Part shown: one piece after another, positions 1-64,000 of the stretch
Numbering within the stretch: the stretch's first letter is position 1
Layout: every line of letters begins with the position of its first letter
Assembly (NCBI GenBank): GCA_964412445.1
Contig: CAYPOR010000001.1
Span: 15,586-79,585, forward strand
Source: an uncultured Nitrospira sp.
GTDB taxonomy: Bacteria; Nitrospirota; Nitrospiria; Nitrospirales; Nitrospiraceae
Length of the DNA stretch: 64,000 bases
Reading direction: 5' to 3'
Position numbers and translations under genes: made by a program
The notes under the pieces: model-generated
Told to the model about the DNA's origin: nothing
Seen by the model: the letters and a program-made list of their open reading frames with translations, nothing else
Databases searched by the model: none

Positions 1-366
1 GCCGGACTTTTCCCTGGCAAGTGGGACCTGCGTGCAATGGGTTCGATGAAGACGATCAGCCAGTTCGACGACTATTACACCGCTCGCGATGGAGGCTATC
101 GGGACGGAGCCGATTACTACAACCGTGCAGGAGCCCGTCACGTGCTCAGACGGATCGCCGTTCCGGCATTGATCATTACCGCCCAGGACGACCCGTTCAT
201 CCCTTACGCTTTGTTCACCCGTCCGGAGCTTATCGAGAACCAATTCATCGCGCTCTTGGCTCCACGCCATGGCGGCCACTGCGGATTCTTCAGCCTGAGC
301 CACAACGGTGAAGACGCCTACTGGGCGGAAAACCGAATTATCGAGTTTGCGAGTCGCGCGCGGTAA
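1..366 (+). CDS. Alpha/beta-hydrolase, YheT-like (5' truncated by window edge)
   Basis: Frame 1 is open from base 1. The C-terminal part has FDDYYTA..G(Y)...DYY, IITAQDDPFIP (catalytic Asp) and GGHCGF (catalytic His), typical of YheT/ABHD-type hydrolases. Confidence 0.75.
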   Translation, partial: AGLFPGKWDLRAMGSMKTISQFDDYYTARDGGYRDGADYYNRAGARHVLRRIAVPALIITAQDDPFIPYALFTRPELIENQFIALLAPRHGGHCGFFSLSHNGEDAYWAENRIIEFASRAR

Positions 367-372
367 CTGACT

Positions 373-398
373 TGGCGGCCCCAGATATGAGGCCGCCA
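373..398. terminator. Stem-loop between convergent genes (possible bidirectional terminator)
   Basis: TGGCGGCC-N10-GGCCGCCA perfect 8-bp stem in the 46-bp gap between two convergent stop codons. No clear U-tract. Confidence 0.4.
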
Positions 399-412
399 CA
401 GGGGAGGGAGAG

Positions 413-871
413 CTAGGCGGCTTTCTTCAAACGCTGTGAATCGGTCGCAGCAACGAGCGGCGCGCAGGTTGTGACCCAGGTCATAATGAGCCAGGCGACG
501 GCAGCCACAATGCCCACGATAAACATCCAGTTATACATCCCTTTGGCGGACTTGGTCAGAAACGGTCCCCCGACCAGCAACAGGACACCGTAGGCCAGAA
601 TCACCGTAACCAGCGTCGTCACCGGAAGAATCAACGCCCGATAGGGCGACAACCATTTCAAATCTTCTGGAAGGTCCGCCGCCAGCTGGCGCGCGCCAAT
701 CCATGCCAGTGCCATCGCGCAACTATAGCCAAGGAACTGGACCAGATCTGAAGCTGTTAACTTTCCCACAGCCGTCTCGCGAAAGAGCGGGACCTGTCCA
801 AGAATCAGGGCGAATGCGCATGACAGCATCATCGCCACTCCGTATTGCATCATCCACGTCCGTGCTTTCAT
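413..871 (-). CDS. Hypothetical integral membrane protein (about 4 TM helices)
   Basis: ATG at 871 is preceded by AGGAGG. Four hydrophobic segments; no family recognised. Confidence 0.7.
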   Translation of the reverse strand: MKARTWMMQYGVAMMLSCAFALILGQVPLFRETAVGKLTASDLVQFLGYSCAMALAWIGARQLAADLPEDLKWLSPYRALILPVTTLVTVILAYGVLLLVGGPFLTKSAKGMYNWMFIVGIVAAVAWLIMTWVTTCAPLVAATDSQRLKKAA

Positions 872-996
872 AGTGACCCTCCTGCCGGCCACGGGGAACA
901 TCGACCGCGCCTTGCCAAGCATACCATCCAGACGGCCATTTCATAGAATCAACGTGTTATGCGCGCACGCGGTGAGATGAGCGAGTGACTGTCCGG

Positions 997-2481
997 TCAA
1001 ACGGATTGGAGGTAGGTGCGAACGTCCTGAACATACGTTTTGAACGGGTCGGGCATGGGAAACGGCGTACGGCCGTTGACCTGAAAGATCGACCAGTTGA
1101 TGACATACGCCGGAAAAAAATGTTCTCCCGGCGACGGATCGCCGATACCCTTCGCCGGACCGGCCGACAACAAATGCCGCACCAATTCACCACGGCCGAA
1201 GGCGCGCGTATTGCGCGGGGGATGTTCCATCGCCAGCGTAATCGCCTTGTCCGTCGTCATGCGAGGCGCCCGCCCCTCTTCGAGCAACCCGAAGTAGAGG
1301 CCGCGATCAACGTGCAAATTATGATACTCGAGATCAAGGCTCTTGAGCGCCGGATCCTGCCACTCCAGCTGTTCGGCGTCACGAAAGGATTCAAGCAGCC
1401 ATAATTTTGAGGCCCAATCGACCCGTCCGACCAGCTTGGCATAGTCGCCGCGCAAATCCGTCAGGACCGATTCCCACTGATCGAGCACCCAGTCCGTCTC
1501 CTCATCCTGCCCGGCATAGGCCTCCCGCGCGGCCGCGAGAAACTGCTCCTGAAGATCGACCGCCGACATCGTCCTGCCCGATTGCAGCCGCACGATCCAT
1601 TGGCGCGTCTGATCCTGCGAAATCTCTTGTAGCGTTTCGACCGGCTCATCGAGTTCCACACCGGACGGCGCCTTTCCCTCCTCGATCAGCTGCAAGACCA
1701 ATCCCGTCGTGCCCATTTTGAGCGCCGTCGCGACTTCGGCCATGTTCGAATCGCCGAGCAGCAGATGGATGCGCCGGTATTGATTGGGATCCGCCAGCGG
1801 CTCGTCCCTGGTATTGACGATCGCGCGGTTCTGCTGCACCCACTCGAAGAAATCGTTCACGATATGATCAGCCCGCTGCGAAATCTGATACGGAATCGTC
1901 GTCTGGGGGCCGTGCGAACGGAGCGCCCCGCGCGGCACGATCAGACGATCCATTTGAATCCAGGCATCCTGCGGATTGGCCGATCCGATACGGCCGGAGC
2001 CGGTGAAAATCTGTCTGGTGACCAGGAACGTCACCAGCGGACTCAGCCCTCTCCGGCTGAATGGAAACCGGCGGGTGACCAGATAGTTTTCGTGCGATCC
2101 GAACGTCGCGTCCGTCTCGTGATCGATATTGTTCTTGATGAGCGAAATGGTCTCGCCGAATCCCAAGGCTTCGATCGCCTCCTGCAGCAATTGATCGCCT
2201 GCCCGGTCGACCGCAACAAGATCGACGAGCGACTGGCATTCCGGCGAGGCATACTCCAGATGCCCCATGTCGAGATACATCCGGCCGGCATTGGTGAGAA
2301 ACCCTCCGTTCCCCGGCGGCTCGTCGTGCCCGCGATGGTGGAGATCCAGCACGCCCCGGTGCCGGGCATGAAACAGATGATCGAGGATCTTGTGGGCGAA
2401 CCAGGTAGGCGAGTGATCGGGACGATCCTCATTGACGAGGAGTCCGTACTCCGTTTCTATTCCGAAAATACGGTTTAACAT
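997..2481 (-). CDS. pafA: Pup/UBact-protein ligase PafA
   Basis: N-terminal RIFGIETEYG, GGFLTNAGRMYLDMGHLEYASPEC, GSHENY and RRIHLLLGDSN motifs. Last gene of the proteasome operon. Confidence 0.9.
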   Translation of the reverse strand: MLNRIFGIETEYGLLVNEDRPDHSPTWFAHKILDHLFHARHRGVLDLHHRGHDEPPGNGGFLTNAGRMYLDMGHLEYASPECQSLVDLVAVDRAGDQLLQEAIEALGFGETISLIKNNIDHETDATFGSHENYLVTRRFPFSRRGLSPLVTFLVTRQIFTGSGRIGSANPQDAWIQMDRLIVPRGALRSHGPQTTIPYQISQRADHIVNDFFEWVQQNRAIVNTRDEPLADPNQYRRIHLLLGDSNMAEVATALKMGTTGLVLQLIEEGKAPSGVELDEPVETLQEISQDQTRQWIVRLQSGRTMSAVDLQEQFLAAAREAYAGQDEETDWVLDQWESVLTDLRGDYAKLVGRVDWASKLWLLESFRDAEQLEWQDPALKSLDLEYHNLHVDRGLYFGLLEEGRAPRMTTDKAITLAMEHPPRNTRAFGRGELVRHLLSAGPAKGIGDPSPGEHFFPAYVINWSIFQVNGRTPFPMPDPFKTYVQDVRTYLQSV

Positions 2482-2482
2482 A

Positions 2483-3307
2483 TCAGCGCGTCACAACGGC
2501 CTGAAGATCGCCGGGAAGCAGTCGGGAAAGTTCGGCCGGCTTCAGCGCACGATATTTGGATGAACCGGCCTGCTGCCGCTCCAGGACCGCGCATTCCAGC
2601 GTCTTATCCGCCAATACCTCACGAAGATGCGCGTGCAACGCCGCCAGATCGGGAATCGATGCCGCCGCTCCGCGACCGGCCTCCTGCACTTCATCAATCG
2701 CCGCCTCGGCCGGATCCTGTTGATGCGCAAGCGACCCGATAGCCCAGGCGCGCAGCGCCAACAGCAAGCCCTGCTCAAGCGGACAGGCGGACGGCTTCTG
2801 CGCCTTCAGATATTCCTGCATACGCGCTTGCGCGGTCTTCGTCGCAGCCAGCACGGCATAATCTTTGAGTTCTTCAAACGTCCCGTCATAATTGATCGTG
2901 AGCAGCGTATCCTTCTCCGGCCTCTGGCCCAGCTCGGCCAGCAGAATCCTGACGATGAACGGCGCCTTATAGACCTCTTCAAAAGCCTGTTTGATGACCG
3001 GAGCGATTCCGTATTTCACCAGGCGGGAGCCGGTCACATCTGACGGAGACCGATTGAACCCCTCGGTGTGCGCCATCTCCAACAAGCTGAACCGGAGTTT
3101 TTCCAGATCCGCCGGATGCCCCATGCCTCCCAGGGCGATGCGATCGTAAATCTCGTACAGCTTCGACGTGCCCTTGCTGACGGTCGTCAGCAGCAGGCCC
3201 CCGTCGTAGCCCAGGGCCACCACCGGACTCCCCTGCCGAAACTGCTCATCGAGATAAGTCCGGCGGTTGCCGACTGCTTCGACCCACCGGTACGGTTCTT
3301 CATACAT
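2483..3307 (-). CDS. prcA: 20S proteasome alpha subunit
   Basis: N-terminal EPYRW..., GSPVVAL, KLYEIYDRIALGGMG resemble actinobacterial PrcA. Lies between prcB and pafA. Confidence 0.9.
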   Translation of the reverse strand: MYEEPYRWVEAVGNRRTYLDEQFRQGSPVVALGYDGGLLLTTVSKGTSKLYEIYDRIALGGMGHPADLEKLRFSLLEMAHTEGFNRSPSDVTGSRLVKYGIAPVIKQAFEEVYKAPFIVRILLAELGQRPEKDTLLTINYDGTFEELKDYAVLAATKTAQARMQEYLKAQKPSACPLEQGLLLALRAWAIGSLAHQQDPAEAAIDEVQEAGRGAAASIPDLAALHAHLREVLADKTLECAVLERQQAGSSKYRALKPAELSRLLPGDLQAVVTR

Positions 3308-4073
3308 GGCGCGACACCTTCGTTTCGAACAATTGTTTCAATGTGGAGTCCGGGACGGTCCTCAACCCTTCCTGCGTAATGAACTTGACGACCGGATAGA
3401 GACTTGCTTCCCGATTCACCCCGCCGGTAGCCGAATCGAACTCAGCAGCACTGGTCAAGAGGCGCAACGCCTGCACAGTCGCCTCTTCCTCCGTCAGCGC
3501 GGCCAGGGGACGTTCGCCCCAGGTGTTCACATAGTGCAGAATCCCGCGGATGGTCGGCGACCCGGAACCGGAGACCGCATACTCGACACCTTCAAACTCG
3601 GCCCCGAGAATGTCGTAGAAGAAGATCTTGGCCGCCCCCTGCTCGAAGTCATAGCCGGCAAACACGGGCACCACAGCGCCGGTCCCCGCCAGTGCCGCGG
3701 CGACATTTTCTTTTAACAGCTTCGACACCGCGCGCAGCTTTCCCTCGAAGCTCAATTCCTGCAGCTGAGTCCGCCGGTAGTATTTAAACGAGTGTTCAAG
3801 CACCCGCACCATCTCATAAGCCGTGGCCGGAACCCCCGCAATGGCCATGACGCTGTGCCGGTCGATTTCGAGGACCTTGTCCGTCCGGTCATACATCACC
3901 ATATTGCCGGCCGTCGCCCGGCGATCGCCGGCGACGAGAACGCCGTCACGATACTTGAACGCGAGAATCGTCGTCGCAGTCGGCAGCTCGACTCCCGATC
4001 CGGCAGCCGCCGGCTGGCCGAACTGATAACCCTGCTCCTTCAACAGCTGATAAAAATCCCCCTGCATCCCCAT
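3300..4073 (-). CDS. prcB: 20S proteasome beta subunit (Ntn-hydrolase, about 33-aa propeptide)
   Basis: TTILAF..GVLVAGDRRATAG...DK gives Thr1, Asp17 and Lys33 at correct spacing; SGSG motif present. Confidence 0.92.
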   Translation of the reverse strand: MGMQGDFYQLLKEQGYQFGQPAAAGSGVELPTATTILAFKYRDGVLVAGDRRATAGNMVMYDRTDKVLEIDRHSVMAIAGVPATAYEMVRVLEHSFKYYRRTQLQELSFEGKLRAVSKLLKENVAAALAGTGAVVPVFAGYDFEQGAAKIFFYDILGAEFEGVEYAVSGSGSPTIRGILHYVNTWGERPLAALTEEEATVQALRLLTSAAEFDSATGGVNREASLYPVVKFITQEGLRTVPDSTLKQLFETKVSRHV

Positions 4074-4084
4074 CGGTTCACCTT

Positions 4085-4167
4085 AGTGCTGAGTAAAAAG
4101 TGCTGAGTGCTGAGTTTTGAACCCTGAACCTGGCGTTTCGCTCAGCACTCAGGACCCAGCACTTTTT
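4085..4167. repeat. Heptamer (AGTGCTG / CAGCACT) tandem repeats arranged as an inverted repeat
   Basis: Left arm AAAAAGTGCTGAGTGCTGAG plus one more AGTGCTG copy; right arm CTCAGCACTCAGGACCCAGCACTTTTT. Located in the ubact-prcB gap. Confidence 0.7.
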
Positions 4168-4170
4168 CAA

Positions 4171-4365
4171 CTATTCCCCCGTCCGCTGCCGGTACCGCTC
4201 CGCCTGCTTCGGATCGACCTTCTTCATCCGCTTCATCAAACTGTCCTTGTCGGGCGATCCGGTATCGGGACGCTTCGGGCCGCCGCCCTCTTCCGACGGG
4301 CTCGGCGCCTTCGGCATCGGATCACCCGGTCCCTCGCGCCGCTCAGGCATCATGTGATAGATCAT
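4171..4365 (-). CDS. ubact: Ubiquitin-like protein UBact (Pup functional analogue)
   Basis: 64-aa, Pro/Gly/charged disordered protein ending ...ERYRQRTGE. Occupies the pup position between dop and prcB; ATGA overlap with the dop stop and an upstream GAAGGA. Confidence 0.85.
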   Translation of the reverse strand: MIYHMMPERREGPGDPMPKAPSPSEEGGGPKRPDTGSPDKDSLMKRMKKVDPKQAERYRQRTGE

Positions 4366-5894
4366 GACTGTGATTCCTTTCGTATCTCCCAGGCGGCCAG
4401 ACCATCGGCCGGAGCAGCCGCCCGTTCAAAAATTTCCGCACAGGCCCTCACCTCGCCCGGATCGAACAGGTCGCCCATCTCCAGCACTTTTCCCTTGCCC
4501 TTCAACCCGCCCGCGAACTGAATCCGTTCCCACTGCATCGCCTTGATCTGATCGGGAAACCGCCGCACACAGAGTCCGCGCAGCCCGCCTCGGGTATCAC
4601 CAGGACCGGCCGACAGCGCCTGCTCAATGTCGGCCTCCGTCGTCATGCGCCAGGCCTTGCCTTCGGCTTCCAACCCGAGATACAGCCCGCGGTCCGCATT
4701 CACATTGTGATACTCGAGATCCAGACTGGCCATCCAAGGATCATCCCAGCCGATGCGTTCTTCCCGGATGAACGTCTCGAACAACCAGAGTTTGGTCACC
4801 CAATCGAGCTTGCCGACCAGCCGGCCGCGATCCTGTTTGAGCAACTCCAAGGTGTCGCCCCATTCGCGCAACACCCAGTCCGTGTCCGCATCGGCGCCGG
4901 CCAGCATGCGCCTGGCCGCCGTGTAATACTGCTCCTGAATCTCGATCCCGGAAAGAGCCGACCCTTGCTTCTGCCTCACGGCGGCCTTGAGGTCGGGATC
5001 CCGGGAAATCTGCTTCACCGCTGCAACCGGATCGGCCAGTTCAATCGCCGGGGCCGCACCCCGGTCGATCAACTCCAGCACCAATTGCGTCGTGCCGACC
5101 TTCAACGCCGTGGCATACTCGCACATATTGGCATCGCCGATGATCAGATGCAGCCGCCGGTACTTCGTCCGGTCGGCATGCGGCTCATCCCTGGTGTTCA
5201 GAACGGGCCGGTTATGCATCGTATCGACGCTCAGATCCGTCTCCATGAAATCGGCCCGCTGGGAGAGCTGATACTGCCCCGGAACGAATCCGCTTTCCTG
5301 CGCCTCGATGCCGACCTTTCCCGCACCGGCAATCACCTGGCGGCTCACGAGGAACGGGAGGAGCCCTGCGACCAGTTGCGGGAACGGAATCGAGCGCGAC
5401 ACGAGATAATTGTCGTGACAGCCGTAACTATGGCCGTGCAGATCGGTGTTGTTCTTGTACAGCTGTACGTGCGGCCCGCCCAGAGCGCGATTTCTCCGCT
5501 CAGCCGCGCGCTGCACCACCCGCTCGCCGGCCCGATCGTGGGCGAGCAGATCGCGCAAGGTCCGGCATTCCGGAGTCGAATATTCCGGATGGGTATGGTC
5601 GTTATAAAACCGGGCGCCGTTCGGCAGCACCAGGTCGCTTTTCATCTCATGAAATGAAAAGGGCCGGTGCGCATCGATCCTGGCGAAGTCGTCTTCTTCC
5701 TTATCCTGTTGGAGTCCGGACACCCGGAATCCACGGGCGTCGTCGTGCGGATCTTCGCCGCCATAATCCCAGCGCCGTTCGAACGACGCCGTCAAATGGG
5801 CGCGCACCAGCTCCATGGACTCGACGACCGGATCCACTTCCTCAAGATCCTCGCGCGTAATCCCGTACTCTGTTTCAATCCCGTAGAGTCGCAT
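4362..5894 (-). CDS. dop: Depupylase/deamidase Dop
   Basis: Start MRLYGIETEYG at 5894 (the ORF-track extension to 5999 overlaps arc). GARFYNDHTHPEYSTPEC, YKNNTD and GHSYGCHDNY are Dop-type motifs. Confidence 0.9.
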   Translation of the reverse strand: MRLYGIETEYGITREDLEEVDPVVESMELVRAHLTASFERRWDYGGEDPHDDARGFRVSGLQQDKEEDDFARIDAHRPFSFHEMKSDLVLPNGARFYNDHTHPEYSTPECRTLRDLLAHDRAGERVVQRAAERRNRALGGPHVQLYKNNTDLHGHSYGCHDNYLVSRSIPFPQLVAGLLPFLVSRQVIAGAGKVGIEAQESGFVPGQYQLSQRADFMETDLSVDTMHNRPVLNTRDEPHADRTKYRRLHLIIGDANMCEYATALKVGTTQLVLELIDRGAAPAIELADPVAAVKQISRDPDLKAAVRQKQGSALSGIEIQEQYYTAARRMLAGADADTDWVLREWGDTLELLKQDRGRLVGKLDWVTKLWLFETFIREERIGWDDPWMASLDLEYHNVNADRGLYLGLEAEGKAWRMTTEADIEQALSAGPGDTRGGLRGLCVRRFPDQIKAMQWERIQFAGGLKGKGKVLEMGDLFDPGEVRACAEIFERAAAPADGLAAWEIRKESQS

Positions 5895-5896
5895 GA

Positions 5897-7624
5897 CTAG
5901 ATAATCTGATTGACCAAGCGCTCTTCCGTCTGCCGGCCGCGCCGGAAGGACGACACGCCGACGACCTGCTCGGGGTGATGATCGAGCAGCTTCAACCACT
6001 CTTCCGCCGCGTCGTCCGGCGGCAGCATCTCCCCTTCGCGGAATTCTTCCGACACAGAATCGGTGAGGTCCTTTGCGATGAGCCCCGCCGACTGTCCCGA
6101 CTGGATCATGCGATCGATCGCTTTTTCCTTCGCGCGCTGGACGATCGAGGAAAGAATCGCCCCGCTCACGAGATCGCCCCGATAGAGCACCTTGTGTTGG
6201 CCGCTCCGGAGCCGGATCGAGAGGAGGCGGTTCTCGTCCATCCGTTTGTAAATCTGTTCGATGACCTCTTCCACCAGCGAGGCAACGGCCTTCGCCTTGT
6301 CCCCGCCCTGCCCGGCAACGAGCGCCTGATCCAGCGGCAATTCGTTCGTGAGATACACCTTCAGAATCTCCGCAGCCGACTCGCGATTCGGACGGCTAAC
6401 CTTGATCTTGCGGTCGATCCGCCCGGGCCGCAGGACCGCGGGATCGATCAGATCCGGCCGGTTCGACGCGAGAATGATCACGACATCCCGCAGCGATTCA
6501 ATCCCGTCCATCTCGGAGCAGAACATCGGCACCAGCGTGCTCGAAATATTGAACGAGCGCGACGCCCGTCTGGTTCCCAGAATCGACTCGGCCTCGTCGA
6601 TGAAAATAAACGGCAGCGCGCCCTCGCGCCGGCGGGCTCTGGCCTTGGCAAAGAGATCGCGAACCATGCGCTCCGACTCGCCGAGCCACATGTTCAGAAT
6701 TTCAGGCCCTTTGATATGGAGGAATGCGCCGCCGGTGATCGCGGGCAGCGTCTCAGTCTTTCCGCCGGCCGCCATCGACTCGCTCACAAGCTTCGAGAGG
6801 CTGGCGGCGGCAGCCTGGCCGATCAGTGTTTTCCCGCAGCCCGGAGGGCCGTAGAGCAGAAAGCCCTTCGGCTGCGTGAACTTGAACTGCTGAAACGTCT
6901 CCGCGTGCATCAGCGGATATTCGATCGCCTTGCGGATGGCGCTGATCGCGTCCTGCTGGCCGCCGATCTGCTCCCAGCTCACCGTCGGCACTTCATCGAG
7001 GACATGGGTCTTGGCTTTGCGGTCTTCCAGCTTCTCGATCGCGATCCGGTGCCCCGGATCGATCCGCAGTTCATCTCCGGCCTTCAACTCCACCCCGACC
7101 AGGTCGCTCGACCGTTGCAGGATCAGCGACTGGCGGCCCATCTCCTGCTCGAAGCGCAGACGGCCATCCGGTAATGCTTCCGTCAGCTTGAGCACCGGCC
7201 CGTTCAGGTCATAGCCCAGCGTCTTGATGACCGCATAGGCTTCGTTCACCAGAATCTGCGCGCCGATCTTCAACTCAGCGGCAGCCACACGAGGATCCAC
7301 ATTCGCGTAATACTCGGCCCCGCCGACCACGATCCTGGCCAGGCCCTCGCCCGGCAGATCGAGCAACGTGCCGATCCGGTTGGCCGGCGCCGTCAGCTTC
7401 GCCACGACCTCGCTGATTTTTTTATATTCGGCTTCCCGCTGCTGCTGACCGGCGGCGGCCAGCATGACGGAGTGCCGGAGTTTGTAGAGAATCTGCTGAC
7501 GGGGATCGTTCTCAGGAAAGGAGGCCAGGCACTGCTCGATGAGATCGAGGGGGTCTGCGGTCGCCTGCGCCGGTCGCTTCGCTGCTCCGGCCTGCCCTGT
7601 ATCGTCTGGTCGATGGTCGCTCAT
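5897..7624 (-). CDS. arc: Proteasome-associated AAA ATPase (ARC/Mpa family)
   Basis: N-terminal coiled coil, interdomain OB-like region, Walker A GPPGCGKT, Walker B FIFIDEAE, IILASNRPDLIDPAVLRPGRIDRKI. Confidence 0.92.
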   Translation of the reverse strand: MSDHRPDDTGQAGAAKRPAQATADPLDLIEQCLASFPENDPRQQILYKLRHSVMLAAAGQQQREAEYKKISEVVAKLTAPANRIGTLLDLPGEGLARIVVGGAEYYANVDPRVAAAELKIGAQILVNEAYAVIKTLGYDLNGPVLKLTEALPDGRLRFEQEMGRQSLILQRSSDLVGVELKAGDELRIDPGHRIAIEKLEDRKAKTHVLDEVPTVSWEQIGGQQDAISAIRKAIEYPLMHAETFQQFKFTQPKGFLLYGPPGCGKTLIGQAAAASLSKLVSESMAAGGKTETLPAITGGAFLHIKGPEILNMWLGESERMVRDLFAKARARRREGALPFIFIDEAESILGTRRASRSFNISSTLVPMFCSEMDGIESLRDVVIILASNRPDLIDPAVLRPGRIDRKIKVSRPNRESAAEILKVYLTNELPLDQALVAGQGGDKAKAVASLVEEVIEQIYKRMDENRLLSIRLRSGQHKVLYRGDLVSGAILSSIVQRAKEKAIDRMIQSGQSAGLIAKDLTDSVSEEFREGEMLPPDDAAEEWLKLLDHHPEQVVGVSSFRRGRQTEERLVNQII

Positions 7625-7650
7625 AGCAATCTCCAGGTTGGTCAGGCGTC

Positions 7651-7659
7651 ATCATAACA
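7651..7659 (-). promoter_or_regulatory. Possible extended -10 promoter for arc operon
   Basis: Minus strand TGtTATGAT about 27 nt upstream of the arc ATG. No recognisable -35. Confidence 0.3.
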
Positions 7660-7686
7660 ACATGTCGAAGCCGGACGCTACCGGCG

Positions 7687-8826
7687 TCAGTTGACCGCCT
7701 GGAGGGTAAGGGAGAGCTGCTGCCGTTTGTTCGCGCGGAGAATCTCGAGCGTCACCTGATCGCCGACCTTATGCGCCTCCATGACATCCATCATGTCGTC
7801 GATCGTCTCGACCGGCTTCCCGTCGATGGCGACCACGATGTCGCCGAGTTCGATCCGGCCGGCCTGCGTCTCCCGCGCGCCCCGCAGCCCGGCGCGATCG
7901 GCACTCCCGCCGCGCGCCACCTTCCCGATCACCAGCCCCTTGATGCCCCACCGTTTGACGATGGAATCAGGCACCAGCGACACGCCCAATCCCGGCCTGA
8001 TGAGCTTCCCGTGCTTGATCAGCTCCGGCACGATACGATTCACCGTGTCCACCGGAACCGCGAACCCGATGCCGGCATAGGCGCCGCTGGGACTGACGAT
8101 TTGCGTGTTCACGCCGATCAGCCGCCCGCTGCTGTCGAGCAGCGGCCCGCCGGAGTTGCCCGGATTGATCGCCGCGTCGGTTTGTACCACGCCCTCGATC
8201 GTCCGGTTCGACATCGACTTGATGGTCCGTCCCAGCGCGCTCACCACCCCCGTCGTCAGGGTATGGTCCAGCCCGAAGGGATTGCCGATCGCCAGGACTT
8301 TCTGCCCGACCCGCAAATCGTGCGACGCGCCGATCGCCAGCGGCTCCAGCAGAGTCTCCGGAACCTTGATCTGGAGCACCGCCAGGTCATGATCCGGATC
8401 GGCCCCCACGATCTTGGCCTGGTGCTCGCTCCGGTCGGCCAGCGTCACCTTGATCGCATCGGCCCCGTAGATGACATGAAAATTTGTGACGATATAGCCC
8501 TGCTTGCTCCAGATAAATCCGGAGCCGGAGCCCTGCGGGACTTCCATCGTATCGAAGGACCAGATGTCGCGTTGAATGGCGGTATTGGCGATGAAAACGA
8601 CCGACTTGGTGGCCCGCTCGAACACCGCCATGGTCGCGCGCTCGTCCGGGCTGAGTTCGGCCGGGGCGGGCGTCACCGGCCTGGGTCTGCCATCCGCGCC
8701 GTCGTACGCCCCGCCGAGCGGTTTGCCCCACTCGGCTCCCGTGGCCCATGCGCCACAGGCCAGCACGGCGGCACCCGCTGTCGCGCGCACAAGCCCTCGC
8801 ATGACGGACCGCAGCCTCATGATCAC
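7687..8826 (-). CDS. HtrA/DegP-family periplasmic serine protease with one PDZ domain
   Basis: Signal/TM segment; triad motifs VTNFHVI, DHDLAVL, INPGNSGGPL; C-terminal PDZ (GLVIGKV...AGL...GDIVVAIDG). Confidence 0.9.
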   Translation of the reverse strand: MIMRLRSVMRGLVRATAGAAVLACGAWATGAEWGKPLGGAYDGADGRPRPVTPAPAELSPDERATMAVFERATKSVVFIANTAIQRDIWSFDTMEVPQGSGSGFIWSKQGYIVTNFHVIYGADAIKVTLADRSEHQAKIVGADPDHDLAVLQIKVPETLLEPLAIGASHDLRVGQKVLAIGNPFGLDHTLTTGVVSALGRTIKSMSNRTIEGVVQTDAAINPGNSGGPLLDSSGRLIGVNTQIVSPSGAYAGIGFAVPVDTVNRIVPELIKHGKLIRPGLGVSLVPDSIVKRWGIKGLVIGKVARGGSADRAGLRGARETQAGRIELGDIVVAIDGKPVETIDDMMDVMEAHKVGDQVTLEILRANKRQQLSLTLQAVN

Positions 8827-9245
8827 TCACCGATGATTTGGAAGATCAACTCGCGCGTGCGTGAACGCGTATCGAAATCGACCACGACGATCTGCTGCCA
8901 GGTGCCCAGCAGCAGCGCGCCCCCGGAAAACGGAATCGTGACGGACGGCCCCTGCAACTGCCCGCGAAGGTGGCTGTGCCCGTTGTCTTCGCCGGCATTT
9001 CTCGTATTGTGCTGCCACGCCGGATCGGCCGGCACCGCTCGATCCCAAAACGTTTTCGTGTCGGCGCGAATGCCCGGCTCGTCTTCGATGATCATGACCG
9101 ACGCCGTCGTGTGCTTCACGAACACCGTGACGATCCCGGCGCGCAGACCCGAATCGGCAACCGCGGCCTGCACCGGCTTCGTCAGATTCTCGATGTGCGT
9201 GTCGCCGCGCAGATCCACCCGGGAGACAACGGTGTTCACAGTCAT
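8823..9245 (-). CDS. yjbQ: YjbQ / UPF0047 family protein (secondary thiamine-phosphate synthase family)
   Basis: VFVKHTTASVMIIEDEPG, HN...EDNGHSHLR, LLLGTWQQIVVVDFD. Start at 9245 (MTVNTVVSR). Confidence 0.85.
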   Translation of the reverse strand: MTVNTVVSRVDLRGDTHIENLTKPVQAAVADSGLRAGIVTVFVKHTTASVMIIEDEPGIRADTKTFWDRAVPADPAWQHNTRNAGEDNGHSHLRGQLQGPSVTIPFSGGALLLGTWQQIVVVDFDTRSRTRELIFQIIGE

Positions 9246-9246
9246 G

Positions 9247-10113
9247 TCAATGCTCCATCCGGCGCAGAAACTTCCGCTCGGCCGGCGAGAGACGGCAGCC
9301 GCGCGCCTCTTCCAGCACCCGATCGAACTCGCCGCCGGCGGCCAATCCACGCAACGCCGACATCACCGTCCGGCTCAAGATACCTTCCCGCTGCAACGTC
9401 TCCAGATAGGCAAACGCATCGGCGAGCGTTTCCTTCTTGCGCACGTAGTAATCGCGCCCGCGCTGCTGATTGCTGTAAGCCTCGAACTGTTCGCAGGCGA
9501 CCAGGATTTCCGCCAACTGCTTCACCCAGGCCGGAGCCGCAGCCAGTTTTTCAGGATAATAATAGTAGAGCATCACCCGCTGCATCCAGGGCTCCCACCG
9601 CACGCCCATCCGCGTGATCTCGCCGCGCACGGTCCGCAGCCGGCGCGAGAGCCGCCGCGCATAGCCCAGCCGCATCTCGACCTGCTCGCTTGCCCAGGCC
9701 GTCATGGGAATGCCTGCCGCATCGAGATCGCCGCGATACCGGCGCAAGAACGCTTCGGTCTCGCGTCCATACCGGGTTTCCGGATGCAGGGCCCGCCATT
9801 CGCGCGGCCTGGTCGGAATCCCCTGCGCTTTCGCCCAGGACCAGATTTTCCCGAACAGCGCCCGGTCCAGGCCGGCCCGGCCCAAATCGTGAAGCACGCA
9901 GGCAATCTGATACTGGCGGACCCGCGCGGAATCATGGCCCAGCGCGGCCGCCACCGCGGCACACATGCGCGCAGTGCGCACGGCATGCGGCCGGTCGTAT
10001 CCACGAATGATGCGGCGCGGAATCGTCGGATGCGGATAGTCGTAGAGACGCAGCAGCCGGGCGACGAGAGCGTTGGAAATCAACAACGGAGCGCGAGACG
10101 TGTTGACTGTCAT
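9247..10113 (-). CDS. HD-domain protein (degenerate HD-GYP-like phosphohydrolase)
   Basis: HAVRTARMCAAVA and ACVLHDLGRAG give the H...HD pattern. C-terminal EILVACEQFEAY resembles IxAVADxFDA; no GYP motif. Confidence 0.7.
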   Translation of the reverse strand: MTVNTSRAPLLISNALVARLLRLYDYPHPTIPRRIIRGYDRPHAVRTARMCAAVAAALGHDSARVRQYQIACVLHDLGRAGLDRALFGKIWSWAKAQGIPTRPREWRALHPETRYGRETEAFLRRYRGDLDAAGIPMTAWASEQVEMRLGYARRLSRRLRTVRGEITRMGVRWEPWMQRVMLYYYYPEKLAAAPAWVKQLAEILVACEQFEAYSNQQRGRDYYVRKKETLADAFAYLETLQREGILSRTVMSALRGLAAGGEFDRVLEEARGCRLSPAERKFLRRMEH

Positions 10114-10159
10114 GTGTTGTGCAACCGGAAGGACATCGAAATCGACATCGACTGCGGCG

Positions 10160-10189
10160 AGAATAGCGTCAGGCGAAACGAGGTGTCAA
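10160..10189 (-). promoter_or_regulatory. Sigma70-type promoter upstream of HD-yjbQ-htrA genes
   Basis: Minus strand TTGACA-N18-TATTCT, about 47 nt before the ATG at 10113. Confidence 0.55.
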
Positions 10190-10287
10190 GACAACGCCCC
10201 CGTCCCGGGACTCGATCAATTCATCGATTCTTGCTATGCTGCGCCGTGTCCTTCCGTAATCGATTCTCCCGAGATCCGAGGCGCGCC

Positions 10288-10926
10288 ATGACCTGCACAA
10301 AACCGCCGTTCACGCTGCTGGCCGGCCTGGCGCTGTTCGCCGCGGCCATCGGGTACGGGACGGATTCGCCGGCATCCCCGTTCGAGCAGCTCACCGATCT
10401 GACCGGAAAGGTCCCGGTCATCGTCACCCTGACGGGACGCGACAATTTTACGAGCGAATACCGCTACGACGTCAGCGTCCGCAATCTGACCGCCGATCCG
10501 CTGATCGCCGACTCGCTGCTCGTCGTCCTCGATAAAATTACGAACCTGGCCGGAGAAGACCATGAGGCCCTGACGAACGAACCCTTCCTCAACCGGTTCG
10601 ACGTCCTCGGACAGGATGGCGCAACCGACGACGGCAAACCCTTCTTCCGCATTCCACCCGGCAGCACCGCGGACATCGCTTCACAGACCACCAGCCGCGC
10701 CGCCTCCGTCCGGATCCGCAACCGGGACTACGTCGCCGTCTTCACGCCGGTCTTCAAAGTCTACGGCAACAAACGGCCGCCGCCCGAACCGAAACAGCCG
10801 GCCGTCCAGGCGCAGCCCGCTCCCCCTCAACGCCAGACGGACAAGCAGACCGAACGATTGCTCCAGTTACTGCTTAAGAAGGGCGTCATTACGGAAGAGG
10901 AGTGGCGCAAAGCCAATCAACCATGA
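10288..10926 (+). CDS. Exported hypothetical protein with SHOCT-like C-terminal tail
   Basis: Signal-peptide-like MTCTKPPFTLLAGLALFAAAIG; Pro/Gln linker; tail LLQLLLKKGVITEEEW. This is the real part of the 1051-aa track ORF. Confidence 0.7.
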   Translation: MTCTKPPFTLLAGLALFAAAIGYGTDSPASPFEQLTDLTGKVPVIVTLTGRDNFTSEYRYDVSVRNLTADPLIADSLLVVLDKITNLAGEDHEALTNEPFLNRFDVLGQDGATDDGKPFFRIPPGSTADIASQTTSRAASVRIRNRDYVAVFTPVFKVYGNKRPPPEPKQPAVQAQPAPPQRQTDKQTERLLQLLLKKGVITEEEWRKANQP

Positions 10927-11351
10927 CCGAGCCGACCTGCAAAGCCTGTCAGGGCACCTGGCCGCGCGCCGACCACTTCATCGCCGACCTGGGGCTGTCC
11001 CAGGCCTACCTGCACGAAGACCAGTTCTTTCCCGGCTGGACGGTCGTCGTCTTCCGGCGCCACGCCACCGAACTGTTTCACCTGGCGCCGACCGAGCGTA
11101 TTCAGCTGATGGAAGAGGTCACGCTCGTGGCCAAAACGCTTGCACAGGTCTTTGGCGCCAGGAAAATCAATTACGAACTGTTGGGCAATCAACTGCCGCA
11201 TATCCACTGGCATCTCGTCCCCCGCCTGACGACGGATCCGGCCCCGCTGGAACCGGTCTGGCGGGTACCGCACGACCCGGTATACCCGACCGGCGAAATC
11301 CTTCAGGCCCGCATTGAACAGCTCAAAACAGGACTGACCAAGGCGCGCTAG
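10923..11351 (+). CDS. HIT family hydrolase
   Basis: CKAC zinc motif and PHIHWHLVPR histidine triad. ATGA overlap with the upstream gene. Confidence 0.9.
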   Translation: MTEPTCKACQGTWPRADHFIADLGLSQAYLHEDQFFPGWTVVVFRRHATELFHLAPTERIQLMEEVTLVAKTLAQVFGARKINYELLGNQLPHIHWHLVPRLTTDPAPLEPVWRVPHDPVYPTGEILQARIEQLKTGLTKAR

Positions 11352-11424
11352 CCCGATACTGCACGCGCCCTGCTCCGCCCTCGATTCACGGCCAGTCATC
11401 GGGAGTCCGCTGCTGCCGCGCAAG

Positions 11425-11433
11425 TGCTATAAT
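11425..11433 (+). promoter_or_regulatory. Extended -10 sigma70 promoter for TPR/activator operon
   Basis: TGcTATAAT about 40 nt upstream of the ATG at 11474, followed by GGGAGG. Confidence 0.5.
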
Positions 11434-11473
11434 CATCTCCGTACATACCTAGCCGGGAGGGTCACAGGTTTCG

Positions 11474-12748
11474 ATGTCTCGTCGCATGGTATCCGTGGCC
11501 ATCCTTATTGTCCCGCTGTTCGGTGCACTTCCCGGTGAGCCGTTCGCTCAAACTGCGGACGAACAGATGGCCGCACCGCCGACGCCCGAATCTCCCTCCC
11601 CCGTTCTCAATGCGGATCCCGATCCGGCCAGCCAACATCCGGTACAAGACGAACACCGCCTCGCCGAATCGACCGGGCAGGCGCGCACCGATGCGGTCGC
11701 CGAGCTGAGCGAGCTGCGCGGCGCCGTCAGAACGTTCCCGGCCGACGCGGCGGCGCGCTTGCAATTGGCGCAAGGGCTCTATCGCGTCGGCGACCTCGAC
11801 GCCGCGCTCGACGAATGCCGCATCGCGCTCAAACTGCAGCCGAATCATCCCGAGGCGCTGCTGCAACTCGGCATCGTCTTCATGACGAAACAGGACGGGC
11901 ATGCCGCCGCCACCGCCCTGATGGAGGCCATTCTCCTCAACCCCGAACTCACCCATGCGCACTACAGTCTCGGCAGCGTCCAGTACTCGCTCGGCAACCT
12001 CAAAGCCGCGGCGCAATCCTACCGGCGGGCGCTCGAACTGCAGCCGCACTTCCCCGACGCCCGCTATCGGCTCGCGCTGGTGTTGAAGCTGACGAATCGC
12101 GATCAGGAAGCGGCGCAGTTCATGGAAGAAGCGGCCGCCGGCGGAGTCCCGCAGGCGCAATTCTTTTCAGGGAACGCCTACAAAAGCGGCCAGGGTGTCG
12201 CGAAGGATCTCGGGCGGGCCGTGTTCTGGTGGACCAGAGCGGTTGAATTCGGCCACCAGCAAGCGGCGGATGCCCTCGTGAAACTCCGGCGGCAGGCGCT
12301 GGCGGCCGATCGGACCGATCGACGGCGCAACGAGGCACTCGAAGGGTTTCGCGCCTACCGCGTCCTGCTCTGGGAAGAATTCCCGGACTACAGTCGCTCA
12401 GGAGACAGCGACACGGTGGGCGTTGCGCTGCGTAAAGACAACCGGACCGATGTCGCGGTCCCGGTGCTCCTTCAAGAAAGCTATGCGCTGAGCGACGTCG
12501 CGCTGGCCGAACTCGCTGGACTGTACGAAGCCGGATGGGCCGGGCATCTCGCGCCCTTCGACAAAAAGATTTTCACCTGCATCGAGACCCTCGCCGGTGA
12601 GGGCTTCGCGCCGGCCAAGAAAGCGCTCGCGCGCATCCACGGCCTGGGCCTCGGGGTGGCTCCGGATCGGGTCAAAGCGAAAGCCTCGCTCAAAGGCCTC
12701 CCGAAGCCGGACGCAACCGCGCTGATCGACGAACTGGGCCTCCGATAA
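11474..12748 (+). CDS. Secreted tetratricopeptide / SEL1-repeat protein
   Basis: Signal-peptide-like N-terminus. TPR repeats (ARLQLAQGLY...DAALDECRIALKLQPNH; AHYSLGSVQY...AAQSYRRALELQP); SEL1 repeats (AQFFSGNAYKSGQGVAKDLGRAVFWWTRA). Confidence 0.85.
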   Translation: MSRRMVSVAILIVPLFGALPGEPFAQTADEQMAAPPTPESPSPVLNADPDPASQHPVQDEHRLAESTGQARTDAVAELSELRGAVRTFPADAAARLQLAQGLYRVGDLDAALDECRIALKLQPNHPEALLQLGIVFMTKQDGHAAATALMEAILLNPELTHAHYSLGSVQYSLGNLKAAAQSYRRALELQPHFPDARYRLALVLKLTNRDQEAAQFMEEAAAGGVPQAQFFSGNAYKSGQGVAKDLGRAVFWWTRAVEFGHQQAADALVKLRRQALAADRTDRRRNEALEGFRAYRVLLWEEFPDYSRSGDSDTVGVALRKDNRTDVAVPVLLQESYALSDVALAELAGLYEAGWAGHLAPFDKKIFTCIETLAGEGFAPAKKALARIHGLGLGVAPDRVKAKASLKGLPKPDATALIDELGLR

Positions 12749-12753
12749 TTTCC

Positions 12754-15372
12754 ATGCTCGACCGGCACACACTCTGGCGGTTCTTCATTACCTCGCTGCC
12801 GCTCCAGGCGCTTACGATCGGACTCCTCGCCGCCGTGTCAAGCCACCTGCTCTGGCTCGCCGCCCCCGCGACCTTCACCGCCCTCGACTGGACCGCCTAC
12901 GACACCTGGCTGCGCCATCGCGCACGCATTGCTGCGAGTCCCGCCCTGACGATCGTCGTACGCGACCCTGCAAGCAGCGGGCAGTTCGGAACCGGGCCGT
13001 TGGACCGGGCCGTCCTGGCTCAACTGATCGCCGCCGCCCATGACGCGGGGGCCGCCGCCATCGGTCTCGACCATCGTCTCGACCATGCCAGTCCTGCGCA
13101 TCTGGGCGGAGCCGCCAGCGATGCGCTGCTCCTGGAGGCCATCAACACCGCCGGCCGCGTCGTGACCGTCTACGATGAAGAAGCCCCGCTGGCATCGGAT
13201 TCAATTATTCAAGGACACCTCGCCCTGTCCTCTCACAGCGATCACGTGGCCCGCGCCGTTCCGCTCTTCATCGAACAAGGCTCCCGAATGACGCCGTCGT
13301 TCGGACTGGCGTTGTTTGCAAGCGCGACGAATCAGCCGCCGGCCGGCGCGACCGGCGACACACAGCTCATCAACCCGGTCGGCGGAGGTACATTGACCGA
13401 CTTGCCGGCCATCCCGCTGTCGTCGGTATGGAACGCCCTCCAACAGCACGATACGGCCGCCCTCGACGGATGGTTCAAAGGCCACGTCGTGACCATTCTG
13501 TCGCAGGCCTCCGCCTCGACACCCTGGCTGCTGCCGACCGGGCAATCCGTCGACGGCATGACCGCACACCTTCATCTCCTCAACAACCTGCTCACCGGCG
13601 ACCGGCTCTGCCGGATCGGGGCCGCCGGACGCGGCAGTCTCGCCATCGTCGTCGCGGCCCTCGTCGCCTGGTGCCTGCTGTACTTCCGCGGAACGGCCAG
13701 TCTGCTGCTCGCGGCCGGCGCCATTGCACTCTACGGCGCCGTCGCCGCCGCCGCCCTCGGCGGACTGCATCTCGTGCTGCCGGTCGCGCTGCCGCTCACC
13801 GCCGCGCTGTTTGTCCTGCTTGGCACCACCGCCTGGACGCACCTGACAGCGGGCCAGCGCATGAGGCTGCTGGAACAGGACATGCTCCGCATCCGACAGG
13901 ACACCGCCGCCGTGCGGGAAGCCCTCGTGCTGCGAGAGAATCGCGCCGAAGCCTTGCAGGAAGATCTGGACGCAGCCAAAACCGCCGCGGCGCACTCAGC
14001 CGGTAAGCGGCAGGATCTCGCCCGCACCACCGAGTCCCTGCGGGCCGAACTGGCCGAGGTGCAGGCGCAGGAACAGGCCGCCCGCGAACAGCTCGCACGA
14101 CTGGAGCGGCAACTGCACGATCTGCGAGCCGCCGGCGACGAATCCCGTGCCCTCGGCGACGCCGCGCTCAACCAGCTGGCCGTCGAATGCCGGCAACTCG
14201 GCATCATCACCGGAGACGCGTCGCTTCTGCGCCTGTTCCGGGATCTGAAGAAAGGCGCCGGATCGCCCCTGACCGTGCTGCTGCTCGGAGAACCGGGCAC
14301 CGGCAAGGAACTCCTCGCCCGCGCGGTCCACCGGCTCAGCCCCAGATCGGGCAAGACCTTCATCGCCGTCAATATGGCGGCCATCTCGCCGGAGCTGTTT
14401 GAAAGCGAACTCTTCGGCCACACCAAAGGCAGTTTCACCGGCGCCACTGTTGACCGGCGCGGCTATTTCGAACTGGCCGATCACGGCACGATCTTTCTGG
14501 ACGAAATCGGCGATCTCCGGCTGGATCACCAGAGCAAACTGCTCCGCGTGCTGCAAGAAAAGTCCTTCTATCGCGTGGGCGCGACGACGCCTATCACCGT
14601 AGATGTGCGCATCGTCGCCGCGACCAATCGCGACCTGCAACGCGGAGTCTCCGAAGGCTGGTTCCGGGAGGATCTCTATTTCCGGTTGAAAGGATTGGTG
14701 TTCAGACTGCCGCCGTTACGGGAGCGCACAGCGGACATCCCCCTGCTGGCCGACGTCTGCCTGGCCGACATCGCGACGCAGATGGGACGGCCGGTCCCGA
14801 AACTTTCCAATGAGGCGCTGCGCCTCTTGACCGAACACGACTGGCCGGGCAACGTCCGGGAGTTCCGCCATGCGCTGGAGCGGGCCGTCGCATTGAGCGA
14901 TGAGCCGGTGCTGACGAAAACGGCCTTCGCCCTGGAAGGATCCGGAGCGCCAGAACCGTCCAGCAGATCGACCCGGACGACTCTGCTGCCGGAGCCCGCC
15001 GGCGACGCCGCGGTGCTGAGCTGCCTGCGGCAGCACAGCTTCGATATGCAGGCCACGGCAAAAACGCTGGGCTGGGACCGCAGCACCGTCACCCAGCGAT
15101 TGAAAGGCCTGTGCTTCCAGGCTCTCGTCGAATCCCGAGGCGACCAGGCCAAAGCCGCGCTCGCCGTCGCCGGCGATCCAAGCCAGTTGAGGACCGTGGA
15201 ACTGAAGCTGCTGGACTACCACAGCCATCTCATGTCCGTCATTGCCCCGTTCACGAGCGCAGACAAAGCACTCCCCGACTGCAAACGACGTTTCAAGAAT
15301 CTACCGGACCGGCATTTCGCCTCGGTCGAATGGCTTGTACGCCGGCACTTTTCCCAAACCTCCCGCCCTTAA
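12754..15372 (+). CDS. Membrane-anchored sigma54-dependent activator: CHASE2 sensor + 3 TM + coiled coil + AAA+ + HTH
   Basis: TM, CHASE2-like region (IVVRD...RAVLAQLIAAAHDAGAAAIGLDHRLD), three TMs, long coiled coil, GEPGTGKELLARAVH, ESELFGHTKGSFTGA, GTIFLDEIGD, FREDLYFRL, WPGNVRE, HTH (ATAKTLGWDRSTVTQRLK). Confidence 0.88.
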   Translation: MLDRHTLWRFFITSLPLQALTIGLLAAVSSHLLWLAAPATFTALDWTAYDTWLRHRARIAASPALTIVVRDPASSGQFGTGPLDRAVLAQLIAAAHDAGAAAIGLDHRLDHASPAHLGGAASDALLLEAINTAGRVVTVYDEEAPLASDSIIQGHLALSSHSDHVARAVPLFIEQGSRMTPSFGLALFASATNQPPAGATGDTQLINPVGGGTLTDLPAIPLSSVWNALQQHDTAALDGWFKGHVVTILSQASASTPWLLPTGQSVDGMTAHLHLLNNLLTGDRLCRIGAAGRGSLAIVVAALVAWCLLYFRGTASLLLAAGAIALYGAVAAAALGGLHLVLPVALPLTAALFVLLGTTAWTHLTAGQRMRLLEQDMLRIRQDTAAVREALVLRENRAEALQEDLDAAKTAAAHSAGKRQDLARTTESLRAELAEVQAQEQAAREQLARLERQLHDLRAAGDESRALGDAALNQLAVECRQLGIITGDASLLRLFRDLKKGAGSPLTVLLLGEPGTGKELLARAVHRLSPRSGKTFIAVNMAAISPELFESELFGHTKGSFTGATVDRRGYFELADHGTIFLDEIGDLRLDHQSKLLRVLQEKSFYRVGATTPITVDVRIVAATNRDLQRGVSEGWFREDLYFRLKGLVFRLPPLRERTADIPLLADVCLADIATQMGRPVPKLSNEALRLLTEHDWPGNVREFRHALERAVALSDEPVLTKTAFALEGSGAPEPSSRSTRTTLLPEPAGDAAVLSCLRQHSFDMQATAKTLGWDRSTVTQRLKGLCFQALVESRGDQAKAALAVAGDPSQLRTVELKLLDYHSHLMSVIAPFTSADKALPDCKRRFKNLPDRHFASVEWLVRRHFSQTSRP

Positions 15373-15518
15373 TACTCCACTGCAAAGACGCCGCTTCAAA
15401 GACCTACAATGACCCCATCGCCCCATCCGGAAGACGCGCTGATGGGCGAAAGCCCTATGCCGGAGCCTCACCTGCCTGACGGCGCATGCAGTCACTTCTT
15501 ACACTCTAAAAACCCCCT

Positions 15519-15598
15519 GCCACAAATCATGGAAACCGTTACTGGAAGCCAACTTTCACCCTCTGCAGAATCGCCACAGATCATGAGGCAGTGTGGCG
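15519..15598. promoter_or_regulatory. Candidate upstream activator sequences
   Basis: Direct repeat GCCACA(A/G)ATCATG at 15519 and 15573 (54 bp apart). The second copy is part of the inverted repeat CGCCACA-N13-TGTGGCG (15572-15598), about 95-175 bp upstream of the sigma54 promoter. Confidence 0.45.
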
Positions 15599-15692
15599 GC
15601 CCAGGCCTACAGCTCGACTGACAACCGGTTCACCAAGCCGGAAACAACCTTGATTATTAGGCTCTTTTCTCATGTCATCTGATTACGTGCCA

Positions 15693-15708
15693 CGGCACCC
15701 GGATTGCA
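15693..15708 (+). promoter_or_regulatory. Sigma54 (-24/-12) promoter
   Basis: CGGCAC-CCGGA-TTGCA matches YGGCAC-N5-TTGCW with exact GG-N10-GC spacing. Lies directly downstream of a sigma54 activator gene. Confidence 0.75.
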
Positions 15709-15766
15709 CAAGTTTCCGCGCCCGCTTAGGACAATATTTATTTTTATTTATTCTTTGGATTTCTTC

Positions 15767-18700
15767 ATGACACCCTCTTCCTACAATAAAGAACTCCGCT
15801 TGACTCAGGCCTCTCTGGCTGTCACGACAACCGCCACCGCTCTGCTGATCTGGTCGACCGGTTCGGTCGCCAGAACAGCCTTCGAACAAGGACAGATCAG
15901 CCATCTGCTGGAAGCCTTGCTCTTCGGAGCCCTGGCCGGATTCCTGGTCTACGGCAATCTGTGTTACCAGTTGGCGCGGCTTGGGCAGCTGAGACGGGAC
16001 GCGGCATTCCGGATGACTGCCGCGCAGCCGGCCAGACCCTTCGATCCCCTGTCAGCTCCGGCCCTCACGGTCCTGGTGCCTTCTTACAAAGAAGAACTCC
16101 CCGTCATCCGCCAGACGCTCCTGTCCGCCGCACTGCAGAACTACCCGAACAAGCGGGTCGTGCTGCTTCTGGATAATCCGCCCGCCCCCAAGACGTTGTC
16201 TGACCGGGCCGAGCTCTGGGCGGCGCGCAATCTCCCCTTTGAATTGCAGACATTGCTTGACGAACCGGCGGCCAGGACGGACCACGCCCGCGCGGCGTTT
16301 CTGGCCAGACGATCGAGCGGCACAGTCACCATGGCCGACGAATGCGTGTGGCTCTCGGATTGTTTCCGGTCGGCCGCCCAATGGTTCGAAACCCAGGCGA
16401 AGCACTTCCCGACCGATTCGCACACCGATGTCTGGTTTGTCGAACAGATACTCAGCCGGCCGGCCGAATCCTGCCGCGAACAAGCCGCCCGATGGTTCGC
16501 CAGACGGAGAGAGCCGGCACCGGCCCCCGACGATCAACTCCTCGCCGGAATCGACGCCGCCTATGCGGAACTGGCCGCCCGTTTCCAGGTCGAGTTCGAC
16601 GTCTTCGAGCGGAAGCAGTACTGCAACCTGTCGCACGAGCCCAACAAGGCGATGAACTTGAACAGCTACCTGGGCCTGATGGGCAAGCGTGTACGCCCCG
16701 TCATGCGCCCGGCGGGGCTTGCGCTGGAAGAGTCCTCCCTGCCGAACGGCAGCCGCCTCATCGCGGATACGCCCTACGTCATCACGCTCGATGCCGACAG
16801 CCTGTTGAAACCTCACTACGCCAGCACCCTGGTGCGGCTGATGGAACAGCCGGACTATGCCCGGGTCGCCGTCGCCCAAACGCCCTACAGCGCCTTTCCC
16901 AACGCACCGGGCGTGCTGGAGCGAACCGCCGGGGCCACGACCGACATTCAATATCTGGTGCACCAGGGCTTCACCCGGTATGGCGCCACCTTCTGGGTCG
17001 GGGCCAATGCCTTGCTGAGAAAGTCGGCGCTCGACGACATCCGCAGCGAATCCGTCGAGGGCGGCCATATTGTTCGCCGCTACATCCAGGACCGGACCGT
17101 CATCGAAGACACCGAATCGACCGTCGATCTCCTCGCCAAAGGCTGGTCCCTGCACAATCACCCGGAGCGGCTGGCCTACAGCGCCACCCCGCCGGATTTC
17201 GGATCACTGGTCATCCAACGGGCCCGTTGGGCCAACGGAGGCTTGATCATTCTGCCCAAGCTGCTGTCGCTCCTGCGCCGCATGCCGAAGCGGATGAGCA
17301 CATTGCCGCAAGCCCTGCTGCAGATTCATTATCTGACCTCGCTCGCCTTCGCGCCATTGAGCGTGCTGCTCCTGCTGATCATCCCCTTTTCCTCCGAGTT
17401 GATGAATCCCTGGATGCCGCTCGCCGCGCTGCCCTACTTCGCGCTCTACGCCCGCGATCTGGCGAAGATCGGCTATCGCCCGTTCCGGGATCTGTTGCGG
17501 GTCTATGCCCTCAATCTGCTGTTGATCCCCATCCACCTCACCGGTGCAATCACGTCGATGCAGCAAGCCATCGCCGGCACGAAGATCCCGTTCCGCCGGA
17601 CACCCAAGATTTCCGGACGAACCAGAACGGCGGGGTTGGATCTGGCCCTGCAGCTGGGGATGGTCCTCACCAGCGTGACCTTGGGGCTCTTCTACGTTTC
17701 CCGGCTGCGATGGATTTCCGGAGCCTTTGCGCTGGCCAACGCCGGCCTCCTGCTTTACGGCATCAGACAATTCATCGGTTTCGCCGAAATGCAGCAGGAT
17801 CTCAGATTGAGCCTCACTGAAACCTTCGACAGCATCACCGGCAGAATACGCACAACCTGGTCGCCGCTCAGCGCCCGATCACTTGCCCCGCTGACCTTCG
17901 CGATGGAACGGAGCAAGGGGTTCGTCCTGCCCGTCCGTGCGCGGATCGCCTCGCGCCAGGCGCTCTGGAGCCTGCTGGTGGTGCTGGAGGCCTTCTCCCC
18001 GGCGCTCGCAACCGGCGAATCGACGCTTCCCCTCAATCCCGTACAAATCGAAAATCGCAAACCCGGCACCGGCGCCTGGATCCTCACCAAGCCGGCACGG
18101 AACCATGAGATCGAGGGCTATGCCTCGGCCACCAGCGTCAACCGGGGCGAAACCCTTCGCTTCTACGTCAATACACTCGCGCCGACCTACCGGCTCACGA
18201 TCTATCGTATGGGGTGGTACGGAGGCCTGGGAGCGCGGCAGATATCCGGCCCGACGGAACTACCGGGCTACCGGCAGCCGGCCCCCGTGCACGATCAGGA
18301 CACCGGATTGATCGAATGCCGGTGGGAACATCCGGCCGTACAGGCAATCCCGACCGGCGGCGAGGGAACGGAGCCCTGGGTATCGGGATACTATCTGGCC
18401 AAATTGACCGCGGAACCCACGGGAGAAGAAAGCTACATCCTGTTCATCGTGCGGGACGACCGGCGGCCTTCGACCTATCTCGTCCAGGCCAGTGTGACGA
18501 CCTATCAAGCCTACAACAATTGGGGCGGCCGCTCGCTCTACTCATTCAACAGCCCCGGAGGCCAGGCCACAAAAGTCTCGTTCAACCGTCCCTACGCAGG
18601 CAGCGCCATTCCGGCCGCGGCCACAGGCACCGGCGCGGGCGATTTCCTGATTTCCAATTCGATTCCGCCCGGCTACCAAGCCTCCCCCGCCGGCTGGGAA

Positions 18701-19474
18701 TACAACATGGTCCGCTGGCTGGAGCAGGAAGGCTACGACGTCACCTACGCCACGAATATCGACGTCCATGTGAAGCCTTCGCTGCTCGCCTCCCACAAAG
18801 CCTTTCTCTCGCTCGGACACGATGAATACTGGACCGGGGAGATGCGACGCCACATCGAGCAGGCGCGCGACCGGGGCCTGCATCTGGGCATCTTTTCATC
18901 GAATACCTGCTATTGGCAAATGCGGCTGGAGCCCAGCCGCCTCACGGGCGAACCGGACCGCACGATGGTCGCCTACAAAGAAAATACGCCGTGGCACGAT
19001 CCCTTTTCGACCGATCAGAATCCGGAGAACGATCACCTCGTGACGACACGCTGGCGCAGCGCCCCCGTGAATCGCCCGGAAGCGGATCTGCTCGGGTCCA
19101 TGTATATCGAAGTCGACCATCCCGTCGACGGCGACTTTGTGATCCAGGATGCCGAGCCCTGGCTGCTGGCGAATACCGGACTCAGTACAGGCTCTCTGCT
19201 CCCCGGCCTGGCAGGCTACGAAGTCGACGGACTGAGTACGTCCAGCCCGGTTGGCACGAGCGTCGTGGCGAGGATGGTCGATAGCCGGACGCCGGGCGCC
19301 GTCACACTCTACCGCGCCGCAAGCGGCGCGCTGGTATTTGCAACAGGATCAATGCAATGGAGCTGGGGGCTCGACGATTACCAGGCCCCGCACCTGCGCA
19401 CGTCCGTGCTAAATCCGGCGGTCCAACAGATCACCAGAAATGTGCTGGCCCGGTTCGCGCACGCAGACGACTGA
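15767..19474 (+). CDS. Processive GT2 polysaccharide synthase fused to a C-terminal N,N-dimethylformamidase large-subunit-like domain
   Basis: GT2 motifs VLVPSYKE, KAMNLN, TLDADS, QTPY, FWVGANALLR, IEDTES, QRARW, then TMs. After a signal-like segment: ENRKPG, IEGYAS..SV..GE, TYQAYNNWGGRSLY, VSFNRPY, LSLGHDEYW, GSMQWSWGLD. The in-frame TTG at 15704 lies inside the promoter, so ATG 15767 is preferred. Confidence 0.85.
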   Translation: MTPSSYNKELRLTQASLAVTTTATALLIWSTGSVARTAFEQGQISHLLEALLFGALAGFLVYGNLCYQLARLGQLRRDAAFRMTAAQPARPFDPLSAPALTVLVPSYKEELPVIRQTLLSAALQNYPNKRVVLLLDNPPAPKTLSDRAELWAARNLPFELQTLLDEPAARTDHARAAFLARRSSGTVTMADECVWLSDCFRSAAQWFETQAKHFPTDSHTDVWFVEQILSRPAESCREQAARWFARRREPAPAPDDQLLAGIDAAYAELAARFQVEFDVFERKQYCNLSHEPNKAMNLNSYLGLMGKRVRPVMRPAGLALEESSLPNGSRLIADTPYVITLDADSLLKPHYASTLVRLMEQPDYARVAVAQTPYSAFPNAPGVLERTAGATTDIQYLVHQGFTRYGATFWVGANALLRKSALDDIRSESVEGGHIVRRYIQDRTVIEDTESTVDLLAKGWSLHNHPERLAYSATPPDFGSLVIQRARWANGGLIILPKLLSLLRRMPKRMSTLPQALLQIHYLTSLAFAPLSVLLLLIIPFSSELMNPWMPLAALPYFALYARDLAKIGYRPFRDLLRVYALNLLLIPIHLTGAITSMQQAIAGTKIPFRRTPKISGRTRTAGLDLALQLGMVLTSVTLGLFYVSRLRWISGAFALANAGLLLYGIRQFIGFAEMQQDLRLSLTETFDSITGRIRTTWSPLSARSLAPLTFAMERSKGFVLPVRARIASRQALWSLLVVLEAFSPALATGESTLPLNPVQIENRKPGTGAWILTKPARNHEIEGYASATSVNRGETLRFYVNTLAPTYRLTIYRMGWYGGLGARQISGPTELPGYRQPAPVHDQDTGLIECRWEHPAVQAIPTGGEGTEPWVSGYYLAKLTAEPTGEESYILFIVRDDRRPSTYLVQASVTTYQAYNNWGGRSLYSFNSPGGQATKVSFNRPYAGSAIPAAATGTGAGDFLISNSIPPGYQASPAGWEYNMVRWLEQEGYDVTYATNIDVHVKPSLLASHKAFLSLGHDEYWTGEMRRHIEQARDRGLHLGIFSSNTCYWQMRLEPSRLTGEPDRTMVAYKENTPWHDPFSTDQNPENDHLVTTRWRSAPVNRPEADLLGSMYIEVDHPVDGDFVIQDAEPWLLANTGLSTGSLLPGLAGYEVDGLSTSSPVGTSVVARMVDSRTPGAVTLYRAASGALVFATGSMQWSWGLDDYQAPHLRTSVLNPAVQQITRNVLARFAHADD

Positions 19475-19549
19475 CTCGTCTCCGATCGAAAGAGGCCGGC
19501 GTCATGCCGGCCATCGACTCACCATCCGGCTCACGGGCAACGTAATTCT

Positions 19550-20620
19550 ATGACATCCGGAGCGACACCTCTCCAGACGACCGGACCGCTCCATGGCAGC
19601 CCTGCATCCGCCTCACACTCGGCCCGGTTCGACGTCATGCGGGTCGTCGCCTGCCTGGCGGTCATCCTGCTGCACCTGGCCGCCACCGTCGTGATGGAAC
19701 GCGAATTCCTGGGCAGCATCCACTGGCACATCTCCAATGCCATCGACGCCGCCACCCGCTGGTGCGTGCCGGTGTTCGTCATGCTGAGCGGCGCGCTGCT
19801 GCTCGACCCGCAGAAACACGCAAGCCCGCGCGAGTTCTGGACGAAGCGCATGGGCCGGCTGCTGCCCGCCATGCTCGCCTGGCCCGCCATGTATTTTGCC
19901 TGGCGCGCCTTCTACTGGCATGAGCCGCTCTCGCCCGGCACCATCGCGCACGACCTGGTCGTCGGCCGGCCCTATGTCCATCTCTACTTTTTGTTTCTTA
20001 TCGCCGGGCTCTACCTCGTCACGCCATTTCTGGCGAACACCCTCGGCACACTCAGCCTCCCGCAGCTCCGGCACCTGATTCTGATCATGGCCGGCCTGGC
20101 CATGGGAGCCAACCTGTTCGACTTTCTCGCGTCCAGCGCTTTCACCATGTTCGTGCCCTATCTGACCTACTACCTCGCCGGCTGGTATTGCGCGCGGCGG
20201 TTGCACGATCGCCCAAGCGCCTCCGCGCTGGCCATCGGCCTCGCCGCCGGCCTCACTACCGGACTGACGGCCCTCCTGGTTTCAACCAGAGGATTCGACG
20301 ACCGCTGGGCCTTCTATTTCTATGAGGACTTCAGCCCCACCGTCATGGTCATGGCCGTAAGCCTCTTTCTCCTGACTTTGCAGGGAACGATCCCGCCACG
20401 AATCGAATCTCTCGCCGGGACGCTTGCGCCGCTCACGCTCGGCGTCTACCTGGCCCACCCCATCGTGGTGGAGCTGCTGCGCTACGGCTACTACCTGGCC
20501 ATCCCGATCCTGCTCCGCCCTCCCTACTATGTACCCGTTACGTTCCTCATCACCTGCGCCATCACCTTCAGCCTCGTCGCCCTCATGCAGCGGGTGCCGG
20601 GCCTGCAACGGATCGTCTAG
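19550..20620 (+). CDS. Acyltransferase family 3 (WecH/OafA-like membrane O-acyltransferase)
   Basis: FDVMRVVACLAVILLH, RWCVPVFVMLSGALL, HLYFLFLIAGLYL, TLGVYLAHP; about 10 TM helices. Confidence 0.88.
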   Translation: MTSGATPLQTTGPLHGSPASASHSARFDVMRVVACLAVILLHLAATVVMEREFLGSIHWHISNAIDAATRWCVPVFVMLSGALLLDPQKHASPREFWTKRMGRLLPAMLAWPAMYFAWRAFYWHEPLSPGTIAHDLVVGRPYVHLYFLFLIAGLYLVTPFLANTLGTLSLPQLRHLILIMAGLAMGANLFDFLASSAFTMFVPYLTYYLAGWYCARRLHDRPSASALAIGLAAGLTTGLTALLVSTRGFDDRWAFYFYEDFSPTVMVMAVSLFLLTLQGTIPPRIESLAGTLAPLTLGVYLAHPIVVELLRYGYYLAIPILLRPPYYVPVTFLITCAITFSLVALMQRVPGLQRIV

Positions 20621-20717
20621 CGAGCGAACCGGGGAAAGTGCTCAGCCAACTCGGTGCCAAAACTAGCGAAGAATTGAGCGCCTGTCGAAGAAAGGCCGTA
20701 CTCCGGTGAACGAAGGG

Positions 20718-21224
20718 TTACAGACCTGACGGCTGCCAGGTGGCGGGTTTGAAGTAGGCTCGTGATTGAGTCCCCCTGATGGCGTTACGAACGACGAGAA
20801 AATGCTGTTGGCAGGGCAGGCGGTCGATTTCATCGTCGGTGAAGAAGCGCGCACCGGACGTTTCCTCATGATCCGGACGGGGCGTCCCGCAAATGACACG
20901 AGCGGCGAACACTGTCGTGACGGCGGCAAGTTGATCGCCATTGTCGTAGGTCTTGGAGAAATGTTCCCCGGCGAAGACTCCGAGAATGCGGGTCAACTCC
21001 ACAAACACCCCGGCTTCCTCCCAGGTCTCCCGCACCGCCGCGTCAGACGGCAATTCATGCGGGTCGATAATCCCGCTCGGCACTCCCCAGAGGCCGGAGC
21101 TGAGGTCCTGCACGAGCAACAGCCGCCCCTGATCGTCATAGGCACAGGTTGAAACAACCGGCAACTGCAGCAACTCCGTGCCGATCTTGGAACGGAGGGA
21201 TTTGATGAACTCTGGAATAGGCAT
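20718..21224 (-). CDS. NUDIX hydrolase
   Basis: Nudix box variant SGIIDPHELPSDAAVRETWEEAG; Y.NGDQ motif of the MutT-like group. Confidence 0.85.
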   Translation of the reverse strand: MPIPEFIKSLRSKIGTELLQLPVVSTCAYDDQGRLLLVQDLSSGLWGVPSGIIDPHELPSDAAVRETWEEAGVFVELTRILGVFAGEHFSKTYDNGDQLAAVTTVFAARVICGTPRPDHEETSGARFFTDDEIDRLPCQQHFLVVRNAIRGTQSRAYFKPATWQPSGL

Positions 21225-21352
21225 GAGCGCGACAACCACCAACTTGTTCTGCGTAGGAGCCTACTATTCCGGCCTGAATGGCCTCACATCATAATAGGCA
21301 GTGAATCACTGCACACCCGCCGGATCAGTATACCGTTACGGGAGTTTTCCGT

Positions 21353-21736
21353 TCAGGACGACAGATCACGCAGCGGCCCCGGCTTGCCCTTTTTGCCGAA
21401 ATAGTACCCGGCCGCAATTCCGGCAGCCCATCCGCACACAATCAGAATGGACATGGCATGCGAATCATGCTTATCGCGGAACATAGGAATTACCATCCCC
21501 AACGGCATCGCGCCGCACACAATAAGCATCCAGCCCTGGTTGCCGGAACTGCCGGTCCGTGTGACGGCAAAGGAGAGCGCGAGAAACGGGAGCATCATCA
21601 GCAACTGATACGCCCACGGAGTCCCGGCCCACAAGAGGCCGAAACCAAGAAACGACAGCGCAAAGCCGCCGGCGATCGCGGCAAGCCCGAGCACCATCGG
21701 CTTCCACTGTGTTCGCGGCGCATCCTCTGTCATCAT
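21353..21736 (-). CDS. Small hypothetical membrane protein (about 4 TM)
   Basis: 127-aa ORF with four hydrophobic segments; no family recognised. Confidence 0.65.
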   Translation of the reverse strand: MMTEDAPRTQWKPMVLGLAAIAGGFALSFLGFGLLWAGTPWAYQLLMMLPFLALSFAVTRTGSSGNQGWMLIVCGAMPLGMVIPMFRDKHDSHAMSILIVCGWAAGIAAGYYFGKKGKPGPLRDLSS

Positions 21737-21773
21737 TCCATTCCTACGTAAGCCGGCAGGCCCACTGTCAGGA

Positions 21774-22412
21774 TTAGCCGTTTTTCAACAGCCACACATG
21801 TTCTTTCGCCGGACATTTCCCCTTCAATCCGCCGGGAACATCGGAGCTGACAAGCAACGTGAGGTCGTAGCTATCGGTATAGTGCCGCCGGACTTCGTCG
21901 TCGCTCACGGAAAAAGGCGGGCCGCCTGCCATGCTCTGGTCATATTCGTAAGCAATCACCAGCTGCGGCGCGTTATCGGAAATCTGCACGAGATGCTCCG
22001 CATATCGATCGCGCATCTCTTTGGGCAGAGCCACCAGCGCAGCCCGGTCATAGATGGCATCGACCGGACCAAGCATGTCGCGAGTCACATCAAAGAGATT
22101 GCCAAGAAAGATGTCGACGTTCTGCGCACGGTAACGAGAGACGCGGCCGATCTCGGATATCTTCGGTACCACGCCAAGCCCCGCAAACAACTCCTTCACC
22201 GCAATCTCGCTCAACTCCGCTCCGGCCACTCGATAGCCATGAGACAGCAGCCACGCAATATCCAGAGTCTTCCCGCACAACGGCACAAACACCCGGCTGC
22301 CTTTGGCCAAGGACAGCTCTTTGAAATATTTGACTAGAAAAGGGTTCGCTTCACGTTCGTGAAACGCAATCTCACCCTTCTCCCATCTCGCTTTCCAAAA
22401 ATCCGCATCCAT
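21774..22412 (-). CDS. tpm: Thiopurine S-methyltransferase
   Basis: MDADFWKARW...IAFH, RVFVPLCGKTLD, G.ELSE.AV, YDRAALVALP, GPPFSV. Confidence 0.9.
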   Translation of the reverse strand: MDADFWKARWEKGEIAFHEREANPFLVKYFKELSLAKGSRVFVPLCGKTLDIAWLLSHGYRVAGAELSEIAVKELFAGLGVVPKISEIGRVSRYRAQNVDIFLGNLFDVTRDMLGPVDAIYDRAALVALPKEMRDRYAEHLVQISDNAPQLVIAYEYDQSMAGGPPFSVSDDEVRRHYTDSYDLTLLVSSDVPGGLKGKCPAKEHVWLLKNG

Positions 22413-22546
22413 AAAACCCCTTAGAACGAACTCGCATGTACAGATGATGTAAGGAGTCTTTTATCTCACAACGATGTGCGTAAGTCTCCCTGTTTGCCAG
22501 AATCGCCAATGGTTCCTGTGTGATACCTTTTTCTCTCCTGTTTTCC

Positions 22547-22572
22547 CCGTCTGCTGCAACTGGACCTTAGAC
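22547..22572 (-). mobile_element. Left half of a decayed integron attC-like site
   Basis: Minus strand GTCTAAG-GTCCA-GTTGCAGC-AGACGG. The DUF1398 stop codon lies in the RYYTAAC-like box; the right half is not found. Confidence 0.35.
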
Positions 22573-22974
22573 ATCATGTGGCCTTGCGCCGGGAAACCAC
22601 TCGGTATGTTGATCGCCTTGGCGACCGAAATATGTGACTCGCTTGCCTCGAAGATACGCAATGTATCCCTGCACCCCGGCCTGTATGGCCCGCTCGCAAA
22701 AGGCCCGAAACTTTTGCCCGTGCTGTTGACTGTCGAGAATCGCCGCCTTAAGTGCGCTCACATCGAAGTCCTCTGATATCGAGGGCAGTCGCTCGAATGT
22801 GAGCGGCGCGACCACCGCTGCTCCTGATGCGCTGTAGAAGGTGAATGAGCCTGCGGCGTAGTCGACGTGGTAATACTCGACGCCGTTGGCCATGAGCTTA
22901 CCCACAGCTTCAGGAAACGGGATCGAACCATCCAGCGTGGCCTTTGCCAGTCCGACAATCTCATTCGCATTCAT
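22567..22974 (-). CDS. DUF1398 family protein
   Basis: G.IPFPE.VGKL...GVEYYHVD, LKAAILDSQ..GQKF..FC.RA..AGV.GY, RVTYFGR.GD.H.EWFP. ATG 22974 has an upstream GAAAGG. Confidence 0.8.
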   Translation of the reverse strand: MNANEIVGLAKATLDGSIPFPEAVGKLMANGVEYYHVDYAAGSFTFYSASGAAVVAPLTFERLPSISEDFDVSALKAAILDSQQHGQKFRAFCERAIQAGVQGYIAYLRGKRVTYFGRQGDQHTEWFPGARPHDV

Positions 22975-23064
22975 GACTGACCTTTCAAGTGAAGCGGTAT
23001 CTTTGATATGACGTCTGCCAAAGGCTTCGCACCGGCAGAAATGTAGAATGCCCCTATGAACGCC

Positions 23065-23127
23065 CCCCAATGCAGAGCTAGGCAGCGCTCCGTCGTTTGG
23101 CGCGGCCGCTTGCGCGGGTAGTGAGGC
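23065..23127 (-). mobile_element. Degenerate integron attC site (63 bp)
   Basis: Minus strand GCCTCAC-TACCC-GCGCAAGC-GGCCGCGC-loop-GCGCTGCCTAGC-TCTGC-ATTGGGG aligns with the generic attC layout GCCTAAC-N5-GCTCAAGCGGACGC...GCGCCGCTTAGC-N5-GTTAGGC at correct spacings, with several substitutions. Confidence 0.6.
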
Positions 23128-23404
23128 GTGACGGTTTCTCCGTAAACCGGCCTGTCACAAACTTATGCAACACGCTGGCAATGAGGGTTTGGTACGGCAC
23201 GCCTTCTTCGGCCGCACGGGTTTGAATATCCATTAGATCGGGTGAGGATAATCTCACATTGACCCTCCGGTCCTTGATGAACGTCGCCCTGGCCGATTCC
23301 TTGAAGCTTTTCAGTTCAGCTTTTGATGGCGCAACTGACGTAAACCGGCCCTTCTCATAGTCTTCTGAAATTCGTTCTTCATACGAAGGTCTATGCTTTT
23401 TCAC
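23078..23404 (-). CDS. CopG/RHH-type antitoxin (BrnA-like partner)
   Basis: KDRRVNVRLSSPDLMDIQTRAAEEGVPYQTLIASVLHKF ribbon-helix-helix signature. 4-nt overlap with the toxin gene. Confidence 0.8.
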   Translation of the reverse strand: MKKHRPSYEERISEDYEKGRFTSVAPSKAELKSFKESARATFIKDRRVNVRLSSPDLMDIQTRAAEEGVPYQTLIASVLHKFVTGRFTEKPSRLTTRASGRAKRRSAA

Positions 23405-23682
23405 TTCACACCGCCTTTCAAATAGTCACGGGTCGCTTTCCTGTTCGGGATAACCGTTTTCAGGAAGTAGGCGTCCGCCTCTTCCACAAACGGGACCAAG
23501 TACGCATAGTGTTCGACCGCAACAATGAACATCCGTTGATTCGGATACTTGCCGGGATTGGCATGCGCGACGATGTCGAGCAATCCGTCGGCTTCAATGG
23601 CCAGCACAATTTCCTCAAAGGAGATGTCCCGCTCCGCTTTCAGTTGCGCATTCTTCTCGTGACTCCAACGAAACGGCTTCAT
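23401..23682 (-). CDS. BrnT-like (RelE/ParE-fold) toxin
   Basis: F.W..EKN..LKAERDISFEEIV, H.NP.KYPNQRMFIV, YAYLVPFVE, FLKTVIPNRKATRDY. Confidence 0.85.
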   Translation of the reverse strand: MKPFRWSHEKNAQLKAERDISFEEIVLAIEADGLLDIVAHANPGKYPNQRMFIVAVEHYAYLVPFVEEADAYFLKTVIPNRKATRDYLKGGVK

Positions 23683-23688
23683 GCGCCT

Positions 23689-23722
23689 AGTCTAGCCGAA
23701 CGTGTGCCTTTTGTCATCACAC
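23689..23722 (-). promoter_or_regulatory. TA promoter (probably leaderless) with overlapping operator
   Basis: Minus strand ATGACA-N17-TAGACT followed 6 nt later by the toxin ATG. Inverted repeat GTGTG-N11-CACAC (23702-23722) straddles the -35. Confidence 0.55.
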
Positions 23723-23798
23723 CTGCGGACGCCGATCGTTAGGTCTACACTCTCTAATTCCTCTTCTCCAACCCCACCCCTTCCTCGCCAGGAAGCCG

Positions 23799-23876
23799 CC
23801 AGACCGTCCTTCACTGCGCGCATTGAGCGACCACCGTTTCATCGTGGGGGCTCAGCGAGCAAGAAGGATGGTCTGG
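23799..23876. repeat. Long imperfect palindrome (REP/MITE-like intergenic element)
   Basis: CCAGACCGTCCTTC pairs with GAAGGATGGTCTGG; inner stems TGAGC/GCTCA and CCAC/GTGG. Confidence 0.55.
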
Positions 23877-23899
23877 AGACTCCCCCCCTTCCTTTTCTC

Positions 23900-24092
23900 A
23901 GCCTCGGAGGGAAGCGATGGGCACGAAGGCTTTCGACATAGCGCACGATGCCGGCCGATTGGCACACCAGGCGCCGCGGCGCCGTTCTTCTCGCCCTGCA
24001 AGGCGCCCGGCCAACGGTACAACGATCAGTTCGTGTCTGAGCCCATCGCATTATGGCGAAGCCGGAGTTGCCCACGCTTCACAGCCGAGGCT
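23900..24092. other. Nested inverted-repeat element, possible structured RNA
   Basis: AGCCTCGG/CCGAGGCT and GAAGCG(A)TGGGCA/TGCCCACGCTTC outer stems; alternative pairing GCGATGGGC/GCCCATCGC; inner GGCGCC-GC-GGCGCC hairpin. Confidence 0.4.
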
Positions 24093-24106
24093 CCCTCCTC
24101 CCCTCT

Positions 24107-24151
24107 TGCGGGGCTATCCCCGCATCCCATGCTGGGCTAGGCTTCCCCGCA
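24107..24151. promoter_or_regulatory. Candidate activator-binding palindrome upstream of second sigma54 promoter
   Basis: TGCGGG-N5-CCCGCA at 24107-24123 plus a second CCCCGCAT half-site at 24144-24151, about 80-120 bp upstream of the -24 box. Confidence 0.3.
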
Positions 24152-24227
24152 TCGCCTTCACTTCTCCCCAATTCTCTGAACCCCTGAATTTCCCTCACAT
24201 CTTTCTCAACTCGTTCGCACTTTCCAC

Positions 24228-24243
24228 CGGCACTCCGGTTGCT
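24228..24243 (+). promoter_or_regulatory. Sigma54 (-24/-12) promoter
   Basis: CGGCAC-TCCGG-TTGCT with exact GG-N10-GC spacing, about 150 nt upstream of the OmpA-domain gene. Confidence 0.72.
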
Positions 24244-24391
24244 CAAGCACAGGACCGTCGGCGGGCAGCGCTGACGGCCGGAAAGGAGGTGACGCAGGAA
24301 CGAGGCCGTCGAAAAAACCAGATCGCCGCCGGATCAGCCGACGAGAGAGATCACAACTTTCAACCATTGAACGTACGAGGAGGAAGCCATC

Positions 24392-25189
24392 ATGCAGAAA
24401 GGTCCGTCCCAGGTTTCGTCAGGCAACATCACCCCCGCCGTCATGGGGCCGCAAAGAGACACCAAGGATATCGTCATCCTCTCCAGCCTCGTCCTGATCC
24501 TGGCAGGGCTCTCGGCCGTGGCCTGGATCTATACCGAATCCCGAGATCCGAAGGCCCTCACCGCGCCGACAGACAAAGTCGACTCAACCAAGGTGTCGGA
24601 ACTCCTTCAAAAGGCCAGCGGGCTCTCCCAAGCCGAGGCTTCCATCGCTCCCTCCACCCCGGTGACGGCTCCGGTCTCGACCGTGGCCGACATCATTCAC
24701 AGCGACGTCTACTTCGAAGTGGGCCGCAAGGGGTTGACGGATGAAGCCAAGGCGCAACTCGCCGCCCAGGCCGACCTGCTCAAGCAGAACCAGGACTATG
24801 CGGTGCTGATCCAGGGCTATACCGACCAGCAGGGGTCGGCCACCTACAACAAGAAACTGGGGATGCAGCGGGCCGAAACCGTGAAGCAGGAACTGCTGAA
24901 CGCCGGGGTCGCCGAACACCAGATGAAAGTCGTCAGCCTCGGTGAAGACGGCGTGCTCTGCGTAGACAACAGCGACGTCTGCCGGCACCTGAATCGGCGG
25001 GTGCACCTCGACATCCGGAAGATCGGCCAGGAGCACATGGTCATCCCGACGGTCGCCACCACCACGGCCATCGACCCGGCCGACTCAAGCATCGAGCAAC
25101 AGGCCTCGGGGCAGCCCGACGGCTCGACCGGCGCCACCTCTCCCTCTTCGCCGGCCGTCACCACGTTTGACCCGGCATCGGGCAGCTAA
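24392..25189 (+). CDS. Inner-membrane-anchored OmpA-like peptidoglycan-binding domain protein
   Basis: SD GAGGAGG; one N-terminal TM; Ser/Thr/Pro linker; VYFEVG...LT, IQGYTD..GS..YN.KLG..RA..VK, NRRV; low-complexity tail. Confidence 0.85.
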   Translation: MQKGPSQVSSGNITPAVMGPQRDTKDIVILSSLVLILAGLSAVAWIYTESRDPKALTAPTDKVDSTKVSELLQKASGLSQAEASIAPSTPVTAPVSTVADIIHSDVYFEVGRKGLTDEAKAQLAAQADLLKQNQDYAVLIQGYTDQQGSATYNKKLGMQRAETVKQELLNAGVAEHQMKVVSLGEDGVLCVDNSDVCRHLNRRVHLDIRKIGQEHMVIPTVATTTAIDPADSSIEQQASGQPDGSTGATSPSSPAVTTFDPASGS

Positions 25190-25204
25190 CGTCGATGTCT
25201 GGTT

Positions 25205-25236
25205 CTGCTGCGCGAGGAGTACACCTCGCGCAGCAG
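25205..25236. terminator. Strong intercistronic hairpin (no U-tract)
   Basis: CTGCTGCGCGAGG-AGTACA-CCTCGCGCAGCAG, perfect 13-bp stem. Confidence 0.5.
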
Positions 25237-25285
25237 CCAAATCCAGCATAGGTACCCCCATCACACTGAATCAGACGAGGACTCT

Positions 25286-27379
25286 ATGACCAGACATCTG
25301 TTTCTTCGCGCAACGTTCGCCCTGGTTCTCTCGCTGGGCGCCGGCAGCCTGTCGCTCGCGCCGGCCTGCGGGAATGAACTGGAACAACCGGACCGGACGA
25401 TTGCGTTGAGTGAAGTGAACGGCGGCAGGCTGCTCTTCAAGACGAATCAGCCCGGCCGCTTTCTTCCCGCCCCTACCCTCAAAACCGACGTCCGCATCTC
25501 CGTCACCGGCCTCATCGCCCGCGCCACCGTGTCACAGGAATTTCTGAACCCAAGTCTGGAGAAAGACGCCTGGGCTGAGGGGATCTATGTGTTCCCTCTT
25601 CCGGACACCGCCGCAGTCGATCACCTGCGCATGAAGATCGGCGAGCGGATCATCGAAGGCCAGATCAAGGAAAAGATGGAAGCCAAGAAAATCTACGAGC
25701 AGGCGAAGCAGGAGGGCAAACGGACCAGCCTGGTCGAGCAGGAGCGACCGAACATCTTTACAACCTCAGTAGCCAACATCGGCCCCGGCGAACGCATCAC
25801 CGTCGAGATCGAGTATCAGGAGACGATCCGCTACGACCAGGGGGTCTTCTCGTTGCGGTTTCCGATGGTCGTCGGCCCGCGTTACATCCCCGGGACGCCG
25901 GTGGTAATGGAGGATCAGCCGCCGGGCAACGGCTGGTCACTCGATACGGATCGCGTGCCGGATGCCTCGCGGATTACGCCGCCGGTGCAGCATCCTGATT
26001 ATGGCTCAATTAATCCGGTCAGCCTGACCATCGATCTCGCGCCGGGCTTCTCCCTCGGCAAGCTTGAATCGCCCTATCACCAGATCCTCACCATCGCCGA
26101 ACCGGACGGCCGGCAACACATCACGCTGCGCGAAGATACAGTCCCGGCCGATCGTGATTTCGTTCTGACCTGGAAACCCACGACAGGCCAGGCACCCACC
26201 CTCTCCGTCTTTCGTGAACAGCAGGGCGACGAGCAGTATGCCTTTCTGATGGCGATGCCGCCGGTCGGCTCAGATCACTCGCAAGCGCCGGTGGCGCGCG
26301 AAACGATCTTCGTCATCGACACTTCCGGCTCCATGTCCGGCACCTCGATTGAGCAGGCCAAGGCCGCGCTGCTGCTCGCCCTGAATCGCCTGACCGCGCA
26401 GGATCGCTTCAACGTGATTCAATTCAACAGCGTCACCCATGTGCTGTTTTCCCAAGCGCAGCCGGTGAAACCGGACACGCTGCGCAAGGCCGTACACTAC
26501 GTCGACAATCTGAAGGCCAACGGCGGTACGGAGATTCTCCCCGCGTTGAAAATGGCCTTGAAAGGCAGCGCGCCTGCCTCGCACCTCCGGCAAATCATCT
26601 TCCTGACGGATGGCCAGGTCGGCAACGAGGATGAACTGTTCGAGGTTATCCGCACGCAACTCGGCGCAAGCCGCCTCTTCACCATCGGCATCGGCTCGGC
26701 GCCGAACAGCCACTTCATGCACAAGGCGGCGGAATTCGGACGCGGCACCTTCACCCACATCGGCAGCACCAGCGAAGTGAAAGCGCAGATGGATGCCATC
26801 TTCCGCAAGCTGGAACGGCCTGCGCTGACGGACCTCCACATCGAGGGCTTAGACGAACAGGTCGAAATGTTTCCCTCCCGCATTCCGGATCTCTATGAGG
26901 GCGAACCGGTCCTGGCGGTCTTGAAGGGAACAGCCCTTCCGGACACCGTCACGATCCACGGCCTGATCGGGTCTGCCCCCTGGACGACATCGATCACGCT
27001 GAAACACCGTGACAGTCGTGAAGGCTTGTCCGTCTACTGGGCGCGGCAGAAGATCGCCGCCCTGATGGACCAGCAGCGCTATGGGCAAGATGAGGCTGCG
27101 ACGAGGCAAGCCGTGCTCGATGTGGCCCTCGCCCATCACCTTGTCAGCAAGTACACCAGCCTCGTTGCAGTGGATGTGACGCCGGTGCGCCCGCGCGACC
27201 AGGCGCTGCAATCCCATGCGATGAAGACGAATCTGCCGAACGGGCAGGACTATCAGACGATCTTCGGGCTGCCGCAGACCGCCACGAGCGGGCAGCTGCA
27301 AATTCTGCTGGGCCTTGCCGCGCTGCTGGCAGCCTGGCTGATGTGGAGCGTGCGGGGATATCGGAAACGCATCGCATGA
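25286..27379 (+). CDS. VIT + vWA domain sortase target protein (marine proteobacterial sortase target type)
   Basis: Signal peptide; VIT domain (V..EF.NP...WAEGIYVFPLP..AAV..L.M.IG.RII.G); MIDAS DTSGSM, IIFLTDG; C-terminal LPQTAT + hydrophobic helix + RKR. Confidence 0.9.
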   Translation: MTRHLFLRATFALVLSLGAGSLSLAPACGNELEQPDRTIALSEVNGGRLLFKTNQPGRFLPAPTLKTDVRISVTGLIARATVSQEFLNPSLEKDAWAEGIYVFPLPDTAAVDHLRMKIGERIIEGQIKEKMEAKKIYEQAKQEGKRTSLVEQERPNIFTTSVANIGPGERITVEIEYQETIRYDQGVFSLRFPMVVGPRYIPGTPVVMEDQPPGNGWSLDTDRVPDASRITPPVQHPDYGSINPVSLTIDLAPGFSLGKLESPYHQILTIAEPDGRQHITLREDTVPADRDFVLTWKPTTGQAPTLSVFREQQGDEQYAFLMAMPPVGSDHSQAPVARETIFVIDTSGSMSGTSIEQAKAALLLALNRLTAQDRFNVIQFNSVTHVLFSQAQPVKPDTLRKAVHYVDNLKANGGTEILPALKMALKGSAPASHLRQIIFLTDGQVGNEDELFEVIRTQLGASRLFTIGIGSAPNSHFMHKAAEFGRGTFTHIGSTSEVKAQMDAIFRKLERPALTDLHIEGLDEQVEMFPSRIPDLYEGEPVLAVLKGTALPDTVTIHGLIGSAPWTTSITLKHRDSREGLSVYWARQKIAALMDQQRYGQDEAATRQAVLDVALAHHLVSKYTSLVAVDVTPVRPRDQALQSHAMKTNLPNGQDYQTIFGLPQTATSGQLQILLGLAALLAAWLMWSVRGYRKRIA

Positions 27380-27960
27380 ATCCGATCCGCCCTACTCCCC
27401 GCACGCTGACTGCCCTCATAGTGTGCCTCCTCGCCCTCGGTTGTTGGCAGCTCGGGGAGGGATCCTGGATTTATGCGAAGGCCGGGCTCGCGCAGCATTT
27501 GCTGCAGCGGGCCTGGTCCCGCACCCTCGCCGGGAAAACCGGCGTGAAACCCTGGCCCTGGGCCGATACTTGGCCGGTGGCGCGGCTGCTCGTGCCCTCG
27601 CAGCACATCGATCAGATTGTGCTGGAAGGGGCCTACGGAAGAATGCTGGCCTTCGCGCCAGGCCATGTCGAATCAATGCAGCCGATCGAAACGGCGAGCG
27701 CGATCATTTTGACCGGCCATCGCGATACCCATTTCAGATTTTTGCAATGGCTGAAGCCGAACGAGGTGATTGAACTGGAAATGACCACCGGCCACCGCCG
27801 GCGCTATCGGGTGGAGAAAACCCGCATCGCAGACTCGCGCAGCGCGTGGATCGGCAACACGCAGGACCAGGCTCAGCTTATTCTGGTGACCTGCTATCCC
27901 TTCGATGCGATCCGGACCGGAGGGCCGCTCCGCTACGTGGTCACGGCGATTATTGATTGA
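27376..27960 (+). CDS. Class GN sortase
   Basis: N-terminal TM, AKA.LAQ.LL.RAW, PWPWADTWPVARL, GHRDTHF (His), LVTCYPF (Cys), LRYVV (Arg). ATGA overlap with the target gene. Confidence 0.9.
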   Translation: MNPIRPTPRTLTALIVCLLALGCWQLGEGSWIYAKAGLAQHLLQRAWSRTLAGKTGVKPWPWADTWPVARLLVPSQHIDQIVLEGAYGRMLAFAPGHVESMQPIETASAIILTGHRDTHFRFLQWLKPNEVIELEMTTGHRRRYRVEKTRIADSRSAWIGNTQDQAQLILVTCYPFDAIRTGGPLRYVVTAIID

Positions 27961-27987
27961 GAGGATATTTCCGAGGGAGATGAAAGA

Positions 27988-28063
27988 TGGAGCCGACGAC
28001 CCGGATTGAACGGGCGACCTGCTGTTTACGAAACAGCTGCTCTACCAACTGAGCTACGTCGGC
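27988..28063 (-). tRNA. tRNA-Thr(CGT)
   Basis: GCCGACGTAGCTCAGTTGGTAGAGCAGCTGTTTCGTAAACAGCAGGTCGCCCGTTCAATCCGGGTCGTCGGCTCCA folds as a 76-nt cloverleaf with encoded CCA. Confidence 0.97.
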
Positions 28064-28126
28064 GATCCTGACCAGCGGAGAATGGCTCGGGGATAATTCT
28101 GTGTCCTATCCGGCGAGCCAGTCGTC

Positions 28127-28156
28127 ATGATAGCGGCGCACCCTGCGGCCTGTCAA
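28127..28156 (-). promoter_or_regulatory. Sigma70 promoter of tRNA-Thr
   Basis: TTGACA-N18-TATCAT on the minus strand. Confidence 0.65.
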
Positions 28157-28181
28157 CGAAGGAGCGGGACTCTTTCCGATT

Positions 28182-30221
28182 TTACTGGCCCGGCCCGACC
28201 CCGGCCGGCTGCTGGTTCGCCCCCTCTCCCGAAGCAGGAGCCTCTTTTTTAACCGGCACGACCGGTTTGGGATTGTTGCCTTTGGCCAACGGATGAATCC
28301 TGACCAACGCCCCCTGGCCCGGGGCAGGCAGACACACCGGCTCCTGGCTGCTCCCGAATTGCTCCCCCGCCATCCGCGCGACTTCTCCGCGGGCAAACGC
28401 GCAGAGTTCTCCCGCCGCCACCGTCCCGTCACGATCCAGGTCGGCCGGTCCTTGCAAGCCCCTGAGCAAGTGGTAGGTGAAGAGTCCGTGCCGTCCCCGT
28501 TCATACGCGTGGGTATCTTGGAGCCCGCTGTTTCCGATCATCCACATCATTTTGGAGCCGGCATCCGTTGCGCTGATCTCCCATGACGGAGCGGCACCCG
28601 TCGCCGGATCCGACCCCGGCGCATGTTCCAGCGAGGCATCGACCATGAGGATGGCCCGTTGGACCGGCAACCTGGCCAGCGACTCCTGCAGACGCCGCAG
28701 GGAGTAGACCCGGCCCCCCGAGGCGGTACTGCCGTCATACGGCACCAGCGAGACCGCGCCGGTCACGCCGTCGATCAGTGCCCGCCCGGAAAAATACACA
28801 TAGACGACCGTACCGGGATCGCTCCGCTTGGGCAGCCACTCTTCGAATGTTTCGGCCAGGTCCTGCTTGAGCGCATGTCCGTCCACCAGCACCCGCACAC
28901 GGTCGGCGGACAGCCCTCCGATGGACTGCAGATACGAGGCCATGACCTCGGCATCGCGCGCGGCAAACTTCATGGGCGCCACCTGCGCATCGCGGAAATG
29001 GCCCACGCCGATCGCAATGACCACGGCTTTCTGTTGTTTGAGCGCCGCAAAGGCCTTCGGCGGCAGATCGACATCCGCCGGAACCTGGCTCTCGTCGCGG
29101 TCGGCCGGCTTGACCATGACCGTAAATTTCTTGAGCGGCGGCAGCTGCGCCATCGGCGAACTGGACCGCAGGCTCAACCATAATTCCCCGCGCAACGGGT
29201 CCTTGACGCCGGGGGCCGGCTTGGTCATCGTCGCCCGCTTGATCTCCCCCGGCGGAACATCCCCGATCACAATCGTCGCCGGAAGTTGCGCCGTCAATGT
29301 TCCGGTTCCTCCCACCACCACCTCAACGTCTTTCGCCTCGGTCGACCCGTCGTTTTTGACTTCAAGCTCGATCGTGAGCGGCTCGTCGGGCTGAAGAATG
29401 TGGTCCCGATTGTCATCGCGCAGGATCGCGCGGAAAGTCAACACCGTCGGAGCAGCCTCGTTCGTTGCATTCACCGTGGACCGCACGGCCGCGGCGACCG
29501 GCGCGTCAGGCGGGTGATCGGGTGACACCGGTGAGGTCGGCAGGCTCTGCAGCGGCGACGGAGCCTGAGCGGCCACGCCTGGTCCTTTGCTCCGCTGAGC
29601 CCCGGCATACTCACGAATTCTGATCGATTCGCCGGCCTGCTTGGCGGCCCCTTCGGCCACGAGGTCCACGGCGTCCTTCACCACGGCGTCCAGGCCGGTG
29701 ACATCGCAGGAGGACTCCTGCACGTCCACTTCCCCCAAACCGGAGCTTTGGATTTTTTTCGTCCAGAGCGTCGTGCCATCGTCCGCGACGAACGACACAT
29801 CGAGTCCGACCGTGACGGTCACGGGATAGGATTTCTTGCCCCGGCGGAGAATCGCCAGATCGATCTGTTTCAGCCCCACCGCCGCTTCGATCGCACCCTC
29901 CGCCGGCACGGCGGGATCGAGCAGGACACGCTGAAACACCCGGCCCATTTTCTGCTGGAGCGCGGCCACGAGCGGACTGCCGATCGGCATCGTCACCGAC
30001 GCCCCGCAGGCGTTCTGATAGGTGACGGTCGTCGTCCCAACCGACGGCGGAAGACGCAAGACGGGCGAGAGCGGGATCGGCGCGATTCCCGCCAATCCGT
30101 CGGCTCGCTTGAACCAGACACAGCCGGCCGGCATGGCCAGCAACAGCCCCGCGAGCACGAGCCCGATGGGACCGCGAACATACGGAACAGGCTGTCGGCG
30201 TTGCGTCACTCGTTGCACCAC
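28182..30221 (-). CDS. Putative lipoprotein with Ig-like (CARDB-type) domain and catalytically inactive caspase-like (peptidase C14) domain
   Basis: LLLAMPAGC lipobox-like sequence; DDNRDHILQPDE..VKNDG; KAVVIAIGVG...MKFAARDA; YFSGRA in place of SGHG and VDAS in place of DAC. Start codon uncertain. Confidence 0.75.
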   Translation of the reverse strand: MVQRVTQRRQPVPYVRGPIGLVLAGLLLAMPAGCVWFKRADGLAGIAPIPLSPVLRLPPSVGTTTVTYQNACGASVTMPIGSPLVAALQQKMGRVFQRVLLDPAVPAEGAIEAAVGLKQIDLAILRRGKKSYPVTVTVGLDVSFVADDGTTLWTKKIQSSGLGEVDVQESSCDVTGLDAVVKDAVDLVAEGAAKQAGESIRIREYAGAQRSKGPGVAAQAPSPLQSLPTSPVSPDHPPDAPVAAAVRSTVNATNEAAPTVLTFRAILRDDNRDHILQPDEPLTIELEVKNDGSTEAKDVEVVVGGTGTLTAQLPATIVIGDVPPGEIKRATMTKPAPGVKDPLRGELWLSLRSSSPMAQLPPLKKFTVMVKPADRDESQVPADVDLPPKAFAALKQQKAVVIAIGVGHFRDAQVAPMKFAARDAEVMASYLQSIGGLSADRVRVLVDGHALKQDLAETFEEWLPKRSDPGTVVYVYFSGRALIDGVTGAVSLVPYDGSTASGGRVYSLRRLQESLARLPVQRAILMVDASLEHAPGSDPATGAAPSWEISATDAGSKMMWMIGNSGLQDTHAYERGRHGLFTYHLLRGLQGPADLDRDGTVAAGELCAFARGEVARMAGEQFGSSQEPVCLPAPGQGALVRIHPLAKGNNPKPVVPVKKEAPASGEGANQQPAGVGPGQ

Positions 30222-30303
30222 TGTTTTATACAGAAAAGGCGGGAGCGATCACAACTCATCCGCCAAATTGACAGCCCGGTTTCCCTGGGCTATCGTCCAC
30301 ATC

Positions 30304-31197
30304 ATGCCGGACCGTCCGATTCCCTCATCGACGCTCACCGTGAGACTGCCCTGGGCGGGATGGCTGCGCCTCATTCGCTTCCGGAACCAGACCGGCACGG
30401 CGCTCTTGCTGCTGCCGACCTGCTGGACGCTGGCGCTGGCGGAACGGGGCCTTCCGTCGCCGCGCCTGCTCGGTATTTTTATCGCCGGATCGTTTCTCAT
30501 GCGCAGCGCCGGCGTGGTGATGAACGATCTCGCCGATCAATCGTTCGATCGCCGGGTCGCTCGAACGAAAACCCGCCCGCTGGCTTCCGGTGAGTTGTCG
30601 CAGCAGCAGGCCTTCATCGCACTCGGCCTGCTGCTGCTCCCGGCCGCCGCTCTTCTCTGGTTGCTGAACCCGCTGACGCTGTGGCTCTCACCGGTCGCCC
30701 TGATCCTCGCCGCACTCTACCCGTTTTCAAAACGGTACATTCATATTCCCCAGGCGATGCTGGGACTGGCGTTCGGGTGGGGCACGATCATGGCCTGGAC
30801 GGCGGCGACCGGAACGATCGCGGCGCCCGCCTGGACGGTGTTTGCGGCGACGTTTGTCTGGGCGATCGCCTACGACACCATCTATGCCATCCAGGACCAG
30901 GCGGATGACCGGCGCATCGGCGTCAACTCGTCGGCGCTGTTCTTCGGATCCTCCACCTGGATCGCGGTCGGTGTGACCCTCGGGGTCATGCTGCTGCTGT
31001 TAACTGCGGCAGGCATACAGACCGGAATAGGCCGGCCCTATTTTCTCGTGCTGAGCGCTGTCGGTGTTTTTTTCGCGATGCAGACGGGACGCCTGCGCGG
31101 GGCGGTCACCCCGTCGCAGGCATTCCGGATGTTTCAGGCGCATGTCTGGGTCGGACTGGCGATCTTTGCGGGGATGATCGCCGGATTCGTCTGGTAA
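30304..31197 (+). CDS. ubiA: 4-hydroxybenzoate polyprenyltransferase (UbiA family)
   Basis: LMRSAGVVMNDLADQSFDRRVARTKTRPLASG, LYPFSKR, YDTIYAIQD..DD..IGVNSSA; about 8 TMs. Confidence 0.88.
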   Translation: MPDRPIPSSTLTVRLPWAGWLRLIRFRNQTGTALLLLPTCWTLALAERGLPSPRLLGIFIAGSFLMRSAGVVMNDLADQSFDRRVARTKTRPLASGELSQQQAFIALGLLLLPAAALLWLLNPLTLWLSPVALILAALYPFSKRYIHIPQAMLGLAFGWGTIMAWTAATGTIAAPAWTVFAATFVWAIAYDTIYAIQDQADDRRIGVNSSALFFGSSTWIAVGVTLGVMLLLLTAAGIQTGIGRPYFLVLSAVGVFFAMQTGRLRGAVTPSQAFRMFQAHVWVGLAIFAGMIAGFVW

Positions 31198-31204
31198 GCG
31201 CGGA

Positions 31205-32224
31205 TCAGCTGGCAGGCTTGGCAGCCGCCGGCTCTTCCGCTTTCGGTGCGCGCAGCGTGCTCAAATACATGCTGACGGCTTTGGCGTCGGCATCGCTCAG
31301 CCCCAGCGCCGGCATTCTGGTCTCCGGCTTCATCGCCTGCGGATTCTTGAGCCACCGGTAGACCCACGTAGCGTTCAAACGGAATCCAGCCCGATCCAGC
31401 GCGGGACCGACCTTGCCGCCCTCTCCCCCGATACTATGGCAACCGTTACACCCGTATTTGTTCTGATACAGGCGCTTGCCCAGTTCGGCCTGCTGCGCGG
31501 CCTGATCGGCGGTCGCGGTCATGTCTGGACGTGCGACGTTGCCGCCTTTGCCGGGCCGGCCTGAGAAATTATTGAGCGTGACCTGCGCCGCATCGAGATC
31601 CTTTTTCGCCTGTGTCATTGCCGCCTGCTCTTTCGCATAGGCGGATTCATCCACATCGACATCCTTCTTCATTTCGGCGCTCTTCTTCTCCGCTTCTTCG
31701 CTGGCTTTCTTCTCCGCGGCTTCGTACATCTGCTTGGACGACTCGAACTTCTCCTGTGCGGCCTTCAGGCCTTCGGCCAACTCTTTCTTGCGCTCTTCGA
31801 CCTTGAACTCCAGCTTCATGCCGTGCAACGTCCGCACATAGCCGACGATCGACCAGATTTCATCCTCGGACAGCGTGTACTTGAACGTGGGCATCGTCGG
31901 CACGGCAAAATCATCGTCGCCGATCTTATCGCCGCCAGGGCTGGTGTCCTTCATGTCGCGAGAGATCGTATTGAAAATATCCTCGTCTTTGAACGTCCCC
32001 ATTTCCGACTTATTCGAGAGATCTTTGGGCTTGGGATCCGGCATGGATGACCAGTTGAAGCCTTCGTTCTGCCGGCCGGTTTCGCCGTGGCAGTGCATGC
32101 AGTAATGGGCATAGAGTTCCCGCCCGCGCTTCTGCTGTTCGTTGGCGCAGCCGCCCGCAGTCATGGCCCACACTCCGATGAGGCCGGCGACCGTCCCGAT
32201 GACTTGTAGTCTTGCCGCCTTCAT
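31205..32224 (-). CDS. Diheme c-type cytochrome (lipoprotein-like) with central coiled coil
   Basis: CMHCH and CNGCH heme motifs, MP ligands, AGGC lipobox-like N-terminus, Lys/Ala/Glu-rich linker. Start MKAARLQ at 32224. Confidence 0.85.
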   Translation of the reverse strand: MKAARLQVIGTVAGLIGVWAMTAGGCANEQQKRGRELYAHYCMHCHGETGRQNEGFNWSSMPDPKPKDLSNKSEMGTFKDEDIFNTISRDMKDTSPGGDKIGDDDFAVPTMPTFKYTLSEDEIWSIVGYVRTLHGMKLEFKVEERKKELAEGLKAAQEKFESSKQMYEAAEKKASEEAEKKSAEMKKDVDVDESAYAKEQAAMTQAKKDLDAAQVTLNNFSGRPGKGGNVARPDMTATADQAAQQAELGKRLYQNKYGCNGCHSIGGEGGKVGPALDRAGFRLNATWVYRWLKNPQAMKPETRMPALGLSDADAKAVSMYLSTLRAPKAEEPAAAKPAS

Positions 32225-33057
32225 GCTTCCTGCCCTTTCTTCAATTTGCGGATCAGGACGAACTGGAAGCCCACGGCCAGTCCCACCGCCAACACGGCAT
32301 AGAGATACGGAGAATAGTCGGGCGGCGGTTCGGCGCGGAAATACCACCAGGAGGACACCGCCTTCTGCGAGCCCTTCTCCACCAGTTCTCCGGAGCCGTC
32401 CTTACGGCCGTCCCAGACAGCGAACGCGACGTTAATGAAGTTGCCGGGAATGATTTGCGTATCTTCCTCGGCATGCTCGGTCGCGAGCGGCCTGGAGAAC
32501 ACGACCTTCCAGGTGCCGCTGCTGTAGGCGCCGGACGCCTTCACATCCTGATGGGGCTGCACTTTCAACGTGCCGAACCCCATCGCGTTCATGTCGACGC
32601 CCTTCTTGTCCTTGTTCTTCCAATACCAGATATTGACCGGCCCGCCTTCAACCTGCATCATCGGCTGGCCGTGGGCGAAATGCGCCTTTTTGTCGCCGAC
32701 CATGAACTCCAATGCGGCGGCATCGTCGGGATCTTCCGTGGGATCGGCGTATTCCAGCAGGAATGCGACCTGGTTCCCGTCATGAAGGGCGCGGACTTTC
32801 ACGTCCTTGACGGTGACTTCCTGGATACGATTCTGCCAATGCACCTGCGGCGACATCGGAAACGACGCCTGCGGCGCGGTGTTCCAGATCGCGGCGTTGG
32901 GGTCATCGGTCGGGAGCGCGCCTTTGGCGAGCACGGCCCGTACCGCCACGCTCTGCTGTGCGAAGCCCGGCGTCACACCGGCGGAGAAGAGCGCGACCAC
33001 GGCGCCTACCGCTCCGATCCAGAAACCCGGCCTATGTCGTTCGGTCACCCTTCTCAT
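32221..33057 (-). CDS. Ethylbenzene-dehydrogenase-gamma-like heme b protein (NxrC-like candidate), C-terminally membrane anchored
   Basis: Signal peptide; V.VRALHDG..VAFLLEYAD; QPMM..GGPVNIWYW; W.VVFSRPL; AFAVWDG...E...QKAVSSW; C-terminal TM. Confidence 0.8.
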   Translation of the reverse strand: MRRVTERHRPGFWIGAVGAVVALFSAGVTPGFAQQSVAVRAVLAKGALPTDDPNAAIWNTAPQASFPMSPQVHWQNRIQEVTVKDVKVRALHDGNQVAFLLEYADPTEDPDDAAALEFMVGDKKAHFAHGQPMMQVEGGPVNIWYWKNKDKKGVDMNAMGFGTLKVQPHQDVKASGAYSSGTWKVVFSRPLATEHAEEDTQIIPGNFINVAFAVWDGRKDGSGELVEKGSQKAVSSWWYFRAEPPPDYSPYLYAVLAVGLAVGFQFVLIRKLKKGQEA

Positions 33058-33081
33058 ACGTGCCTCGTCGCTGCCAGATGG

Positions 33082-33798
33082 TTACTCCCACGTTCTCGGG
33101 GATTGATGAGCGCCGTCGTACTCGCCCATGATGATTTTCCAGATCCACTCGTCGGGCAATTCGACTTCCCAGCGGGGCATGGCGGATTTCCATGGCATGC
33201 CCTCGATCGGCAATCCCACGCCGCCCTTCTTGATGCGCCAGAACAAGTAGCTCTCCTGCAACATCGCGATGGTGGTCGGATCGGCAAAGTTCGCCGGCGG
33301 CGGGTTGAAGCCGCGCGCGGCCGGACCTTTGCCGTCGAAATTTCCGCCGTGGCAGGGCGAACAGAACGCGGCGTAGAAGCCCTTGCCCTGCATGATGTTC
33401 TCCGGCGTCTTGGAGACCGGATTAGACAAGCCGGTATATTCTCCGGGAGGCGCCGGGTGAATGGTACGATTCTCAGCCGGCGGCGCGTCGCTCACGGCGG
33501 TGCTGCCGAACGTCTGCCACCCTACAAGCAACGGAAACACGACGAGGACCGCGTAACGGGCCGACGATAACGCGCCAAGATTTTCACCCGTCAGAAACCG
33601 TTGAATCGGCCCCCAAAAGGCTTCCTTGGACTCGCTGCTCATCGTGTAGAAAATCACGATTCCAGCCGTGACCAGCATGAGATAGAGGAAAATCAAGCTG
33701 GCCGGCAGCGGGGCCGATCCGGGAATATTGGGCACCACGAACTTCAGGAACAAGTAGACGGCAACCAGTAGGATTGCCGGTTTCGTTAACGCTCCCAT
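33082..33798 (-). CDS. Membrane-anchored monoheme cytochrome c
   Basis: Three N-terminal TMs, CSPCH, PPPANFAD, YLFWRIK.GG, AMP.W. Confidence 0.85.
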   Translation of the reverse strand: MGALTKPAILLVAVYLFLKFVVPNIPGSAPLPASLIFLYLMLVTAGIVIFYTMSSESKEAFWGPIQRFLTGENLGALSSARYAVLVVFPLLVGWQTFGSTAVSDAPPAENRTIHPAPPGEYTGLSNPVSKTPENIMQGKGFYAAFCSPCHGGNFDGKGPAARGFNPPPANFADPTTIAMLQESYLFWRIKKGGVGLPIEGMPWKSAMPRWEVELPDEWIWKIIMGEYDGAHQSPRTWE

Positions 33799-33808
33799 CG
33801 AAGCCTCC

Positions 33809-34432
33809 TCAGTGTGCCTGTGCGACGGCGACGGGCGCCGCTTCCGCCGCCTTGACCGGTGCGGAAGGCGTCTTACCCGGCATTTCGAGTTCAGACGGAT
33901 TGACCGAAATCGGTTCTCCGCTCATTTGCTGCAAGAACGCGATGATCGACAGGATTTCGTTCTTGGACAGCCCGATCGGATCCTTGTTGATGTACGGCAT
34001 ACGCGCGGGATATTCCTTCGGGATGCCTTCGTGACGGTAATCAAGGTAGATATAGGCCTGCGGCTGCGTCAGACTTTCGAAGATGAACTCCCGGCTCAGC
34101 TTCGCGCCGATGCCCTTGAGATCCGGGCAACGAGCTGATTCGCTCGGGCCGATGGAATGACACAACGCGCACTGGCCCTTGCTGAAGAAAATCTTCTGGC
34201 CGATGGACGCCATGTCGGCCGGGGTCTTGATGCTGGCAATGTCGATGCTCTCTTCGGCCGGAGGCAACGACGCCATCTGCGGCACGGCCAGCGCGACCAG
34301 AGAAAAAAGGCCGAGGACGATGGACACAAACCCGATCACCCGCAAAAATTGCGAGCGGATAAAGAGCAGGATGAGGACTCCGGACCCGACGACCGAGAGG
34401 CCCAGCAACTGTAATTTGACGACTTCACTCAT
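33809..34432 (-). CDS. Membrane-anchored monoheme cytochrome c
   Basis: Two N-terminal TMs, CALCH, CPDL.GIG, ARMP. Confidence 0.85.
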   Translation of the reverse strand: MSEVVKLQLLGLSVVGSGVLILLFIRSQFLRVIGFVSIVLGLFSLVALAVPQMASLPPAEESIDIASIKTPADMASIGQKIFFSKGQCALCHSIGPSESARCPDLKGIGAKLSREFIFESLTQPQAYIYLDYRHEGIPKEYPARMPYINKDPIGLSKNEILSIIAFLQQMSGEPISVNPSELEMPGKTPSAPVKAAEAAPVAVAQAH

Positions 34433-34459
34433 AGGACTCCTCTGAGCAAGACGATCCCG

Positions 34460-36316
34460 TTAGATCTGCTTGTCCAATGTTTGAGACCCACCTGCCATGG
34501 CCGGCAACGCCCCATGGCTGTCGGCGCCCTTTTCCTTGCCGCCATGCGTGTTCTTGCCCTTATCGCCCATGGTCGCCACCCAAAAGATGAACGCCACGAT
34601 CATGCAGAAGAAGAACGTGTTGGCCGCCATGAGGGCCGCCGCGTAGCCGAGAGCCGGCGAGAACGCATATTGCGACGAATCCCGCATCACGCCGTAGACA
34701 TGCCAGTGCACGCGCGAAGACGACCGGGCATAGCCCATCAAGGTCATCAGCAGAATGACCATCACCGCGTTCAGGACGAGCGAGTAGCCGGCGCGCGGCG
34801 GCATGCGGCCCCAGACCATTTCCGTGGTGGTCTTCGCGCTCTTGAGAATCGCGGAGGTCAACAGCGTGAAGGTCACCAACACGAAGAGGACGATGCCGAC
34901 CTGCGAGGTCGAGAAGTAGTTGATGCGGATGATGGCCGGCACAAAGTATCCGTAGACGCCGAGCGAAATAACGGCGATACCGGCGATGACGAGCAGCGCA
35001 TTCATGACGGCTTTCGCGACGCGCGCCCATCCGACCGTAGCCTGCTTACCGGCCTGCCAGTACATCAGAAAGCTCATGAAGGTGACGAGCACCATCAGAT
35101 TCGAGACTGTCATCTTCGCCGACATGACGCCGAAGACACCTAGCAACGGATGGTGCGTGCCGCCCATCTTCTGGGCTTCTTCGAGGCTCGCGACCAGCGA
35201 GTGCGGAGTCATCCAGACGCCGAGGCAGAGCAGGAGAATCACCAACATCGTCAGAATCGGCTTCTTGTATTGTGCTTCCGATCCAGGGATGCGGTGGGTA
35301 ATACCCATCCAGAAATAGTAGTTCGACCCGAGGAAGAGCACGCCGATGAGCATGGCCTGCAGGATGAACAGCCAGGACAGAAATCCGCCCATCAGGGTGA
35401 TGCCCATCTGCTGGTTGTACTGATAGATTTCGCGCATGAGCCAGTACCCGGCAAAGGGCAGCGGGAGCAACCCGAAGACGCCGATGAAGTTCCCGACGTA
35501 GCCCATCCAGTCGTAATGCTCACGCTCCTCCGGTCCCTTGGCTGACAGATAACGAATGCCGGCGTACGCGCCGCAGATATAGCCGCCGAGCACGACGTTG
35601 GCGATCAGGCGATGGATGTTGACCGGCCACCAGGTCGGGTTCCAGGTCGCCGCCCAGGCTCTGGCAAGATCGGAACCTTCGGCGATGACCACCGGACTCG
35701 CCTGGAACGTGGCCCAGGAGTTCGGGATGATCATGATGAAAAACGCAAAGAAATTGAGCATGAATCCGAGGAACAGATGGAACACTTTCGAGCCGCCCTC
35801 GGACATCGCATCCCACCCGTACCAGTACATGTACAAAGTGGCCGTCTCGAGCAGGAAGAGCGCGCAATACACCATGAACGACGGGAAGAAAATGTCGCTC
35901 AGGTACGCCATCAGCTTCGGATAGGCGCCGATCAGGATGAAGAGGAGAATGCCGCCGAAGAGCGCCGTCGTAGAATAGGCCGAACTCAGGAGCTTGGTGA
36001 ACTCCTTGGCCAGTTTGTCATACCGCTTTTCACCGGTTTTCCAGCCGACGACTTCGCAGAGCCAGGCGAAAATCGGCACGCCGAGCACGAAGCCGGCAAG
36101 CAACAGATGCAACTGCGCGATCACCCAGACCAGGTTGCGGCTGCCGACACCAGGAACATCCCGGTAGGCTACGGCCGAGGTGAAGCCAGAATCCGCCGCC
36201 AGCCCGACCATCGGAGCGGCAAGCGCTCCCATCGTCGCAACAAAGGCCGCCACTGCAGCAGGCGATCCGGCCACACGCCGAATAAGCCGTTGAATCATTC
36301 CAGGCCGTTCCATCAT
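34460..36316 (-). CDS. Cytochrome bd-like oxidase subunit I (CydA-like, Nitrospira type)
   Basis: AQLHLLLAGFVLGVPIF, ATLYMYWYGW, NSWATFQASP, NPTWWPVNIHRLIANV; many TMs. SD GGAGAGG favours ATG 36316. Confidence 0.85.
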   Translation of the reverse strand: MMERPGMIQRLIRRVAGSPAAVAAFVATMGALAAPMVGLAADSGFTSAVAYRDVPGVGSRNLVWVIAQLHLLLAGFVLGVPIFAWLCEVVGWKTGEKRYDKLAKEFTKLLSSAYSTTALFGGILLFILIGAYPKLMAYLSDIFFPSFMVYCALFLLETATLYMYWYGWDAMSEGGSKVFHLFLGFMLNFFAFFIMIIPNSWATFQASPVVIAEGSDLARAWAATWNPTWWPVNIHRLIANVVLGGYICGAYAGIRYLSAKGPEEREHYDWMGYVGNFIGVFGLLPLPFAGYWLMREIYQYNQQMGITLMGGFLSWLFILQAMLIGVLFLGSNYYFWMGITHRIPGSEAQYKKPILTMLVILLLCLGVWMTPHSLVASLEEAQKMGGTHHPLLGVFGVMSAKMTVSNLMVLVTFMSFLMYWQAGKQATVGWARVAKAVMNALLVIAGIAVISLGVYGYFVPAIIRINYFSTSQVGIVLFVLVTFTLLTSAILKSAKTTTEMVWGRMPPRAGYSLVLNAVMVILLMTLMGYARSSSRVHWHVYGVMRDSSQYAFSPALGYAAALMAANTFFFCMIVAFIFWVATMGDKGKNTHGGKEKGADSHGALPAMAGGSQTLDKQI

Positions 36317-36342
36317 GGATATCACCTCTCCGTCGCCCAGTC

Positions 36343-37341
36343 TTAGGGTGTTGCTGGCGCCTTCACCGGTGCCTTGGCATCGGCGGGCTTGGCCTTATTA
36401 CCGGCCTTCCCCTTGTCCTTATCTTTTGCCGCTTCTTCTTCAGCCTTCAGCTTTTCAATCGCGTCCACCTGCGCGGTCAACTGCGCGATTGTCTTCTCAT
36501 CTTTATTGAGCGTATCGACGGGCTTGTAGAGCGGCGCGGCTTTCACTTCCGGCTTCTTACAACATTCATGCGGGTGGGGCGTACTGACCGGGAGCGCCGA
36601 CCAGAACAGCATCGAGAGCACCAGGCCGGCCAGTGTCATCGCGGTGAGCATCAGGCCCTGATCGGCCGGCACCCGCATCAAATCCCATCTCATCACCAGC
36701 CCCTGATAGTCGCCGACCGCGGGAGCGGCGTCTTGCGCGGCTCTGCGAATCAAGCGCCCGACCAGCGACACGCCGAGCAGCATCATGGCGATCAGCACGC
36801 CGCTTGAGATGGTGCCCCAGAGGGACAATTCGATTCCGATTTTCTCCGCGACCGGAACGCCTTTCAGCATCTCGGTTTCGAAGAGGCTGTGCGAGAGGTC
36901 GATGGAGGTCTGCGTCGTAAACCCGACTACCAGCCACAACAGCGGCATGAAGAGCGCGCCGGCGATGGCGCTTTTGAGCCAGAGAGAAAGGCCGATGCCG
37001 TCTTGCGGCTCACGCCGCAGCTTTTCGAGGAACAATGTTTTCGCCACCACACCGGTCGCCCAGATGTCGATGGGGATGCAGATCAGAAACAGCAGTGCGA
37101 TACCCGCCCCCTCACCGAGATGCGGCTCAAACAGCATCGCCAGAATGGGCATGGCAAACACCGTCACCGGACTGGCGAGGTACATCAGGAACGCCAGGCC
37201 GATACGCGACTCAAAATGAATGAGCCCCAGGGCCATGAACAACAGGCAGATTCCAATCTTGATTGGGAACCCGGTCCAGCAGGTCGACCAGAGGACGTTC
37301 AATCCAAGCTTGACGGGAGACGGCAATTCTCGCTCGGTCAT
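36343..37341 (-). CDS. Hypothetical polytopic membrane protein of the respiratory cluster
   Basis: About 6 TMs, HPHECC motif, Lys-rich tail. Start MTERELP at 37341; the longer track ORF overlaps cytochrome b. Confidence 0.7.
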   Translation of the reverse strand: MTERELPSPVKLGLNVLWSTCWTGFPIKIGICLLFMALGLIHFESRIGLAFLMYLASPVTVFAMPILAMLFEPHLGEGAGIALLFLICIPIDIWATGVVAKTLFLEKLRREPQDGIGLSLWLKSAIAGALFMPLLWLVVGFTTQTSIDLSHSLFETEMLKGVPVAEKIGIELSLWGTISSGVLIAMMLLGVSLVGRLIRRAAQDAAPAVGDYQGLVMRWDLMRVPADQGLMLTAMTLAGLVLSMLFWSALPVSTPHPHECCKKPEVKAAPLYKPVDTLNKDEKTIAQLTAQVDAIEKLKAEEEAAKDKDKGKAGNKAKPADAKAPVKAPATP

Positions 37342-37379
37342 AGTTTCATTTGAGGCGCGGTTCACGTCGCCCCACTCGA

Positions 37380-38492
37380 CTAGTCCAAAAATTCCCGGTT
37401 GATAATGGCAGCCACGGTAAAGAGGAGAATCATCGCCATCACGACAATCCAGCCGATCAGGGCGATGGGGCGCTTGAAAATATTGCGCTCCGGATCTTTG
37501 TCGATGAAGGGCAGCGCGGCCAGCAGGGCCATGAACGCCCCCGGCAATGCGATGGCTCCCAGAAACTGCCCGAACTCTCCGCCGAACATCTTGAGCCGCA
37601 ACAACTGGAACAGGAACAGGAAGTACCACTCCGGCTCAGGATGATAATCGCCTGGATCCGGCGTCGCCTCTTCGAGGAGCACGACCGGCTCCCAGAAGGC
37701 GAGGGCGCAAATCGTAAAGAACACGGCGATCATGCCGACGATGTCTTTCCAGATCTGACGCGGGAAGAAGTAGTCGGTCTTGGCCTTGATTTCCTCGGGT
37801 GTCCCGCGGAATGGACCGGCAGGACCGGCGGCTCTGAACAGGAAGATGTGCAACCCGGCCAGCCCCATCAGGGCCGCCGGAAGAATCATGACGTGCACGA
37901 CAAAGAACCGGCTGAGCGTCATTTGCCCGGGAACCGCACCTCCTTTGAGGAAGCGGGCCATGAAGTCTCCGATGACCGGGGTCTTGTCCATGATTTCCAC
38001 GCCGACCGTGGTGGCCCAATAAGCCCGCTGATCCCACGGCAGCAGATACCCGGTAAAGCCGAATCCCATGACAATGCCGAAGAGGGCCAGCCCCACCAGC
38101 CAGATCAGTTCGCGCGGACTCTTGTAGGCCCCCCAGAGAAAGACCTGCGACATATGGGCGAACACACAGACTACCATCGCGGTCGATCCCCAGAAATGGT
38201 AGCTGAGGAGGAACCAGCCGTAGTCGACTTCGTGAATGATGTACTGGGTGCTGGCAAACGCGTGATCGGCGGTCGGCACGTAGTAGAACATCAGCAGGAT
38301 ACCGGTGACCGCCTGCATGATGAAGATGAACAGGAGAATCGAGCCGAACACGTAGGCCCAGCGGGACCCGCCTGGCACCGGCTCATTGAGCATTTTCGCT
38401 TGAATCGTCTTGAGCCCCACCCGCTCGTCGACGAAGGCGATCACTTTTTCGAGTGCGGTAAGCCCGGCTGAAGAAGTCGGTGTCTGTTGCAT
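37380..38492 (-). CDS. qcrB: Cytochrome b subunit of a Rieske/cytochrome b complex
   Basis: SYHFWGS...FAH and VVH...GLH heme ligand pairs, GFTGYLLPWDQ, PEWY motif in the fused subunit-IV-like part. Confidence 0.9.
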   Translation of the reverse strand: MQQTPTSSAGLTALEKVIAFVDERVGLKTIQAKMLNEPVPGGSRWAYVFGSILLFIFIMQAVTGILLMFYYVPTADHAFASTQYIIHEVDYGWFLLSYHFWGSTAMVVCVFAHMSQVFLWGAYKSPRELIWLVGLALFGIVMGFGFTGYLLPWDQRAYWATTVGVEIMDKTPVIGDFMARFLKGGAVPGQMTLSRFFVVHVMILPAALMGLAGLHIFLFRAAGPAGPFRGTPEEIKAKTDYFFPRQIWKDIVGMIAVFFTICALAFWEPVVLLEEATPDPGDYHPEPEWYFLFLFQLLRLKMFGGEFGQFLGAIALPGAFMALLAALPFIDKDPERNIFKRPIALIGWIVVMAMILLFTVAAIINREFLD

Positions 38493-38497
38493 AGTGA

Positions 38498-39433
38498 TCA
38501 GATGATCCGGATTTGAGTTTTAGTGCCGGCTTTGAATTCCATATCGATGATTTCCACCTCGCCGCCCGCCGACACCCTGATCGGTAGCGCGTCGAGCGCA
38601 CGCGGGGCCGGACCATCGAGCACCTTGCCGGACGCATCGTAGATGCTCAAATGACAGGGACACAGAAACACCTGCCCCAGCACTTTATGCTGGCGCCACT
38701 TGTAGCCGCAGCCCAGGTGCGGACATTTACCCGAGAAGGCCACGTACGGGAAATCTTTTTTGTTCGTCCAGACGGTCTTACCGAAGGCGTCCTTAAACTC
38801 CATGTCCTTGCCCTGGTAGATTTTTTCCTGGACGCCGGGAGTGACCTTCAACACCCAGACGTTTTTCTCGATTTCGGACTCCGGCATGTAAGCTTCTTTG
38901 ACTTTGCGCTTGTACTTGAACTGGAAGCCGATGTCGTCCTGCTTGATCTTGCTGACGTTGCCGATCTTGAGCCAGCCGTTGTCGAACGGGGAATACATCG
39001 GCTTCATGAGATAGCGCAAGACCGGGAAGGCGATCGGGAGGCCGATCAGGAAGCCGATCACGTGTGTGAAATTCATGAAGAAGGTGCGCCGCTTGACGCT
39101 CTTCTCTAATTCCGGGAACGGGACCAGCACTTCACCCGGCGTGACATGCACACGCTCTTCCAGGTGGGCGATCTCGACCTCATGGGTCGTCACGAAGTCG
39201 TCCCGCTTGAAGGGCGGCAACTCAAGAATGTCGCCGGCCGCCGCGCGCAGCTCGACCAGACTGTCGGTGACCGACTGGACGAAGGCCATCGATACCTGCC
39301 GCTCTCCGCTGCCGTTCATCGAGACCACGATATGGCTGATCTCGTGCGAAAGCGGATCGACAACGACCTTCGACACTTCTCCGATTTCACGGTCCGTCGC
39401 GCGGACCTTGGATTTAAGTTTCGGCTGCATCAT
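38498..39433 (-). CDS. qcrA: Rieske iron-sulfur protein with N-terminal PRC-barrel domain
   Basis: CPHLGC and CPCH boxes, GPAPR.L; internal KRRTFF + TM; N-terminal V...DREIGEV..VVVDP PRC-barrel pattern. Confidence 0.88.
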   Translation of the reverse strand: MMQPKLKSKVRATDREIGEVSKVVVDPLSHEISHIVVSMNGSGERQVSMAFVQSVTDSLVELRAAAGDILELPPFKRDDFVTTHEVEIAHLEERVHVTPGEVLVPFPELEKSVKRRTFFMNFTHVIGFLIGLPIAFPVLRYLMKPMYSPFDNGWLKIGNVSKIKQDDIGFQFKYKRKVKEAYMPESEIEKNVWVLKVTPGVQEKIYQGKDMEFKDAFGKTVWTNKKDFPYVAFSGKCPHLGCGYKWRQHKVLGQVFLCPCHLSIYDASGKVLDGPAPRALDALPIRVSAGGEVEIIDMEFKAGTKTQIRII

Positions 39434-40239
39434 TACTTCATCTTGATGGGTTTCGGTGTATTGACCGACGTGTTCTTGAACGTCGAGAGCCAGGCAGCCA
39501 GCGCCTGCACATCCTTCAGCTCCATCAGGTCCTTGTATTTATCCGGCATCTTGCCCTTGTCATACTCGGCATCGAACCCTTCCGCCTTGTACGATTTCGG
39601 ATCAAGAATCTTCTTCGCGATCTCTTCCTGCGGCAGAAGCGTTCCGATGTTATCCAGCTCAGGTCCCCGCTTCTTTCCGCCCTCACCCTTCAACTTGTGG
39701 CAGTTATAACATTCCTGGAGCTGCCACTGCTCTTCACCGATCTTCAGGACATCGCCCCCTGACGCTCCGGCAGAAGCAGGAACCGCCGCAGCCGCGCCGG
39801 CATCTTGACCGGCAGCACCCTGCACGGTTCCCAGCGCCTTGATCCGCTCGGTCAGCTCCTTAGCCTTCTGATCCAGCTCCTTCGTGCGCGCAATGACTTC
39901 GTCCGCCTTCCAGGGATCCAGGATGTTCGGCTTCCCCTTCAAGATCTTGACGATTTTCCCCTTCTCATCTTCCGGATCGTATTGCGGCCAGAGGGATGCG
40001 CCGGAAATGAAGACCGTACAAAGAACCGCATAGAACACCAGAAGCGAGACGAGCGCTTTTCCGCCGCTCATCACTTTCATCGTCGGCGCATCGAGGATCA
40101 AGAAAACGATGGTCCCCAGCACGGCATACCCAAAGAAAAGCCATCGGAAGACAGGGGGGAAATCGAACGCCATCGTGGCCATATACAGGCCGGCGCCGAT
40201 CACGAGTCCGACGATAATCTTGATGATTGCCTTGCCCAT
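39433..40239 (-). CDS. Membrane-anchored cytochrome c (cytochrome c1 surrogate)
   Basis: Three TMs, coiled coil, CYNCH, GPEL..IG, KMP. Confidence 0.85.
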   Translation of the reverse strand: MGKAIIKIIVGLVIGAGLYMATMAFDFPPVFRWLFFGYAVLGTIVFLILDAPTMKVMSGGKALVSLLVFYAVLCTVFISGASLWPQYDPEDEKGKIVKILKGKPNILDPWKADEVIARTKELDQKAKELTERIKALGTVQGAAGQDAGAAAAVPASAGASGGDVLKIGEEQWQLQECYNCHKLKGEGGKKRGPELDNIGTLLPQEEIAKKILDPKSYKAEGFDAEYDKGKMPDKYKDLMELKDVQALAAWLSTFKNTSVNTPKPIKMK

Positions 40240-40289
40240 AATGCTCCTCGCTCTAAATCCCTATGAATGCACCAGGATAAATTCGAACG

Positions 40290-41993
40290 CTACTTCGCTC
40301 CGGCCGGAACAGGACTGCCCTCCGGCGCATGTTCCTTCGGATGCGATGCCCGCAGCGTCACGATGATCGCGAAACTGACCACGGCATAGAACACCACGGT
40401 GATGCCGGTGATATACCAGGCCGAATAGGCCAGGGTCGGCGTAAACGACTCCGCCGTAAAGTCCGGCAGCAAGTTATACGTATGGAAGTACTTCCGCAGG
40501 AGCGACCGCACCGCGCCCATCAAGCCCATCGTCCAGATTGCGCTGAATGCCAGGAAAATCAGGACGAACTGCGACGCGTAATCGATCTTGCCCCAGACAA
40601 TCGTCCCCTGGGTCACCGCCCGATTGTAGATGATGTAGTTGACGACCGTGACGAATACCAGCGTGAAGGCCGCGGAGTTCTTCGCCGGCATCAACGCCAG
40701 GAAGTTCCAATCCGACGGCAATTCCAATTCCGCCACCAGCTTGGCGCCGGTCGGCACAAACCCGTGCGGCGTCAGCCAGATGGCATTGCCCACCACCACC
40801 ATCAAGAATCCGATCTTGATGACCGTGCGAGACGACACCGTGATCGGAATAAACCGACCGAGGATCGCGGGAGCCAGCAACATCGGCAGGAGGAACATCA
40901 ATGACTTGGGATCCGGCGCCGGATAATCGGTCAGGACCTTGGTCATGACCAGGGGCAGCGCGACCATCACGATCGGGGCGATAATGGTCATGCGGACCTT
41001 CTCGACCCCCTCGATGCGCTTCATACTCAGCCAGATATAATAGTTACTGGCCAGGAAGATCAGGCCGATCATGGCTCCCTGCATTTCGAAGAACATCGAC
41101 AGCTGGTCGGCCATCATGTACGGGCAGATCGATGCGTCGTAGTCGCACAGCTCATAGGCCAACAGATAGCCCATGAAGGGAAGGAACAAGAGCGCTCCCA
41201 CACCGATCATGTTGCCGACGAAACCCATCCAATCGTAATAGGCCCGCTCTTCATCTTTCGTCGAGCCCATGTACATGTACGCGGCGATCAGCCCGGCGAC
41301 GAATCCGCCGAACGTGACGTTGCCGACCAGCCGGTGCAGATTGAGCGGCATCCAACTGTAGTTGAACATCTTGTCCCAGATGCTGGCCGTCGCCAGGAAC
41401 TCGACCGGAGAGACACCTTCCGCCTTCACCGGCGTATTCATGAACGACGTCGGACCATCGATCACGAAGAGCGTGATCGATCCGATCAGATTCAACAGCA
41501 CACCGAGAGCGATATGCCGCGCTTTCTTATTTCCCTTCCACGCATCCCACGTATAGAAATACATGTAGAGGACGAATGTCTCGCCGATAAACAACAGTGG
41601 ATAGATCACGGCAAAGACGATGAAGAAGTGATTGATCAGCCAGGTGGTGAACTGCGGATAGGTCGCCAGCAGCACGAAGATGAACAAGCCGCCGGTCAAC
41701 GCGGTCATACTGTAGAGAATGACCGTGACCTTCGTGACTTCTTTCGCCAGTCGATCATAGCGGGGATCCTGCTTCCGGTACCCCAGCCACTCCGAGATCA
41801 CAACGAATATCGGCGCTCCAAGAATGAACCCGGCAAACAAGATATGGAGCTGGGCGACGATCCAGACCGCTGTCCGGTTCCCGGTATAGGGGAATTCAAC
41901 CGGCGGCGTCCCAGGGGCCTGTGCATAGGCCGCCCCGCCGAACAGCGCCAGAAGCGCAATGAGAGCCATGAGACTGCGCTGCCATGTTTTCAT
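40290..41993 (-). CDS. Second cytochrome bd-like oxidase subunit I (CydA-like)
   Basis: AQLHILFAGFILGAPIF, LYMYFYTW, TSFMNTP, WMPLNLHRLVGNV. Paralogous to 34460-36316. Confidence 0.85.
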   Translation of the reverse strand: MKTWQRSLMALIALLALFGGAAYAQAPGTPPVEFPYTGNRTAVWIVAQLHILFAGFILGAPIFVVISEWLGYRKQDPRYDRLAKEVTKVTVILYSMTALTGGLFIFVLLATYPQFTTWLINHFFIVFAVIYPLLFIGETFVLYMYFYTWDAWKGNKKARHIALGVLLNLIGSITLFVIDGPTSFMNTPVKAEGVSPVEFLATASIWDKMFNYSWMPLNLHRLVGNVTFGGFVAGLIAAYMYMGSTKDEERAYYDWMGFVGNMIGVGALLFLPFMGYLLAYELCDYDASICPYMMADQLSMFFEMQGAMIGLIFLASNYYIWLSMKRIEGVEKVRMTIIAPIVMVALPLVMTKVLTDYPAPDPKSLMFLLPMLLAPAILGRFIPITVSSRTVIKIGFLMVVVGNAIWLTPHGFVPTGAKLVAELELPSDWNFLALMPAKNSAAFTLVFVTVVNYIIYNRAVTQGTIVWGKIDYASQFVLIFLAFSAIWTMGLMGAVRSLLRKYFHTYNLLPDFTAESFTPTLAYSAWYITGITVVFYAVVSFAIIVTLRASHPKEHAPEGSPVPAGAK

Positions 41994-42032
41994 GATGCCT
42001 CGCCGCTCCTCCTCACGAGATTAATCTGCTGA

Positions 42033-42569
42033 CTACTTACCGGCCTCAGGGGCTGCCGCAGGAGCTGCCGCCGCAGGTGCAGCCGCTACAGCCGCCGCAT
42101 CAACCCACGCCTTTTTGCCTTCATCCCAGCCCTTGCCGGCCAGACCGAAGCTGCGCTCAAACAACACGAGCTTCCAACGATCTTCATCCGACAATTTGCT
42201 CTTCCACGCCTTCATCTTGGTGTTCGGCACGCCTTCCGAAATGCGCCAGAACCACACGGCATCCGAATACAGCTTCATCCGGTCGCCGACACGGAAGTCG
42301 CGGGCGCCCGCCTTGACCGGCTTGCCGTCCTTGCCGTGACAGCTGGCACAGTTCACATCGGGATTCGTCTCGCCGATGAAAAGCTTCCGGCCTTCCTCAA
42401 GCTTGGCCGCATCCGTCCACCAACCGGCCGGCATATGTTTATCCGCATATTCCGCGGGAGCAGGAGGAGGAGGAACGACCGGGCCTTCACCGCCGCCTTC
42501 GCCGCCGCCGCACGCCGCCACCGTCAAGCCCAAACCCAGAACCAACATCAGATGCCACGACATTTTCAT
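42033..42569 (-). CDS. Lipoprotein monoheme cytochrome c
   Basis: Lipobox VAAC, CASCH, WFWRISEG...TKM..W, Ala/Pro tail. Confidence 0.88.
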   Translation of the reverse strand: MKMSWHLMLVLGLGLTVAACGGGEGGGEGPVVPPPPAPAEYADKHMPAGWWTDAAKLEEGRKLFIGETNPDVNCASCHGKDGKPVKAGARDFRVGDRMKLYSDAVWFWRISEGVPNTKMKAWKSKLSDEDRWKLVLFERSFGLAGKGWDEGKKAWVDAAAVAAAPAAAAPAAAPEAGK

Positions 42570-42774
42570 ATGATTTCCTCCACTCCTTTTCTACGACCCA
42601 CAATGCTTTTCAATGCGACTCAGCTTCTTCAAGGCAGAAAAAAACGCCTCCGCAAGGGGCCAACCCTTACAAAAGCGCTACTCTGCGTTCACCAGAACAA
42701 CCACAGCTTTGCGTGCCCCAACATGTCCAACCTTCGACTCCGGCGAGCTCACCCCATGCCCACGGAACAGCCGG

Positions 42775-43320
42775 TCACTTTTTTCGCTTACTCTGCCCCT
42801 TCTCCTGCCTTCCGCCCTGCCTGCGCTGAGACCGAACGACTTTCATGCCAACCAGCAGAACGACCACCCCGCCAACCACCGCCAGAGCACCCCACGCCCA
42901 TACCGGAGGGGCCGATCGATCAACGATGCATCCGGATCCGAAATTGACCTGGATCTTTCGCTCACTCTCAAGATCCTTCGGATCGAACTGAATCTTATGA
43001 TGCTGCTGTTCGCCCTTTACCTCTACCAGAAGCGGATCACCTAGGTTGTCGTTATGCAGGTGAAACGCTGCCCTGTAATACCCCCCGTCATCCGTTGTGA
43101 CGGTCTGCCCGTATGAAATTCTCGTGTCCTTGACCAGGACTTCGGTATTGGCGCTCGGCTTTCCATCGGTAGTACAGACAAACCCTTCGACCGTGTACCG
43201 ATGGTCCGCTTCATGCGTCGCATGCAGAACGGCTGGATGTGCAATGAAGGCGCAGATACCGGCTGTCGCAACTGCTCGCTTCCACCGAAAGCCAGACTTC
43301 CTTCTTAGTTTCCACTCCAC
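42775..43320 (-). CDS. Exported protein (carboxypeptidase-regulatory-like beta domain) with C-terminal TM anchor
   Basis: Signal peptide, HEADHRYTVEG.V...DG, TDDGGYY, C-terminal TM + basic tail. First gene of the respiratory cluster. Confidence 0.65.
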   Translation of the reverse strand: MEWKLRRKSGFRWKRAVATAGICAFIAHPAVLHATHEADHRYTVEGFVCTTDGKPSANTEVLVKDTRISYGQTVTTDDGGYYRAAFHLHNDNLGDPLLVEVKGEQQHHKIQFDPKDLESERKIQVNFGSGCIVDRSAPPVWAWGALAVVGGVVVLLVGMKVVRSQRRQGGRQEKGQSKRKK

Positions 43321-43414
43321 TCGTCTGTGCCGATTCCCTTATTGTCATTCATCAGATGAGGCGCGGCGACTTGCTGAACATACTCACACGCCCCAGCCGA
43401 TTTTAAGGCCGATT

Positions 43415-43443
43415 CTTCTAACACAGCCCCTATTCTTTGTCAA
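43415..43443 (-). promoter_or_regulatory. Sigma70 promoter of the respiratory cluster
   Basis: TTGACA-N17-TAGAAG with TG extension on the minus strand. Confidence 0.55.
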
Positions 43444-43587
43444 TTACAAGACGGGGAAGAATGGTCCGCGTGCGTGATGGATTCCGGATAGACAAAAAGG
43501 CAGTTGACGACAACAAAGCGGGTATGCTTGCAGAGAAATCGGGCAGAAAAAACCGGGAAGACGGCACATAAGAACGGGGAGCACCGA

Positions 43588-43980
43588 CTAGAGGAGACCC
43601 CGCGCGCGCGCCTCGGCCTCAACACGATCGGCCTCTGCGCGCCGCTCCGAGTCTTTTTTCAACGCCCACGCTTCCCACGAATTGCCGCTGGCGGTATCCG
43701 CCCCCGTAAATGCGATGGAGACGATCTCGGCATAGGGAATCTGCCGGGGTGCGGGGTTGTCGGCCGGAAACATTTCGATGACCGGACGAGCGCCCGTCGC
43801 GAGCCTGTTATAGATATACCCCTTAAGCGATTCACCGCCACGAAGTTCGAGCGTCACATCGCCCCGATAGTCGAATGCGAGGTCGATCGCCTCCGCGGTT
43901 TCAGCCGCGGAGGCGGGACGAAACACCCGTCCCTCAAGCGAACCGCTTCCGCCGGTTTCATGGCTCTTCGTGTCAGTCAT
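43588..43980 (-). CDS. Hypothetical protein (possible Sm/SH3-like small beta barrel)
   Basis: SD GAGG; AIDLAFDYRGDVTLELRGGESLKGYIYNR...IPYAEIVSIAF. 19 bp downstream of hpnH. Confidence 0.7.
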   Translation of the reverse strand: MTDTKSHETGGSGSLEGRVFRPASAAETAEAIDLAFDYRGDVTLELRGGESLKGYIYNRLATGARPVIEMFPADNPAPRQIPYAEIVSIAFTGADTASGNSWEAWALKKDSERRAEADRVEAEARARGLL

Positions 43981-43999
43981 ACGACAAACCGCCTCTTAT

Positions 44000-45016
44000 T
44001 TACCGCGACGTGGGCAACAGTGTGAGCTTCGCAGTCCGGGCAAATCCGGCCACCGTGCCGAACGTGTCGCTGACCGCCGACGCCTCGTATCCGCAATGCA
44101 CCATGCATTCGGCGCACTTTTCATTTTTACTCGTGCCGTAGTCCTGCCATTCGGTGGCATCCATCAATTCCCGGAAGGTCTTCGCATAGCCTTCCTGCAG
44201 GAGGTAACAGGGCTTCTGCCAGCCGAACACGTTGTACGTCGGATTCCCCCAGGGCGTGCACTGATATTCTTTTTTTCCCATCAGAAAATCGAGGAAGAGC
44301 GGCGACTGATTGAACTTCCACCTTGCCTTCGGCCGACTCAGGATTTTCGAGAACAGGTCTCTCGTCTTCGCCTTCTTCAGGAAATGCTGCTGATCGGGAG
44401 CCTTCTGGTAGCTGTACCCCGGCGAGATCATCATGCCCTCGACGCCCAGATCCATCATCTCGTCGAAGAACTTTCTCACACGGTCCGGATTGGCGTCGTC
44501 GAACAGCGTGGTGTTCGTCGTGACCCGATGCCCGCGCTTCAACGCCTCCTTGATCGCCTTCACTGCAATCTCGTAGACCCCGTCCCGGCAGACCGCGAGG
44601 TCGTGCTCATTCTTCAGCCCGTCCATGTGGACACTGAAGGTCAGATACTTCGACGGTGTGAATTCCTTGAGTTTCCGCTCCAACAGAATGGCGTTCGTGC
44701 AGACGTACAGATAGCGTTTTTGCGCCACCAACCCGTCGACGATCCGCCCGATTTCCGGATGGATCAGGGGTTCGCCGCCGGGGATCGCCACAATGGGGGC
44801 GCCGCATTCCTCAGCCGCGGCCCAGCATTGCTCGGGCGTCAATCGCTTATCGAGAATGTGGTCGGGATATTGAATCTTCCCGCAGCCGGCGCAGGCCAGA
44901 TTGCAGCGAAAGAGCGGCTCCAGCATCAAGACCAGCGGATAGCGCTTGATTCCCCGGAGTTTCCGACTCAGCACATACGACGCAACTGTATACATTTGGG
45001 AAACCGGAACGGCCAT
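44000..45016 (-). CDS. hpnH: Adenosyl-hopene transferase HpnH (radical SAM)
   Basis: YPLVLMLEPLFRCNLACAGCGKIQYP, GGEPL, YLCTN-like VCTNA, CTPWGNPT..VFGWQKPCYLL, C..CMVHCGYE. Confidence 0.93.
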   Translation of the reverse strand: MAVPVSQMYTVASYVLSRKLRGIKRYPLVLMLEPLFRCNLACAGCGKIQYPDHILDKRLTPEQCWAAAEECGAPIVAIPGGEPLIHPEIGRIVDGLVAQKRYLYVCTNAILLERKLKEFTPSKYLTFSVHMDGLKNEHDLAVCRDGVYEIAVKAIKEALKRGHRVTTNTTLFDDANPDRVRKFFDEMMDLGVEGMMISPGYSYQKAPDQQHFLKKAKTRDLFSKILSRPKARWKFNQSPLFLDFLMGKKEYQCTPWGNPTYNVFGWQKPCYLLQEGYAKTFRELMDATEWQDYGTSKNEKCAECMVHCGYEASAVSDTFGTVAGFARTAKLTLLPTSR

Positions 45017-45095
45017 TTCCCACTCCTTCCGACGAAGTTATATGGTGACGGCTGCTGATCGCAGCCGGGCATGGAAGCATTCAGAAATCCGGCGA

Positions 45096-45124
45096 ATTTT
45101 AGCACCTGCCCCAGACCTCGTCAA
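45096..45124 (-). promoter_or_regulatory. Sigma70 promoter of hpnH
   Basis: TTGACG-N17-TAAAAT with TG extension. Confidence 0.65.
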
Positions 45125-45259
45125 TTTCAGCGCAACCGGATCACGACTCCTGCAACGCTCCGGTCATGCGATCGCAATCGTGATCGGATAGCCACACCCG
45201 TCGCGCACAGGATCTCAACAGGCTCTGACTCTTGGCGAGAAAACAGGGCGGCAGGAAAT

Positions 45260-45334
45260 TGGAGGCGCCGGGCGGGTTCGAACCGCCGCATCGCAGTTTT
45301 GCAGACTGCTCCCTTACCACTTGGGTACGGCGCC
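45260..45334 (-). tRNA. tRNA-Cys(GCA)
   Basis: GGCGCCGTACCCAAGTGGTAAGGGAGCAGTCTGCAAAACTGCGATGCGGCGGTTCGAACCCGCCCGGCGCCTCCA, 75-nt cloverleaf with CCA. Confidence 0.97.
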
Positions 45335-45348
45335 TCGCGAAGGTGCGC

Positions 45349-45378
45349 ATTATAGCGGCCCTTGATCTCGTATCTCAA
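45349..45378 (-). promoter_or_regulatory. Sigma70 promoter of tRNA-Cys
   Basis: TTGAGA-N18-TATAAT followed by a GC-rich discriminator (GCGCAC). Confidence 0.6.
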
Positions 45379-45426
45379 CAGCCGTTTGATGGGATAGCGC
45401 GTTGCCGGGGCAGACGGACAATTGCC

Positions 45427-46608
45427 CTAGATGTTCGGAAGAACGGGAATCTCTTTGCCCAGCGTGGTCGATTGCGAGGGATCCGGCCCCAACGTCTCCC
45501 ATCCCTCGTGAGAAGAAGCAGCGACTTCCCCGTTTCCCTCGGCTTCTTTCTCTTTCGCGAGAATCTCGACCTCTTCGATCAGCGTATCCATCAGCTCTTC
45601 GATAGGAACTTTGCGGACGAGCTTGCCCTTCTTGAACAGAATGCCTTTGCCCTCGCCGCCGGCCACCCCGATGTCCGCTTCTTTTCCCTCGCCGATACCG
45701 TTGACGACACAACCGAGCACCGAGACATTGAGCGGCGTTTTGATATGGCCGAGTTTCTTTTCCAGCTCGTTCGCCATCTTCACGACATCGATCTCGACAC
45801 GCCCGCAGGTCGGGCAGGCAATCACATTGATTCCGCGATGGCGCAACTCCAGCGATTTCAAAATCTCAAAACCGACTTTTACTTCTTCGACAGGGTCCGC
45901 CGCGAGGGACACCCGCAGCGTGTCACCGATCCCCTGGGAGAGCAAGTAGCCGAGCCCCATCGCCGATTTGACGGCTCCGGTCATCGCCGTCCCGGCTTCG
46001 GTGATCCCGATATGGAGGGGATAATCGGACTGCATGGCAAAAAGATAGTACGCATCAATCGCATGATGCACATCGGAGGCTTTCAGCGACACCTTCATAT
46101 TGGTGAAGCCGACGTCTTCCAGCGCATGCACCGCATTCAGCGCGGACTCCGCCAGCGCTTCCGGCGAAGGCCATCCGTACTTGTCAAGGAGATGCCGTTC
46201 GAGCGATCCGCCGTTCACCCCGACCCGGATAGGCACGCCGTTGTCATTCACCGCCTTGATGACTTCTTCGACTTTCCACCAGGCGCCGATGTTCCCCGGG
46301 TTGATGCGCACACAATCCACGACTTTTGCGGCTTTGAGCGCGAGCCGGTGATCGAAGTGAATGTCTGCAATAAGCGGAACGGTCATCGCCGCCTTGATTT
46401 TCGGCAGGGCGGCAGCGGCCTCGTCGTCCGGCACCGCTACACGAATCACTTCACAACCCGCCGTCTCAAGCTGGCGGATTTGCTCAACCGTCGCAGTGAC
46501 ATCGCGTGTGTCGGTCGAACACATCGACTGGACAGAAACCGGAGCGTCCCCGCCGATTTTGAGAGAGCCGACTTTGATCTGCCGGGTTTTTCGTCTGGCG
46601 ATATGCAT
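45427..46608 (-). CDS. ispG: (E)-4-hydroxy-3-methylbut-2-enyl-diphosphate synthase IspG
   Basis: RRKTRQIKVG...GG.AP.SVQSM, ADIHF, RINPGNIG, PLHIGITEAG, IGDTLRVSL, CPTCGR, GCVVNG.GE. Confidence 0.95.
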   Translation of the reverse strand: MHIARRKTRQIKVGSLKIGGDAPVSVQSMCSTDTRDVTATVEQIRQLETAGCEVIRVAVPDDEAAAALPKIKAAMTVPLIADIHFDHRLALKAAKVVDCVRINPGNIGAWWKVEEVIKAVNDNGVPIRVGVNGGSLERHLLDKYGWPSPEALAESALNAVHALEDVGFTNMKVSLKASDVHHAIDAYYLFAMQSDYPLHIGITEAGTAMTGAVKSAMGLGYLLSQGIGDTLRVSLAADPVEEVKVGFEILKSLELRHRGINVIACPTCGRVEIDVVKMANELEKKLGHIKTPLNVSVLGCVVNGIGEGKEADIGVAGGEGKGILFKKGKLVRKVPIEELMDTLIEEVEILAKEKEAEGNGEVAASSHEGWETLGPDPSQSTTLGKEIPVLPNI

Positions 46609-46620
46609 AGTGTAAGACCG

Positions 46621-48570
46621 CTAGCTCCCCTGCTCGTCTCCGTGCGGGAGATGATCCATTGAGGCGCCGACCGCAAATCTGTCGTGCTTCGTGACCGGAG
46701 CCTTCCCGACCAGCTCCTTGACGCTCTGATAAATGCCCTCGGCCGTCAGCCCGTAGCGCTCCCGCAAGAAATCCTGGGGGCCCTGCTCGATATACCAATC
46801 CGGCAGTCCCAGGACTTTCGTCGTCACGTCGGTAATGCGGGCATCGGACAGCGCCTCAAGGACGGCGGATCCGAATCCACCCATCTTGCAGCCTTCTTCG
46901 ACCGTCACCACATACCGCACCCGCTTCGCCACATCGACGATCAACTCCTGATCAAGCGGCTTGACGAATCGCGCATTCACCACGGCGGTTGAAATGCCCT
47001 CTTTGCTCAGCCGTTCCGCAGCCTGCATGGCCTGCCAGACCGACACGCCGATTGCGACGATCGCGACCTCTGATCCGTCCTTCATCAACTCGCCCTTGCC
47101 GACCGGAAGCGCCGCAGGCACGGCATCCATCTGGACACCAAGAGTCACTCCGCGCGGGTACCGGAGAGCGATGGGCCCGTCGTGTTGGATGCAGGTCTTC
47201 ATCATGTGCTGCAATTCATTTTCATCCTTCGGCGCCATCACCACCATGTTCGGAGCATGGCGCAGATAGGCGTAGTCGAAGGCTCCGTGGTGCGTCGTGC
47301 CGTCCTCGGCGACCAGCCCCCCGCGATCGAGACAAAAGACGACCGGGAGATTCTGCGTCGCCACGTCGTGCACCACCTGATCGTAGGCCCGCTGCAGGAA
47401 CGTCGAGTACATCGCGACAACCGGCTTAATGCCCTGTGTGGCAAGGCCTGCGGCAAACGTGACGGCATGCTGTTCCGCAATCCCCACATCATACAAACGA
47501 TCGGGGAATTCTTTTTCGAATCCGGTGAGACCGGTTCCTTCACACATCGCCGCCGTAATGGCAACGATCCGCTTATCCTCCCGGGCCAGCTTGACCAGGG
47601 AATCCATCGCGATTTGCGTATAGGAAGGACGGGCGGCTTTCTTCGCCGGCACGCCGGTCTCACGCACAAAGGGCGGACAGGCATGGAACCAGACTGGATT
47701 ATTGATAGCAGGCTCATACCCGAGCCCCTTCTTTGTAATCACGTGCAACAACACCGGGCCCTTCATCTTCAACACATTTTCAAGGGTCGGAAGCAAATGT
47801 TCAAAGTTATGACCATCAATCGGACCGCAATACTGGAAACCCAATTCTTCAAACAGCAGTCCCGGAAGAATCGCCCCTTTAGCAAGCTCCTCGGCCCGGC
47901 GAGCCAGCTTCTGCATATCGGCGCCGATATGGGGAATCTTCCGCAGAAGTTGGCCGGTTTCCTCCCGCATCTTCCCGTAGAATTCACCCGTGATCGTTCG
48001 GCTCAGATACGCGGAAATCGCGCCGACGTTCTTAGAGATCGACATTTGATTGTCGTTCAGGATCACCAGAAAATCCTTACCCAACCCGCCGGCATGATGC
48101 AACCCTTCCAGTGTCATCCCTGCCGTCATCGCGCCATCGCCGACTACACACACGACTTTATTCTTCTGCCCCAGTTGTTCTCGCGCTTCGACGAGCCCGA
48201 ACGCCGCCGAGACGCCGGTGCCGGCATGCCCAGCGTTGAACGAATCGTAGGCGCTTTCTTCTCTTTTGCAGAACCCGCTCAACCCGCCGTATTGACGCAA
48301 GGTATGGAACTGTTCACGGCGCCCTGTCAGCAATTTATGCGTGTAGGCCTGATTGCTGGTATCCCAGACGATCTTGTCGTCCGGTGTTTTCAGGAGATAG
48401 TGCAACGCCACCGTCAGCTCCACGACACCGAGATTCGAGGCCAGATGGCCGCCAACGCTCGAGACCGTGCTGATGATCTGCTCGCGGATTTCTTCGCACA
48501 GAGCCGGCAGCTGACTCGTCGGTACGCGCTTCAAATCAGCCGGGCTTTGAATTGTTTTTAAGATCGACAT
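46621..48570 (-). CDS. dxs: 1-deoxy-D-xylulose-5-phosphate synthase
   Basis: GGHLASNLGVVELT, HKLLTGR, AGHAGT, VGDGAMT.G, LNDN.MSIS.NVG, YCGPIDGH, DVGIAEQHAV, YSTFLQRAYDQ. Confidence 0.96.
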   Translation of the reverse strand: MSILKTIQSPADLKRVPTSQLPALCEEIREQIISTVSSVGGHLASNLGVVELTVALHYLLKTPDDKIVWDTSNQAYTHKLLTGRREQFHTLRQYGGLSGFCKREESAYDSFNAGHAGTGVSAAFGLVEAREQLGQKNKVVCVVGDGAMTAGMTLEGLHHAGGLGKDFLVILNDNQMSISKNVGAISAYLSRTITGEFYGKMREETGQLLRKIPHIGADMQKLARRAEELAKGAILPGLLFEELGFQYCGPIDGHNFEHLLPTLENVLKMKGPVLLHVITKKGLGYEPAINNPVWFHACPPFVRETGVPAKKAARPSYTQIAMDSLVKLAREDKRIVAITAAMCEGTGLTGFEKEFPDRLYDVGIAEQHAVTFAAGLATQGIKPVVAMYSTFLQRAYDQVVHDVATQNLPVVFCLDRGGLVAEDGTTHHGAFDYAYLRHAPNMVVMAPKDENELQHMMKTCIQHDGPIALRYPRGVTLGVQMDAVPAALPVGKGELMKDGSEVAIVAIGVSVWQAMQAAERLSKEGISTAVVNARFVKPLDQELIVDVAKRVRYVVTVEEGCKMGGFGSAVLEALSDARITDVTTKVLGLPDWYIEQGPQDFLRERYGLTAEGIYQSVKELVGKAPVTKHDRFAVGASMDHLPHGDEQGS

Positions 48571-48742
48571 AGGATGGTCTCCCTAAATTCGCCTTACTCT
48601 TGCCTAATTTCTGTTTGATTTCGTATCTACACTGGCCGGGGAAAACCGTGCCGCCGAAGATTGACAGATCCATACACTGTGTGCAGTTTCACATAGAGGT
48701 CATTTGGTGTCAAGAAGTTAGGTCCGGCAGTGACGTGCTGGC

Positions 48743-49768
48743 TCATGAGCCGAACTGAAACGTCACGACTGTGGACAGCGTAAAGTCGGCGGCACTCCCG
48801 ACGATGAAATCGAGATTTTCGACGGCGTACACCTGCCAGAGCAGTTGAGGACGCAGCCGATAACTAAAGCCGAGCACGCCTTCCGTCACGCCCTTATCGA
48901 ACACATGCGTGCCGGTCCCATACAGAGGCGATGAAAAGTAGTCGAAATGCCCCACGAGGGAGAAATCCTCCGACCAGAGGTACTCTACTGCAAAAACTCC
49001 TGATACGACAGGCTGCAGGCCGAATCCAGCGATTCGACCGGTCGGAATCACCCCGTTCAAATTCGCATAGACCATCCAGTCCTTGGCAATATGCTTTTCG
49101 ATGGCCAGCCCAAATCCGTAATCCGGGCTTCCGCTTCCCAAAAGGTGCGGCTCGTCTCCCGTCGGCAGTTTCAACGCGGCGCGAACAGACACCGCCGGCA
49201 GCGCATTCGTCTCGGTCAATACCTGGTACTTCCCCATCACGGAAGCATCGCCCAATCCTACGGCACCCTCCCGTGCGTTGATCACCGTTCTTCCGCCCGA
49301 TGTCACCTGGTACGCGTACCCGGTGCCTTGTAAGGCCCTTCGATCAGGCGCTAACCCGGTCGTGGCCCGTTCAACGGCCGTGATCATGCCTTCCATAATG
49401 CCCCGATACCGGTTCAGCACCGGAACTTCCACAGCCATTTCCAGCCGCTCGGTCACCCCGTACCGGAGGAAGATGCCCGACCGAATGCTTTCAAACTTCA
49501 TCGCGACGGACGCTTGAGGAGTGGAATCGGAAAAGACGTTGGCCGTATTGGCGAGCTCAACGCGCAGATCGAGCGCGCCGGGCTTCAACACCGCGGCGCG
49601 ATCACCGGGCATCCCGAGCACCAGTTGATGAAGCGGCTGGAAGTTTCTGACCGGGAACGGCCCGAACCCTTCGGCGCTTCCAAGCTGGGGATTCGCCCCT
49701 CCGGCCAACACGATGCTCACGAAAAGGAGGGCGAATAGCATCTGGCCCCGCGACATCCGACAACTCAC
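48743..49768 (-). CDS. DUF3187-like exported protein, probable outer-membrane beta barrel
   Basis: Signal peptide, GPFPVRN.QP, GLGD...GKY, LKLPTG...LGSG..D, alternating beta-strand pattern, C-terminal TFQF. 1-nt overlap with the upstream gene. Confidence 0.7.
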   Translation of the reverse strand: MSCRMSRGQMLFALLFVSIVLAGGANPQLGSAEGFGPFPVRNFQPLHQLVLGMPGDRAAVLKPGALDLRVELANTANVFSDSTPQASVAMKFESIRSGIFLRYGVTERLEMAVEVPVLNRYRGIMEGMITAVERATTGLAPDRRALQGTGYAYQVTSGGRTVINAREGAVGLGDASVMGKYQVLTETNALPAVSVRAALKLPTGDEPHLLGSGSPDYGFGLAIEKHIAKDWMVYANLNGVIPTGRIAGFGLQPVVSGVFAVEYLWSEDFSLVGHFDYFSSPLYGTGTHVFDKGVTEGVLGFSYRLRPQLLWQVYAVENLDFIVGSAADFTLSTVVTFQFGS

Positions 49769-50970
49769 TAGTAGGGGAAATCGAGACCGGCGAAAATGGC
49801 GCCGCCCTCGCGACTGAATCCGTAATCGAGACGACCCACCACATTCGGCCGTACAATGCCACGGATGCCGAGGCCCGGAGTCATCCGGTAATCTTTGACG
49901 CTGACGTCTTTGAAATTGCCGAACACTTGCCCCGTATCAAGGAACGGAGCCAATTCAAAATCCGCCATGACCCCGGCCAGCCTGGTGCGGGCGATATGGA
50001 TCCGCTCTTCAATACTCACGGCCAGCAAGTGTTTGTCGATATACCGGTCGACGCCGAATCCGCGCAAATTATTCTGGCCGCCCAGTGAACTCTGCTCGAA
50101 AAACGGAACCTGCGTGCCGATCGTGGCCTGCAGATTCGCCCGCACGACAAGAATGGCCCGCTTCGACTCGCTCGGGAAGAGCTTCTTGACCTCGAGTTCA
50201 TATCGCGAATAGACCGGGTGCTCGCTATTCCGGACATTCTGATTCAACTCCGCATAGGCGGTGATCGCCATGCCGTCAGTCGGCGTCACGAGATTATTGC
50301 GGGTGTCATAGTGAAAACTGATGCGATGCCCGACAATCATCGACTGCCCGTTGACCCCGTCGACATCCCCGAACCGCTCGCCGGTAAACGGAAGGTTGGT
50401 CGCGCCGCGCTGCAGCTGGACGTCACGAACGCGCTGCGCCAGCGCAATCTGCGTCACTTCGTTCGCGTACACGCCAAAGCGCCAGTTCGCCCGTATTTCC
50501 CGTGCCGTGTAATTGGTTTCATTGCCTTCCAAGGAGTCCTGTCCGGGGCCGAAGAACCGGGACGTGGCGTTCTTGAAAAACGATCCGCCGAACTGGAGGA
50601 AATACCGCCCGTTGCTGAAGGCGGGATCCAGATAGTTAAACACCAGCTTGCGCTCGATCTTCTCCGTAAACGAACCGATGAATTGAATTTGCCGCCCGCC
50701 CGGTTCGTATTGAAAGAAATTGAACGCGCCTCTGGTTCCGACGATCGAATTCCGAATCACCATCGGCGCCATCAGGTATTTCAGCTCTCCGTCAGGATCC
50801 GTCACCAGAATCGGCATGATCAGTCCGACGTCGTTGCCGTCGTTGCGCGTCGTCGAGACCGACGGAACGGGAATGACCTGCGTGTCGGCCCAGGCGGAAG
50901 AAAGACACACCCCTCCGCTCCCTGCCCACAGGCACACGATGGAAATAGCGAGTCGACGCAGGGAGGACAT
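49768..50970 (-). CDS. Omp85/BamA-TamA superfamily outer-membrane protein lacking POTRA domains
   Basis: Signal peptide, YDTR.N...PT.G, LGG.NNLRGF..DRY (loop-6 xRGF motif), FLD.GQV, terminal aromatic residue (DFPY). Confidence 0.8.
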   Translation of the reverse strand: MSSLRRLAISIVCLWAGSGGVCLSSAWADTQVIPVPSVSTTRNDGNDVGLIMPILVTDPDGELKYLMAPMVIRNSIVGTRGAFNFFQYEPGGRQIQFIGSFTEKIERKLVFNYLDPAFSNGRYFLQFGGSFFKNATSRFFGPGQDSLEGNETNYTAREIRANWRFGVYANEVTQIALAQRVRDVQLQRGATNLPFTGERFGDVDGVNGQSMIVGHRISFHYDTRNNLVTPTDGMAITAYAELNQNVRNSEHPVYSRYELEVKKLFPSESKRAILVVRANLQATIGTQVPFFEQSSLGGQNNLRGFGVDRYIDKHLLAVSIEERIHIARTRLAGVMADFELAPFLDTGQVFGNFKDVSVKDYRMTPGLGIRGIVRPNVVGRLDYGFSREGGAIFAGLDFPY

Positions 50971-50990
50971 GAACAGGCGCCTGAATGGTC

Positions 50991-51674
50991 TTACGGAGAC
51001 TTGAGCTTATCGGATTTTTTCCGGAGTTGATCGACGAGATCGGGGTAGGAGGACGCGCGGAGGATCTTCGTAAATTGCCCGCGGTAATTGTTGACCAGAC
51101 TCACCCCATCGACTACCACATCATACACCCGCCAGTCGGTGCCGTGATTGATGAGTCGATAGTCGAGCGGAATTTCCGTTTTTCCGGAAAGGATCTTGGT
51201 CCGCACCTCGGCATAATCTTTTTCAGTCCGTTCATTCAAGTACTGGACGCCCTCGCCGGAATAGGACTCCACTTTTTCCGCATAGGAATTGGTCAAGAGC
51301 GTTTGAAACAACGACACGAATTCCTGCTTCTCTTTGTCCGAGAGCTGATTCCACGGAGCTCCGAGCGCGCGGCGCGACATCTCCTGATAATCGAACCGCT
51401 CGGCCACCACCTTTTCCAGCAACGATCGCCGCTCTTCGGCTTTGGCCGTCTGCTTCAGTTCCTTATCGCGAATGATGCGAAGCACTTCGTCGATCGTACC
51501 CTTCATCGAATCGGTCGGAGGGCCGGCGAACGCCGGCGTGAATCCGAGCCCGAAAAACAAGCAGATCCCCATGATACCGACGACGGCCATTCGGCCGATC
51601 TGCGCTGGCAGCGATTTACCTTGCCGCAATATCAATATATTGTTCGTCACCATGCAAGACTCCTGTGTATTCAC
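50991..51674 (-). CDS. mlaC: MlaC/Ttg2D (HpnM-like) periplasmic lipid-shuttle protein
   Basis: FDY.EMSR.ALG..W, F..LF..LL..SY, P.DYRL, WRVYDVVVDGVSLV.NYR.QF. Start codon uncertain. Confidence 0.85.
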   Translation of the reverse strand: MNTQESCMVTNNILILRQGKSLPAQIGRMAVVGIMGICLFFGLGFTPAFAGPPTDSMKGTIDEVLRIIRDKELKQTAKAEERRSLLEKVVAERFDYQEMSRRALGAPWNQLSDKEKQEFVSLFQTLLTNSYAEKVESYSGEGVQYLNERTEKDYAEVRTKILSGKTEIPLDYRLINHGTDWRVYDVVVDGVSLVNNYRGQFTKILRASSYPDLVDQLRKKSDKLKSP

Positions 51675-51710
51675 ATCCTGCGATGCAATCCCCGGGGGGA
51701 GATCGATGGA

Positions 51711-52160
51711 TCAGTTGACTTTACCATGAACGTATTGGCTCACCAACTCTTCGAGGTCCAAGCCGGACTCGGTATCGCGAATGGTGTCTCCCGACTTCAA
51801 CAGGTCGCCGCCGCCGCCAGGAGACAGCGTCAGAAACTTTTCTCCGATAATCCCTCTCGTTTTGATCGATGCAATCGTATCCGTATAGAGCTTCACGCCG
51901 TTGCCGACGGCGAGCGTGACGATCGCGCGATCCTCTTTGAGGGCGATCCCCCTCACACGCCCCACCTCCACGCCGGCGATTTCGATCGCGGCTCCCGATT
52001 TCAGACCGGTCGCGGTATTGAAGAGCGCGGTCACTTCATACAGATCGCCGCCGATCACCTCCAGCTTCCCCAGCTTGATGGAGAGATAGCCCAGACACAG
52101 AATCCCGACCAGGACAAACGCACCGACCGCCAGTTCAAGCTTGGTATTTTCCATCGCCAT
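51711..52160 (-). CDS. mlaD: MlaD single-MCE-domain protein
   Basis: E..VG.FVL, F....GLK.GA.I.IAGV.VG.V, ASIKT.GIIGEKFL.LSPGG, LEELV.QYV. Confidence 0.9.
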   Translation of the reverse strand: MAMENTKLELAVGAFVLVGILCLGYLSIKLGKLEVIGGDLYEVTALFNTATGLKSGAAIEIAGVEVGRVRGIALKEDRAIVTLAVGNGVKLYTDTIASIKTRGIIGEKFLTLSPGGGGDLLKSGDTIRDTESGLDLEELVSQYVHGKVN

Positions 52161-52167
52161 ACTCCCG

Positions 52168-52926
52168 TTACGAACCCGCAGCCGCGCCGGACAGCACGAC
52201 CGGCCCGCCGACTGAAATAAATTCCTGAATCTCCGGATCTGTCGTTCGGATAAACTCAGCAGGCGGAGCCATCACCGCGATCCGTCCCTGTTTCAGGATA
52301 CCGACGTAGTCCGACAGGCCGAAAATCTCCGGAATTTCATGGCTGACCATGACCGCCGTAAATCCGAATGTCCGTTGCGTCGCCGTGATCAGCTCATGAA
52401 TGGCTTTCGCCATCAACGGATCCAGCCCCGTGGTCGGCTCATCGAACAGAACGATCTCGGGCCGCATCACCAGGGCGCGGGCCAGACCGGCACGCTTGCG
52501 CATCCCGCCGCTGAGCTCCGCCGGGAACTTATGCCCCATGCCGGCCAACCCGACCTGCTCGAGCATCTCGTCTACTCTCGCCGCCGCCTCCGGCCCTTTC
52601 ATTCGCAGCTTTTCTTTCAGCGGGAAGGCGACGTTCTCGAACACGGACATCGAGTCGAACAGCGCCGCCCCCTGAAACAACATCGCAAACCGCTTCCGCA
52701 CTTCATTCAGCGGCTGCCCGCGCAGGCGCGAGATATCGACGTCGCCGACCCAGACCTGCCCTTCATCCGGCTGAAGCAGCCCGATCATGTGCTTCAACAG
52801 CACACTCTTGCCTTCTCCGCTGCGCCCGATGATGGTCGTCAATTTTCCGGCCGGAATCGTCAGGTCGACTCCACGCAGCACGGGCTGAGTCCCCAGCGTT
52901 TTTTTCACTCCGACAAGCTTGAGCAT
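52168..52926 (-). CDS. mlaF: MlaF ABC transporter ATPase
   Basis: GRSGEGKS, MLFQGAALFDSM, ELSGGMRKRAGLARAL, LFDEPTTGLDP, VSH. Start MLKLVG at 52926. Confidence 0.9.
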   Translation of the reverse strand: MLKLVGVKKTLGTQPVLRGVDLTIPAGKLTTIIGRSGEGKSVLLKHMIGLLQPDEGQVWVGDVDISRLRGQPLNEVRKRFAMLFQGAALFDSMSVFENVAFPLKEKLRMKGPEAAARVDEMLEQVGLAGMGHKFPAELSGGMRKRAGLARALVMRPEIVLFDEPTTGLDPLMAKAIHELITATQRTFGFTAVMVSHEIPEIFGLSDYVGILKQGRIAVMAPPAEFIRTTDPEIQEFISVGGPVVLSGAAAGS

Positions 52927-52928
52927 AC

Positions 52929-53696
52929 TTACAGCAAGACCGACGTCAGAAAATAATCCCACACCAGGATCACCACCGAAGACAGCACCACCGCCTCCGT
53001 CGTGGCCGAGCCCAGGCCTTCGGCACTCATGCGCGTATAGAACCCTTTGTAGCAGCAGACCCAGCTGATGATCAGCCCGAAGCTGATCGATTTCAGAATC
53101 CCGCCGTAGATATCCTTCCACTCCACGGCCGACTCGATCGACGTCCAGTAGGATCCGGCATTGACGCCGAGCAGGTCCACACCGACCAGATAGCCGCCGT
53201 AAATCCCGACAACGTCAAAGAGCGCCACCAGCAACGGCACCCCGATCAAGCCCCCCACCACTTTCGGCGCAATAAGATACTGATGCGGATTGATGGCCAT
53301 AGTGTCGAGCGCGTCGATTTGCTCCGTAATCCGCATGATGCCGATTTCCGCGGTCATCGCCGAACCGGCCCGCGCCGTCACCATCAGCGCCGCCAGAACC
53401 GGCCCCAGTTCGCGAATCATACTCAAGGCGACCGCCGACCCGAGCAACCCTTCGGAGCCGAACTTCCGCAAGGTGTAATAGCCCTGAAGCGCGAGCACCA
53501 TGCCGGTGAATCCGGCCGTCAACACGACGACGAATGTGGATTTATACCCGATGAAATGCAGCTGTTTCACGAACTGAATGAACCGGAACGGCGGGCGCAC
53601 GAGCCATCCGAACGACGACAAAAGGAAAATGAGCATCCGGCCCATTTCCCGGACATACGTCAGCGCCACCCGCCCGATCGACGCGAGCATTGTCAT
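52929..53696 (-). CDS. mlaE: MlaE ABC transporter permease
   Basis: FTGMVLALQ, IRELGPVLAALMV.ARAGSA..AEIG.M...EQIDAL..MA..P, GLGSATT.AVV. ATGA overlap with the hpnG stop. Confidence 0.92.
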   Translation of the reverse strand: MTMLASIGRVALTYVREMGRMLIFLLSSFGWLVRPPFRFIQFVKQLHFIGYKSTFVVVLTAGFTGMVLALQGYYTLRKFGSEGLLGSAVALSMIRELGPVLAALMVTARAGSAMTAEIGIMRITEQIDALDTMAINPHQYLIAPKVVGGLIGVPLLVALFDVVGIYGGYLVGVDLLGVNAGSYWTSIESAVEWKDIYGGILKSISFGLIISWVCCYKGFYTRMSAEGLGSATTEAVVLSSVVILVWDYFLTSVLL

Positions 53697-54538
53697 GATG
53701 TCATCGCCATGGGTGAACCCGGCCTGACTGCGAAGCGGGTCTCGGCTGCGGCCCGCAGACACATTGTGAGCGACTCGGCGGCTCGTGCACTTTGCCGCCG
53801 CAACCGGGCGAGTCCCAGTACACTCGACGGATGCGCGAGCAACGCCCCTAGGCCTTTCAGCCATCCAGTGGGCCTGAGAAAGAGATTGAAGTCAAGAGGC
53901 AGTTCTTCCATCACGAGATCCGATACCGCGCGCACGATTAAGAATGGCACGCCGGCGGACCGGGCTTCGTTCGCCAGCGCGGCGCTCTCCATATCCAGCC
54001 CCGCAGCATGCGTGCGCTGAGCCAACGCCGTCTTTTCCGCAGCCCGCCACACAATGCGATCTAAGGAGATAAAGTCACCGCGGCTCGCAACACTATTGGT
54101 CAGGTTCACGTCAAGGGCGGCACACCAGCGGTCACGCTCCTGCCCCTCGACTTCCATGTAATCGAGCGCCGCCGTCGGCTCGGCCGAAACCGCCGCAACT
54201 CTGGTTCCGATCAAAATATCCCCGACGCTCGCCTGCCGCAATGCGCAGGCATACCCGCTCGAAATCGCCAGCGCGAACGACTGCTGCGCGAAAACCGCCT
54301 TCGCTGCTTCACGGGCCTTCTGCGGACCCACCCCCGTCTGAATCACCCAGCACTCGCCGGCGCCTGTTCGAACACGATACCGTGATCGCCCGTGCACCGT
54401 GTCGCTTTCTCCGCCGGGCAATGCAGCTCGCACGGCGGACGACTCCCAGATCGTAGCCACGAAAATTGCGATACCGGCAGGGGGTGAGGAAACGGAAGGC
54501 GTGGGCGGCCGCGTCGTCACAACGTGCGCGTCCGTCAA
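53693..54538 (-). CDS. hpnG: Hopanoid-associated nucleoside phosphorylase HpnG-like
   Basis: PNP/MTAN fold motifs TGVGP..A, SSGYACAL...GD, GLDMESAALA, F.IVRAVSD. Directly after shc. Confidence 0.75.
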   Translation of the reverse strand: MTDAHVVTTRPPTPSVSSPPAGIAIFVATIWESSAVRAALPGGESDTVHGRSRYRVRTGAGECWVIQTGVGPQKAREAAKAVFAQQSFALAISSGYACALRQASVGDILIGTRVAAVSAEPTAALDYMEVEGQERDRWCAALDVNLTNSVASRGDFISLDRIVWRAAEKTALAQRTHAAGLDMESAALANEARSAGVPFLIVRAVSDLVMEELPLDFNLFLRPTGWLKGLGALLAHPSSVLGLARLRRQSARAAESLTMCLRAAAETRFAVRPGSPMAMTS

Positions 54539-56709
54539 TGATCAAACCGATAGCATCCGGATGACTCCACATGCTCTCGAAGCTCTTCGGCCCGCATACG
54601 TCCCCGTGACCGGAGGTTGCGATACATCGCAAGCGCCCACAGCGGGAAGTATTGACAGTACCAATGGTAGCGGAGGTAGAACACGCGCGGGAACCCCGTG
54701 CCGGTATGCATCACCTCTTCCCAGGAGCCGTCCTTCAGCTGATGGCGGAGGAGAAACTGCACACCGCGCGCAATGCTCAGCGAATCCGTCATGCCCGCGG
54801 ACATCAACGCCATCAGCGCCCAGGCTGTTTGCGACGGTGTGCTCTGGCCTTTCCCGCTATGGGCTTCTTCCGCATACGAAAGACAGGCCTCACCCCAGCC
54901 GCCATCGGGATTCTGCTTGGATTCAAGCCAGGATACCGCCCGGCGAATATAGGGAGAGGACACCTCCTCTCCAATCGCCCTCAGTCCTGCGAGCACCGAC
55001 CAGGTTCCGTAAATGTAGTTCACACCCCACCGGCCGTACCAGCTGCCGTCAGCCTCCTGCTGTCTCTTGAGAAACGCCAGCGCCGGCTGCGCCGCGGGAT
55101 GGGAACGGTCATAGCCCAACGCGCCCAGCATTTCCAAACAGCGCCCGGCCAGATCGGCCGTACTCGGATCGAGCAGGGCTTTATGGTCCGCGAACGGAAT
55201 ATAATTGAACACGACCCGGTTGTTATCCTTGTCGTACGCGCCCCAGCCGCCGTCCGAACTCTGCATGGCCAGCACCCACTGCATGCCGCGGCGAATCGAT
55301 TCCCGCAAATCAGCCGGCTCGGGCATCTTGAGTTTCGACAGCGCCATCAGCACGACGGCGGAATCGTCCACGTCGGGGTACAATTCATTTTCAAACTGGA
55401 AATACCATCCGCCCGGCTCCGCCTGTGGAGACGACACCGTCCAATCGCCGACCGTGTTCGTCTGCCGGGAGAGCAGATAGGCGCCGGCTTTGACCAGCGC
55501 CGGATGATCCTGCGGCATGCCGGCTTCGATCAACGCGTTCATCAGCAAGGCCGTGTCCCAGATCGGAGAATGACAGGGTTGCAAATGCAGCGTCGGCAGC
55601 CGTTGGCCGTCTATCGTCACGGACTCATGCACTTCCAGATCTTCGATTTCCCGGAGCGCTTTCTGAACCAGCGGATCGTCCATCTCATAGCCCAGGCACC
55701 GGAGCGCTAGGACCGAGTTGGCCATCGCCGGATAAATCGCGCCCAGCCCGCCGCTGCCCTTCAAGTGATCCAGCATCCAGGTCGCCGCTTTATGCATCGC
55801 CTTCTCACGCAGCCACAGCAACGGCATCCGGTCATACAGCTTCAGCACCGCATCGAGCATGACGAAGAAATTATGCGGGGTGAACCAGGCTTGATCCTTG
55901 TTGAACGGCGGATATTTCCAGTACGGGACCTTCCCTCGCGGCTCAAGATACAGTTCCTCGATCCCCTGCTCGCGGGGAATCCGGCACACCGGTTGATGCG
56001 CAAAGACAATCAGCAGCGGAATCAGCACGGCTCTCGACCAGTAGGAGATCGCGTAGATGCTGAAATAGAACCGCTTCGGCAACAGCATGAGCTCGACCGG
56101 CATGTGGGGCACGCCTTCCCAGTCATACTGGTCGAACAAGGCCAGTGCAATCTTCGTAAAGACGTTCGCCTGCACGACTCCGCCCATCGCCAGGATGCGC
56201 TCGCGCGCACGCACCAGACAGGGATCGGAGGCGGGGATCCCGCTGAGCTTCAGCGCGAAGTACGCCTTCACCGACGCGCTGATTTCCGCCGGCCCGCCGT
56301 AGTAAATCGGCCAGCCGCCGTCCGGCAGCTGCATCGTTCTCAAATACCGGACCGCTTTGTCTTCCTTGACCGGATCGACACAATCGAGAAACCGCCGCAG
56401 CATCAGATACTCGGAGGTCAGCGTCGTGTCGGCCTCGAGTTCCGCCACCCAATAGCCCTCGGTGGGATGTTGCTTGGATAAAAACCAGCTTTGACTGCGG
56501 CGGATGGCATCATCAATGGCATCCGGCTGGCTCACGGTATGAGCCGACGGCCGACGAGCGGCATCTGCCGCCGTCAAGGGGCCGACTTTATCCGAGACAA
56601 GCCGGAGCGGGGGCGTTTGCGCATACTCGATGGCCGGATTGAATTTTCCGGGAATCGTCGCGAGCAAACTGCTGGAAAGCCGGTCAAACAGTGCGCGAAA
56701 GAGTTTCAT
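54535..56709 (-). CDS. shc: Squalene-hopene cyclase
   Basis: GYW.AELEAD, QLPDGGW, SPIWDT, GGWYFQF.N..YPDVDDSA (DxDD), repeated QxxxGxW motifs, TGFP.VFYL.Y..Y..YFPL.AL. Confidence 0.95.
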   Translation of the reverse strand: MKLFRALFDRLSSSLLATIPGKFNPAIEYAQTPPLRLVSDKVGPLTAADAARRPSAHTVSQPDAIDDAIRRSQSWFLSKQHPTEGYWVAELEADTTLTSEYLMLRRFLDCVDPVKEDKAVRYLRTMQLPDGGWPIYYGGPAEISASVKAYFALKLSGIPASDPCLVRARERILAMGGVVQANVFTKIALALFDQYDWEGVPHMPVELMLLPKRFYFSIYAISYWSRAVLIPLLIVFAHQPVCRIPREQGIEELYLEPRGKVPYWKYPPFNKDQAWFTPHNFFVMLDAVLKLYDRMPLLWLREKAMHKAATWMLDHLKGSGGLGAIYPAMANSVLALRCLGYEMDDPLVQKALREIEDLEVHESVTIDGQRLPTLHLQPCHSPIWDTALLMNALIEAGMPQDHPALVKAGAYLLSRQTNTVGDWTVSSPQAEPGGWYFQFENELYPDVDDSAVVLMALSKLKMPEPADLRESIRRGMQWVLAMQSSDGGWGAYDKDNNRVVFNYIPFADHKALLDPSTADLAGRCLEMLGALGYDRSHPAAQPALAFLKRQQEADGSWYGRWGVNYIYGTWSVLAGLRAIGEEVSSPYIRRAVSWLESKQNPDGGWGEACLSYAEEAHSGKGQSTPSQTAWALMALMSAGMTDSLSIARGVQFLLRHQLKDGSWEEVMHTGTGFPRVFYLRYHWYCQYFPLWALAMYRNLRSRGRMRAEELREHVESSGCYRFDH

Positions 56710-56815
56710 GGATTCCTAGTGAGTGCATGCAGATGGGAGTAAAGAGACGCGACTGCGTGCCGCCAGTCATCGAATCGCCGGCACCTTGCCACACAAGAGC
56801 AGCCCATCCGTGGGG

Positions 56816-56844
56816 GATATAACAGACACCCCTACCTGAGTCAA
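56816..56844 (-). promoter_or_regulatory. Sigma70 promoter of the shc operon
   Basis: TTGACT-N17-TATATC with TG extension, about 105 nt upstream of shc. Confidence 0.5.
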
Positions 56845-56893
56845 GCAACGCGAGCGGAAAGTTCTCAGCGATATTCAAGCGTTGCGGCTATCT

Positions 56894-59800
56894 TCATACG
56901 GGCTGCAGATCCCCCAGCCGCACCGAGACCAGCTTGGACACACCCGGCTGTTCCATCGTCACACCGAACAACGAATCGGCGATCGCCATCGTGCGCTTGT
57001 TATGGGTAATGACGAGAAACTGCGCATTCTTCGACATCTCCCGAAGGACACTGGTAAAGCGCCCGATATTTTCTTCATCGAGCGGAGCGTCGATTTCATC
57101 CAGCAGACAGAACGGCGTCGGCCGGATCAAGAAACTGGCAAACAGTAGCGCCATTGCCGTTAACGTCTTTTCTCCACCGGACAGCATCGTGATGCTCTTC
57201 AATCGCTTGCCCGGAGGCTGCGCCACGATGTCCACGCCCGGCTCTTGATTGCCGGCGCTCTCCCCGTTTTCACCGGCCGGCTCATCGACCAGCAGTAACT
57301 CAGCACGCCCGCCGGGGAAAAACTGGCTGAAGACTTCGGTGAATTTCTGCTGCAATTCGGCGAAGGTCGTGACGAACATATCCTTCGTGGTCTTGTTGAT
57401 CCGCTGAATAATTTCCTTGAGGGAGCTGATCGAGGTCGCAAGATCCTGTTCCTGCGTCGTCAGAAAGGTATAGCGCTGCTCAAGCTCCTGATGCTCGCTG
57501 ATCGCCGCCAGATTGATGGGCCCCATCCGGTCAAGCCGGTCCCGCAGCTTTTGGAGTTGCTCTTTCAATTCAGCCTGCGGCACCTGCGCCAACGGATTGG
57601 CACTGGCCTGGGCCGCACCTTCGACGCTCGCATCTGCGGCAGGCTCGGAGCCCGGCGCCGCGCCATCCGCCAGCGCGACCGGATCCAGCTGATACGTTCC
57701 CGACAAGGTGCTCTCGACGGCGCTCAATTGCGTCCGCAGCTCAGCCCGACGGACTTCCACCGCCATCCGTGCATCCCGCACGGACGACATGTCCCGACGC
57801 ACGGCATCCAGGCTAGCCTCTAATGACTGTCCGACCGCCATCTCCTGAGTCTGTTGTTCCTGGGCGGCAATCAATTGCGCTTTAATCTTGGCCGCAGCCT
57901 CGCCGAATTCCTGGCACAACGCTTCCTGGCGGGTGCGCTCTTCATGGCTATGCTGAATATCGCGCGCCAATCCCTCCAGATGACTCTGCAACATCTGCCG
58001 GCGCTGCTCGCTTTCCACCTGCTGCTGCCTGATGCGAAGGCGATTCGCCTGTTCATGCCCTTGTTTGGCGCGCAGCCCTTCGGACAGCAGCCGCGCTTCC
58101 GTCACCCGCTCTTGAAACAGCCGGCCCTCCAAATCGATCGCCGTGAGCCGTTCCCGCACGCGGCCCAGGCTCGCTTCCTGTCCGGTCTTCTCGCTGACCC
58201 ATTGCTCCAACTGGGCCTGCGCCGAACGTGCGTCCTGCTCGAACCGCTGCCGATCCACCATTCCTTTTTGTATTTCGGCGGCAATCCCGCCGAGACGGAC
58301 ATCCAGATCCGCCATAAACTGACGGAGATTTTCTTCGTCCTTCCGTAACGACAGATCCTGCATTTCCGTGTCGCGCAACGACTCGGCCAACTGTCGACTC
58401 TGCAGCCCCAGGCCTTGCCCCCGATCCTGCAAGGCAAGACGCCGTTGCTTATCGGATTCGAGCGCCGCGGTCAGTTCGTCGCGTTTCGTCTCCAGACCGA
58501 CCACCTCACGCCGGCGTTCCAGCAGCCCCTGCCCCGCATGAGCATGTCCTCCGCTGATGACGCCGGATGCGTCCATGACTTCACCGGCCAGCGTCACCAG
58601 CACCGGCCCGTCGGGCCCCGTCCACAGCCGGCGCTCCCACAGTCGCACCGCATGGTCCAGCGATTCCACGATCACGATGCGATCGAACAGGCAGTCTTTC
58701 GCCGCCGTGCGGGCGTCATCCGCACGGATCAAATCGACGGCCCGGCCGACGACACCGGCCTGATCCGCAAGTACGTTCCACCAGGCCCGTGCGTCGGCTC
58801 CGGACAGTTCCCATCGCGGCTGTTGAGGAATAAACGTTCCGCGCCCGAGTTCTTTTTCTCGAAGAAAACCGATCGCACGTTGCGCCACGGCCGGCTCATC
58901 GACAAACCACCCGTGTACGCGCTCCCCCAGAACCGCTTCCACGGCCCGATCCATGCCGGGAGGAATCACGAGCCATTCGGCAATCGCATCACGAACCCCT
59001 TCGCAGGATTTGAGCGCCGTGCTTTCATCCTGCCCTTCCCGCCCGTACCCCATCTCTTCACGCACGACGCCCTGCAGCGCCTGCAGCCGGGAATCGACGG
59101 CAGCCAATTCCTCCGATCGTTGCAGAATCAGCCGGTCGAGTTCCTGCTGCTCAACCGCAACCTGCGCCGCATCGGCCTGCACGGTCTCCTGCTGAGCCCG
59201 AATGGCGGCCACCATACGCCCCGCCTCGCCGTACTCATGCCGCAGGGCTTCATGCCGGGTCAGCGCCGTCGACCGGTGCGCCTCCAACTCCTCTTGTTCA
59301 GCCGCCAGCCGGGTCCCCCGCTCAGCGACTTCGCCCATCCGGGCAATCAGCTGCGTCACGCTCTGCTCGGTATTCGCCACCAGAACGGCCAGCTGCATGA
59401 TGTCGAGACGCCCGCGCTCCTCCTCCGCGACCGCAGCGGCCCGCTGATGCAGCAGGCGCTCCATATCCTGATCGAGCTCCGCAAACGCCTGTTCGCGGGA
59501 AAGCAACTCCTCTTCCAGCGAGACGAGCGCCGCTTCGATGGCCTCCAGCGAATGCGCCAGCTCCTCCTGGGCATGCGCCAGCCCTTCCAGCTCATGCGAC
59601 TCTTGCTGCTGCTGCTGTTCGAATAACTGGCTCCGGTTCCGCTCGACCTCGGCCGCCGTCAACGCCTGGGCCTGCTGATGTTCGATCCGCCCGAGTTCCT
59701 CGCGGATCTTGCCGGTCGACTCGCCGATTTCGATCGCCCGCAAACGGGACTGCTCCAGATCCGTGGCAAACCGCGCCTGTCCGGCGGCTTTTTCGGATTC

Positions 59801-60595
59801 TTGCTGGTCGAGGCTCAGCACCTCCGCTTCGACCTCCTTCAAACCGGCCCGTAACGTCACAAACTCCCTGGTCAGCAATTCGATCTCGACGGCCCGGGCT
59901 TCCTGCTGCAGCGTCTGATACGTACGCGCCTGCCGCGCCTGCCGTTCAAGCGAATTAAGCTGCTTTTTGACTTCCGCGATGATGTCACGCACCCGCAGGA
60001 TATTTTGCTGAGTGGCATCGAGTTTCCGGAGGGCTTCAGCCTTTTGCTTTTTGTACCGGACGATCCCGGCCGTCTCTTCGATCAATTCACGCCGGTCTTG
60101 CGGAGAGGCATTCAGGATCTGATCGATCTGTCCCTGCGCAATGACCGTATGCCCCTTGCTGCCGGCGCGCGTGTCCATGAGCAGCGTCCGGATATCTTTG
60201 AGCCGGCAGGCCGTCTTGTTGATAAGATATTCACTGTCGCCGTTCCGGTAGAGCCGCCGCGTGATCATGAGCTCCTGAAACTCGGTCAACTCGCTCGGCA
60301 ACCCCGATCCACCTTCCTGCGGCAACACCGCACGATCGAGCCCGCCGATGATGAGCGAAACCTCCGCCATACCGAGCGGCTTGCGCAATTCAGTGCCGTT
60401 GAAGATCACATCTTCCATTTTTTCGCTGCGCAACGTCTTGGTGCTCTGCTCGCCCAGCACCCACAGAATGGCATCGACCACGTTGCTTTTGCCGCTGCCG
60501 TTGGGGCCGACGATGGCCGTCACTCCTTGTGGAAACTCGATTCTCGATTCGGCAAACGACTTGAACCCCAGCATATCGAGCGATTTCAAATACAT
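56894..60595 (-). CDS. smc: Chromosome segregation protein SMC
   Basis: [15 protein letters not shown], long coiled coils flanking a hinge (GRGTFIP), LSGGEK signature, [14 protein letters not shown]. Confidence 0.95.
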
Positions 60596-60694
60596 TGATG
60601 TACCCTCGGTTGAGCAGCCGGATCGGCTGAGCGGAAAAACAATTCGGCCCTTGTAACACAGGGCTATGAGGAAATCAAAAGAAAATACCGCAGG

Positions 60695-60722
60695 TAGTAG
60701 GGGGCCGAGCAGCCCCCTACTA
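60695..60722 (-). terminator. Probable intrinsic terminator after ispH
   Basis: TAGTAGGGGGC-CGAGCA-GCCCCCTACTA 11-bp stem, followed on the minus strand by a T-rich run. Confidence 0.55.
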
Positions 60723-60750
60723 GATATATGGATTTATCTGAGACTTGGGA

Positions 60751-61713
60751 TTATCTGGCGACGCCGGCAGCGGACTTTCCAGCCGAATCGATTTGCACGA
60801 GTTCTTTGGGCAGGAGAAATTCGACGTCCTCCTCGATCACGGTCAGCTCTTCCACCTCTGAAGGACCAGAACTCCTGAGAAAGGCGACCACCTCCGTCAC
60901 GAGAACTTCCGGAGCCGACGCGCCGGCGGCGATGCCGACCGCCTTCGCGGCTTTCAACCAGTCCGGATTGATGTCACTGGCCGAATCGATCAGGTAGGAG
61001 GGAATTCCGCACTGCTCGCCCAACTCGCGCAGGCGGTTGGAATTCGAGCTGTTCGGCGACCCGATGACCAGAATCACATCCACCAGGCGGGAGAGCTCCT
61101 TCACCGCATTCTGCCGGTTTTGCGTGGCATAGCAGATGTCTTCCTGGTGCGGGCCCTTGATATTCGGGAACCGCTTATTGAGTGCGGCGACAATATCCCG
61201 GCATTCATCCACGCTGAGCGTCGTTTGCGTCACATAGGAAAGGTTTCGCGTATTGTCGACATGGAGTTTCTCGACATCATCGACCGAGGACACCAGGTGG
61301 AACTTATCGGGAATCTGTCCCAGCGTCCCGATGACCTCGGGATGCCCGGCATGGCCGATCAGAATCAGCTCATAGCCCTGAGTGTATTCACGATTCACTT
61401 CGTTGTGGACCTTGATGACCAGCGGACAGGTGGCATCGATCACGTGCAGCCGGCGCTGATTCGCCTCGGCCCACACCGACTTGGCCACGCCATGCGCGCT
61501 GAAAATTACCACCGAGCCTTCCGGCACTTCACTCAACTCTTCCACAAACACGGCGCCCTTTTGACGAAGCGAGTTCACTACATGGCGGCTATGGACGATT
61601 TCATGGCGGACATAAATGGGGGCGCCGTACTTCTTGAGCGACAGATCCACGATATCGATCGCCCGATCGACCCCGGCACAGAATCCCCGCGGATTGGCAA
61701 GGTATATCTTCAT
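60751..61713 (-). CDS. ispH: 4-hydroxy-3-methylbut-2-enyl diphosphate reductase IspH
   Basis: [57 protein letters not shown]. Confidence 0.95.
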
Positions 61714-61854
61714 AGCGATTCAGACTCCTGGGATGGTTGACGAGACTCAGCCGAATCCGGCTGGCTCACTGCACGCGTTTCACCTTACGTCAGATCATCG
61801 GATATCGTCAACAGATTTGCCCCGACAACCAGCCTTTCAGAGACTCCACGTCGC

Positions 61855-61883
61855 TTGACAGCGGACGACTGTCTCCGTAGGCT
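61855..61883 (+). promoter_or_regulatory. Sigma70 promoter of the two-component system
   Basis: TTGACA-N17-TAGGCT, ending only 9-12 nt before the start codon. Confidence 0.6.
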
Positions 61884-61895
61884 GAGGCCACCGTG

Positions 61896-62606
61896 ATGAG
61901 TACGAATTCCGTCAAGAAAATCCTCATCGTCGAAGATGAGAAAGACATTCTTCAACTCGTCAAGCTCTACCTGGAAAAGGAAGGCTACCGGACCGTGACG
62001 GCCTCGACCGGATCGGAAGGGCTGGCCCAGGTTCGCACGGAAAAGCCCGATCTCATCGTCCTCGACCTGATGCTTCCCGAAATCGACGGCCTTGAAATCT
62101 GCAAGCGCCTGCGGTCAGCCCCCGAGACGGCCATGCTGCCGATCATCATGCTCACCGCCAAGGCCGAAGAGTCGGATACGATCATCGGCCTCGAGTTAGG
62201 CGCGGACGACTATGTGACCAAGCCCTTCAGTCCCAAAACCCTGGTCGCGCGGGTGAAAGCGTTGTTTCGCCGGCTTGAACGCAAACCGGAAGACGGGCCG
62301 GCCCGCTTCACGTACGGCCCGCTGATTCTGGATCTCACCCGTCATGAAGTCACGGTGAAGGGAAAGGAAATCCCGCTCACGGCGAAGGAATTCGGCCTCC
62401 TGGAACATCTGCTCCGCCATCCAGGACGAGTGCTGACGCGCGACGTACTGCTCAACGCCGTCTGGGGCTACGAGTACTATGGCACCACCCGGACCGTCGA
62501 CGTGCACGTCCGGCGTCTGAAACAGAAGCTGCCGTTGCTGGATGAGGCCATTCTCTCGGTGAAGTCACTCGGCTACAAGCTCAAAGAAGCGGATGGTTCC
62601 GGATGA
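61896..62606 (+). CDS. phoB: OmpR-family response regulator, PhoB-like
   Basis: IVEDE, DLMLP (phospho-Asp), LTAK, GADDY.TKPF, winged helix (LTAKEF.LL, VWG, RTVDVHVRRL). The symbol rests mainly on the PhoR-like partner. Confidence 0.85.
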   Translation: MSTNSVKKILIVEDEKDILQLVKLYLEKEGYRTVTASTGSEGLAQVRTEKPDLIVLDLMLPEIDGLEICKRLRSAPETAMLPIIMLTAKAEESDTIIGLELGADDYVTKPFSPKTLVARVKALFRRLERKPEDGPARFTYGPLILDLTRHEVTVKGKEIPLTAKEFGLLEHLLRHPGRVLTRDVLLNAVWGYEYYGTTRTVDVHVRRLKQKLPLLDEAILSVKSLGYKLKEADGSG

Positions 62607-64000
62607 GACTGTCCATCCGCTGGAAGGTGACGCTCGGGAGTCTCCTCGCGGTCACCTGCGGACTTGCAGTCGCCGGTCTGCTGGCCCTGCAATCGCTCGA
62701 ACAGCAAGCAATCGCCCAGCTGAACGACATGCTGGACGCCAGAAGCAATCTGGTGGAATACAGCCTCCGGCCGACGTTCTCGGCCCCGCCCCCCCCCGAT
62801 CAACACACACGCTTGGGAACTATTGTCCGCCAATTGGGCGACAGGGCCCTGGCCCGTGTCACCGTCGTCACCGCCGACGGGACGGTGATCGCGGACAGCG
62901 CCGTGGATGACGCCGGGCTCTCCACAGTCGACAACCATCTCTCACGACCGGAAATCCGGCAGGCCCTTGCGACAGGAGTGGGACGGGATATTCGCGCCAG
63001 CCAGACGACCGGCACCCGCACCATGTATCGCGCCCTCCGGACGGAGCTGCGCTATCACGACAAGATCGTGATCCTGCGCCTCGGCCTTCCGATGACGATG
63101 CTGGAACGGGAAACCGGCAAGCTCCAGCGCCATCTGGCCATCGCCATCGGAGCCGCCTTCCTGATGGCCCTCCTGCTCAGCCTCTGGATGGCCCGCAGCA
63201 TTACGAAGCCGCTTTCGGACATCGCCGGCGTGGCGCGCCGGCTTTCGGCGGGAGATGCCACGATTCGCATCCAGACGCACTCATATGACGAAGTCGGCCT
63301 GCTGGGCGAAACCCTCAATCATATGACCGACCAGCTCCGCACGAAGATCGACGAACTCTCGGAAGATCGCGCGCAACTGCTCGCGATGCTGACCTCCATG
63401 GTCGAAGGCGTCATGGTCCTGGACTGCCGGGGACGTATTCTCCAGATCAATCCGGCCCTCGAACGGATGTTCGATGTCAGCCGCACGGAGATCCGCGGAC
63501 AGATCAGCACGGAGGTGCTGGCCCACCCTGAATTGAACAGCCTGATCACCACCATCCTCACGAATCGGGCCGGCCAGGAAGCCGAGATCGTGCTCATGCC
63601 CGGAGGCCGCTGCCTGCATATCGAGACGTCGGTGGCCGGGTGCGAGCGGGAAAACGAAGCCTGCGCCGTGCTGGTCTTCCACGACATCACCGAACTGCGC
63701 CGTCTGGAAAAAATCAGAAAAGACTTCGTCGCCAACGTGTCGCATGAATTGCGCACCCCTCTGACCTCGATCAAGGGCTACGTCGAGGCGCTCTTGGACG
63801 GAGGGAAAGACGATCCGGACACGGCCGTCAATTTTCTCACCATCATTCTGAAACAAAGCGACCGGCTCAACCTGATTCTGGAAGATCTGCTGGAATTGTC
63901 CAAAATTGAGTCGGGGCGAGTCTCCTTCAAAGAAGATCCGCTGGATCTCCGCAGCCTGATCGAACGAACGCTCTCGATGATCAAACCCCTGGCCGACAAA
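62603..64000 (+). CDS. phoR: Sensor histidine kinase, PhoR-like (3' truncated; absent from the ORF track)
   Basis: Translated by hand from ATG 62603: MRLSIRWKVTLG, TM, RVTVV.ADG.VIADS / NH..RPE Cache-like domain, TM, HAMP (DEVG.LG..LNHM), PAS, H-box KDFVANVSHELRTPLTSIKGY. Confidence 0.88.
   Translation, partial: MRLSIRWKVTLGSLLAVTCGLAVAGLLALQSLEQQAIAQLNDMLDARSNLVEYSLRPTFSAPPPPDQHTRLGTIVRQLGDRALARVTVVTADGTVIADSAVDDAGLSTVDNHLSRPEIRQALATGVGRDIRASQTTGTRTMYRALRTELRYHDKIVILRLGLPMTMLERETGKLQRHLAIAIGAAFLMALLLSLWMARSITKPLSDIAGVARRLSAGDATIRIQTHSYDEVGLLGETLNHMTDQLRTKIDELSEDRAQLLAMLTSMVEGVMVLDCRGRILQINPALERMFDVSRTEIRGQISTEVLAHPELNSLITTILTNRAGQEAEIVLMPGGRCLHIETSVAGCERENEACAVLVFHDITELRRLEKIRKDFVANVSHELRTPLTSIKGYVEALLDGGKDDPDTAVNFLTIILKQSDRLNLILEDLLELSKIESGRVSFKEDPLDLRSLIERTLSMIKPLADK

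What the first reader, a model, noticed from the sequence alone, without database searches (positions are those of the whole stretch)
11425..20620. Candidate undescribed sigma54-controlled exopolysaccharide / surface-glycan system
Seen: four co-directional genes in two units: [secreted TPR/SEL1 protein + CHASE2 sigma54 activator], then sigma54 promoter, then [processive GT2 synthase-amidohydrolase-like fusion + acyltransferase-3]. Known: synthase-dependent polymers (cellulose, PNAG, Pel, alginate) combine a QxxRW GT2, a TPR scaffold and acyl-modifying enzymes, and are normally switched by c-di-GMP. Here there is no PilZ domain or BcsB-like partner. Inference: a minimal polymer system controlled transcriptionally by an extracytoplasmic signal, possibly contributing to Nitrospira microcolony matrix. 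No export pore is encoded in the locus.
Basis: partly seen in the sequence, partly recalled or inferred. Interest (0 to 1): 0.85.

Follow-up and report, generated by a model that had tools for sequence, protein, structure and literature searches.

The report
Sigma54-driven polysaccharide synthase-amidase locus
A Nitrospira gene cluster encodes a membrane sugar-polymer synthase fused to an outward-facing amidase-like domain and read from a conserved sigma-54 promoter; it probably makes a partly deacetylated chitin-like surface polymer, and it points to a possible new kind of polysaccharide deacetylase.

Summary
The four genes and the sigma-54 promoter are real.

**The synthase.** The 1235-aa protein has a BcsA-like processive GT2 core with DAD, ED, QRARW and an FRRTPK gating loop. 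A seventh membrane helix follows, then a periplasmic DMFA2_C (DUF6605) domain. The only solved relatives of that domain are amidases.

**The wider family.** The GT2 belongs to a large family with no curated name, found in many phyla. Its usual partners are CE4 deacetylases (next door or fused), GH18 chitinase with CBM5/12, and O-acyltransferases.

**The domain swap.** At the orthologous Nitrospira locus the C-terminal domain is DMFA2_C, CE4 or absent. CE4 fusions keep a vestige of DMFA2_C.

**Best reading.** A minimal synthase system for a GlcNAc-type polymer, with DMFA2_C acting as a non-homologous de-N-acetylase. No enzyme activity was tested.

**Regulation.** GGCA(C/T)-N5-TTGC plus an upstream element is conserved in 20 of 20 genus-Nitrospira loci, so sigma-54 control is well supported. 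The link to the neighbouring CHASE2 activator is not settled. The TPR-activator pair persists where the GT2 is missing. The GT2 keeps its promoter where the pair is not adjacent. A second sigma-54 operon (OmpA, sortase target, sortase) lies nearby. The TPR/Sel1 protein travels with the activator, not the synthase, so it is probably not an export scaffold.

New variant of a known kind.

The parts
11425..11433 (+). TGCTATAAT, an extended -10-like match 41 nt upstream of the TPR/Sel1 start. Possible sigma-70 promoter of the TPR-activator unit.
   Evidence: Read directly from the sequence. It is a consensus match only, and the promoter scan did not call a full -35/-10 pair.
11474..12748 (+). Periplasmic TPR + Sel1 repeat protein (424 aa). 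Signal-peptide-like N-terminus, no lipobox Cys. Forms a unit with the activator (5-nt gap).
   Evidence: Pfam TPR_11 2e-16 and Sel1 2e-4. Hydrophobic segment at aa 6-24. Always immediately upstream of the CHASE2 activator, also where the GT2 is absent.
12754..15372 (+). Membrane-bound one-component sigma-54 activator (872 aa). Order of parts: TM1, periplasmic CHASE2, a TM bundle, a coiled coil, the AAA+ domain (GEPGTGKE 512, GSFTGA 559, DEIG 583), a lid, a Fis-type HTH, and a ~90-aa tail.
   Evidence: Pfam. Motifs and hydrophobic segments. Relatives of the CHASE2 part found only in Nitrospira/Nitrospirota metagenome bins plus a few distant ones.
15573..15598 (+). Upstream-activator-site-like element GCCACAG-N4-TGAGGCAGTGTGGCG, with outer dyad GCCACA/TGTGGC, about 110 nt upstream of the -24 element.
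   Evidence: Conserved in 18 of 19 aligned Nitrospira GT2 upstream regions whose flanking DNA is otherwise unalignable. Unique in the window. It travels with the GT2 when an MFS gene is inserted (L091).
15693..15708 (+). Sigma-54 promoter CGGCAC-CCGGA-TTGCA (GG 15694-15695, GC 15706-15707). Expected transcription start near 15719.
   Evidence: Conserved in 20 of 20 genus-Nitrospira loci and absent within ~100 nt of the start in other taxa.
15767..17959 (+). GT2 synthase/translocase core (aa 1-731). Contains TM1-2; a GT-A domain with D136, DAD 342-344, ED 447-448 and QRARW 484-488; a ~190-aa helical insertion (aa ~140-330); TM3-6 with interface helices; the gating loop FRRTPK 609-614; and a cytoplasmic linker.
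   Evidence: Translation. Alignment to BcsA 4HG6/4P00/5EJ1, E~1e-12. Invariant columns of the family alignment. AF2 model pLDDT 88. Foldseek hits to BcsA, plant CesA and HAS.
17960..18016 (+). TM7 (aa 732-750, ALWSLLVVLEAFSPALATG), preceded by an Arg-rich stretch. It carries the C-terminal domain to the periplasmic side.
   Evidence: Hydropathy and charge counts. The same helix precedes the CE4 domain in CE4 fusions. It lies in the low-pLDDT stretch (model residues 667-718 = aa 702-753) of the model.
18059..19474 (+). Periplasmic DMFA2_C (DUF6605) amidase-like domain (aa ~765-1235). Y916, H1018 and E1020 correspond to DMFase Fe-site residues Y399, H519 and E521.
   Evidence: Pfam 1.9e-109. Profile hits to 6LVB and 8HUY/8I5A. 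Foldseek top hits E~1e-16. These residues are invariant in 37/37 fusions and 17/17 free-standing homologues. Residue roles from PMC7686228.
19550..20620 (+). Acyltransferase-3 family membrane O-acyltransferase (356 aa), 75 nt after the GT2 with no terminator called. An optional accessory.
   Evidence: Pfam 3e-35. Present in L001, L012, L013, L015, L018, L019, L024; absent or vestigial in L003, L004, L014, L016, L017. No terminator called. Its usual SGNH-like partner gene is missing from the window.
24108..24243 (+). Second regulatory region: a perfect palindrome GCGGGG-CTAT-CCCCGC (24108-24123) and a sigma-54 promoter GGCAC-N5-TTGC (24229-24242). A rival or additional target of the CHASE2 activator.
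   Evidence: Conserved in L003, L005, L016, L018, L090.
24392..27960 (+). OmpA-family protein; a VIT/VWA protein ending in LPQTATSG + TM + RKR (a sortase sorting signal); and a sortase. Not part of the polymer system, listed as the possible other regulon member.
   Evidence: Pfam. C-terminal signal read. Gene order kept in L005, L018, L090. A distant TPR + CHASE2-activator pair is followed directly by an OmpA gene.

Best explanation
The locus is a minimal synthase-dependent surface-glycan system.

**Proposed mechanism (shown or inferred is marked at each step)**
1. Sigma-54 RNA polymerase sits at the -24/-12 element at 15693-15708. It is opened by an enhancer-binding ATPase bound about 110 nt upstream at the conserved element 15573-15598. 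The promoter and element are shown by conservation; the identity of the activator is inferred.
2. The transcript encodes a 7-TM, BcsA-like GT2 that polymerises a UDP-sugar in the cytoplasm. It threads the chain through its own channel. The architecture and motifs are shown.
3. The sugar is most likely GlcNAc, giving a beta-linked chitin- or PNAG-like chain. This is inferred from the family's partners: CE4 de-N-acetylases, GH18 chitinase with chitin-binding modules, and O-acyltransferases.
4. TM7 holds a DMFase-type metallo-amidase domain at the periplasmic mouth of the channel. There it removes some N-acetyl groups from the emerging chain and makes it cationic. This is the job done by a CE4 domain at the same position in sister Nitrospira and in many other phyla. 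The position and catalytic residues are shown; the activity is inferred.
5. The AT3 protein, where present, adds O-acyl groups (inferred).
6. The neighbouring TPR/Sel1 protein and CHASE2 activator form an envelope-sensing, one-component sigma-54 module. It may drive this promoter, the nearby OmpA-sortase operon, or both. This is open.
For: **Synthase**
- DAD, ED and QRARW align with BcsA, and FRRTPK fits BcsA's gating-loop motif.
- AF2 model pLDDT 88; Foldseek hits BcsA, CesA and HAS.
- Catalytic residues are invariant across the family.

**Product**
- The GT2 family comprises 768 clusters at E<=1e-30 and 574+ genome hits across phyla.
- Its recurrent neighbours are CE4 (two kinds), GH18 with an intact DxxDxDxE motif plus two CBM5/12 (10 loci in 5 lineages), AT3, an SGNH-like protein, and MBOAT.
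- 5 of 9 long family members scanned are GT2-CE4 fusions, and one carries CBM5/12.
- The nearest solved relatives of the fused CE4 are peptidoglycan GlcNAc deacetylases and a chitin deacetylase.

**Amidase domain**
- The only solved relatives are DMFase and N-acetyl-beta-Phe acylase.
- Y916, H1018 and E1020 are invariant and match the Fe ligands and essential His of DMFase.
- Free-standing homologues carry signal peptides, PKD or discoidin domains.
- They sit next to DegT / hexapeptide acetyltransferase / GFO-IDH-MocA / Bac_transf genes in 11 of 54 metagenome loci.

**Domain swap**
- At the orthologous locus the domain is DMFA2_C, CE4 or absent, never both DMFA2_C and CE4.
- CE4 fusions keep about 30 aa of the DMFA2_C N-terminus behind the same TM helix.

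**Regulation**
-.
Against: - No biochemical or expression data exist. No RNA runs were found.
- The GT2 is closer in sequence to cellulose synthases than to PgaC or NodC (CelA 69.8 bits against PgaC 35.6), so the donor sugar could be glucose.
- CE4 enzymes can also be O-deacetylases.
- The third Fe ligand (DMFase Y440) could not be mapped by sequence.
- DMFase needs a small subunit, which I did not look for.
- DMFA2_C and CE4 could do different jobs.
- No route across the outer membrane is encoded.
- The window lacks the SGNH-like gene that usually follows AT3.
- The activator pair occurs without the GT2, and the GT2 without the pair.
Confidence: 0.5

Rival explanations
1. Regulatory rival. 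The TPR/Sel1 + CHASE2 activator module controls the OmpA / VIT-VWA sortase-target / sortase operon through the palindrome at 24108-24123. The GT2 promoter is served by a different enhancer-binding protein encoded elsewhere. The GT2 would then simply have been inserted between the two.
For: - The pair persists in the same chromosomal place without any GT2 in L090 and L092.
- A 37%-identical TPR + CHASE2-activator pair is followed directly by an OmpA gene.
- The OmpA promoter and its perfect palindrome are conserved in 6 loci.
- The GT2 carries its own, different upstream element, also in 6 loci with no activator within 8-10 kb.
- The two upstream elements share no obvious half-site.
Against: - In about 16 of 18 Nitrospira loci that hold the pair, the GT2 is the next co-directional transcription unit.
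- Activators usually act on adjacent promoters.
- The activator could bind two kinds of site, or both operons could form one cell-surface regulon.
Confidence: 0.4
2. The GT2 makes a beta-glucan (cellulose-, curdlan- or mixed-linkage-like). The periplasmic DMFA2_C domain is then not a deacetylase but a BcsB-like guide or carbohydrate-binding domain, or a glycan hydrolase.
For: - The closest solved structures and the best NCBIfam hit are cellulose synthases.
- An FxVTxK-type gating loop is present.
- There is no BcsB, and a membrane-anchored periplasmic domain sits where BcsB would.
Against: - Most family members function without any C-terminal domain.
- The Fe-site residues of the amidase fold are invariant.
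- The domain is replaced by a CE4 with intact DD / HxxxH / RxPY motifs.
- The family's hydrolase partner is GH18 + CBM5/12, not GH8 or GH5.
Confidence: 0.2
3. In diderm Nitrospira the polymer stays in the periplasm, as an osmoregulated-periplasmic-glucan-like envelope glycan with acyl substituents, rather than forming an extracellular matrix.
For: - No outer-membrane pore, TPR-porin or secretin is encoded in the locus, the window or related loci.
- The only NCBIfam hit of the AT3 is MdoC/OpgC, and it is weak (21.5 bits).
Against: - No OpgH model hit at E<=0.001.
- The same GT2 family is common in monoderm Actinobacteria and Patescibacteria, with secreted chitinase-like partners.
Confidence: 0.1
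4. The GT2, amidase and acyltransferase make a Nod-factor-like modified chito-oligosaccharide signal rather than a polymer.
For: The toolkit of a GT2, a de-N-acetylase and an acyltransferase formally parallels NodC / NodB / NodA-NodX (own knowledge). There is a weak NodC hit, 2.9e-4.
Against: - The amidase domain is periplasmic, whereas NodB is cytoplasmic.
- AT3 enzymes are O-acyltransferases.
- The GT2 has a full BcsA-like channel with a gating loop.
Confidence: 0.05

Closest known systems
Bacterial cellulose synthase BcsA (Bcs system; PDB 4HG6, 4P00, 5EJ1)
   Same: - Membrane-integrated processive GT2 whose own TM helices form the channel.
- Shared motifs: VPSY(K/N)EE, DAD, TED/ED, Q(R)xRW, the QTP(H/Y) stretch, the F/W-x-G-(S/A) motif, and an FxVTxK-type gating loop.
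- Best sequence and fold match.
   Different: - Two rather than four N-terminal TM helices.
- A ~190-aa helical insertion inside the GT-A domain.
- No PilZ domain; no BcsB, BcsC or BcsZ.
- 69.8 bits against a 699-bit family cut-off.
- Its partners point to an N-acetylated sugar.
PNAG systems PgaABCD / IcaADBC
   Same: The same functional toolkit: a GT2 synthase, an extracytoplasmic de-N-acetylase, and an AT3-family O-acyltransferase. That IcaC is an AT3 member is my own knowledge. Partial deacetylation gives an adhesive cationic polymer (principle reviewed in PMC6307706).
   Different: - The GT2 is not a PgaC/IcaA equivalog (35.6 against 422 bits).
- The deacetylase here is a DMFase-fold domain fused to the synthase, not CE4.
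- No PgaA porin, no PgaD/IcaD.
- The family's hydrolase partner is GH18 (chitin-type) rather than GH153 or GH20.
N,N-dimethylformamidase large subunit (6LVB) and N-acetyl-(R)-beta-phenylalanine acylase (8HUY, 8I5A)
   Same: - Same fold (Foldseek E~1e-16).
- Shared motifs (T/S)YxAY(N/A)N and GxH(P/D)EY, which carry Fe ligands Y399 and E521 and the essential H519.
- Both are amide-bond hydrolases, and one is a de-N-acetylase.
   Different: - About 14-15% identity.
- Those enzymes are soluble and cytoplasmic and act on small molecules. Here the domain is periplasmic and tethered to a glycan synthase.
- The N-terminal half of those ~770-aa enzymes is missing.
- A small-subunit partner was not looked for.
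PEP-CTERM regulatory module PrsK/PrsR/PrsT (Haft et al. 2006, PMC1569441)
   Same: A TPR protein plus a sigma-54 enhancer-binding protein, with conserved upstream-element and -24/-12 promoters in front of cell-surface genes, linked to EPS loci and to a protein-sorting transpeptidase. Here a sortase operon with its own sigma-54 promoter lies next door.
   Different: - Here it is a one-component system: the CHASE2 sensor is fused to the AAA+ domain, with no receiver domain and no histidine kinase.
- Scores are below the PrsR and PrsT cut-offs (282.7 against 502.6; 53.7 against 312.2).
- The sorting enzyme is a sortase, not an exosortase.
Streptomyces MatB (own knowledge, not tested here)
   Same: A single polypeptide combining a GT2 synthase with an extracytoplasmic CE4 deacetylase for a poly-GlcNAc adhesin. 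It is a precedent for the synthase-deacetylase fusions seen in this family.
   Different: I could not compare sequences. As I recall, MatB's domain order and its PgaC-like GT2 differ from the BcsA-like core with a C-terminal domain seen here.

Membership tests
Cellulose synthase BcsA / Bcs system | GT2 with the D, DxD, (T)ED and Q(Q/R)xRW catalytic motifs | tested here: met
   D136, DAD 342-344, ED 447-448 and QRARW 484-488 align with BcsA.
Cellulose synthase BcsA / Bcs system | FxVTxK gating loop between interface helix 3 and the next TM helix (the definition is from my own knowledge of BcsA structures) | tested here: met
   FRRTPK at 609-614; F609, R611, P613 and K614 are invariant in the family.
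Cellulose synthase BcsA / Bcs system | C-terminal PilZ domain for c-di-GMP activation | tested here: not met
   No PilZ hit in Pfam. The C-terminus is TM7 plus DMFA2_C.
Cellulose synthase BcsA / Bcs system | BcsB partner, with BcsC and BcsZ in the operon | tested here: not met
   None found in the locus, the window or 80 related loci.
Cellulose synthase BcsA / Bcs system | Score above the NCBIfam CelA (TIGR03030) cut-off | tested here: not met
   69.8 bits against a cut-off of 699.1.
PNAG synthase systems (Pga / Ica) | PgaC/IcaA-type GT2 (TIGR03937) | tested here: not met
   35.6 bits against a cut-off of 422.3.
PNAG synthase systems (Pga / Ica) | CE4 de-N-acetylase (PgaB/IcaB) | tested here: not met
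   There is no CE4 in the window. A CE4 occupies the same position in orthologous loci L005 and L018, and sits next to or is fused to the GT2 in other phyla.
PNAG synthase systems (Pga / Ica) | AT3-family O-acyltransferase (IcaC-like) | tested here: met
   Acyl_transf_3 3.3e-35. That IcaC belongs to AT3 is my own knowledge.
PNAG synthase systems (Pga / Ica) | Outer-membrane porin with TPR domain (PgaA) | tested here: not met
   No porin found. The TPR/Sel1 protein has no beta-barrel part and travels with the activator.
Sigma-54-dependent transcription unit | GG at -24 and GC at -12 with the canonical spacing, upstream of the gene | tested here: met
   CGGCAC-N5-TTGCA at 15693-15708, conserved in 20 of 20 genus-Nitrospira loci.
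Sigma-54-dependent transcription unit | Enhancer-binding AAA+ protein with a GAFTGA loop and a DNA-binding domain | tested here: met
   Sigma54_activat 2.5e-63, GSFTGA at 559, HTH_8 at 757-784 (weak).
Sigma-54-dependent transcription unit | Conserved upstream activator site 80-150 nt upstream of the promoter | tested here: met
   The element at 15573-15598 is conserved in 18 of 19 loci. Which protein binds it cannot be tested with these tools.
Sigma-54-dependent transcription unit | rpoN present in the genome; transcription depends on RpoN and on the adjacent activator | not testable with these tools
   No RpoN-box ORF in the window. The whole genome is not available and no RNA runs were found.
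DMFase-type amidases (Pfam DMFA2_C / DUF6605) | Pfam DMFA2_C above the gathering score, and the same fold | tested here: met
   367 bits against a cut-off of 27. Foldseek to 8HUY and 6LVB, E 1e-16 to 1e-15.
DMFase-type amidases (Pfam DMFA2_C / DUF6605) | 2-Tyr-1-carboxylate Fe site (Y399, Y440, E521) and the essential H519 | tested here: inconclusive
   Y916, E1020 and H1018 align with Y399, E521 and H519 and are invariant. The Y440 equivalent was not aligned; the invariant Y943 or Y925 are candidates.
DMFase-type amidases (Pfam DMFA2_C / DUF6605) | Small alpha subunit partner | not tested
   I had no sequence of the small subunit to search with.
Osmoregulated periplasmic glucan system (OpgH / OpgC) | OpgH-type GT2 and OpgC-type AT3 above the family cut-offs | tested here: not met
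   No OpgH model hit at E<=0.001. MdoC scores 21.5 bits against 338.
PEP-CTERM regulators PrsR / PrsT | Scores above the TIGR02915 and TIGR02917 cut-offs; a receiver domain on the activator | tested here: not met
   282.7 against 502.6, and 53.7 against 312.2. The N-terminus is CHASE2, not a receiver.

The most novel reading that the evidence does not exclude
DMFA2_C/DUF6605 is a new, CE4-unrelated family of iron-dependent polysaccharide de-N-acetylases. In that case the BcsA-like GT2 it is fused to would represent a pan-bacterial, so far unnamed family of chitin/chitosan-type exopolysaccharide synthases. In Nitrospira this family would be switched on by an envelope-sensing, membrane-bound CHASE2 sigma-54 activator working with a periplasmic TPR/Sel1 partner.
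Probability: 0.3. Interest if true: 0.8.

Novelty: new variant of a known kind. Interest (0 to 1): 0.62.

Why it matters
**The polymer.** Nitrospira are the main nitrite oxidisers in wastewater treatment, biofilters and soils, and they live in tight microcolonies. This window's sequence recurs in biofilter and bioreactor metagenomes. A defined, inducible matrix-polymer locus would give a handle on how these aggregates form.

**The synthase family.** The GT2 family has hundreds of 50%-identity clusters in many phyla. It has no curated family model or literature that I could find. Its partners suggest bacteria make chitin/chitosan-like exopolysaccharides far more widely than is recognised.

**The amidase domain.** The swap of DMFA2_C for CE4 at one orthologous position gives a concrete, testable function for a large domain of unknown function. 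That domain is common in Nitrospira and cyanobacteria. Its only characterised relatives degrade a synthetic solvent or a non-natural amino-acid derivative.

**The activator.** A membrane-embedded CHASE2-AAA+ enhancer-binding protein is an unusual one-component route from the envelope to sigma-54. I found no paper that mentions this combination.

Tried and rejected
1. **TTG 15704 as the start.** Rejected in favour of ATG 15767, which gives the 1235-aa length shared by homologues.
2. **The 1051-aa '+' ORF at 7771-10926.** It has no Pfam hit and an Arg/Pro-rich translation, so it is mostly spurious. Only its last ~210 codons match a conserved small secreted-protein gene.
3. **phmmer of the whole fusion against PDB.** It found only BcsA. 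DMFase appeared only with a family profile.
4. **Mapping DMFase Y440 by sequence.** This failed.
5. **RNA evidence.** Runs holding the sequence are DNA metagenomes or of unknown type. Laying contigs confirmed the sequence but gave nothing on transcription.
6. **Terminator and sigma-70 scans.** Uninformative.
7. **Literature.** No paper links dimethylformamidase-like domains or DUF6605 to glycans, or CHASE2 to sigma-54. The 'bacterial chitin synthase' paper (PMC5122149) concerns a different, eukaryote-derived CHS family. The Actinoplanes EPS paper (PMC13390465) concerns Wzx/Wzy and GtrA clusters.
8. **Search with the CHASE2 part.** It returned only 62 mostly partial proteins, so absence of the activator from genomes such as N. 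japonica cannot be concluded.
9. **The GT2-type upstream element at the OmpA promoter.** Looked for and not found.
10. **OPG, Nod-factor and cellulose readings.** Considered and ranked lower; see the rival explanations.

Full report
**1. What is there**

| Gene | Coordinates | Size | Evidence |
|---|---|---|---|
| TPR + Sel1 protein | 11474-12748 | 424 aa | Signal-peptide-like N-terminus |
| CHASE2 + sigma-54 AAA+ + lid + weak Fis-type HTH activator | 12754-15372 | 872 aa | Walker A 512, GSFTGA 559, Walker B 583 |
| GT2 fused to DMFA2_C | 15767-19474 | 1235 aa | Real start is ATG 15767; PF20254 E=1.9e-109 |
| Acyl_transf_3 | 19550-20620 | 356 aa | Pfam 3.3e-35 |

- CGGCAC-N5-TTGCA lies at 15693-15708, between the activator and the GT2.
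- There is no PilZ, BcsB-like or pore gene in the locus.
- The rest of the window holds ordinary Nitrospira genes. These include the Pup-proteasome, HtrA, NUDIX, cytochrome c and bd-like oxidases, cytochrome bc, dxs/ispG, Omp85, squalene-hopene cyclase and SMC.
- Independent biofilter and bioreactor metagenomes hold the same sequence.

**2. The synthase**

The N-terminal 730 residues are a processive, channel-forming GT2.

- phmmer finds only bacterial cellulose synthases in the PDB (E~1e-12). The alignment pairs VLVPSYKEE, DAD, (T)ED, QRARW and the FWVGA/FFCGS stretch.
- FRRTPK at 609-614 fits BcsA's FxVTxK gating loop. That definition is my own knowledge.
- An AlphaFold model of residues 36-1235 is confident (mean pLDDT 88.3). 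Foldseek returns BcsA, plant CesA and hyaluronan synthases for this part.
- Hydropathy, helix positions and charge distribution give seven TM helices, with the N-terminus inside and the C-terminus outside. They are two helices before the GT-A domain, four after it, a ~60-residue basic cytoplasmic linker, then TM7 at aa 732-750.
- A ~190-residue helical insertion sits between the first Asp and the DAD motif. It is conserved across the family.
- No NCBIfam model comes near its cut-off: CelA 69.8 against 699, PgaC 35.6 against 422.

**3. The family and its partners**

The GT2 core is not peculiar to Nitrospira.

- A genome scan found 574+ relatives at 40-50% identity over ~680 residues. They occur in Gamma-, Beta-, Alpha- and Deltaproteobacteria, Chlorobiaceae, Actinobacteria, Planctomycetes, Chloroflexi, Acidobacteria, Rokubacteria and Patescibacteria.
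- An exhaustive profile search counted 768 50%-identity clusters at E<=1e-30.

I clustered the neighbouring ORFs of 80 loci and scanned representatives. The recurrent partners are:

| Partner | Loci |
|---|---|
| SGNH-like ~420-aa membrane protein (GDSF ... DRHPN) | 15 |
| GH18 with intact DxxDxDxE plus two CBM5/12 chitin-binding modules | 10, in five lineages |
| AT3 | 10 |
| CE4 polysaccharide deacetylase, first kind | 8 |
| CE4 polysaccharide deacetylase, second kind | 6 |
| MBOAT plus a partner gene | 6 |

- No porin, TPR scaffold or BcsB appears among them.
- Of nine long family members scanned, five are GT2-CE4 fusions, one of them with two CE4 domains. One ends in CBM5/12.
- The fused CE4 keeps the DD, HxxxH and RxPY motifs.
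- Its nearest solved relatives are peptidoglycan GlcNAc deacetylases and an Aspergillus chitin deacetylase.
- This toolkit is the one known from PNAG (ica/pga), except that the hydrolase is chitin-type.
- I infer a beta-linked GlcNAc-type polymer, perhaps chitin/chitosan-like. This rests on association, not on an assay.

**4. The C-terminal domain**

- A profile of the domain hits only the large subunit of dimethylformamidase (6LVB, 1.2e-10) and N-acetyl-(R)-beta-phenylalanine acylase (8HUY/8I5A). Foldseek ranks them first, E~1e-16. Both are amide hydrolases, and one removes N-acetyl groups.
- DMFase binds Fe3+ through Y399, Y440 and E521 and needs H519 (PMC7686228).
- The motifs TTYQAYNN and GHDEYW align with DMFase SYLAYAN and SHPEY, and with the acylase's TYQAYAN and THPEY.
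- Y916, H1018 and E1020 are invariant in 37/37 fusions and 17/17 free-standing homologues. The Y440 equivalent was not mapped.
- Free-standing homologues are ~500 aa and 55-58% identical. They are abundant in Nitrospira and cyanobacteria, and carry signal peptides, PKD or discoidin domains. The family is therefore extracytoplasmic, in agreement with the TM7 topology.
- In metagenome contigs the domain also occurs inside giant secreted proteins.
- In 11 of 54 loci with enough flank it lies beside a DegT aminotransferase. In 5-6 of those loci it also lies beside a hexapeptide acetyltransferase, a GFO/IDH/MocA oxidoreductase and a Bac_transf initiating transferase. That gene set makes N-acetylated amino-sugar glycans.

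**5. The domain swap**

- Within Nitrospira the locus keeps one chromosomal context: Pup ligase, proteasome ATPase, HtrA, YjbQ, HIT, TPR, activator, GT2.
- The GT2's C-terminus is DMFA2_C in most loci, CE4 in L005 and L018, and absent in L014 and L015. DMFA2_C and CE4 never occur together.
- CE4 fusions such as P0074 retain, behind the same TM7, about 30 residues of the DMFA2_C N-terminus (QxENxxxG..W.LTK....EIEG). So does the domain-less NS4 protein.
- So the DMFA2_C fusion is ancestral in this clade, and CE4 replaced it in place.
- A proven polysaccharide deacetylase substituting for an amidase-fold domain at one tethered position is the strongest argument that DMFA2_C does the same job. It remains an inference.

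**6. The acyltransferase**

- AT3 follows the GT2 after 75 nt with no terminator called. It is present in only about half of the related loci.
- In close relatives an SGNH-like gene follows it. That gene is missing from the window.
- O-acylation of the polymer is the likely role. Whether it works here without the SGNH-like partner is unknown.

**7. Regulation**

- Motif counts alone are at chance level, but conservation is decisive.
- GGCA(C/T)-N5-TTGC sits 24-65 nt before the GT2 start in all 20 genus-Nitrospira loci. None of about 64 loci from other taxa has it within about 100 nt of the start; three have a match further upstream, at -117 to -373.
- About 110 nt upstream lies a second conserved element, GCCACAG-N3-4-TGAGGCAGTGTGGC, in otherwise unalignable DNA. 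It follows the GT2 when an MFS gene is inserted (L091).
- Sigma-54-dependent transcription is therefore well supported. It also fits the known bias of sigma-54 towards cell-exterior functions (PMC3162934).

The activator's identity is not settled.

- For the neighbouring CHASE2 protein: about 16 of 18 loci that hold the pair have the GT2 as the next co-directional unit.
- Against:
  - The TPR-activator pair persists in place without any GT2 (L090, L092).
  - A 37%-identical pair is followed directly by an OmpA gene.
  - The GT2 keeps its promoter and element with no activator within 8-10 kb (L004, L006, L020-L023).
  - A second sigma-54 promoter (24229-24242) heads an OmpA / VIT-VWA (LPQTA sorting signal) / sortase operon. 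It has a different, perfectly palindromic element (24108-24123) and is conserved in six loci.
- The TPR/Sel1 gene is always 3-9 nt from, or overlapping, the activator gene, and never accompanies the GT2 elsewhere. I therefore read it as the periplasmic partner of the CHASE2 sensor, not as an export scaffold.
- The closest known analogue is PrsK/PrsR/PrsT of the PEP-CTERM system. That module combines a TPR protein, a sigma-54 activator, surface proteins, a sorting transpeptidase and EPS (PMC1569441). Membership is excluded by scores and by the absence of a receiver domain.

**8. Most likely mechanism**

1. An envelope signal activates a sigma-54 enhancer-binding ATPase. It is sensed either by the CHASE2-TPR/Sel1 module or by another activator.
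2. The GT2-AT3 unit is transcribed.
3. The GT2 polymerises and translocates a GlcNAc-type chain.
4. The tethered periplasmic DMFase-fold domain partly de-N-acetylates the chain as it emerges.
5. AT3 may O-acylate it.
6. How, or whether, the chain crosses the outer membrane is unknown.

| Claim | Confidence |
|---|---|
| Processive synthase | ~0.85 |
| Sigma-54 control | ~0.85 |
| GlcNAc-type product | ~0.55 |
| DMFA2_C acts as a deacetylase | ~0.45 |
| The adjacent activator is the regulator | ~0.45 |

**9. Novelty**

- The overall kind, a synthase-dependent polymer with a deacetylase and an acyltransferase, is known.
- Three things are new: the GT2 family, the DMFase-fold domain standing in for CE4, and the membrane-bound CHASE2 sigma-54 activator with a TPR/Sel1 partner.
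- I found no literature on any of the three.
The system is minimal and its logic is familiar, and the regulatory link, the product and the activity are all still inferred.

Noticed in passing
window 24108-27960: A second conserved sigma-54 promoter (GGCAC-N5-TTGC, 24229-24242) with a perfect palindrome GCGGGG-CTAT-CCCCGC (24108-24123) heads an operon of three genes. They are an OmpA-family protein, a VIT/VWA protein ending in LPQTATSG + TM + RKR (a sortase sorting signal), and a sortase. The promoter, palindrome and gene order recur in L003, L005, L016, L018 and L090.
   Followed up: partly
window 12754-15372: The activator is a membrane-embedded, one-component enhancer-binding protein with a periplasmic CHASE2 sensor and no receiver domain. 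No paper in the library mentions CHASE2 together with sigma-54. Relatives of the CHASE2 part were found almost only in Nitrospirota.
   Followed up: partly
window 16180-16760 (aa ~140-330 of the GT2): A ~190-residue, four-helix insertion lies inside the GT-A domain between the first Asp and the DAD motif. It has invariant residues across phyla (FERKxYxNLSHEPNKAMNLNS). From my own knowledge, it occupies the same place as the plant-conserved region of plant CesA. Its role (oligomerisation or regulation) is unknown.
   Followed up: no
L001 15113-16384; absent from window 20621-21300: A ~420-aa membrane protein with SGNH-like GDSF and DRHPN motifs and no Pfam hit follows AT3 in close relatives. 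It accompanies this GT2 family in 15 loci, 9 of them outside Nitrospira, but it is deleted in the window.
   Followed up: partly
P0074, P0069 (L015); compare window 18017-18130: GT2-CE4 fusions and a domain-less GT2 keep a ~30-residue vestige of the DMFA2_C N-terminus behind TM7. This shows in-place replacement or deletion of the domain.
   Followed up: yes
window 7771-10926 (+): The 1051-aa ORF is mostly a spurious high-GC antisense frame over HtrA, YjbQ and a hypothetical gene on the minus strand. Only its last ~210 codons (a small secreted protein, conserved in L001, L003 and L005) look real.
   Followed up: partly
L165 2391-10214; L171 6389-11395; L161 4743-10994: In soil metagenome contigs the DMFA2_C domain is embedded in giant (1669-2608 aa) proteins with WD40 propellers, DUF4082, Big_7 and CarboxypepD_reg domains. 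These lie next to WbpB/E/D-like amino-sugar genes.
   Followed up: partly
window 23078-23682 (-): Two small overlapping ORFs of 93 and 108 aa. The 93-aa product looks like a BrnT/DUF497-type toxin, and the 108-aa one like its antitoxin. This is a resemblance by eye only and was not scanned.
   Followed up: no
L058 about 4676-4693: An Anaerolineae homologue of the GT2 has a perfect TGGCAC-N5-TTGCA 117 nt upstream of its start. It is the only strong sigma-54-type match outside Nitrospira among the 80 loci.
   Followed up: no

Follow-up and report, generated by a model that had tools for sequence, protein, structure and literature searches.

A predicted membrane-integral CHASE2 sigma-54 activator in Nitrospira and its candidate OmpA-like/sortase target operon

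Results

A closely spaced gene pair for a predicted envelope sensor and activator

Within the window, the stretch of 64,000 nucleotides from an uncultured Nitrospira sp. that we analysed as a whole, two adjacent genes on the forward strand encode a TPR/Sel1-repeat protein and a sigma-54 activator with a sensor domain:

11474 to 12748, forward strand: TPR/Sel1-repeat protein, predicted periplasmic, 424 aa (TPR families at E 1e-16, weak Sel1 match)
12754 to 15372, forward strand: activator with the order CHASE2, four transmembrane (TM) helices, long helix, sigma-54 AAA+, helix-turn-helix (HTH), tail; 872 aa
12847 to 13665, forward strand: CHASE2 domain, residues 32-304 (PF05226, 83.8 bits, cut-off 26.3), predicted to be periplasmic between TM1 and TM2
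13621 to 13839, forward strand: three trailing TM helices, residues about 290-362 (hydropathy, AlphaFold2)
13840 to 14142, forward strand: cytoplasmic long helical linker, coiled-coil-like, residues about 363-463 (AlphaFold2)
14206 to 14934, forward strand: sigma-54 AAA+ domain and lid, residues 485-727 (Pfam)
14428 to 14445, forward strand: L1 loop GSFTGA, read from the translation as GHTKGSFTGA
15022 to 15105, forward strand: Fis-type HTH, residues 757-784 (HTH_8 on the C-terminal fragment, Foldseek)
15106 to 15369, forward strand: four-helix C-terminal tail, 88 aa, residues 785-872, conserved in the family, with the motif CKRRFKNLPDRHF

An earlier note on this DNA had read the longer frame as CHASE2, TM segments, coiled coil, AAA+ domain and HTH, and Pfam, hydropathy and AlphaFold2 agree on this order. 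Four hydrophobic segments are apparent from hydropathy (residues about 10-37, 294-311, 316-335 and 338-360), and AlphaFold2 places helices at residues 15-36, 290-310 and 314-338, followed by an unbroken helix at 345-414 and another at 419-463, with a low-confidence stretch at 462-465; residues 65-281 are modelled with high confidence as an alpha/beta domain. At the level of prediction, both methods recover the topology of CHASE2 receptors, that is one TM helix, the domain, three TM helices and a cytoplasmic output. A sequence search for a solved CHASE2 structure found none, its weak matches being spurious. The coiled coil of about 100 residues in the earlier reading is supported as a long helix by the AlphaFold2 helices at 345-414 and 419-463, but as a coiled coil proper it appears only in weak matches of the linker to coiled-coil-type Pfam families.

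The catalytic domain is well defined. Pfam assigns residues 485-648 to Sigma54_activat (PF00158, 213 bits) and residues 656-727 to AAA_lid_14, with GEPGTGKE as Walker A and FLDEIG as Walker B. In an alignment of 25 family members, GEPGTGKE, DE583-584, TN624-625, R638, R644 and R702 are invariant, as are G559, S560, F561, G563 and A564 of the L1 loop; distant members carry the variant GSFSGA, in which G, F, G and A are still invariant. The GSFTGA spelling, singled out previously, is truly present and conserved, but it does not mark a meaningful deviation, since 8 of about 27 enhancer-binding protein (EBP) domains in the source genome share it and it is also found in the characterised DVU3220 (PMC4641369).

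For the DNA-binding domain, HTH_8 scores 20.7 bits in the whole protein and 27.2 bits, above the cut-off of 22, in the C-terminal fragment. Foldseek aligns 37 of its residues to the DNA-binding domains of NtrC4 and NtrC1 with an rmsd of about 1 Å, and the recognition helix RSTVTQRLK shows little or no variation among family members. An extra domain does follow the HTH and is conserved, although it comprises 88 residues and not about 100 as first estimated. In the predicted structure this tail packs on the HTH in a confident joint fold (pLDDT 91, pTM 0.82). It is present in a single copy in the source genome; Pfam matched nothing in residues 785-872 even with E values up to 10 admitted, and a comparison of the HTH and tail with the PDB gave no significant match to the tail by fold (Foldseek) or by sequence profile.

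Pfam detects no Response_reg domain in the activator, which upholds the earlier statement that a receiver is absent and supports a one-component, membrane-spanning sigma-54 activator. Matches to the NCBIfam models for NtrC, ZraR and similar proteins do not begin before the AAA+ domain, and every one of them stays far under cut-off. The three hallmarks of sigma-54 enhancer-binding proteins, namely the AAA+ domain, the L1 loop and the C-terminal HTH, are all found, and the source genome encodes rpoN (433 bits, above cut-off). Sequence and structural models together support the prediction of an inner-membrane, one-component sigma-54 enhancer-binding protein whose first TM helix would have its N terminus inside.

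The family occurs in 30 of 61 sampled Nitrospiraceae genomes and at 329 loci in species genomes, and the culturable Nitrospira moscoviensis has a member. More than 120 clusters of homologues (65-97% identity) share the same Pfam set, with CHASE2 in all 120 listed. All named relatives belong to Nitrospirota, and a literature search found no report that pairs CHASE2 with a sigma-54 activator. A paralogue of 941 aa in a genome of the same genus (37% identity, same tail) stands without a TPR neighbour or an obvious sigma-54 promoter.

The stop codon of the TPR/Sel1 gene lies 5 nt from the activator ATG. This gene immediately precedes the activator at 27 of 30 family loci; the same holds for every one of the 80 closest activator loci that offer sufficient upstream DNA, and 54 of 66 loci show a gap of -4 to 9 nt between the two. 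Because the adjacency is near-universal and tight, and because the TPR/Sel1 protein begins with a signal-peptide-like N terminus, it is reasonable to regard it as a candidate periplasmic partner of the CHASE2 domain, as the earlier note had proposed for a co-transcribed product.

An OmpA-like/sortase operon with a conserved candidate enhancer

Further downstream on the same strand lies an operon of three genes, preceded by a palindrome and a sigma-54 promoter:

24107 to 24124, forward strand: candidate enhancer (UAS), palindrome TGCGGGGCTATCCCCGCA, that is TGCGGGG-N4-CCCCGCA (promoter conservation, genome counts)
24228 to 24243, forward strand: conserved sigma-54 promoter CGGCACTCCGGTTGCT (-24 GG, -12 GC) of the OmpA-like/sortase operon
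24392 to 25189, forward strand: membrane-anchored OmpA-like peptidoglycan-binding protein, PdsO-like (Pfam OmpA, 67 bits)
25286 to 27379, forward strand: VIT-vWA sortase target (TIGR03788, 800 bits, cut-off 552)
27343 to 27960, forward strand: class GN sortase (TIGR03784, 205.6 bits, cut-off 158)

The OmpA-like protein scores 60.9 bits with the PdsO model (TIGR03789, cut-off 152) and occupies the operon position of PdsO. At its C terminus the sortase target carries LPQTAT as sorting signal, then a hydrophobic helix and the basic tail RKR. The sortase contains the catalytic His (TGH), Cys (VTC) and Arg motifs, and its true start is probably at 27376, where an ATG overlaps the stop codon of the target gene. 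The activator is present in 16 of the 18 genomes with a sortase target (p=5e-5), and both exceptions are highly fragmented assemblies. The genes for target and sortase usually come next after the OmpA-like gene. Conversely, 14 of the 30 activator-positive genomes have no sortase target above cut-off, which points to the OmpA-like gene, the best conserved of those behind the candidate enhancer, as the conserved core target in place of the sortase pair.

The operon has a -24/-12 promoter and an upstream palindrome, whose pairing with the activator is putative; an additional half-site, CCCCGCA, lies nearby at 24145-24151. With at most two mismatches, the palindrome is found in 47 of 49 distinct orthologous OmpA-like promoters, and in 43 of these 47 it is separated from the -24 element by 120-124 nt, about 122 nt being typical. 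Across the 61 genomes the UAS pattern has about 40 matches, mostly one per genome, compared with 5 for a control pattern, and in 23 of 30 UAS loci the OmpA-like gene follows. The UAS occurs in 23 of 30 activator-positive versus 8 of 31 activator-negative genomes (Fisher p=8e-5), and both this co-occurrence and the synteny are seen among related genomes, which are non-independent samples; in about 20 of those 23 it lies on the activator contig, 0.04-23 kb downstream. In distant members, the activator stop codon, UAS, sigma-54 promoter and OmpA-like gene follow one another within 40-400 nt. A second match in the source genome (contig C34) is intragenic and without a nearby sigma-54 promoter, and was therefore taken as chance. 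In relatives, the OmpA-like gene is covered from 24275 on by metatranscriptome contigs; this would fit transcription that begins shortly behind the promoter but is weakly informative. Only metagenomic DNA runs contain the activator region.

Might the palindrome be bound by another regulator, the closeness of activator and operon reflect inherited gene order, and the true target of the activator lie elsewhere? The source genome offers about 27 EBP domains from which such a regulator could be drawn, its activator is 8.7 kb and several unrelated genes away from the UAS, and a UAS match exists in 8 genomes scored as activator-negative, which are mostly fragmented assemblies with G041 and G004 as the less fragmented exceptions. 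We hold this scenario to be very unlikely, because the order of activator, UAS and operon persists down to 43% identity although the DNA in between ranges from 40 nt to 23 kb, because the activator and the UAS co-occur significantly, and because the UAS half-site is near-invariant together with the recognition helix. In the loci examined, moreover, no other EBP gene is conserved beside the operon.

A second sigma-54 promoter behind the activator

The gene directly following the activator also has what looks like a genuine sigma-54 promoter:

15570 to 15708, forward strand: second sigma-54 promoter region, regulator uncertain (conserved block, IHF-like site, promoter)
15767 to 19474, forward strand: GT2 synthase-DMFA2_C fusion (Pfam)
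19550 to 20620, forward strand: AT3 acyltransferase (Pfam), which together with GT2 forms an exopolysaccharide-type operon at 15767-20620

The conserved block contains a dyad, GCCACA-N13-TGTGGC, at 15573-15597 and is followed by an IHF-like site, GATTATTAGGCTCTTTTC, at 15652-15669 and by the promoter, CGGCACCCGGATTGCA, at 15693-15708. A scan of 10500-21000 for sigma-70 promoters and terminators yielded none above shuffled expectation. The dyad was considered as an activator site and set aside: searches of the window, the family loci and the entire genome recovered an exact copy at the GT2 promoter alone, even N. lenta has an imperfect version, and the dyad bears no relation to the palindrome that accompanies the activator.

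The earlier note had proposed 15500-15760 as the region to test for activation, and a conserved sigma-54 promoter is indeed present there. Regulation of the GT2-DMFA2_C/AT3 operon, instead of or besides the sortase operon, would conform to co-localisation, by which EBP targets are customarily assigned (PMC4641369): the promoter lies directly downstream on the same strand, has near-consensus -24/-12 elements, the conserved block and the IHF-like site, and the arrangement of activator and GT2 is retained in about 13 related genomes. We nevertheless regard this assignment as unlikely. The GT2 operon stands behind the activator in one clade only, most family members carrying other genes at this position, and its upstream block (GCCACA-N13-TGTGGC or TGAGGC...TGGC) differs from the UAS palindrome in both half-site and spacing. 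GT2 homologues that lie at a distance of 1.5 Mb or on contigs other than that of the activator (genomes G001, G040, G051 and G038) keep a sigma-54 promoter and the related TGAGGC motif, which points to a regulator that travels with GT2 and not with the activator. The comparison of sequences suggests that the better-supported target, in place of the GT2 operon or in addition to it, is the OmpA-like/sortase operon at 24107-27960.

Discussion

We propose, with a probability of about 0.6 and on the strength of genome comparison, that the membrane sigma-54 activator, together with its TPR/Sel1 partner, binds the palindrome and switches on the OmpA-like/sortase operon. In this scheme the activator and the periplasmic TPR/Sel1 protein translated along with it would jointly form an envelope sensor; the HTH would bind TGCGGGG-N4-CCCCGCA at 24107-24124, the activator would fire the sigma-54 promoter about 122 nt downstream, and this promoter would drive expression of the OmpA-like protein, the VIT-vWA sortase substrate and the class GN sortase.

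How might a membrane protein activate a sigma-54 promoter? The textbook sigma-54 activators are soluble proteins that form ATP-driven rings on DNA. As a ring must form on DNA, a version built into the membrane raises the question of how the ring assembles and whether the protein is cleaved beforehand. Conceivably, the membrane form is an inactive precursor, and a signal-regulated cut in or after the TM/linker region frees a soluble AAA+-HTH fragment. Such a free ring would sidestep the geometry of 24 TM helices gathering at a promoter, and the site of such a cut could lie in the long linker and its low-confidence stretch at 462-465; the gene of a conserved HtrA-like protease is located close by (7687-8826), and among public clusters the fragment-like P0156 (436 aa) aligns solely to residues 443-868. 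Yet the locus has neither a protease site nor a site-2 protease gene linked to it, the short database entries may be no more than products of truncated contigs, and the linker is conserved as a continuous helix, which suits conformational signalling. CadC and ToxR, moreover, are membrane-integral activators that are active while tethered. Release by cleavage hence seems to us rather improbable.

Signalling by a tethered activator would run directly from periplasm to promoter, as the earlier note had put it. By analogy with NtrC1 and DctD, we envision that in the resting state a dimeric TM/long-helix module might keep the AAA+ domains as an inactive dimer, and that a periplasmic signal, transmitted through or relieved by the TPR/Sel1 protein, might alter helix packing such that the ring assembles at the enhancer. 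Taken to its full extent, this would define a distinct class of membrane-integral sigma-54 activators in which TPR/Sel1 and CHASE2 read peptidoglycan damage, the signal passes along the four TM helices and the helix of about 100 residues, the AAA+ ring is thereby permitted to assemble under the membrane on an enhancer of fixed phase, and the HTH and tail jointly grip the DNA. We consider this extended version tentative and, as a whole, somewhat doubtful; we know of no characterised precedent for a hexameric AAA+ ring of four-TM subunits that acts on DNA.

The individual parts are familiar from other systems. With NtrC1, DctD, ZraR and NtrC4 the activator shares a sigma-54 AAA+ domain with all catalytic motifs, the L1 loop and a C-terminal Fis-type HTH, and its candidate enhancer likewise is a palindrome, located some 120 nt ahead of a -24/-12 promoter. 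A helical linker also precedes the AAA+ domain in NtrC1 and DctD, where it holds an inactive dimer. Unlike NtrC-type EBPs, the Nitrospira protein has no receiver or kinase and possesses the extra 88-aa helical tail, and since its input is a periplasmic CHASE2 sensor with four TM helices, the activator would be integral to the membrane. Sensor module and TM topology correspond to those of CHASE2 receptors, that is adenylate and guanylate cyclases, GGDEF/EAL proteins and histidine and Ser/Thr kinases; the output, in contrast, is a transcription activator and not a second-messenger enzyme or a phosphoryl signal. ToxR and CadC similarly combine sensor and DNA-binding activator in one membrane-spanning polypeptide and reach DNA from the membrane, but they do so with an N-terminal winged HTH, a single TM helix and no ATPase at sigma-70 promoters, whereas in the Nitrospira activator the HTH is C-terminal and an AAA+ motor has to assemble as an oligomer. 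In Sinorhizobium, the periplasmic Sel1-repeat protein ExoR binds and restrains the membrane sensor of envelope and exopolysaccharide genes in the ExoR-ExoS/ChvI system. A secreted Sel1/TPR protein alongside a membrane sensor would be common to both systems, although the sensor in Sinorhizobium is a histidine kinase.

The closest parallel for the operon is found in Shewanella, where the adjacent two-component system PdsS/PdsR (= PghKR) strongly induces the sortase operon upon peptidoglycan damage (PMC11580497, PMC13712847). In both organisms the order runs from the regulator genes to an OmpA-like gene, then to the gene for a VIT-vWA target (TIGR03788) and lastly to that for a class GN sortase (TIGR03784). 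The Shewanella regulator, however, consists of a histidine kinase and an OmpR-type response regulator in place of the TPR/Sel1 protein and CHASE2 sigma-54 activator, and in Nitrospira the operon promoter is of the sigma-54 type and the OmpA-like protein falls under the PdsO cut-off. None of the 18 sortase-bearing Nitrospiraceae genomes has PdsS (TIGR03785) or PdsR (TIGR03787) above cut-off, the best scores being 117 bits versus 612 and 157 bits versus 336, respectively. The TPR/Sel1-activator pair may accordingly be regarded as a candidate non-homologous replacement of PdsSR/PghKR, in which case a single effector module, comprising OmpA-like protein, sortase target and sortase, would be wired to unrelated sensor-regulators across phyla.

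CHASE2 is a widespread sensor domain for which, to our knowledge, no ligand has been described. Here it appears to be tied to a small and defined output of one enhancer and one promoter, and because the proteobacterial counterpart of the operon responds to peptidoglycan damage and protects the envelope, the signal should be approachable with a simple reporter. If the extended version of our scheme is correct, a defined physiological signal would for the first time be assigned to the orphan CHASE2 domain, and Nitrospira would possess a counterpart of the PghKR cell-wall stress response of Shewanella that operates without a kinase. The proposed regulation of the operon also provides a candidate cell-envelope stress circuit for the nitrite-oxidising Nitrospira, which are key nitrifiers in biofilters and wastewater plants.

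Architecture and distribution of the activator

The activator is a membrane-bound sigma-54 enhancer-binding protein (EBP) with the following layout:

12754-15372, plus strand: activator open reading frame, 872 residues
Residues 32-304: CHASE2 (Pfam, 83.8 bits; cut-off 26.3)
Residues 485-648: Sigma54_activat (Pfam, 213 bits)
Residues 656-727: AAA_lid_14 (Pfam)
Residues 757-784: Fis-type HTH (Pfam; above cut-off with the C-terminal fragment scanned alone, 27.2 bits)

The Pfam scan returned no receiver domain, and NifA, NtrC, ZraR and other NCBIfam models matched the protein from the AAA+ domain on only, far under their cut-offs. Hydropathy identifies one N-terminal hydrophobic segment and three after CHASE2. 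An AlphaFold2 model based on an alignment of 25 family members (mean pLDDT 83) places TM1 at residues 15-36, a confident alpha/beta CHASE2 fold at 65-281, helices 290-310 and 314-338 beyond it, a long helix running without break from 345 to 414 and followed by helix 419-463, and, beyond the AAA+ domain, a disordered linker (730-749) leading into a helical C-terminal domain. The CHASE2 domain presumably resides in the periplasm. Walker A, Walker B, sensor residues and arginine fingers show no variation within the family, and rpoN is present in the source genome. Because domain hits, topology prediction, invariant motifs and rpoN all agree, the one-component membrane EBP described in an earlier note is anatomically correct. 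The GSFTGA loop emphasized there is indeed present, and it is invariant in the family (GSFSGA in distant members), but as a special deviation it is unremarkable: 8 of about 27 EBP domains in the source genome share it, as does the characterised Desulfovibrio regulator DVU3220 (PMC4641369).

An extra stretch does follow the HTH, although it counts 88 residues rather than the roughly 100 first estimated. It is conserved up to the final helix (motif CKRRFKNLPDRHF), occurs once in the source genome and matches nothing in Pfam, even with the threshold relaxed to E<=10. HTH and tail are predicted to form one seven-helix domain (pLDDT 91, pTM 0.82), for which neither Foldseek, with the whole domain, nor a sequence profile search returned a significant PDB match; only the 37-residue HTH part superposes, at an rmsd of about 1 A, on the DNA-binding domains of NtrC4, NtrC1, ZraR and Fis. 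A paralogous CHASE2-type activator of 941 aa (37% identity; locus L183, 7148-9973 on contig C5 of the same-genus genome G009) has the same tail motif, CRKRFKNLPERYH, and is found without a TPR neighbour and with no obvious sigma-54 promoter behind its gene.

The identical domain set occurs in over 120 clusters that are 65-97% identical, the named ones being Nitrospira. Searching 1.8 billion representatives without a profile retrieved dozens of clusters that match over the full length at 31-50% identity; named members are again Nitrospirota, marine lineages included. Even sampling of the family Nitrospiraceae yielded an orthologue matching through to the tail in 30 of 61 genomes. When one genome per prokaryote species was scanned with an HTH-tail profile, 329 loci matched, and the best 80 of these all belong to Nitrospira or Nitrospiraceae, N. 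moscoviensis among them. Two orthologues in the genome search (L016 in genome G005 and L018 in G055) carry one in-frame stop each, TGA and TAG, and could represent pseudogenes, sequencing errors or recoding. Annotation of the family is generic only, and we did not find CHASE2 paired with a sigma-54 activator in the literature searched.

A conserved putative TPR/Sel1 partner

Upstream of the activator lies the gene of its putative partner:

11474-12748: TPR protein, 424 aa, weak Sel1 repeat, signal-peptide-like N-terminus

Its stop codon precedes the activator ATG by 5 nt. A homologue is found immediately upstream in 27/30 family loci (in the other three the hit is missing or a contig end truncates the locus) and in all of the 80 closest loci having sufficient upstream DNA. 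Of the 66 loci in which the gap could be measured, 54 have one of -4 to 9 nt. On the strength of this conserved adjacency and short gap, co-expression and functional pairing, as anticipated in the earlier note, are well supported by gene context; the TPR protein may also contact the CHASE2 domain physically. About 40 nt ahead of the TPR gene, at 11425-11433, lies a perfect extended -10 element, TGCTATAAT, for which the promoter scan detected no acceptable -35. It may serve the pair as a sigma-70 promoter.

Further upstream, a cluster of the Pup-ligase/proteasome-ATPase type (997-7624) occupies the same position in N. lenta and in a relative of 66% identity. Most of the 1051-aa open reading frame at 7771-10926 is spurious, arising in GC-rich DNA antisense to an HtrA-like protease gene (minus strand, 7687-8826) and the genes beside it; the final 210 or so codons are the sole part that corresponds to a conserved hypothetical gene, which precedes the HIT gene in relatives.

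Candidate target promoters

Two exact matches to GGCAC-N5-TTGC precede genes in the window, at 15694 and 24229:

15693-15708: first sigma-54 promoter, CGGCACCCGGATTGCA, preceding the two genes listed next
15767-19474: GT2 processive glycosyltransferase with C-terminal DMFA2_C (dimethylformamidase-like) fusion
19550-20620: AT3 acyltransferase, following the fusion
24228-24243: second sigma-54 promoter, CGGCACTCCGGTTGCT, preceding OmpA-like, VIT-vWA protein and sortase genes

The first promoter, within the region 15500-15760 originally put forward as the target, is conserved in 13 related genomes together with an IHF-like site and an upstream block containing GCCACA-N13-TGTrGC. The GT2-DMFA2_C gene, however, lies behind the activator in that one clade only; homologues elsewhere are 1.5 Mb off in two complete genomes and on other contigs in two more, and these homologues retain both a related TGAGGC...TGGC motif and, about 45 nt ahead of the start codon, a sigma-54 promoter. 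The original assignment is for these reasons probably wrong or at best incomplete. GCCACArATCATG occurs twice upstream of this promoter (15519-15533 and 15573-15586, 54 bp apart), only the second copy being conserved in the 13 aligned genomes. In some Nitrospiraceae the GT2 and DMFA2_C parts are split between two genes, whose matches cover either residues 1-740 or residues 730-1231 alone. Between the GT2 and sortase operons, the stretch 20718-23722 (GC 0.55 versus about 0.62), with NUDIX, TPMT, DUF1398 and small toxin-antitoxin-like genes on the minus strand, looks like inserted DNA.

In distant family members the sortase operon begins directly after the activator gene, with a sigma-54 promoter in between. 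A palindrome, TGCGGGG-N4-CCCCGCA, emerged when 15 such promoters were aligned, and is often accompanied by an extra CCCCGCA half-site. The degenerate pattern GMGGGDNNNTCCCCGCA for this candidate enhancer (UAS) gave about 40 hits in 61 genomes, mostly one per genome, versus 5 for the reversed pattern, and was present in 23/30 activator-positive versus 8/31 activator-negative genomes (Fisher p=8e-5). It resides on the activator's contig, 0.04-23 kb downstream, in about 20 of the 23, and an OmpA-like gene follows it in 23/30 hit loci. Across the full set of loci, the palindrome is present in 47 of 49 distinct OmpA-like promoters, in 32 of them perfectly and in the rest with no more than 2 of its 14 positions altered; counted from its first base, it lies 120-124 nt from the -24 element in 43 of these 47 (mode 122). 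The sole other match in the source genome is within a coding region with no promoter near. The activator's recognition helix, RSTVTQRLK, and the UAS half-site are equally invariant, and we consider the activator the candidate binder.

The VIT-vWA protein (TIGR03788, 800 bits) and the sortase (TIGR03784, 206 bits) both exceed curated cut-offs; the former, the presumptive sortase target, ends in LPQTAT, a hydrophobic helix and RKR, and the His, Cys and Arg motifs of the enzyme are intact. The likely sortase ATG overlaps the stop codon of the target gene (ATGA, 27376-27379), an overlap suggesting that substrate and enzyme are translationally coupled. The gene immediately beyond the sortase (28182-30221, minus strand) encodes a 679-aa protein whose one match, to Peptidase_C14 (caspase), is weak (27.9 bits). 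The activator is present in 16/18 genomes with a sortase target over cut-off (p=5e-5); the two others are assemblies of 460 and 700 contigs, one with a UAS at a contig edge. Fourteen activator-positive genomes have no sortase target, and by this comparison the OmpA-like gene is therefore the conserved core of the regulon. Metatranscriptome contigs of relatives cover the OmpA-like gene from 24275, 24319 and 24360 and leave the promoter itself uncovered, which agrees, as weak evidence, with transcription starting shortly downstream of 24243. Taken together, the activator likely governs a class GN sortase/OmpA-like envelope module in Nitrospiraceae.

Relation to the Shewanella Pds system

In Shewanella algae, mutation of the adjacent histidine kinase gene pdsS raises expression of pdsO, target and sortase 126-799-fold (PMC11580497). 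The same adjacent two-component system in S. oneidensis, PghKR, is described as peptidoglycan damage-responsive and induces pdsO-SO2195-SO2196, whose target protein keeps envelope integrity under beta-lactam and D-cycloserine stress; the accessible portion of that report mentions target-sortase pairs in Nitrospira and does not address their regulation (PMC13712847). In all 18 sortase-bearing Nitrospiraceae genomes, PdsS and PdsR scores stay far below the curated cut-offs. The simplest reading is that in Nitrospiraceae the TPR/Sel1 and CHASE2-activator pair takes the regulatory position held by PdsSR in Proteobacteria, in line with the general link between sigma-54 and envelope functions (PMC3162934).

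How might the activator work?

Domain order, motifs, rpoN and the conserved enhancer-promoter architecture are directly supported. In NtrC1 and DctD, AAA+ domains are held as an off-state dimer. By analogy, we envision a scenario whereby the dimeric TM/long-helix module holds the AAA+ domains of the activator in such a state, and whereby a signal from the periplasm, plausibly damage to the cell wall or envelope, would be relayed by the TPR/Sel1 protein, such that the helices repack and the AAA+ ring assembles on the palindrome and flanking half-site. The ring might work while tethered to the membrane or, with rather low probability, after proteolytic release.

What is new in the activator is an integral-membrane CHASE2 input on a sigma-54 activator, combined with a new extension of the DNA-binding domain. 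The testable addition is its likely control of the class GN sortase/OmpA-like envelope module in Nitrospiraceae.

What the first reader, a model, noticed from the sequence alone, without database searches (positions are those of the whole stretch)
15767..19474. GT2 synthase fused through an internal signal-peptide-like segment to a dimethylformamidase-like domain
Seen: one uninterrupted frame. The GT2 has a roughly 150-aa helical insertion between the first Asp motif and KAMNLN. After the last TM comes MERSKG...LWSLLVVLEAFSPALA|TGES (ATG 17903, no SD, AxA-like site), then a roughly 490-aa domain with TYQAYNNWGG and GHDEYW motifs. From memory, these motifs mark the DMFase large-subunit family, whose characterised member is a Tyr/Glu-ligated iron amidohydrolase. 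Inference: the domain may be a periplasmic polymer de-N-acylase or hydrolase, a non-homologous counterpart of PgaB/PelA; the fusion would give a function clue for a widespread orphan domain family.
Basis: partly seen in the sequence, partly recalled or inferred. Interest (0 to 1): 0.8.

Follow-up and report, generated by a model that had tools for sequence, protein, structure and literature searches.

The report
Polysaccharide synthase fused to periplasmic DMFase-like amidohydrolase
A Nitrospira gene really does join a membrane sugar-polymer synthase to an exported enzyme domain of the little-studied dimethylformamidase family, and because close relatives carry a classical polysaccharide deacetylase at exactly that spot, the domain is most likely a new kind of polysaccharide de-N-acetylase.

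Summary
Window 15767-19474 (+) is one 1235-aa frame. It holds a BcsA-like processive GT2 synthase (aa 1-~700), a basic cytoplasmic linker, a hydrophobic signal-peptide-like helix (aa 732-748, ...PALA|TG) and a 487-aa DMFA2_C (PF20254, E 1.8e-109) domain.

It is not an assembly artefact. More than 60 protein clusters and about 20 species-representative Nitrospirota genomes carry the fusion, and contigs of four independent runs span the junction without indels.

The domain keeps all five catalytic residues of Paracoccus DMFase (Y916, Y925, H1018, E1020, N1046; 95-99 % conserved in 330 homologs). Its fold matches only DMFase and N-acetyl-(R)-beta-phenylalanine acylase, both amide hydrolases.

Decisive context: at the orthologous locus (TPR, then CHASE2-sigma54 activator, then synthase) some Nitrospira carry a CE4 polysaccharide deacetylase after the same helix. 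They still keep a ~40-aa vestige of the DMFA2 module, and they nest inside the DMFA2-fused clade (100/100 bootstraps).

Stand-alone homologs are secreted (Sec/Tat signals), carry lectin-type modules and often sit beside GT4 genes.

Best reading: a sigma54-controlled exopolysaccharide synthase with a tethered or released periplasmic de-N-acetylase, analogous but not homologous to PgaB/IcaB. Activity, substrate and cleavage are untested.

The parts
11474..12748 (+). TPR-repeat protein (424 aa) with a signal-like N-terminus, first gene of the conserved TPR-EBP-synthase block
   Evidence: Pfam TPR families. N-terminus MSRRMVSVAILIVPLFGALPG. Synteny conserved in L002, L008, L010, L013-15, L018, L024, L025.
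12754..15372 (+). CHASE2 sensor / sigma54 enhancer-binding protein (872 aa), probable activator of the synthase gene
   Evidence: Pfam CHASE2 E 1.9e-23, Sigma54_activat E 2.5e-63, AAA_lid_14, HTH_8. Conserved directly upstream of both DMFA2_C- and CE4-fused synthases.
15694..15708 (+). sigma54-type -24/-12 promoter element GGCAC-N5-TTGCA, 59 nt upstream of the ATG
   Evidence: 2 matches in the window against 0.17 expected. Also present upstream of the N. japonica ortholog (TGGCACcgcgaTTGCT) and, with one mismatch, upstream of the CE4 locus L008.
15767..19474 (+). complete CDS of the 1235-aa GT2-TM7-DMFA2_C fusion protein (stop codon included)
15773..16018 (+). TM helices 1-2 (aa 3-84)
   Evidence: Hydropathy peaks at aa 17-35 and 44-62. 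AF2 helices 3-40 and 44-84, pLDDT >90.
16034..17281 (+). cytoplasmic GT-A catalytic domain (aa ~90-505) with D136, D342-x-D344, E447-D448 and Q484-R-A-R-W488
   Evidence: Pfam GT2 families. BcsA alignment. The motif residues are invariant in 36 orthologs. Foldseek best hit BcsA 4p00, E 3.8e-13.
16196..16585 (+). four-helix insertion in the GT-A domain (aa 144-273), absent from BcsA
   Evidence: AF2 helices 144-184, 189-213, 219-248, 255-273. Gap in the BcsA alignment between aa 166 and 338. Many invariant residues.
17294..17776 (+). TM helices 3-6 and interface helices forming the putative polymer channel (aa 510-670)
   Evidence: AF2 helices 510-538, 549-568, 572-603, 623-645, 649-670. Hydropathy. 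Fold match to BcsA/CesA/HAS.
17777..17959 (+). basic cytoplasmic linker (aa 671-731; 12 K/R counted over aa 645-731), low-confidence in the model
17960..18010 (+). TM7 / retained signal-peptide-like segment ALWSLLVVLEAFSPALA (aa 732-748) with an AxA-type site before T749
   Evidence: Hydropathy 1.51. Helical in both models. P-x-x-x-x-G conserved in DMFA2_C- and CE4-fused orthologs. It sits where stand-alone homologs have their Sec/Tat signal peptide, directly before NP[IV]Q.EN.
18011..19471 (+). periplasmic DMFase-family domain (aa 749-1235): N-terminal beta-sandwich plus catalytic alpha/beta domain
   Evidence: PF20254 E 1.8e-109. AF2 pLDDT 90.5, pTM 0.87. Foldseek finds only 8huy and 6lvb at E ~1e-20. 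Profile against PDB E 4.6e-26.
18512..18541 (+). codons of Y916 (18512-18514) and Y925 (18539-18541), equivalents of DMFase Fe ligands Y399 and Y440
   Evidence: Alignment. Ligand identity from PMC7686228. 328/330 conserved each.
18818..18826 (+). codons of H1018-D-E1020 (GHDEYW), equivalents of DMFase H519 (essential) and E521 (Fe ligand)
   Evidence: H 326/330 and E 328/330 conserved
18902..18904 (+). codon of N1046 (FSSNTCYW), equivalent of essential DMFase N547
   Evidence: N 315/330 plus D 13/330
19550..20620 (+). Acyl_transf_3 membrane acyltransferase (356 aa), 76 nt downstream, same strand
   Evidence: Pfam PF01757 E 3.3e-35. Directly downstream of the fusion in two separate clades (L011-15, L025; L023, L026, L029, L030) and retained in the deletion variant L024.

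Best explanation
The gene encodes a bifunctional inner-membrane enzyme of a Nitrospira exopolysaccharide system.

The N-terminal ~700 residues are a processive, channel-forming GT2 synthase of the BcsA/CesA/HAS type. It has two N-terminal TM helices, a cytoplasmic GT-A domain, and four more TM helices with interface helices. It would polymerise a sugar nucleotide in the cytoplasm and thread the chain through its own pore.

After TM6 the chain is back in the cytoplasm. A basic linker and a seventh hydrophobic helix carry the last 487 residues into the periplasm. That helix is the retained signal peptide of a formerly separate secreted protein.

The periplasmic domain is a minimal member of the dimethylformamidase family. 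It has the beta-sandwich and the catalytic domain but lacks DMFase domain II and the small subunit. It has a complete mononuclear-metal site (Tyr916, Tyr925, Glu1020) and the catalytic His1018 and Asn1046.

I propose that it hydrolyses the acetamido (N-acyl) groups of the nascent polymer as it emerges, giving a partly de-N-acetylated, cationic hexosamine polymer. This is the job that the CE4 enzymes PgaB and IcaB do for PNAG. The downstream AT3 protein may add O-acyl groups.

Transcription probably starts at a sigma54 promoter controlled by the adjacent CHASE2-domain enhancer-binding protein.

Shown: the architecture, its recurrence, the fold, the conserved catalytic residues, the in-situ exchange with CE4, the synteny and the promoter motif.

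Inferred: topology (predicted), metal, reaction, substrate (N-acetylhexosamine polymer), whether TM7 is cleaved at PALA|TG, and regulation.
For: Architecture and reality.

Synthase nature: D, DxD, ED and QxxRW are all invariant in 36 orthologs. The AF2 model has pLDDT 81.9. Foldseek top hits are BcsA, CesA, HAS and chitin synthases.

Topology: six TM helices as in the BcsA core, whose C-terminus is cytoplasmic, then a K/R-rich linker and TM7. 181 of 222 complete non-fusion homologs have a Sec- or Tat-type signal directly before the same NP[IV]Q.EN start.

Catalytic competence: Y916/Y925/H1018/E1020/N1046 align with DMFase Y399/Y440/H519/E521/N547 and with the same residues of N-acetyl-(R)-beta-Phe acylase. 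They are 95-99 % conserved in 330 homologs. The fold matches only these two amide hydrolases.

Link to polysaccharide deacetylation:
- Orthologous synthases (65-68 % identical, same TPR-EBP upstream genes) carry a CE4 domain with intact TVDD / HTFSH / RYPY motifs after the same TM7.
- They retain a ~40-aa vestige of the DMFA2 N-terminus.
- They nest within the DMFA2-fused clade in 100/100 bootstraps.

Glycan context of the wider family: BACON, F5/8-C, Malectin, LamG and Ricin-B partner domains. GT4 is the commonest neighbour, in 13 loci. In Nostoc the gene lies in a GT2-GtrA/PMT_2 cluster.

Regulation: sigma54 element and adjacent EBP.
Against: No enzymatic, metal or polymer data exist.

The GT2 domain scores higher against cellulose-synthase models than against PgaC/IcaA models (TIGR03030 69.8 bits against TIGR03937 35.6 bits, both far below their cut-offs), so an N-acetylhexosamine product is not shown.

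Both characterised relatives act on small molecules in buried sites, and DMFase needs a small subunit that is absent here.

A domain swap shows that CE4 can occupy the position, not that the two domains catalyse the same reaction.

Several lineages have lost the domain altogether (N. japonica, Nitrospira sp. NS4), so it is dispensable for synthesis.

No outer-membrane export component was identified next to the gene.

Cyanobacterial homologs use Tat export (folded, possibly cofactor-loaded), whereas a domain placed behind a TM helix must fold and take up its metal in the periplasm.
Confidence: 0.6

Rival explanations
1. The periplasmic domain acts on the polymer but with a different reaction: an O-acetyl/O-acyl esterase that trims groups added by the AT3 protein (for example on a beta-glucan), or a glycan-cleaving enzyme that releases or sizes the polymer (the role of BcsZ, the PgaB C-terminal domain or the PelA hydrolase domain).
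For: The GT2 part is closest to cellulose synthases. An AT3 acyltransferase follows the fusion in two clades. CE4 also includes O-acetyl esterases, with a weak hit to acetylxylan esterase 2c71. Metallohydrolases often accept esters.
Against: Both characterised relatives hydrolyse amide C-N bonds using the same conserved residues. The best solved relatives of the replacing CE4 domains are peptidoglycan GlcNAc de-N-acetylases. CE4-fused loci lack AT3. No glycosidase-like fold match was found.
Confidence: 0.18
2. The domain is an amidohydrolase for a small periplasmic molecule unrelated to the polymer (for example an N-acylated amino compound or a cell-wall fragment). The fusion merely anchors or co-regulates it.
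For: The known family substrates are small molecules (DMF, N-acetyl-beta-phenylalanine). Many stand-alone homologs, especially in cyanobacteria, have no glycan genes as immediate neighbours.
Against: Covalent fusion to a polymer-secreting synthase is conserved over ~56-87 % identity. The domain is exchanged in situ with a polysaccharide deacetylase. Partner domains across the family are lectin/CBM types. Loss of DMFase domain II and of the small subunit, which form the narrow substrate entrance in DMFase, removes those elements here.
Confidence: 0.12
3. The domain is catalytically inert here and serves as a periplasmic carbohydrate-binding or guiding module for the nascent chain, like BcsB for BcsA.
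For: It sits directly after a TM helix next to the synthase, as the BcsB anchor does. The N-terminal part is an Ig-like beta-sandwich.
Against: All five catalytic residues are kept in the fusion clade and are 95-99 % conserved family-wide. The module that replaces it is an enzyme with intact motifs. The domain can be lost without loss of the synthase.
Confidence: 0.07
4. The long frame is an assembly or sequencing artefact that joins two separate genes (a GT2 gene and a secreted DMFA2_C gene).
For: The junction looks like an N-terminal signal peptide preceded by an ATG (17903). Stand-alone secreted homologs exist.
Against: More than 60 clusters and ~20 species representatives have the same uninterrupted frame. 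Contigs from four independent runs show no indel or stop across 17311-18500. Met713 is not conserved. The linker is in frame in all orthologs.
Confidence: 0.01

Closest known systems
PgaC/PgaB (E. coli) and IcaA/IcaB/IcaC (staphylococci): PNAG synthase, CE4 de-N-acetylase and AT3-family IcaC (comparison from established knowledge of these systems)
   Same: A GT2 processive synthase works together with an extracytoplasmic enzyme that modifies the nascent polymer, and an Acyl_transf_3 membrane protein is encoded alongside. Sister Nitrospira loci carry a CE4 domain at the same position.
   Different: The modifying module is not CE4 (no PF01522 hit) but a DMFase-family domain. It is covalently fused to the synthase through an extra TM helix. 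The GT2 does not reach the PgaC_IcaA model cut-off (35.6 against 422 bits). No PgaA-like porin or PgaD was seen. Control is by sigma54/CHASE2, with no c-di-GMP-binding module such as PilZ detected.
Paracoccus N,N-dimethylformamidase large subunit (PDB 6lvb; PMC7686228)
   Same: Homologous beta-sandwich and catalytic domains (profile E 4.6e-26, Foldseek E 3.9e-20, TMq 0.64). Identical Fe ligands (Tyr, Tyr, Glu) and the essential His and Asn.
   Different: About 15 % identity. It lacks the ~300-residue domain II (DMFase 31-335) and the small subunit required for DMFase activity. Predicted location is periplasmic rather than cytoplasmic. It is fused to a synthase. The natural substrate is certainly not DMF.
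N-acetyl-(R)-beta-phenylalanine acylase (PDB 8huy, 8i59, 8i5a)
   Same: Best structural match (Foldseek E 5.6e-21; profile E 4.7e-24). It has the same TYQAY / Y / H-x-E-Y / N motifs. As named by the depositors it removes an N-acetyl group, which is the chemistry proposed here.
   Different: It is a ~770-aa protein with additional inserted regions and acts on a small-molecule substrate. Identity is ~14 %.
BcsA bacterial cellulose synthase (PDB 4hg6, 4p00)
   Same: Closest solved relative of the N-terminal part (phmmer E 1e-12; Foldseek E 3.8e-13). Same catalytic motifs and the same arrangement of TM and interface helices.
   Different: No PilZ domain and no BcsB partner. Two rather than four N-terminal TM helices. 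A 130-aa four-helix insertion in the GT-A domain. An extra C-terminal TM helix plus a periplasmic enzyme. Far below the CelA equivalog cut-off (69.8 against 699 bits).

Membership tests
Processive membrane-embedded GT2 synthases (BcsA/CesA/HAS/chitin synthase type) | GT-A domain matching GT2 models above threshold | tested here: met
   PF13632 111.5 bits (cut-off 27), PF13641 58.5 bits, PF00535 39.6 bits.
Processive membrane-embedded GT2 synthases (BcsA/CesA/HAS/chitin synthase type) | Catalytic motifs D, DxD, (T)ED and QxxRW | tested here: met
   D136, D342-A-D344, E447-D448 and Q484-R-A-R-W488 are present and invariant in 36 orthologs.
Processive membrane-embedded GT2 synthases (BcsA/CesA/HAS/chitin synthase type) | TM and interface helices forming a translocation channel; overall fold like BcsA | tested here: met
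   AF2 model. Foldseek 4p00 E 3.8e-13, followed by CesA, HAS and Chs. This is a prediction, not an experiment.
Cellulose synthase BcsA proper / PNAG synthase PgaC-IcaA proper | Score above the NCBIfam equivalog cut-off; PilZ domain for BcsA | tested here: not met
   TIGR03030 69.8 against 699.1 bits; TIGR03937 35.6 against 422.3 bits. No PilZ hit.
DMFA2_C / DMFase large-subunit family (PF20254) | HMM match above the gathering score over the whole profile | tested here: met
   367 bits against 27; profile positions 2-372 of 374.
DMFA2_C / DMFase large-subunit family (PF20254) | Fold shared with solved members | tested here: met
   AF2 pLDDT 90.5. Foldseek 8huy E 5.6e-21 and 6lvb E 3.9e-20; the next hit is at E 2e-5 and unrelated.
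DMFA2_C / DMFase large-subunit family (PF20254) | 2-Tyr-1-Glu metal ligands plus catalytic His and Asn | tested here: met
   Y916, Y925, E1020, H1018 and N1046 align with Y399, Y440, E521, H519 and N547 and are 95-99 % conserved. Metal binding itself was not tested.
N,N-dimethylformamidase proper (EC 3.5.1.56) | Heteromer with a ~15-kDa small subunit encoded alongside; three-domain large subunit | tested here: not met
   The neighbours are the EBP and AT3 genes, with only 76 nt to the next gene. DMFase residues 31-335 (domain II) have no counterpart.
CE4 polysaccharide deacetylases (PgaB, IcaB, PelA, PgdA) | NodB homology domain (PF01522) with the Asp-His-His metal triad | tested here: not met
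   No PF01522 hit in the window protein. It is present instead in orthologs P0073-P0086 and P0105 at the same position. So the relation is analogy, not membership.
Cleavable Sec-type signal peptide | Positive n-region, hydrophobic h-region, c-region with small residues at -3/-1 | tested here: met
   RARIASRQ / ALWSLLVVLEAF / SPALA|TG. AxA is kept in the closest clade but relaxed to VxG or LxG in distant ones.
Cleavable Sec-type signal peptide | N-terminal position and actual cleavage by signal peptidase | not testable with these tools
   The segment is internal (aa 721-748). Cleavage needs proteomics or N-terminal sequencing.
sigma54-dependent promoter with cognate enhancer-binding protein | GG-N10-GC element (TGGCAC-N5-TTGCW) at a suitable distance, plus an EBP | tested here: met
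   GGCACccggaTTGCA at 15694-15708, 59 nt before the ATG. The EBP gene is adjacent. The element is conserved in N. japonica and L008. The transcription start was not tested: no RNA runs were found.

The most novel reading that the evidence does not exclude
The DMFA2_C/DUF6605 family (over 9,000 clusters at 50 % identity) is, in its main secreted branch, a new class of extracytoplasmic glycan de-N-acetylases. These would be built on a 2-Tyr-1-Glu mononuclear iron site and would be unrelated to CE4. In that case DMFase and the beta-phenylalanine acylase are derived small-molecule offshoots. In Nitrospira the enzyme was captured together with its signal peptide by an exopolysaccharide synthase, and the fusion may be processed by signal peptidase at PALA|TG into a synthase plus a released enzyme.
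Probability: 0.4. Interest if true: 0.85.

Novelty: new variant of a known kind. Interest (0 to 1): 0.72.

Why it matters
Synthase-dependent exopolysaccharide systems (cellulose, PNAG, Pel, alginate) are defined by a synthase plus periplasmic tailoring enzymes. De-N-acetylation by CE4 enzymes is what makes PNAG and Pel cationic and adhesive.

Here the tailoring position is filled by a member of a large protein family that is almost uncharacterised. Its only studied members degrade a synthetic solvent or an unnatural amino-acid derivative.

The in-situ exchange with CE4 gives a concrete, testable natural function for that family. If confirmed, it would define a new carbohydrate de-N-acetylase class with unusual Tyr-ligated iron chemistry.

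It would also shed light on matrix production by Nitrospira, the key nitrite oxidisers and comammox organisms of biofilters and wastewater biofilms. The runs that hold this sequence come from biofilter and bioreactor metagenomes.

Finally, it is a clear example of a signal peptide being recycled as an internal TM helix during gene fusion.

Tried and rejected
- Single-sequence phmmer of the C-terminal domain against PDB found nothing even at E<=10. A 40-sequence profile was needed.
- Literature searches for DMFA2_C / PF20254 / DUF6605 and for the acylase or 8HUY returned nothing. The Nitrospira EPS search gave no paper on this fusion.
- A search for RNA runs gave only runs of unknown type, so no transcript or TSS evidence was obtained.
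- The first tree script timed out. It was redone with numpy distances.
- TTG 15704 as start codon: rejected. It overlaps the -12 element, and orthologs start at the ATG.
- Internal initiation at ATG 17903: rejected, because Met713 is not conserved.
- Weak profile hits to peptidoglycan GlcNAc deacetylases (E 0.16-0.23): treated as chance.
- Assigning the sugar from the GT2 sequence: not possible. All equivalog models are far below their cut-offs.
- Looking for another catalytic partner of DMFA2_C among proteins with N-terminal extensions: only Ig, lectin and PKD modules were found.
- ORF 7771-10926 was considered as a possible export component. It has no Pfam hit and an atypical composition, and is probably spurious.

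Full report
OBSERVATION

The window (GC ~0.63) contains one uninterrupted + strand frame from 15704 (TTG) or 15767 (ATG) to 19474. The ATG is the real start. Orthologs are 1235 aa and begin with the same Met, and TTG 15704 is part of a sigma54 -12 element.

Pfam gives Glyco_trans_2_3 (aa 337-560, E 6e-32) and DMFA2_C PF20254 (aa 810-1205, E 1.8e-109, nearly the full profile).

IS THE FUSION REAL?

A full-length search found the same architecture in P0002-P0065, which are 56-87 % identical, 1211-1285 aa long and come from many independent sources. The named ones are all Nitrospira.

A scan of species-representative genomes found about 20 Nitrospira, Nitrospiraceae or Nitrospirota genomes with the fusion (L010-L030).

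Contigs from four independent runs (biofilter metagenomes, several samples and studies) span 17311-18500 with no indel or stop.

Met713 is Ile or Thr in close orthologs, so there is no conserved internal start. The artefact explanation is rejected.

THE SYNTHASE PART

BcsA is the closest solved relative by sequence (E 1e-12) and by fold (Foldseek 4p00 E 3.8e-13). Plant CesA, hyaluronan synthases and chitin synthases follow.

The D, DxD, ED and QxxRW residues are invariant in 36 orthologs.

The AF2 model (pLDDT 81.9) shows TM1-2, the GT-A domain, interface helices and TM3-6.

It also shows four long helices at aa 144-273 that BcsA lacks; the BcsA alignment jumps from aa 166 to aa 338.

The protein is far below the equivalog cut-offs for CelA, PgaC/IcaA and NodC. 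It is therefore a processive GT2 synthase of unknown product, with no PilZ domain.

THE JUNCTION

After TM6 (aa 649-670) come a helix and a basic, poorly predicted linker (12 K/R counted over aa 645-731). Then comes the hydrophobic segment ALWSLLVVLEAFSPALA (aa 732-748).

With the GT-A domain in the cytoplasm and four TM helices after it, as in the BcsA core, the linker is cytoplasmic. The seventh helix then exports what follows.

Three comparisons show what this segment is.

(i) Stand-alone homologs of the C-terminal domain begin with a signal peptide. It is Sec-like in Nitrospira and a clear twin-arginine motif (RRxFLKAF) in cyanobacteria. It is followed directly by the same NP[IV]Q.EN motif that follows PALA|TGESTLPL here. 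181 of 222 complete non-fusion homologs have such an N-terminus.

(ii) More distant GT2 orthologs (P0108-P0120) end before this helix.

(iii) N. japonica and relatives end just after it.

The simplest history is a fusion of a synthase gene with a downstream gene for a secreted DMFA2_C protein, whose signal peptide became TM7. The AxA site is kept in the nearest clade and relaxed in distant ones. Whether signal peptidase still cuts it cannot be decided here.

THE C-TERMINAL DOMAIN

The AF2 model is confident (pLDDT 90.5, pTM 0.87): a beta-sandwich followed by an alpha/beta domain.

Foldseek against the PDB returns only N-acetyl-(R)-beta-phenylalanine acylase (8huy, E 5.6e-21) and DMFase (6lvb, E 3.9e-20, TMq 0.64). 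The next hit is at E 2e-5 and unrelated.

A single-sequence search found nothing. A 40-sequence profile hit both enzymes, at E 4.6e-26 and 4.7e-24.

According to PMC7686228, the DMFase Fe(III) is bound by Y399, Y440 and E521, and H519 and N547 are essential. These align with Y916, Y925, E1020, H1018 and N1046. The acylase has the same residues: TYQAY, GAY, HPEY, GGNGFYW. Across 330 full-length domain homologs they are conserved 328, 328, 328, 326 and 315 (+13 Asp) times.

The domain lacks DMFase residues ~31-335 (domain II), and there is no small-subunit gene. In DMFase the small subunit and neighbouring elements shape a narrow entrance. Their absence here is compatible with a more open site, but that is inference.

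THE KEY CONTEXT

Among the closest relatives of the synthase part (65-68 % identity) are proteins of 1050-1106 aa that carry PF01522 (CE4 polysaccharide deacetylase) instead of DMFA2_C (P0073, P0074, P0078, P0079, P0082, P0086, P0105).

They sit in the same locus, directly after the same TPR and CHASE2-sigma54-activator genes (L002, L008).

Their CE4 module has the canonical TVDD, HTFSH and RYPY motifs. Its best solved relatives are peptidoglycan GlcNAc de-N-acetylases.

They share TM7 and the PALA[AT]G motif. Before the CE4 domain starts they still contain a recognisable remnant of the first ~40 residues of the DMFA2 module (RDLTQLQNARAGATDWILTKDAGRVEIEGI against LNPVQIENRKPGTGAWILTKPARNHEIEGY).

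In a neighbour-joining tree of the GT2 part alone, the CE4-fused proteins fall inside the clade spanned by the DMFA2_C fusions in 100 of 100 bootstraps, next to the DMFA2_C-fused P0039 and P0046.

So the DMFA2_C fusion is ancestral. CE4 displaced it in situ at least once, and the module was lost several times. One loss is Nitrospira sp. NS4, where only the vestige remains and the AT3 gene follows (L024).

A non-homologous displacement by a bona fide polysaccharide deacetylase, in the same position of the same operon, is the strongest available argument that the two modules do equivalent jobs.

THE WIDER FAMILY

An exhaustive search gives 9,236 clusters (at 50 % identity) at E<=1e-3 and 2,443 at E<=1e-30.

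In most of them the domain directly follows the N-terminus and is followed by long extensions. These extensions are PKD, BACON, FG-GAP, LamG, DUF4082, F5/8 type C, Malectin, Ricin-B and Ig-like modules, that is, cell-surface and carbohydrate-binding modules.

Stand-alone ~500-aa versions that are 48-59 % identical occur in Nitrospiraceae, many cyanobacteria, one acidobacterium and one actinobacterium.

In a census of 105 immediate neighbours at 56 such loci, GT4 glycosyltransferases are the most frequent family. There are 13, all of them the ~350-aa gene 19-66 nt downstream in Nitrospiraceae. In L007 a PF01182 gene follows.

In Nostoc PCC 7524 the gene lies beside GT2-GtrA and PMT_2 genes. Other cyanobacterial contexts are heterogeneous.

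OPERON AND REGULATION

The order TPR (11474-12748), CHASE2-sigma54 EBP (12754-15372), synthase fusion, AT3 acyltransferase (19550-20620) and NUDIX is conserved in the closest clade.

AT3 also follows the fusion in a distant clade that lacks the EBP.

A GGCAC-N5-TTGCA element lies 59 nt before the ATG, with 2 matches in 64 kb against 0.17 expected. It is also found before the N. japonica ortholog and, with one mismatch, before the CE4 locus L008.

No c-di-GMP module and no outer-membrane porin were seen next to the gene.

MECHANISM PROPOSED

The synthase polymerises and translocates a glycan that carries N-acetyl groups. The tethered, or signal-peptidase-released, Fe-dependent amidohydrolase removes part of these groups in the periplasm, as PgaB and IcaB do for PNAG. 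The AT3 protein may O-acylate the polymer, as proposed for IcaC (the PgaB/IcaB/IcaC comparison rests on established knowledge, not on tests made here).

Confidence is about 0.97 for the architecture and about 0.55-0.6 for the reaction.

Rivals are an esterase or glycanase acting on the same polymer (0.18), a small-molecule amidase merely anchored here (0.12), an inert binding module (0.07) and an artefact (0.01).

COMPARISON AND NOVELTY

The system works like PgaBC/IcaABC, but its tailoring enzyme is not CE4 and is fused to the synthase.

The domain is a member of PF20254. It is not a DMFase: it has no small subunit, no domain II, and a different location.

I found no paper that links this family to polysaccharides.

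It is a new variant of a known kind of system, and it offers a concrete functional lead for a very large, nearly unstudied family.

Noticed in passing
window 997-7624 (- strand): Pup-proteasome cluster: two Pup_ligase-family genes (997-2481, 4362-5999), a proteasome subunit (2483-3307) and an ARC-type AAA ATPase with OB domains (5897-7624). The same genes flank the CE4-type locus L002.
   Followed up: partly
window 24229-24243 (+): A second exact match to the sigma54 -24/-12 pattern (GGCACtccggTTGCT), about 1 kb upstream of a VIT-VWA gene (25286-27379). It might belong to the same regulon.
   Followed up: no
window 16196-16585 (aa 144-273 of the fusion): A four-helix insertion inside the GT-A domain, highly conserved in the family and absent from BcsA. 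Its role (regulation, oligomerisation, partner binding) is unknown.
   Followed up: partly
L024 6001-9578 (Nitrospira sp. NS4, NZ_JBMWAN010000003.1): Natural deletion variant. The GT2 and TM7 are kept, only ~40 residues of the DMFA2 module remain, and the AT3 and NUDIX genes follow directly. It would serve as a ready-made 'domain-less' control strain.
   Followed up: partly
L032-L041, L045, L052, L053, L071, L007 (stand-alone DMFA2_C loci of Nitrospiraceae): A conserved gene pair: secreted DMFA2_C followed 19-66 nt later by a ~350-aa GT4 glycosyltransferase. In L007 a PF01182 (glucosamine-6-P isomerase / 6-phosphogluconolactonase family) gene comes next. This is a second, independent glycan context for the domain.
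   Followed up: partly
P0168, P0176, P0228, P0158, P0139, P0186 (cyanobacterial and other stand-alone homologs): These homologs carry twin-arginine (RRxFLK) signal peptides, implying export of a folded, possibly metal-loaded protein. Nitrospira homologs and the fusion must use Sec-type insertion instead.
   Followed up: partly
window 7771-10926 (+): A 1051-aa ORF with no Pfam hit and a His/Asp/Arg/Pro-rich composition that overlaps - strand ORFs (7687-8826, 9247-10113). It is probably not a gene; the - strand ORFs are more likely real (a trypsin/PDZ gene sits at the corresponding place in L002).
   Followed up: no
GT2-only tree of A4 (P0039, P0046 against P0073-P0086): The CE4-fused proteins are not monophyletic (0/100 bootstraps): two DMFA2_C-fused proteins and one TM7-only protein are interleaved with them. 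This suggests more than one displacement event, or recombination between alleles.
   Followed up: partly
window 28182-30221 (-): A 679-aa protein with a C-terminal caspase-like Peptidase_C14 domain (E 2.3e-6).
   Followed up: no
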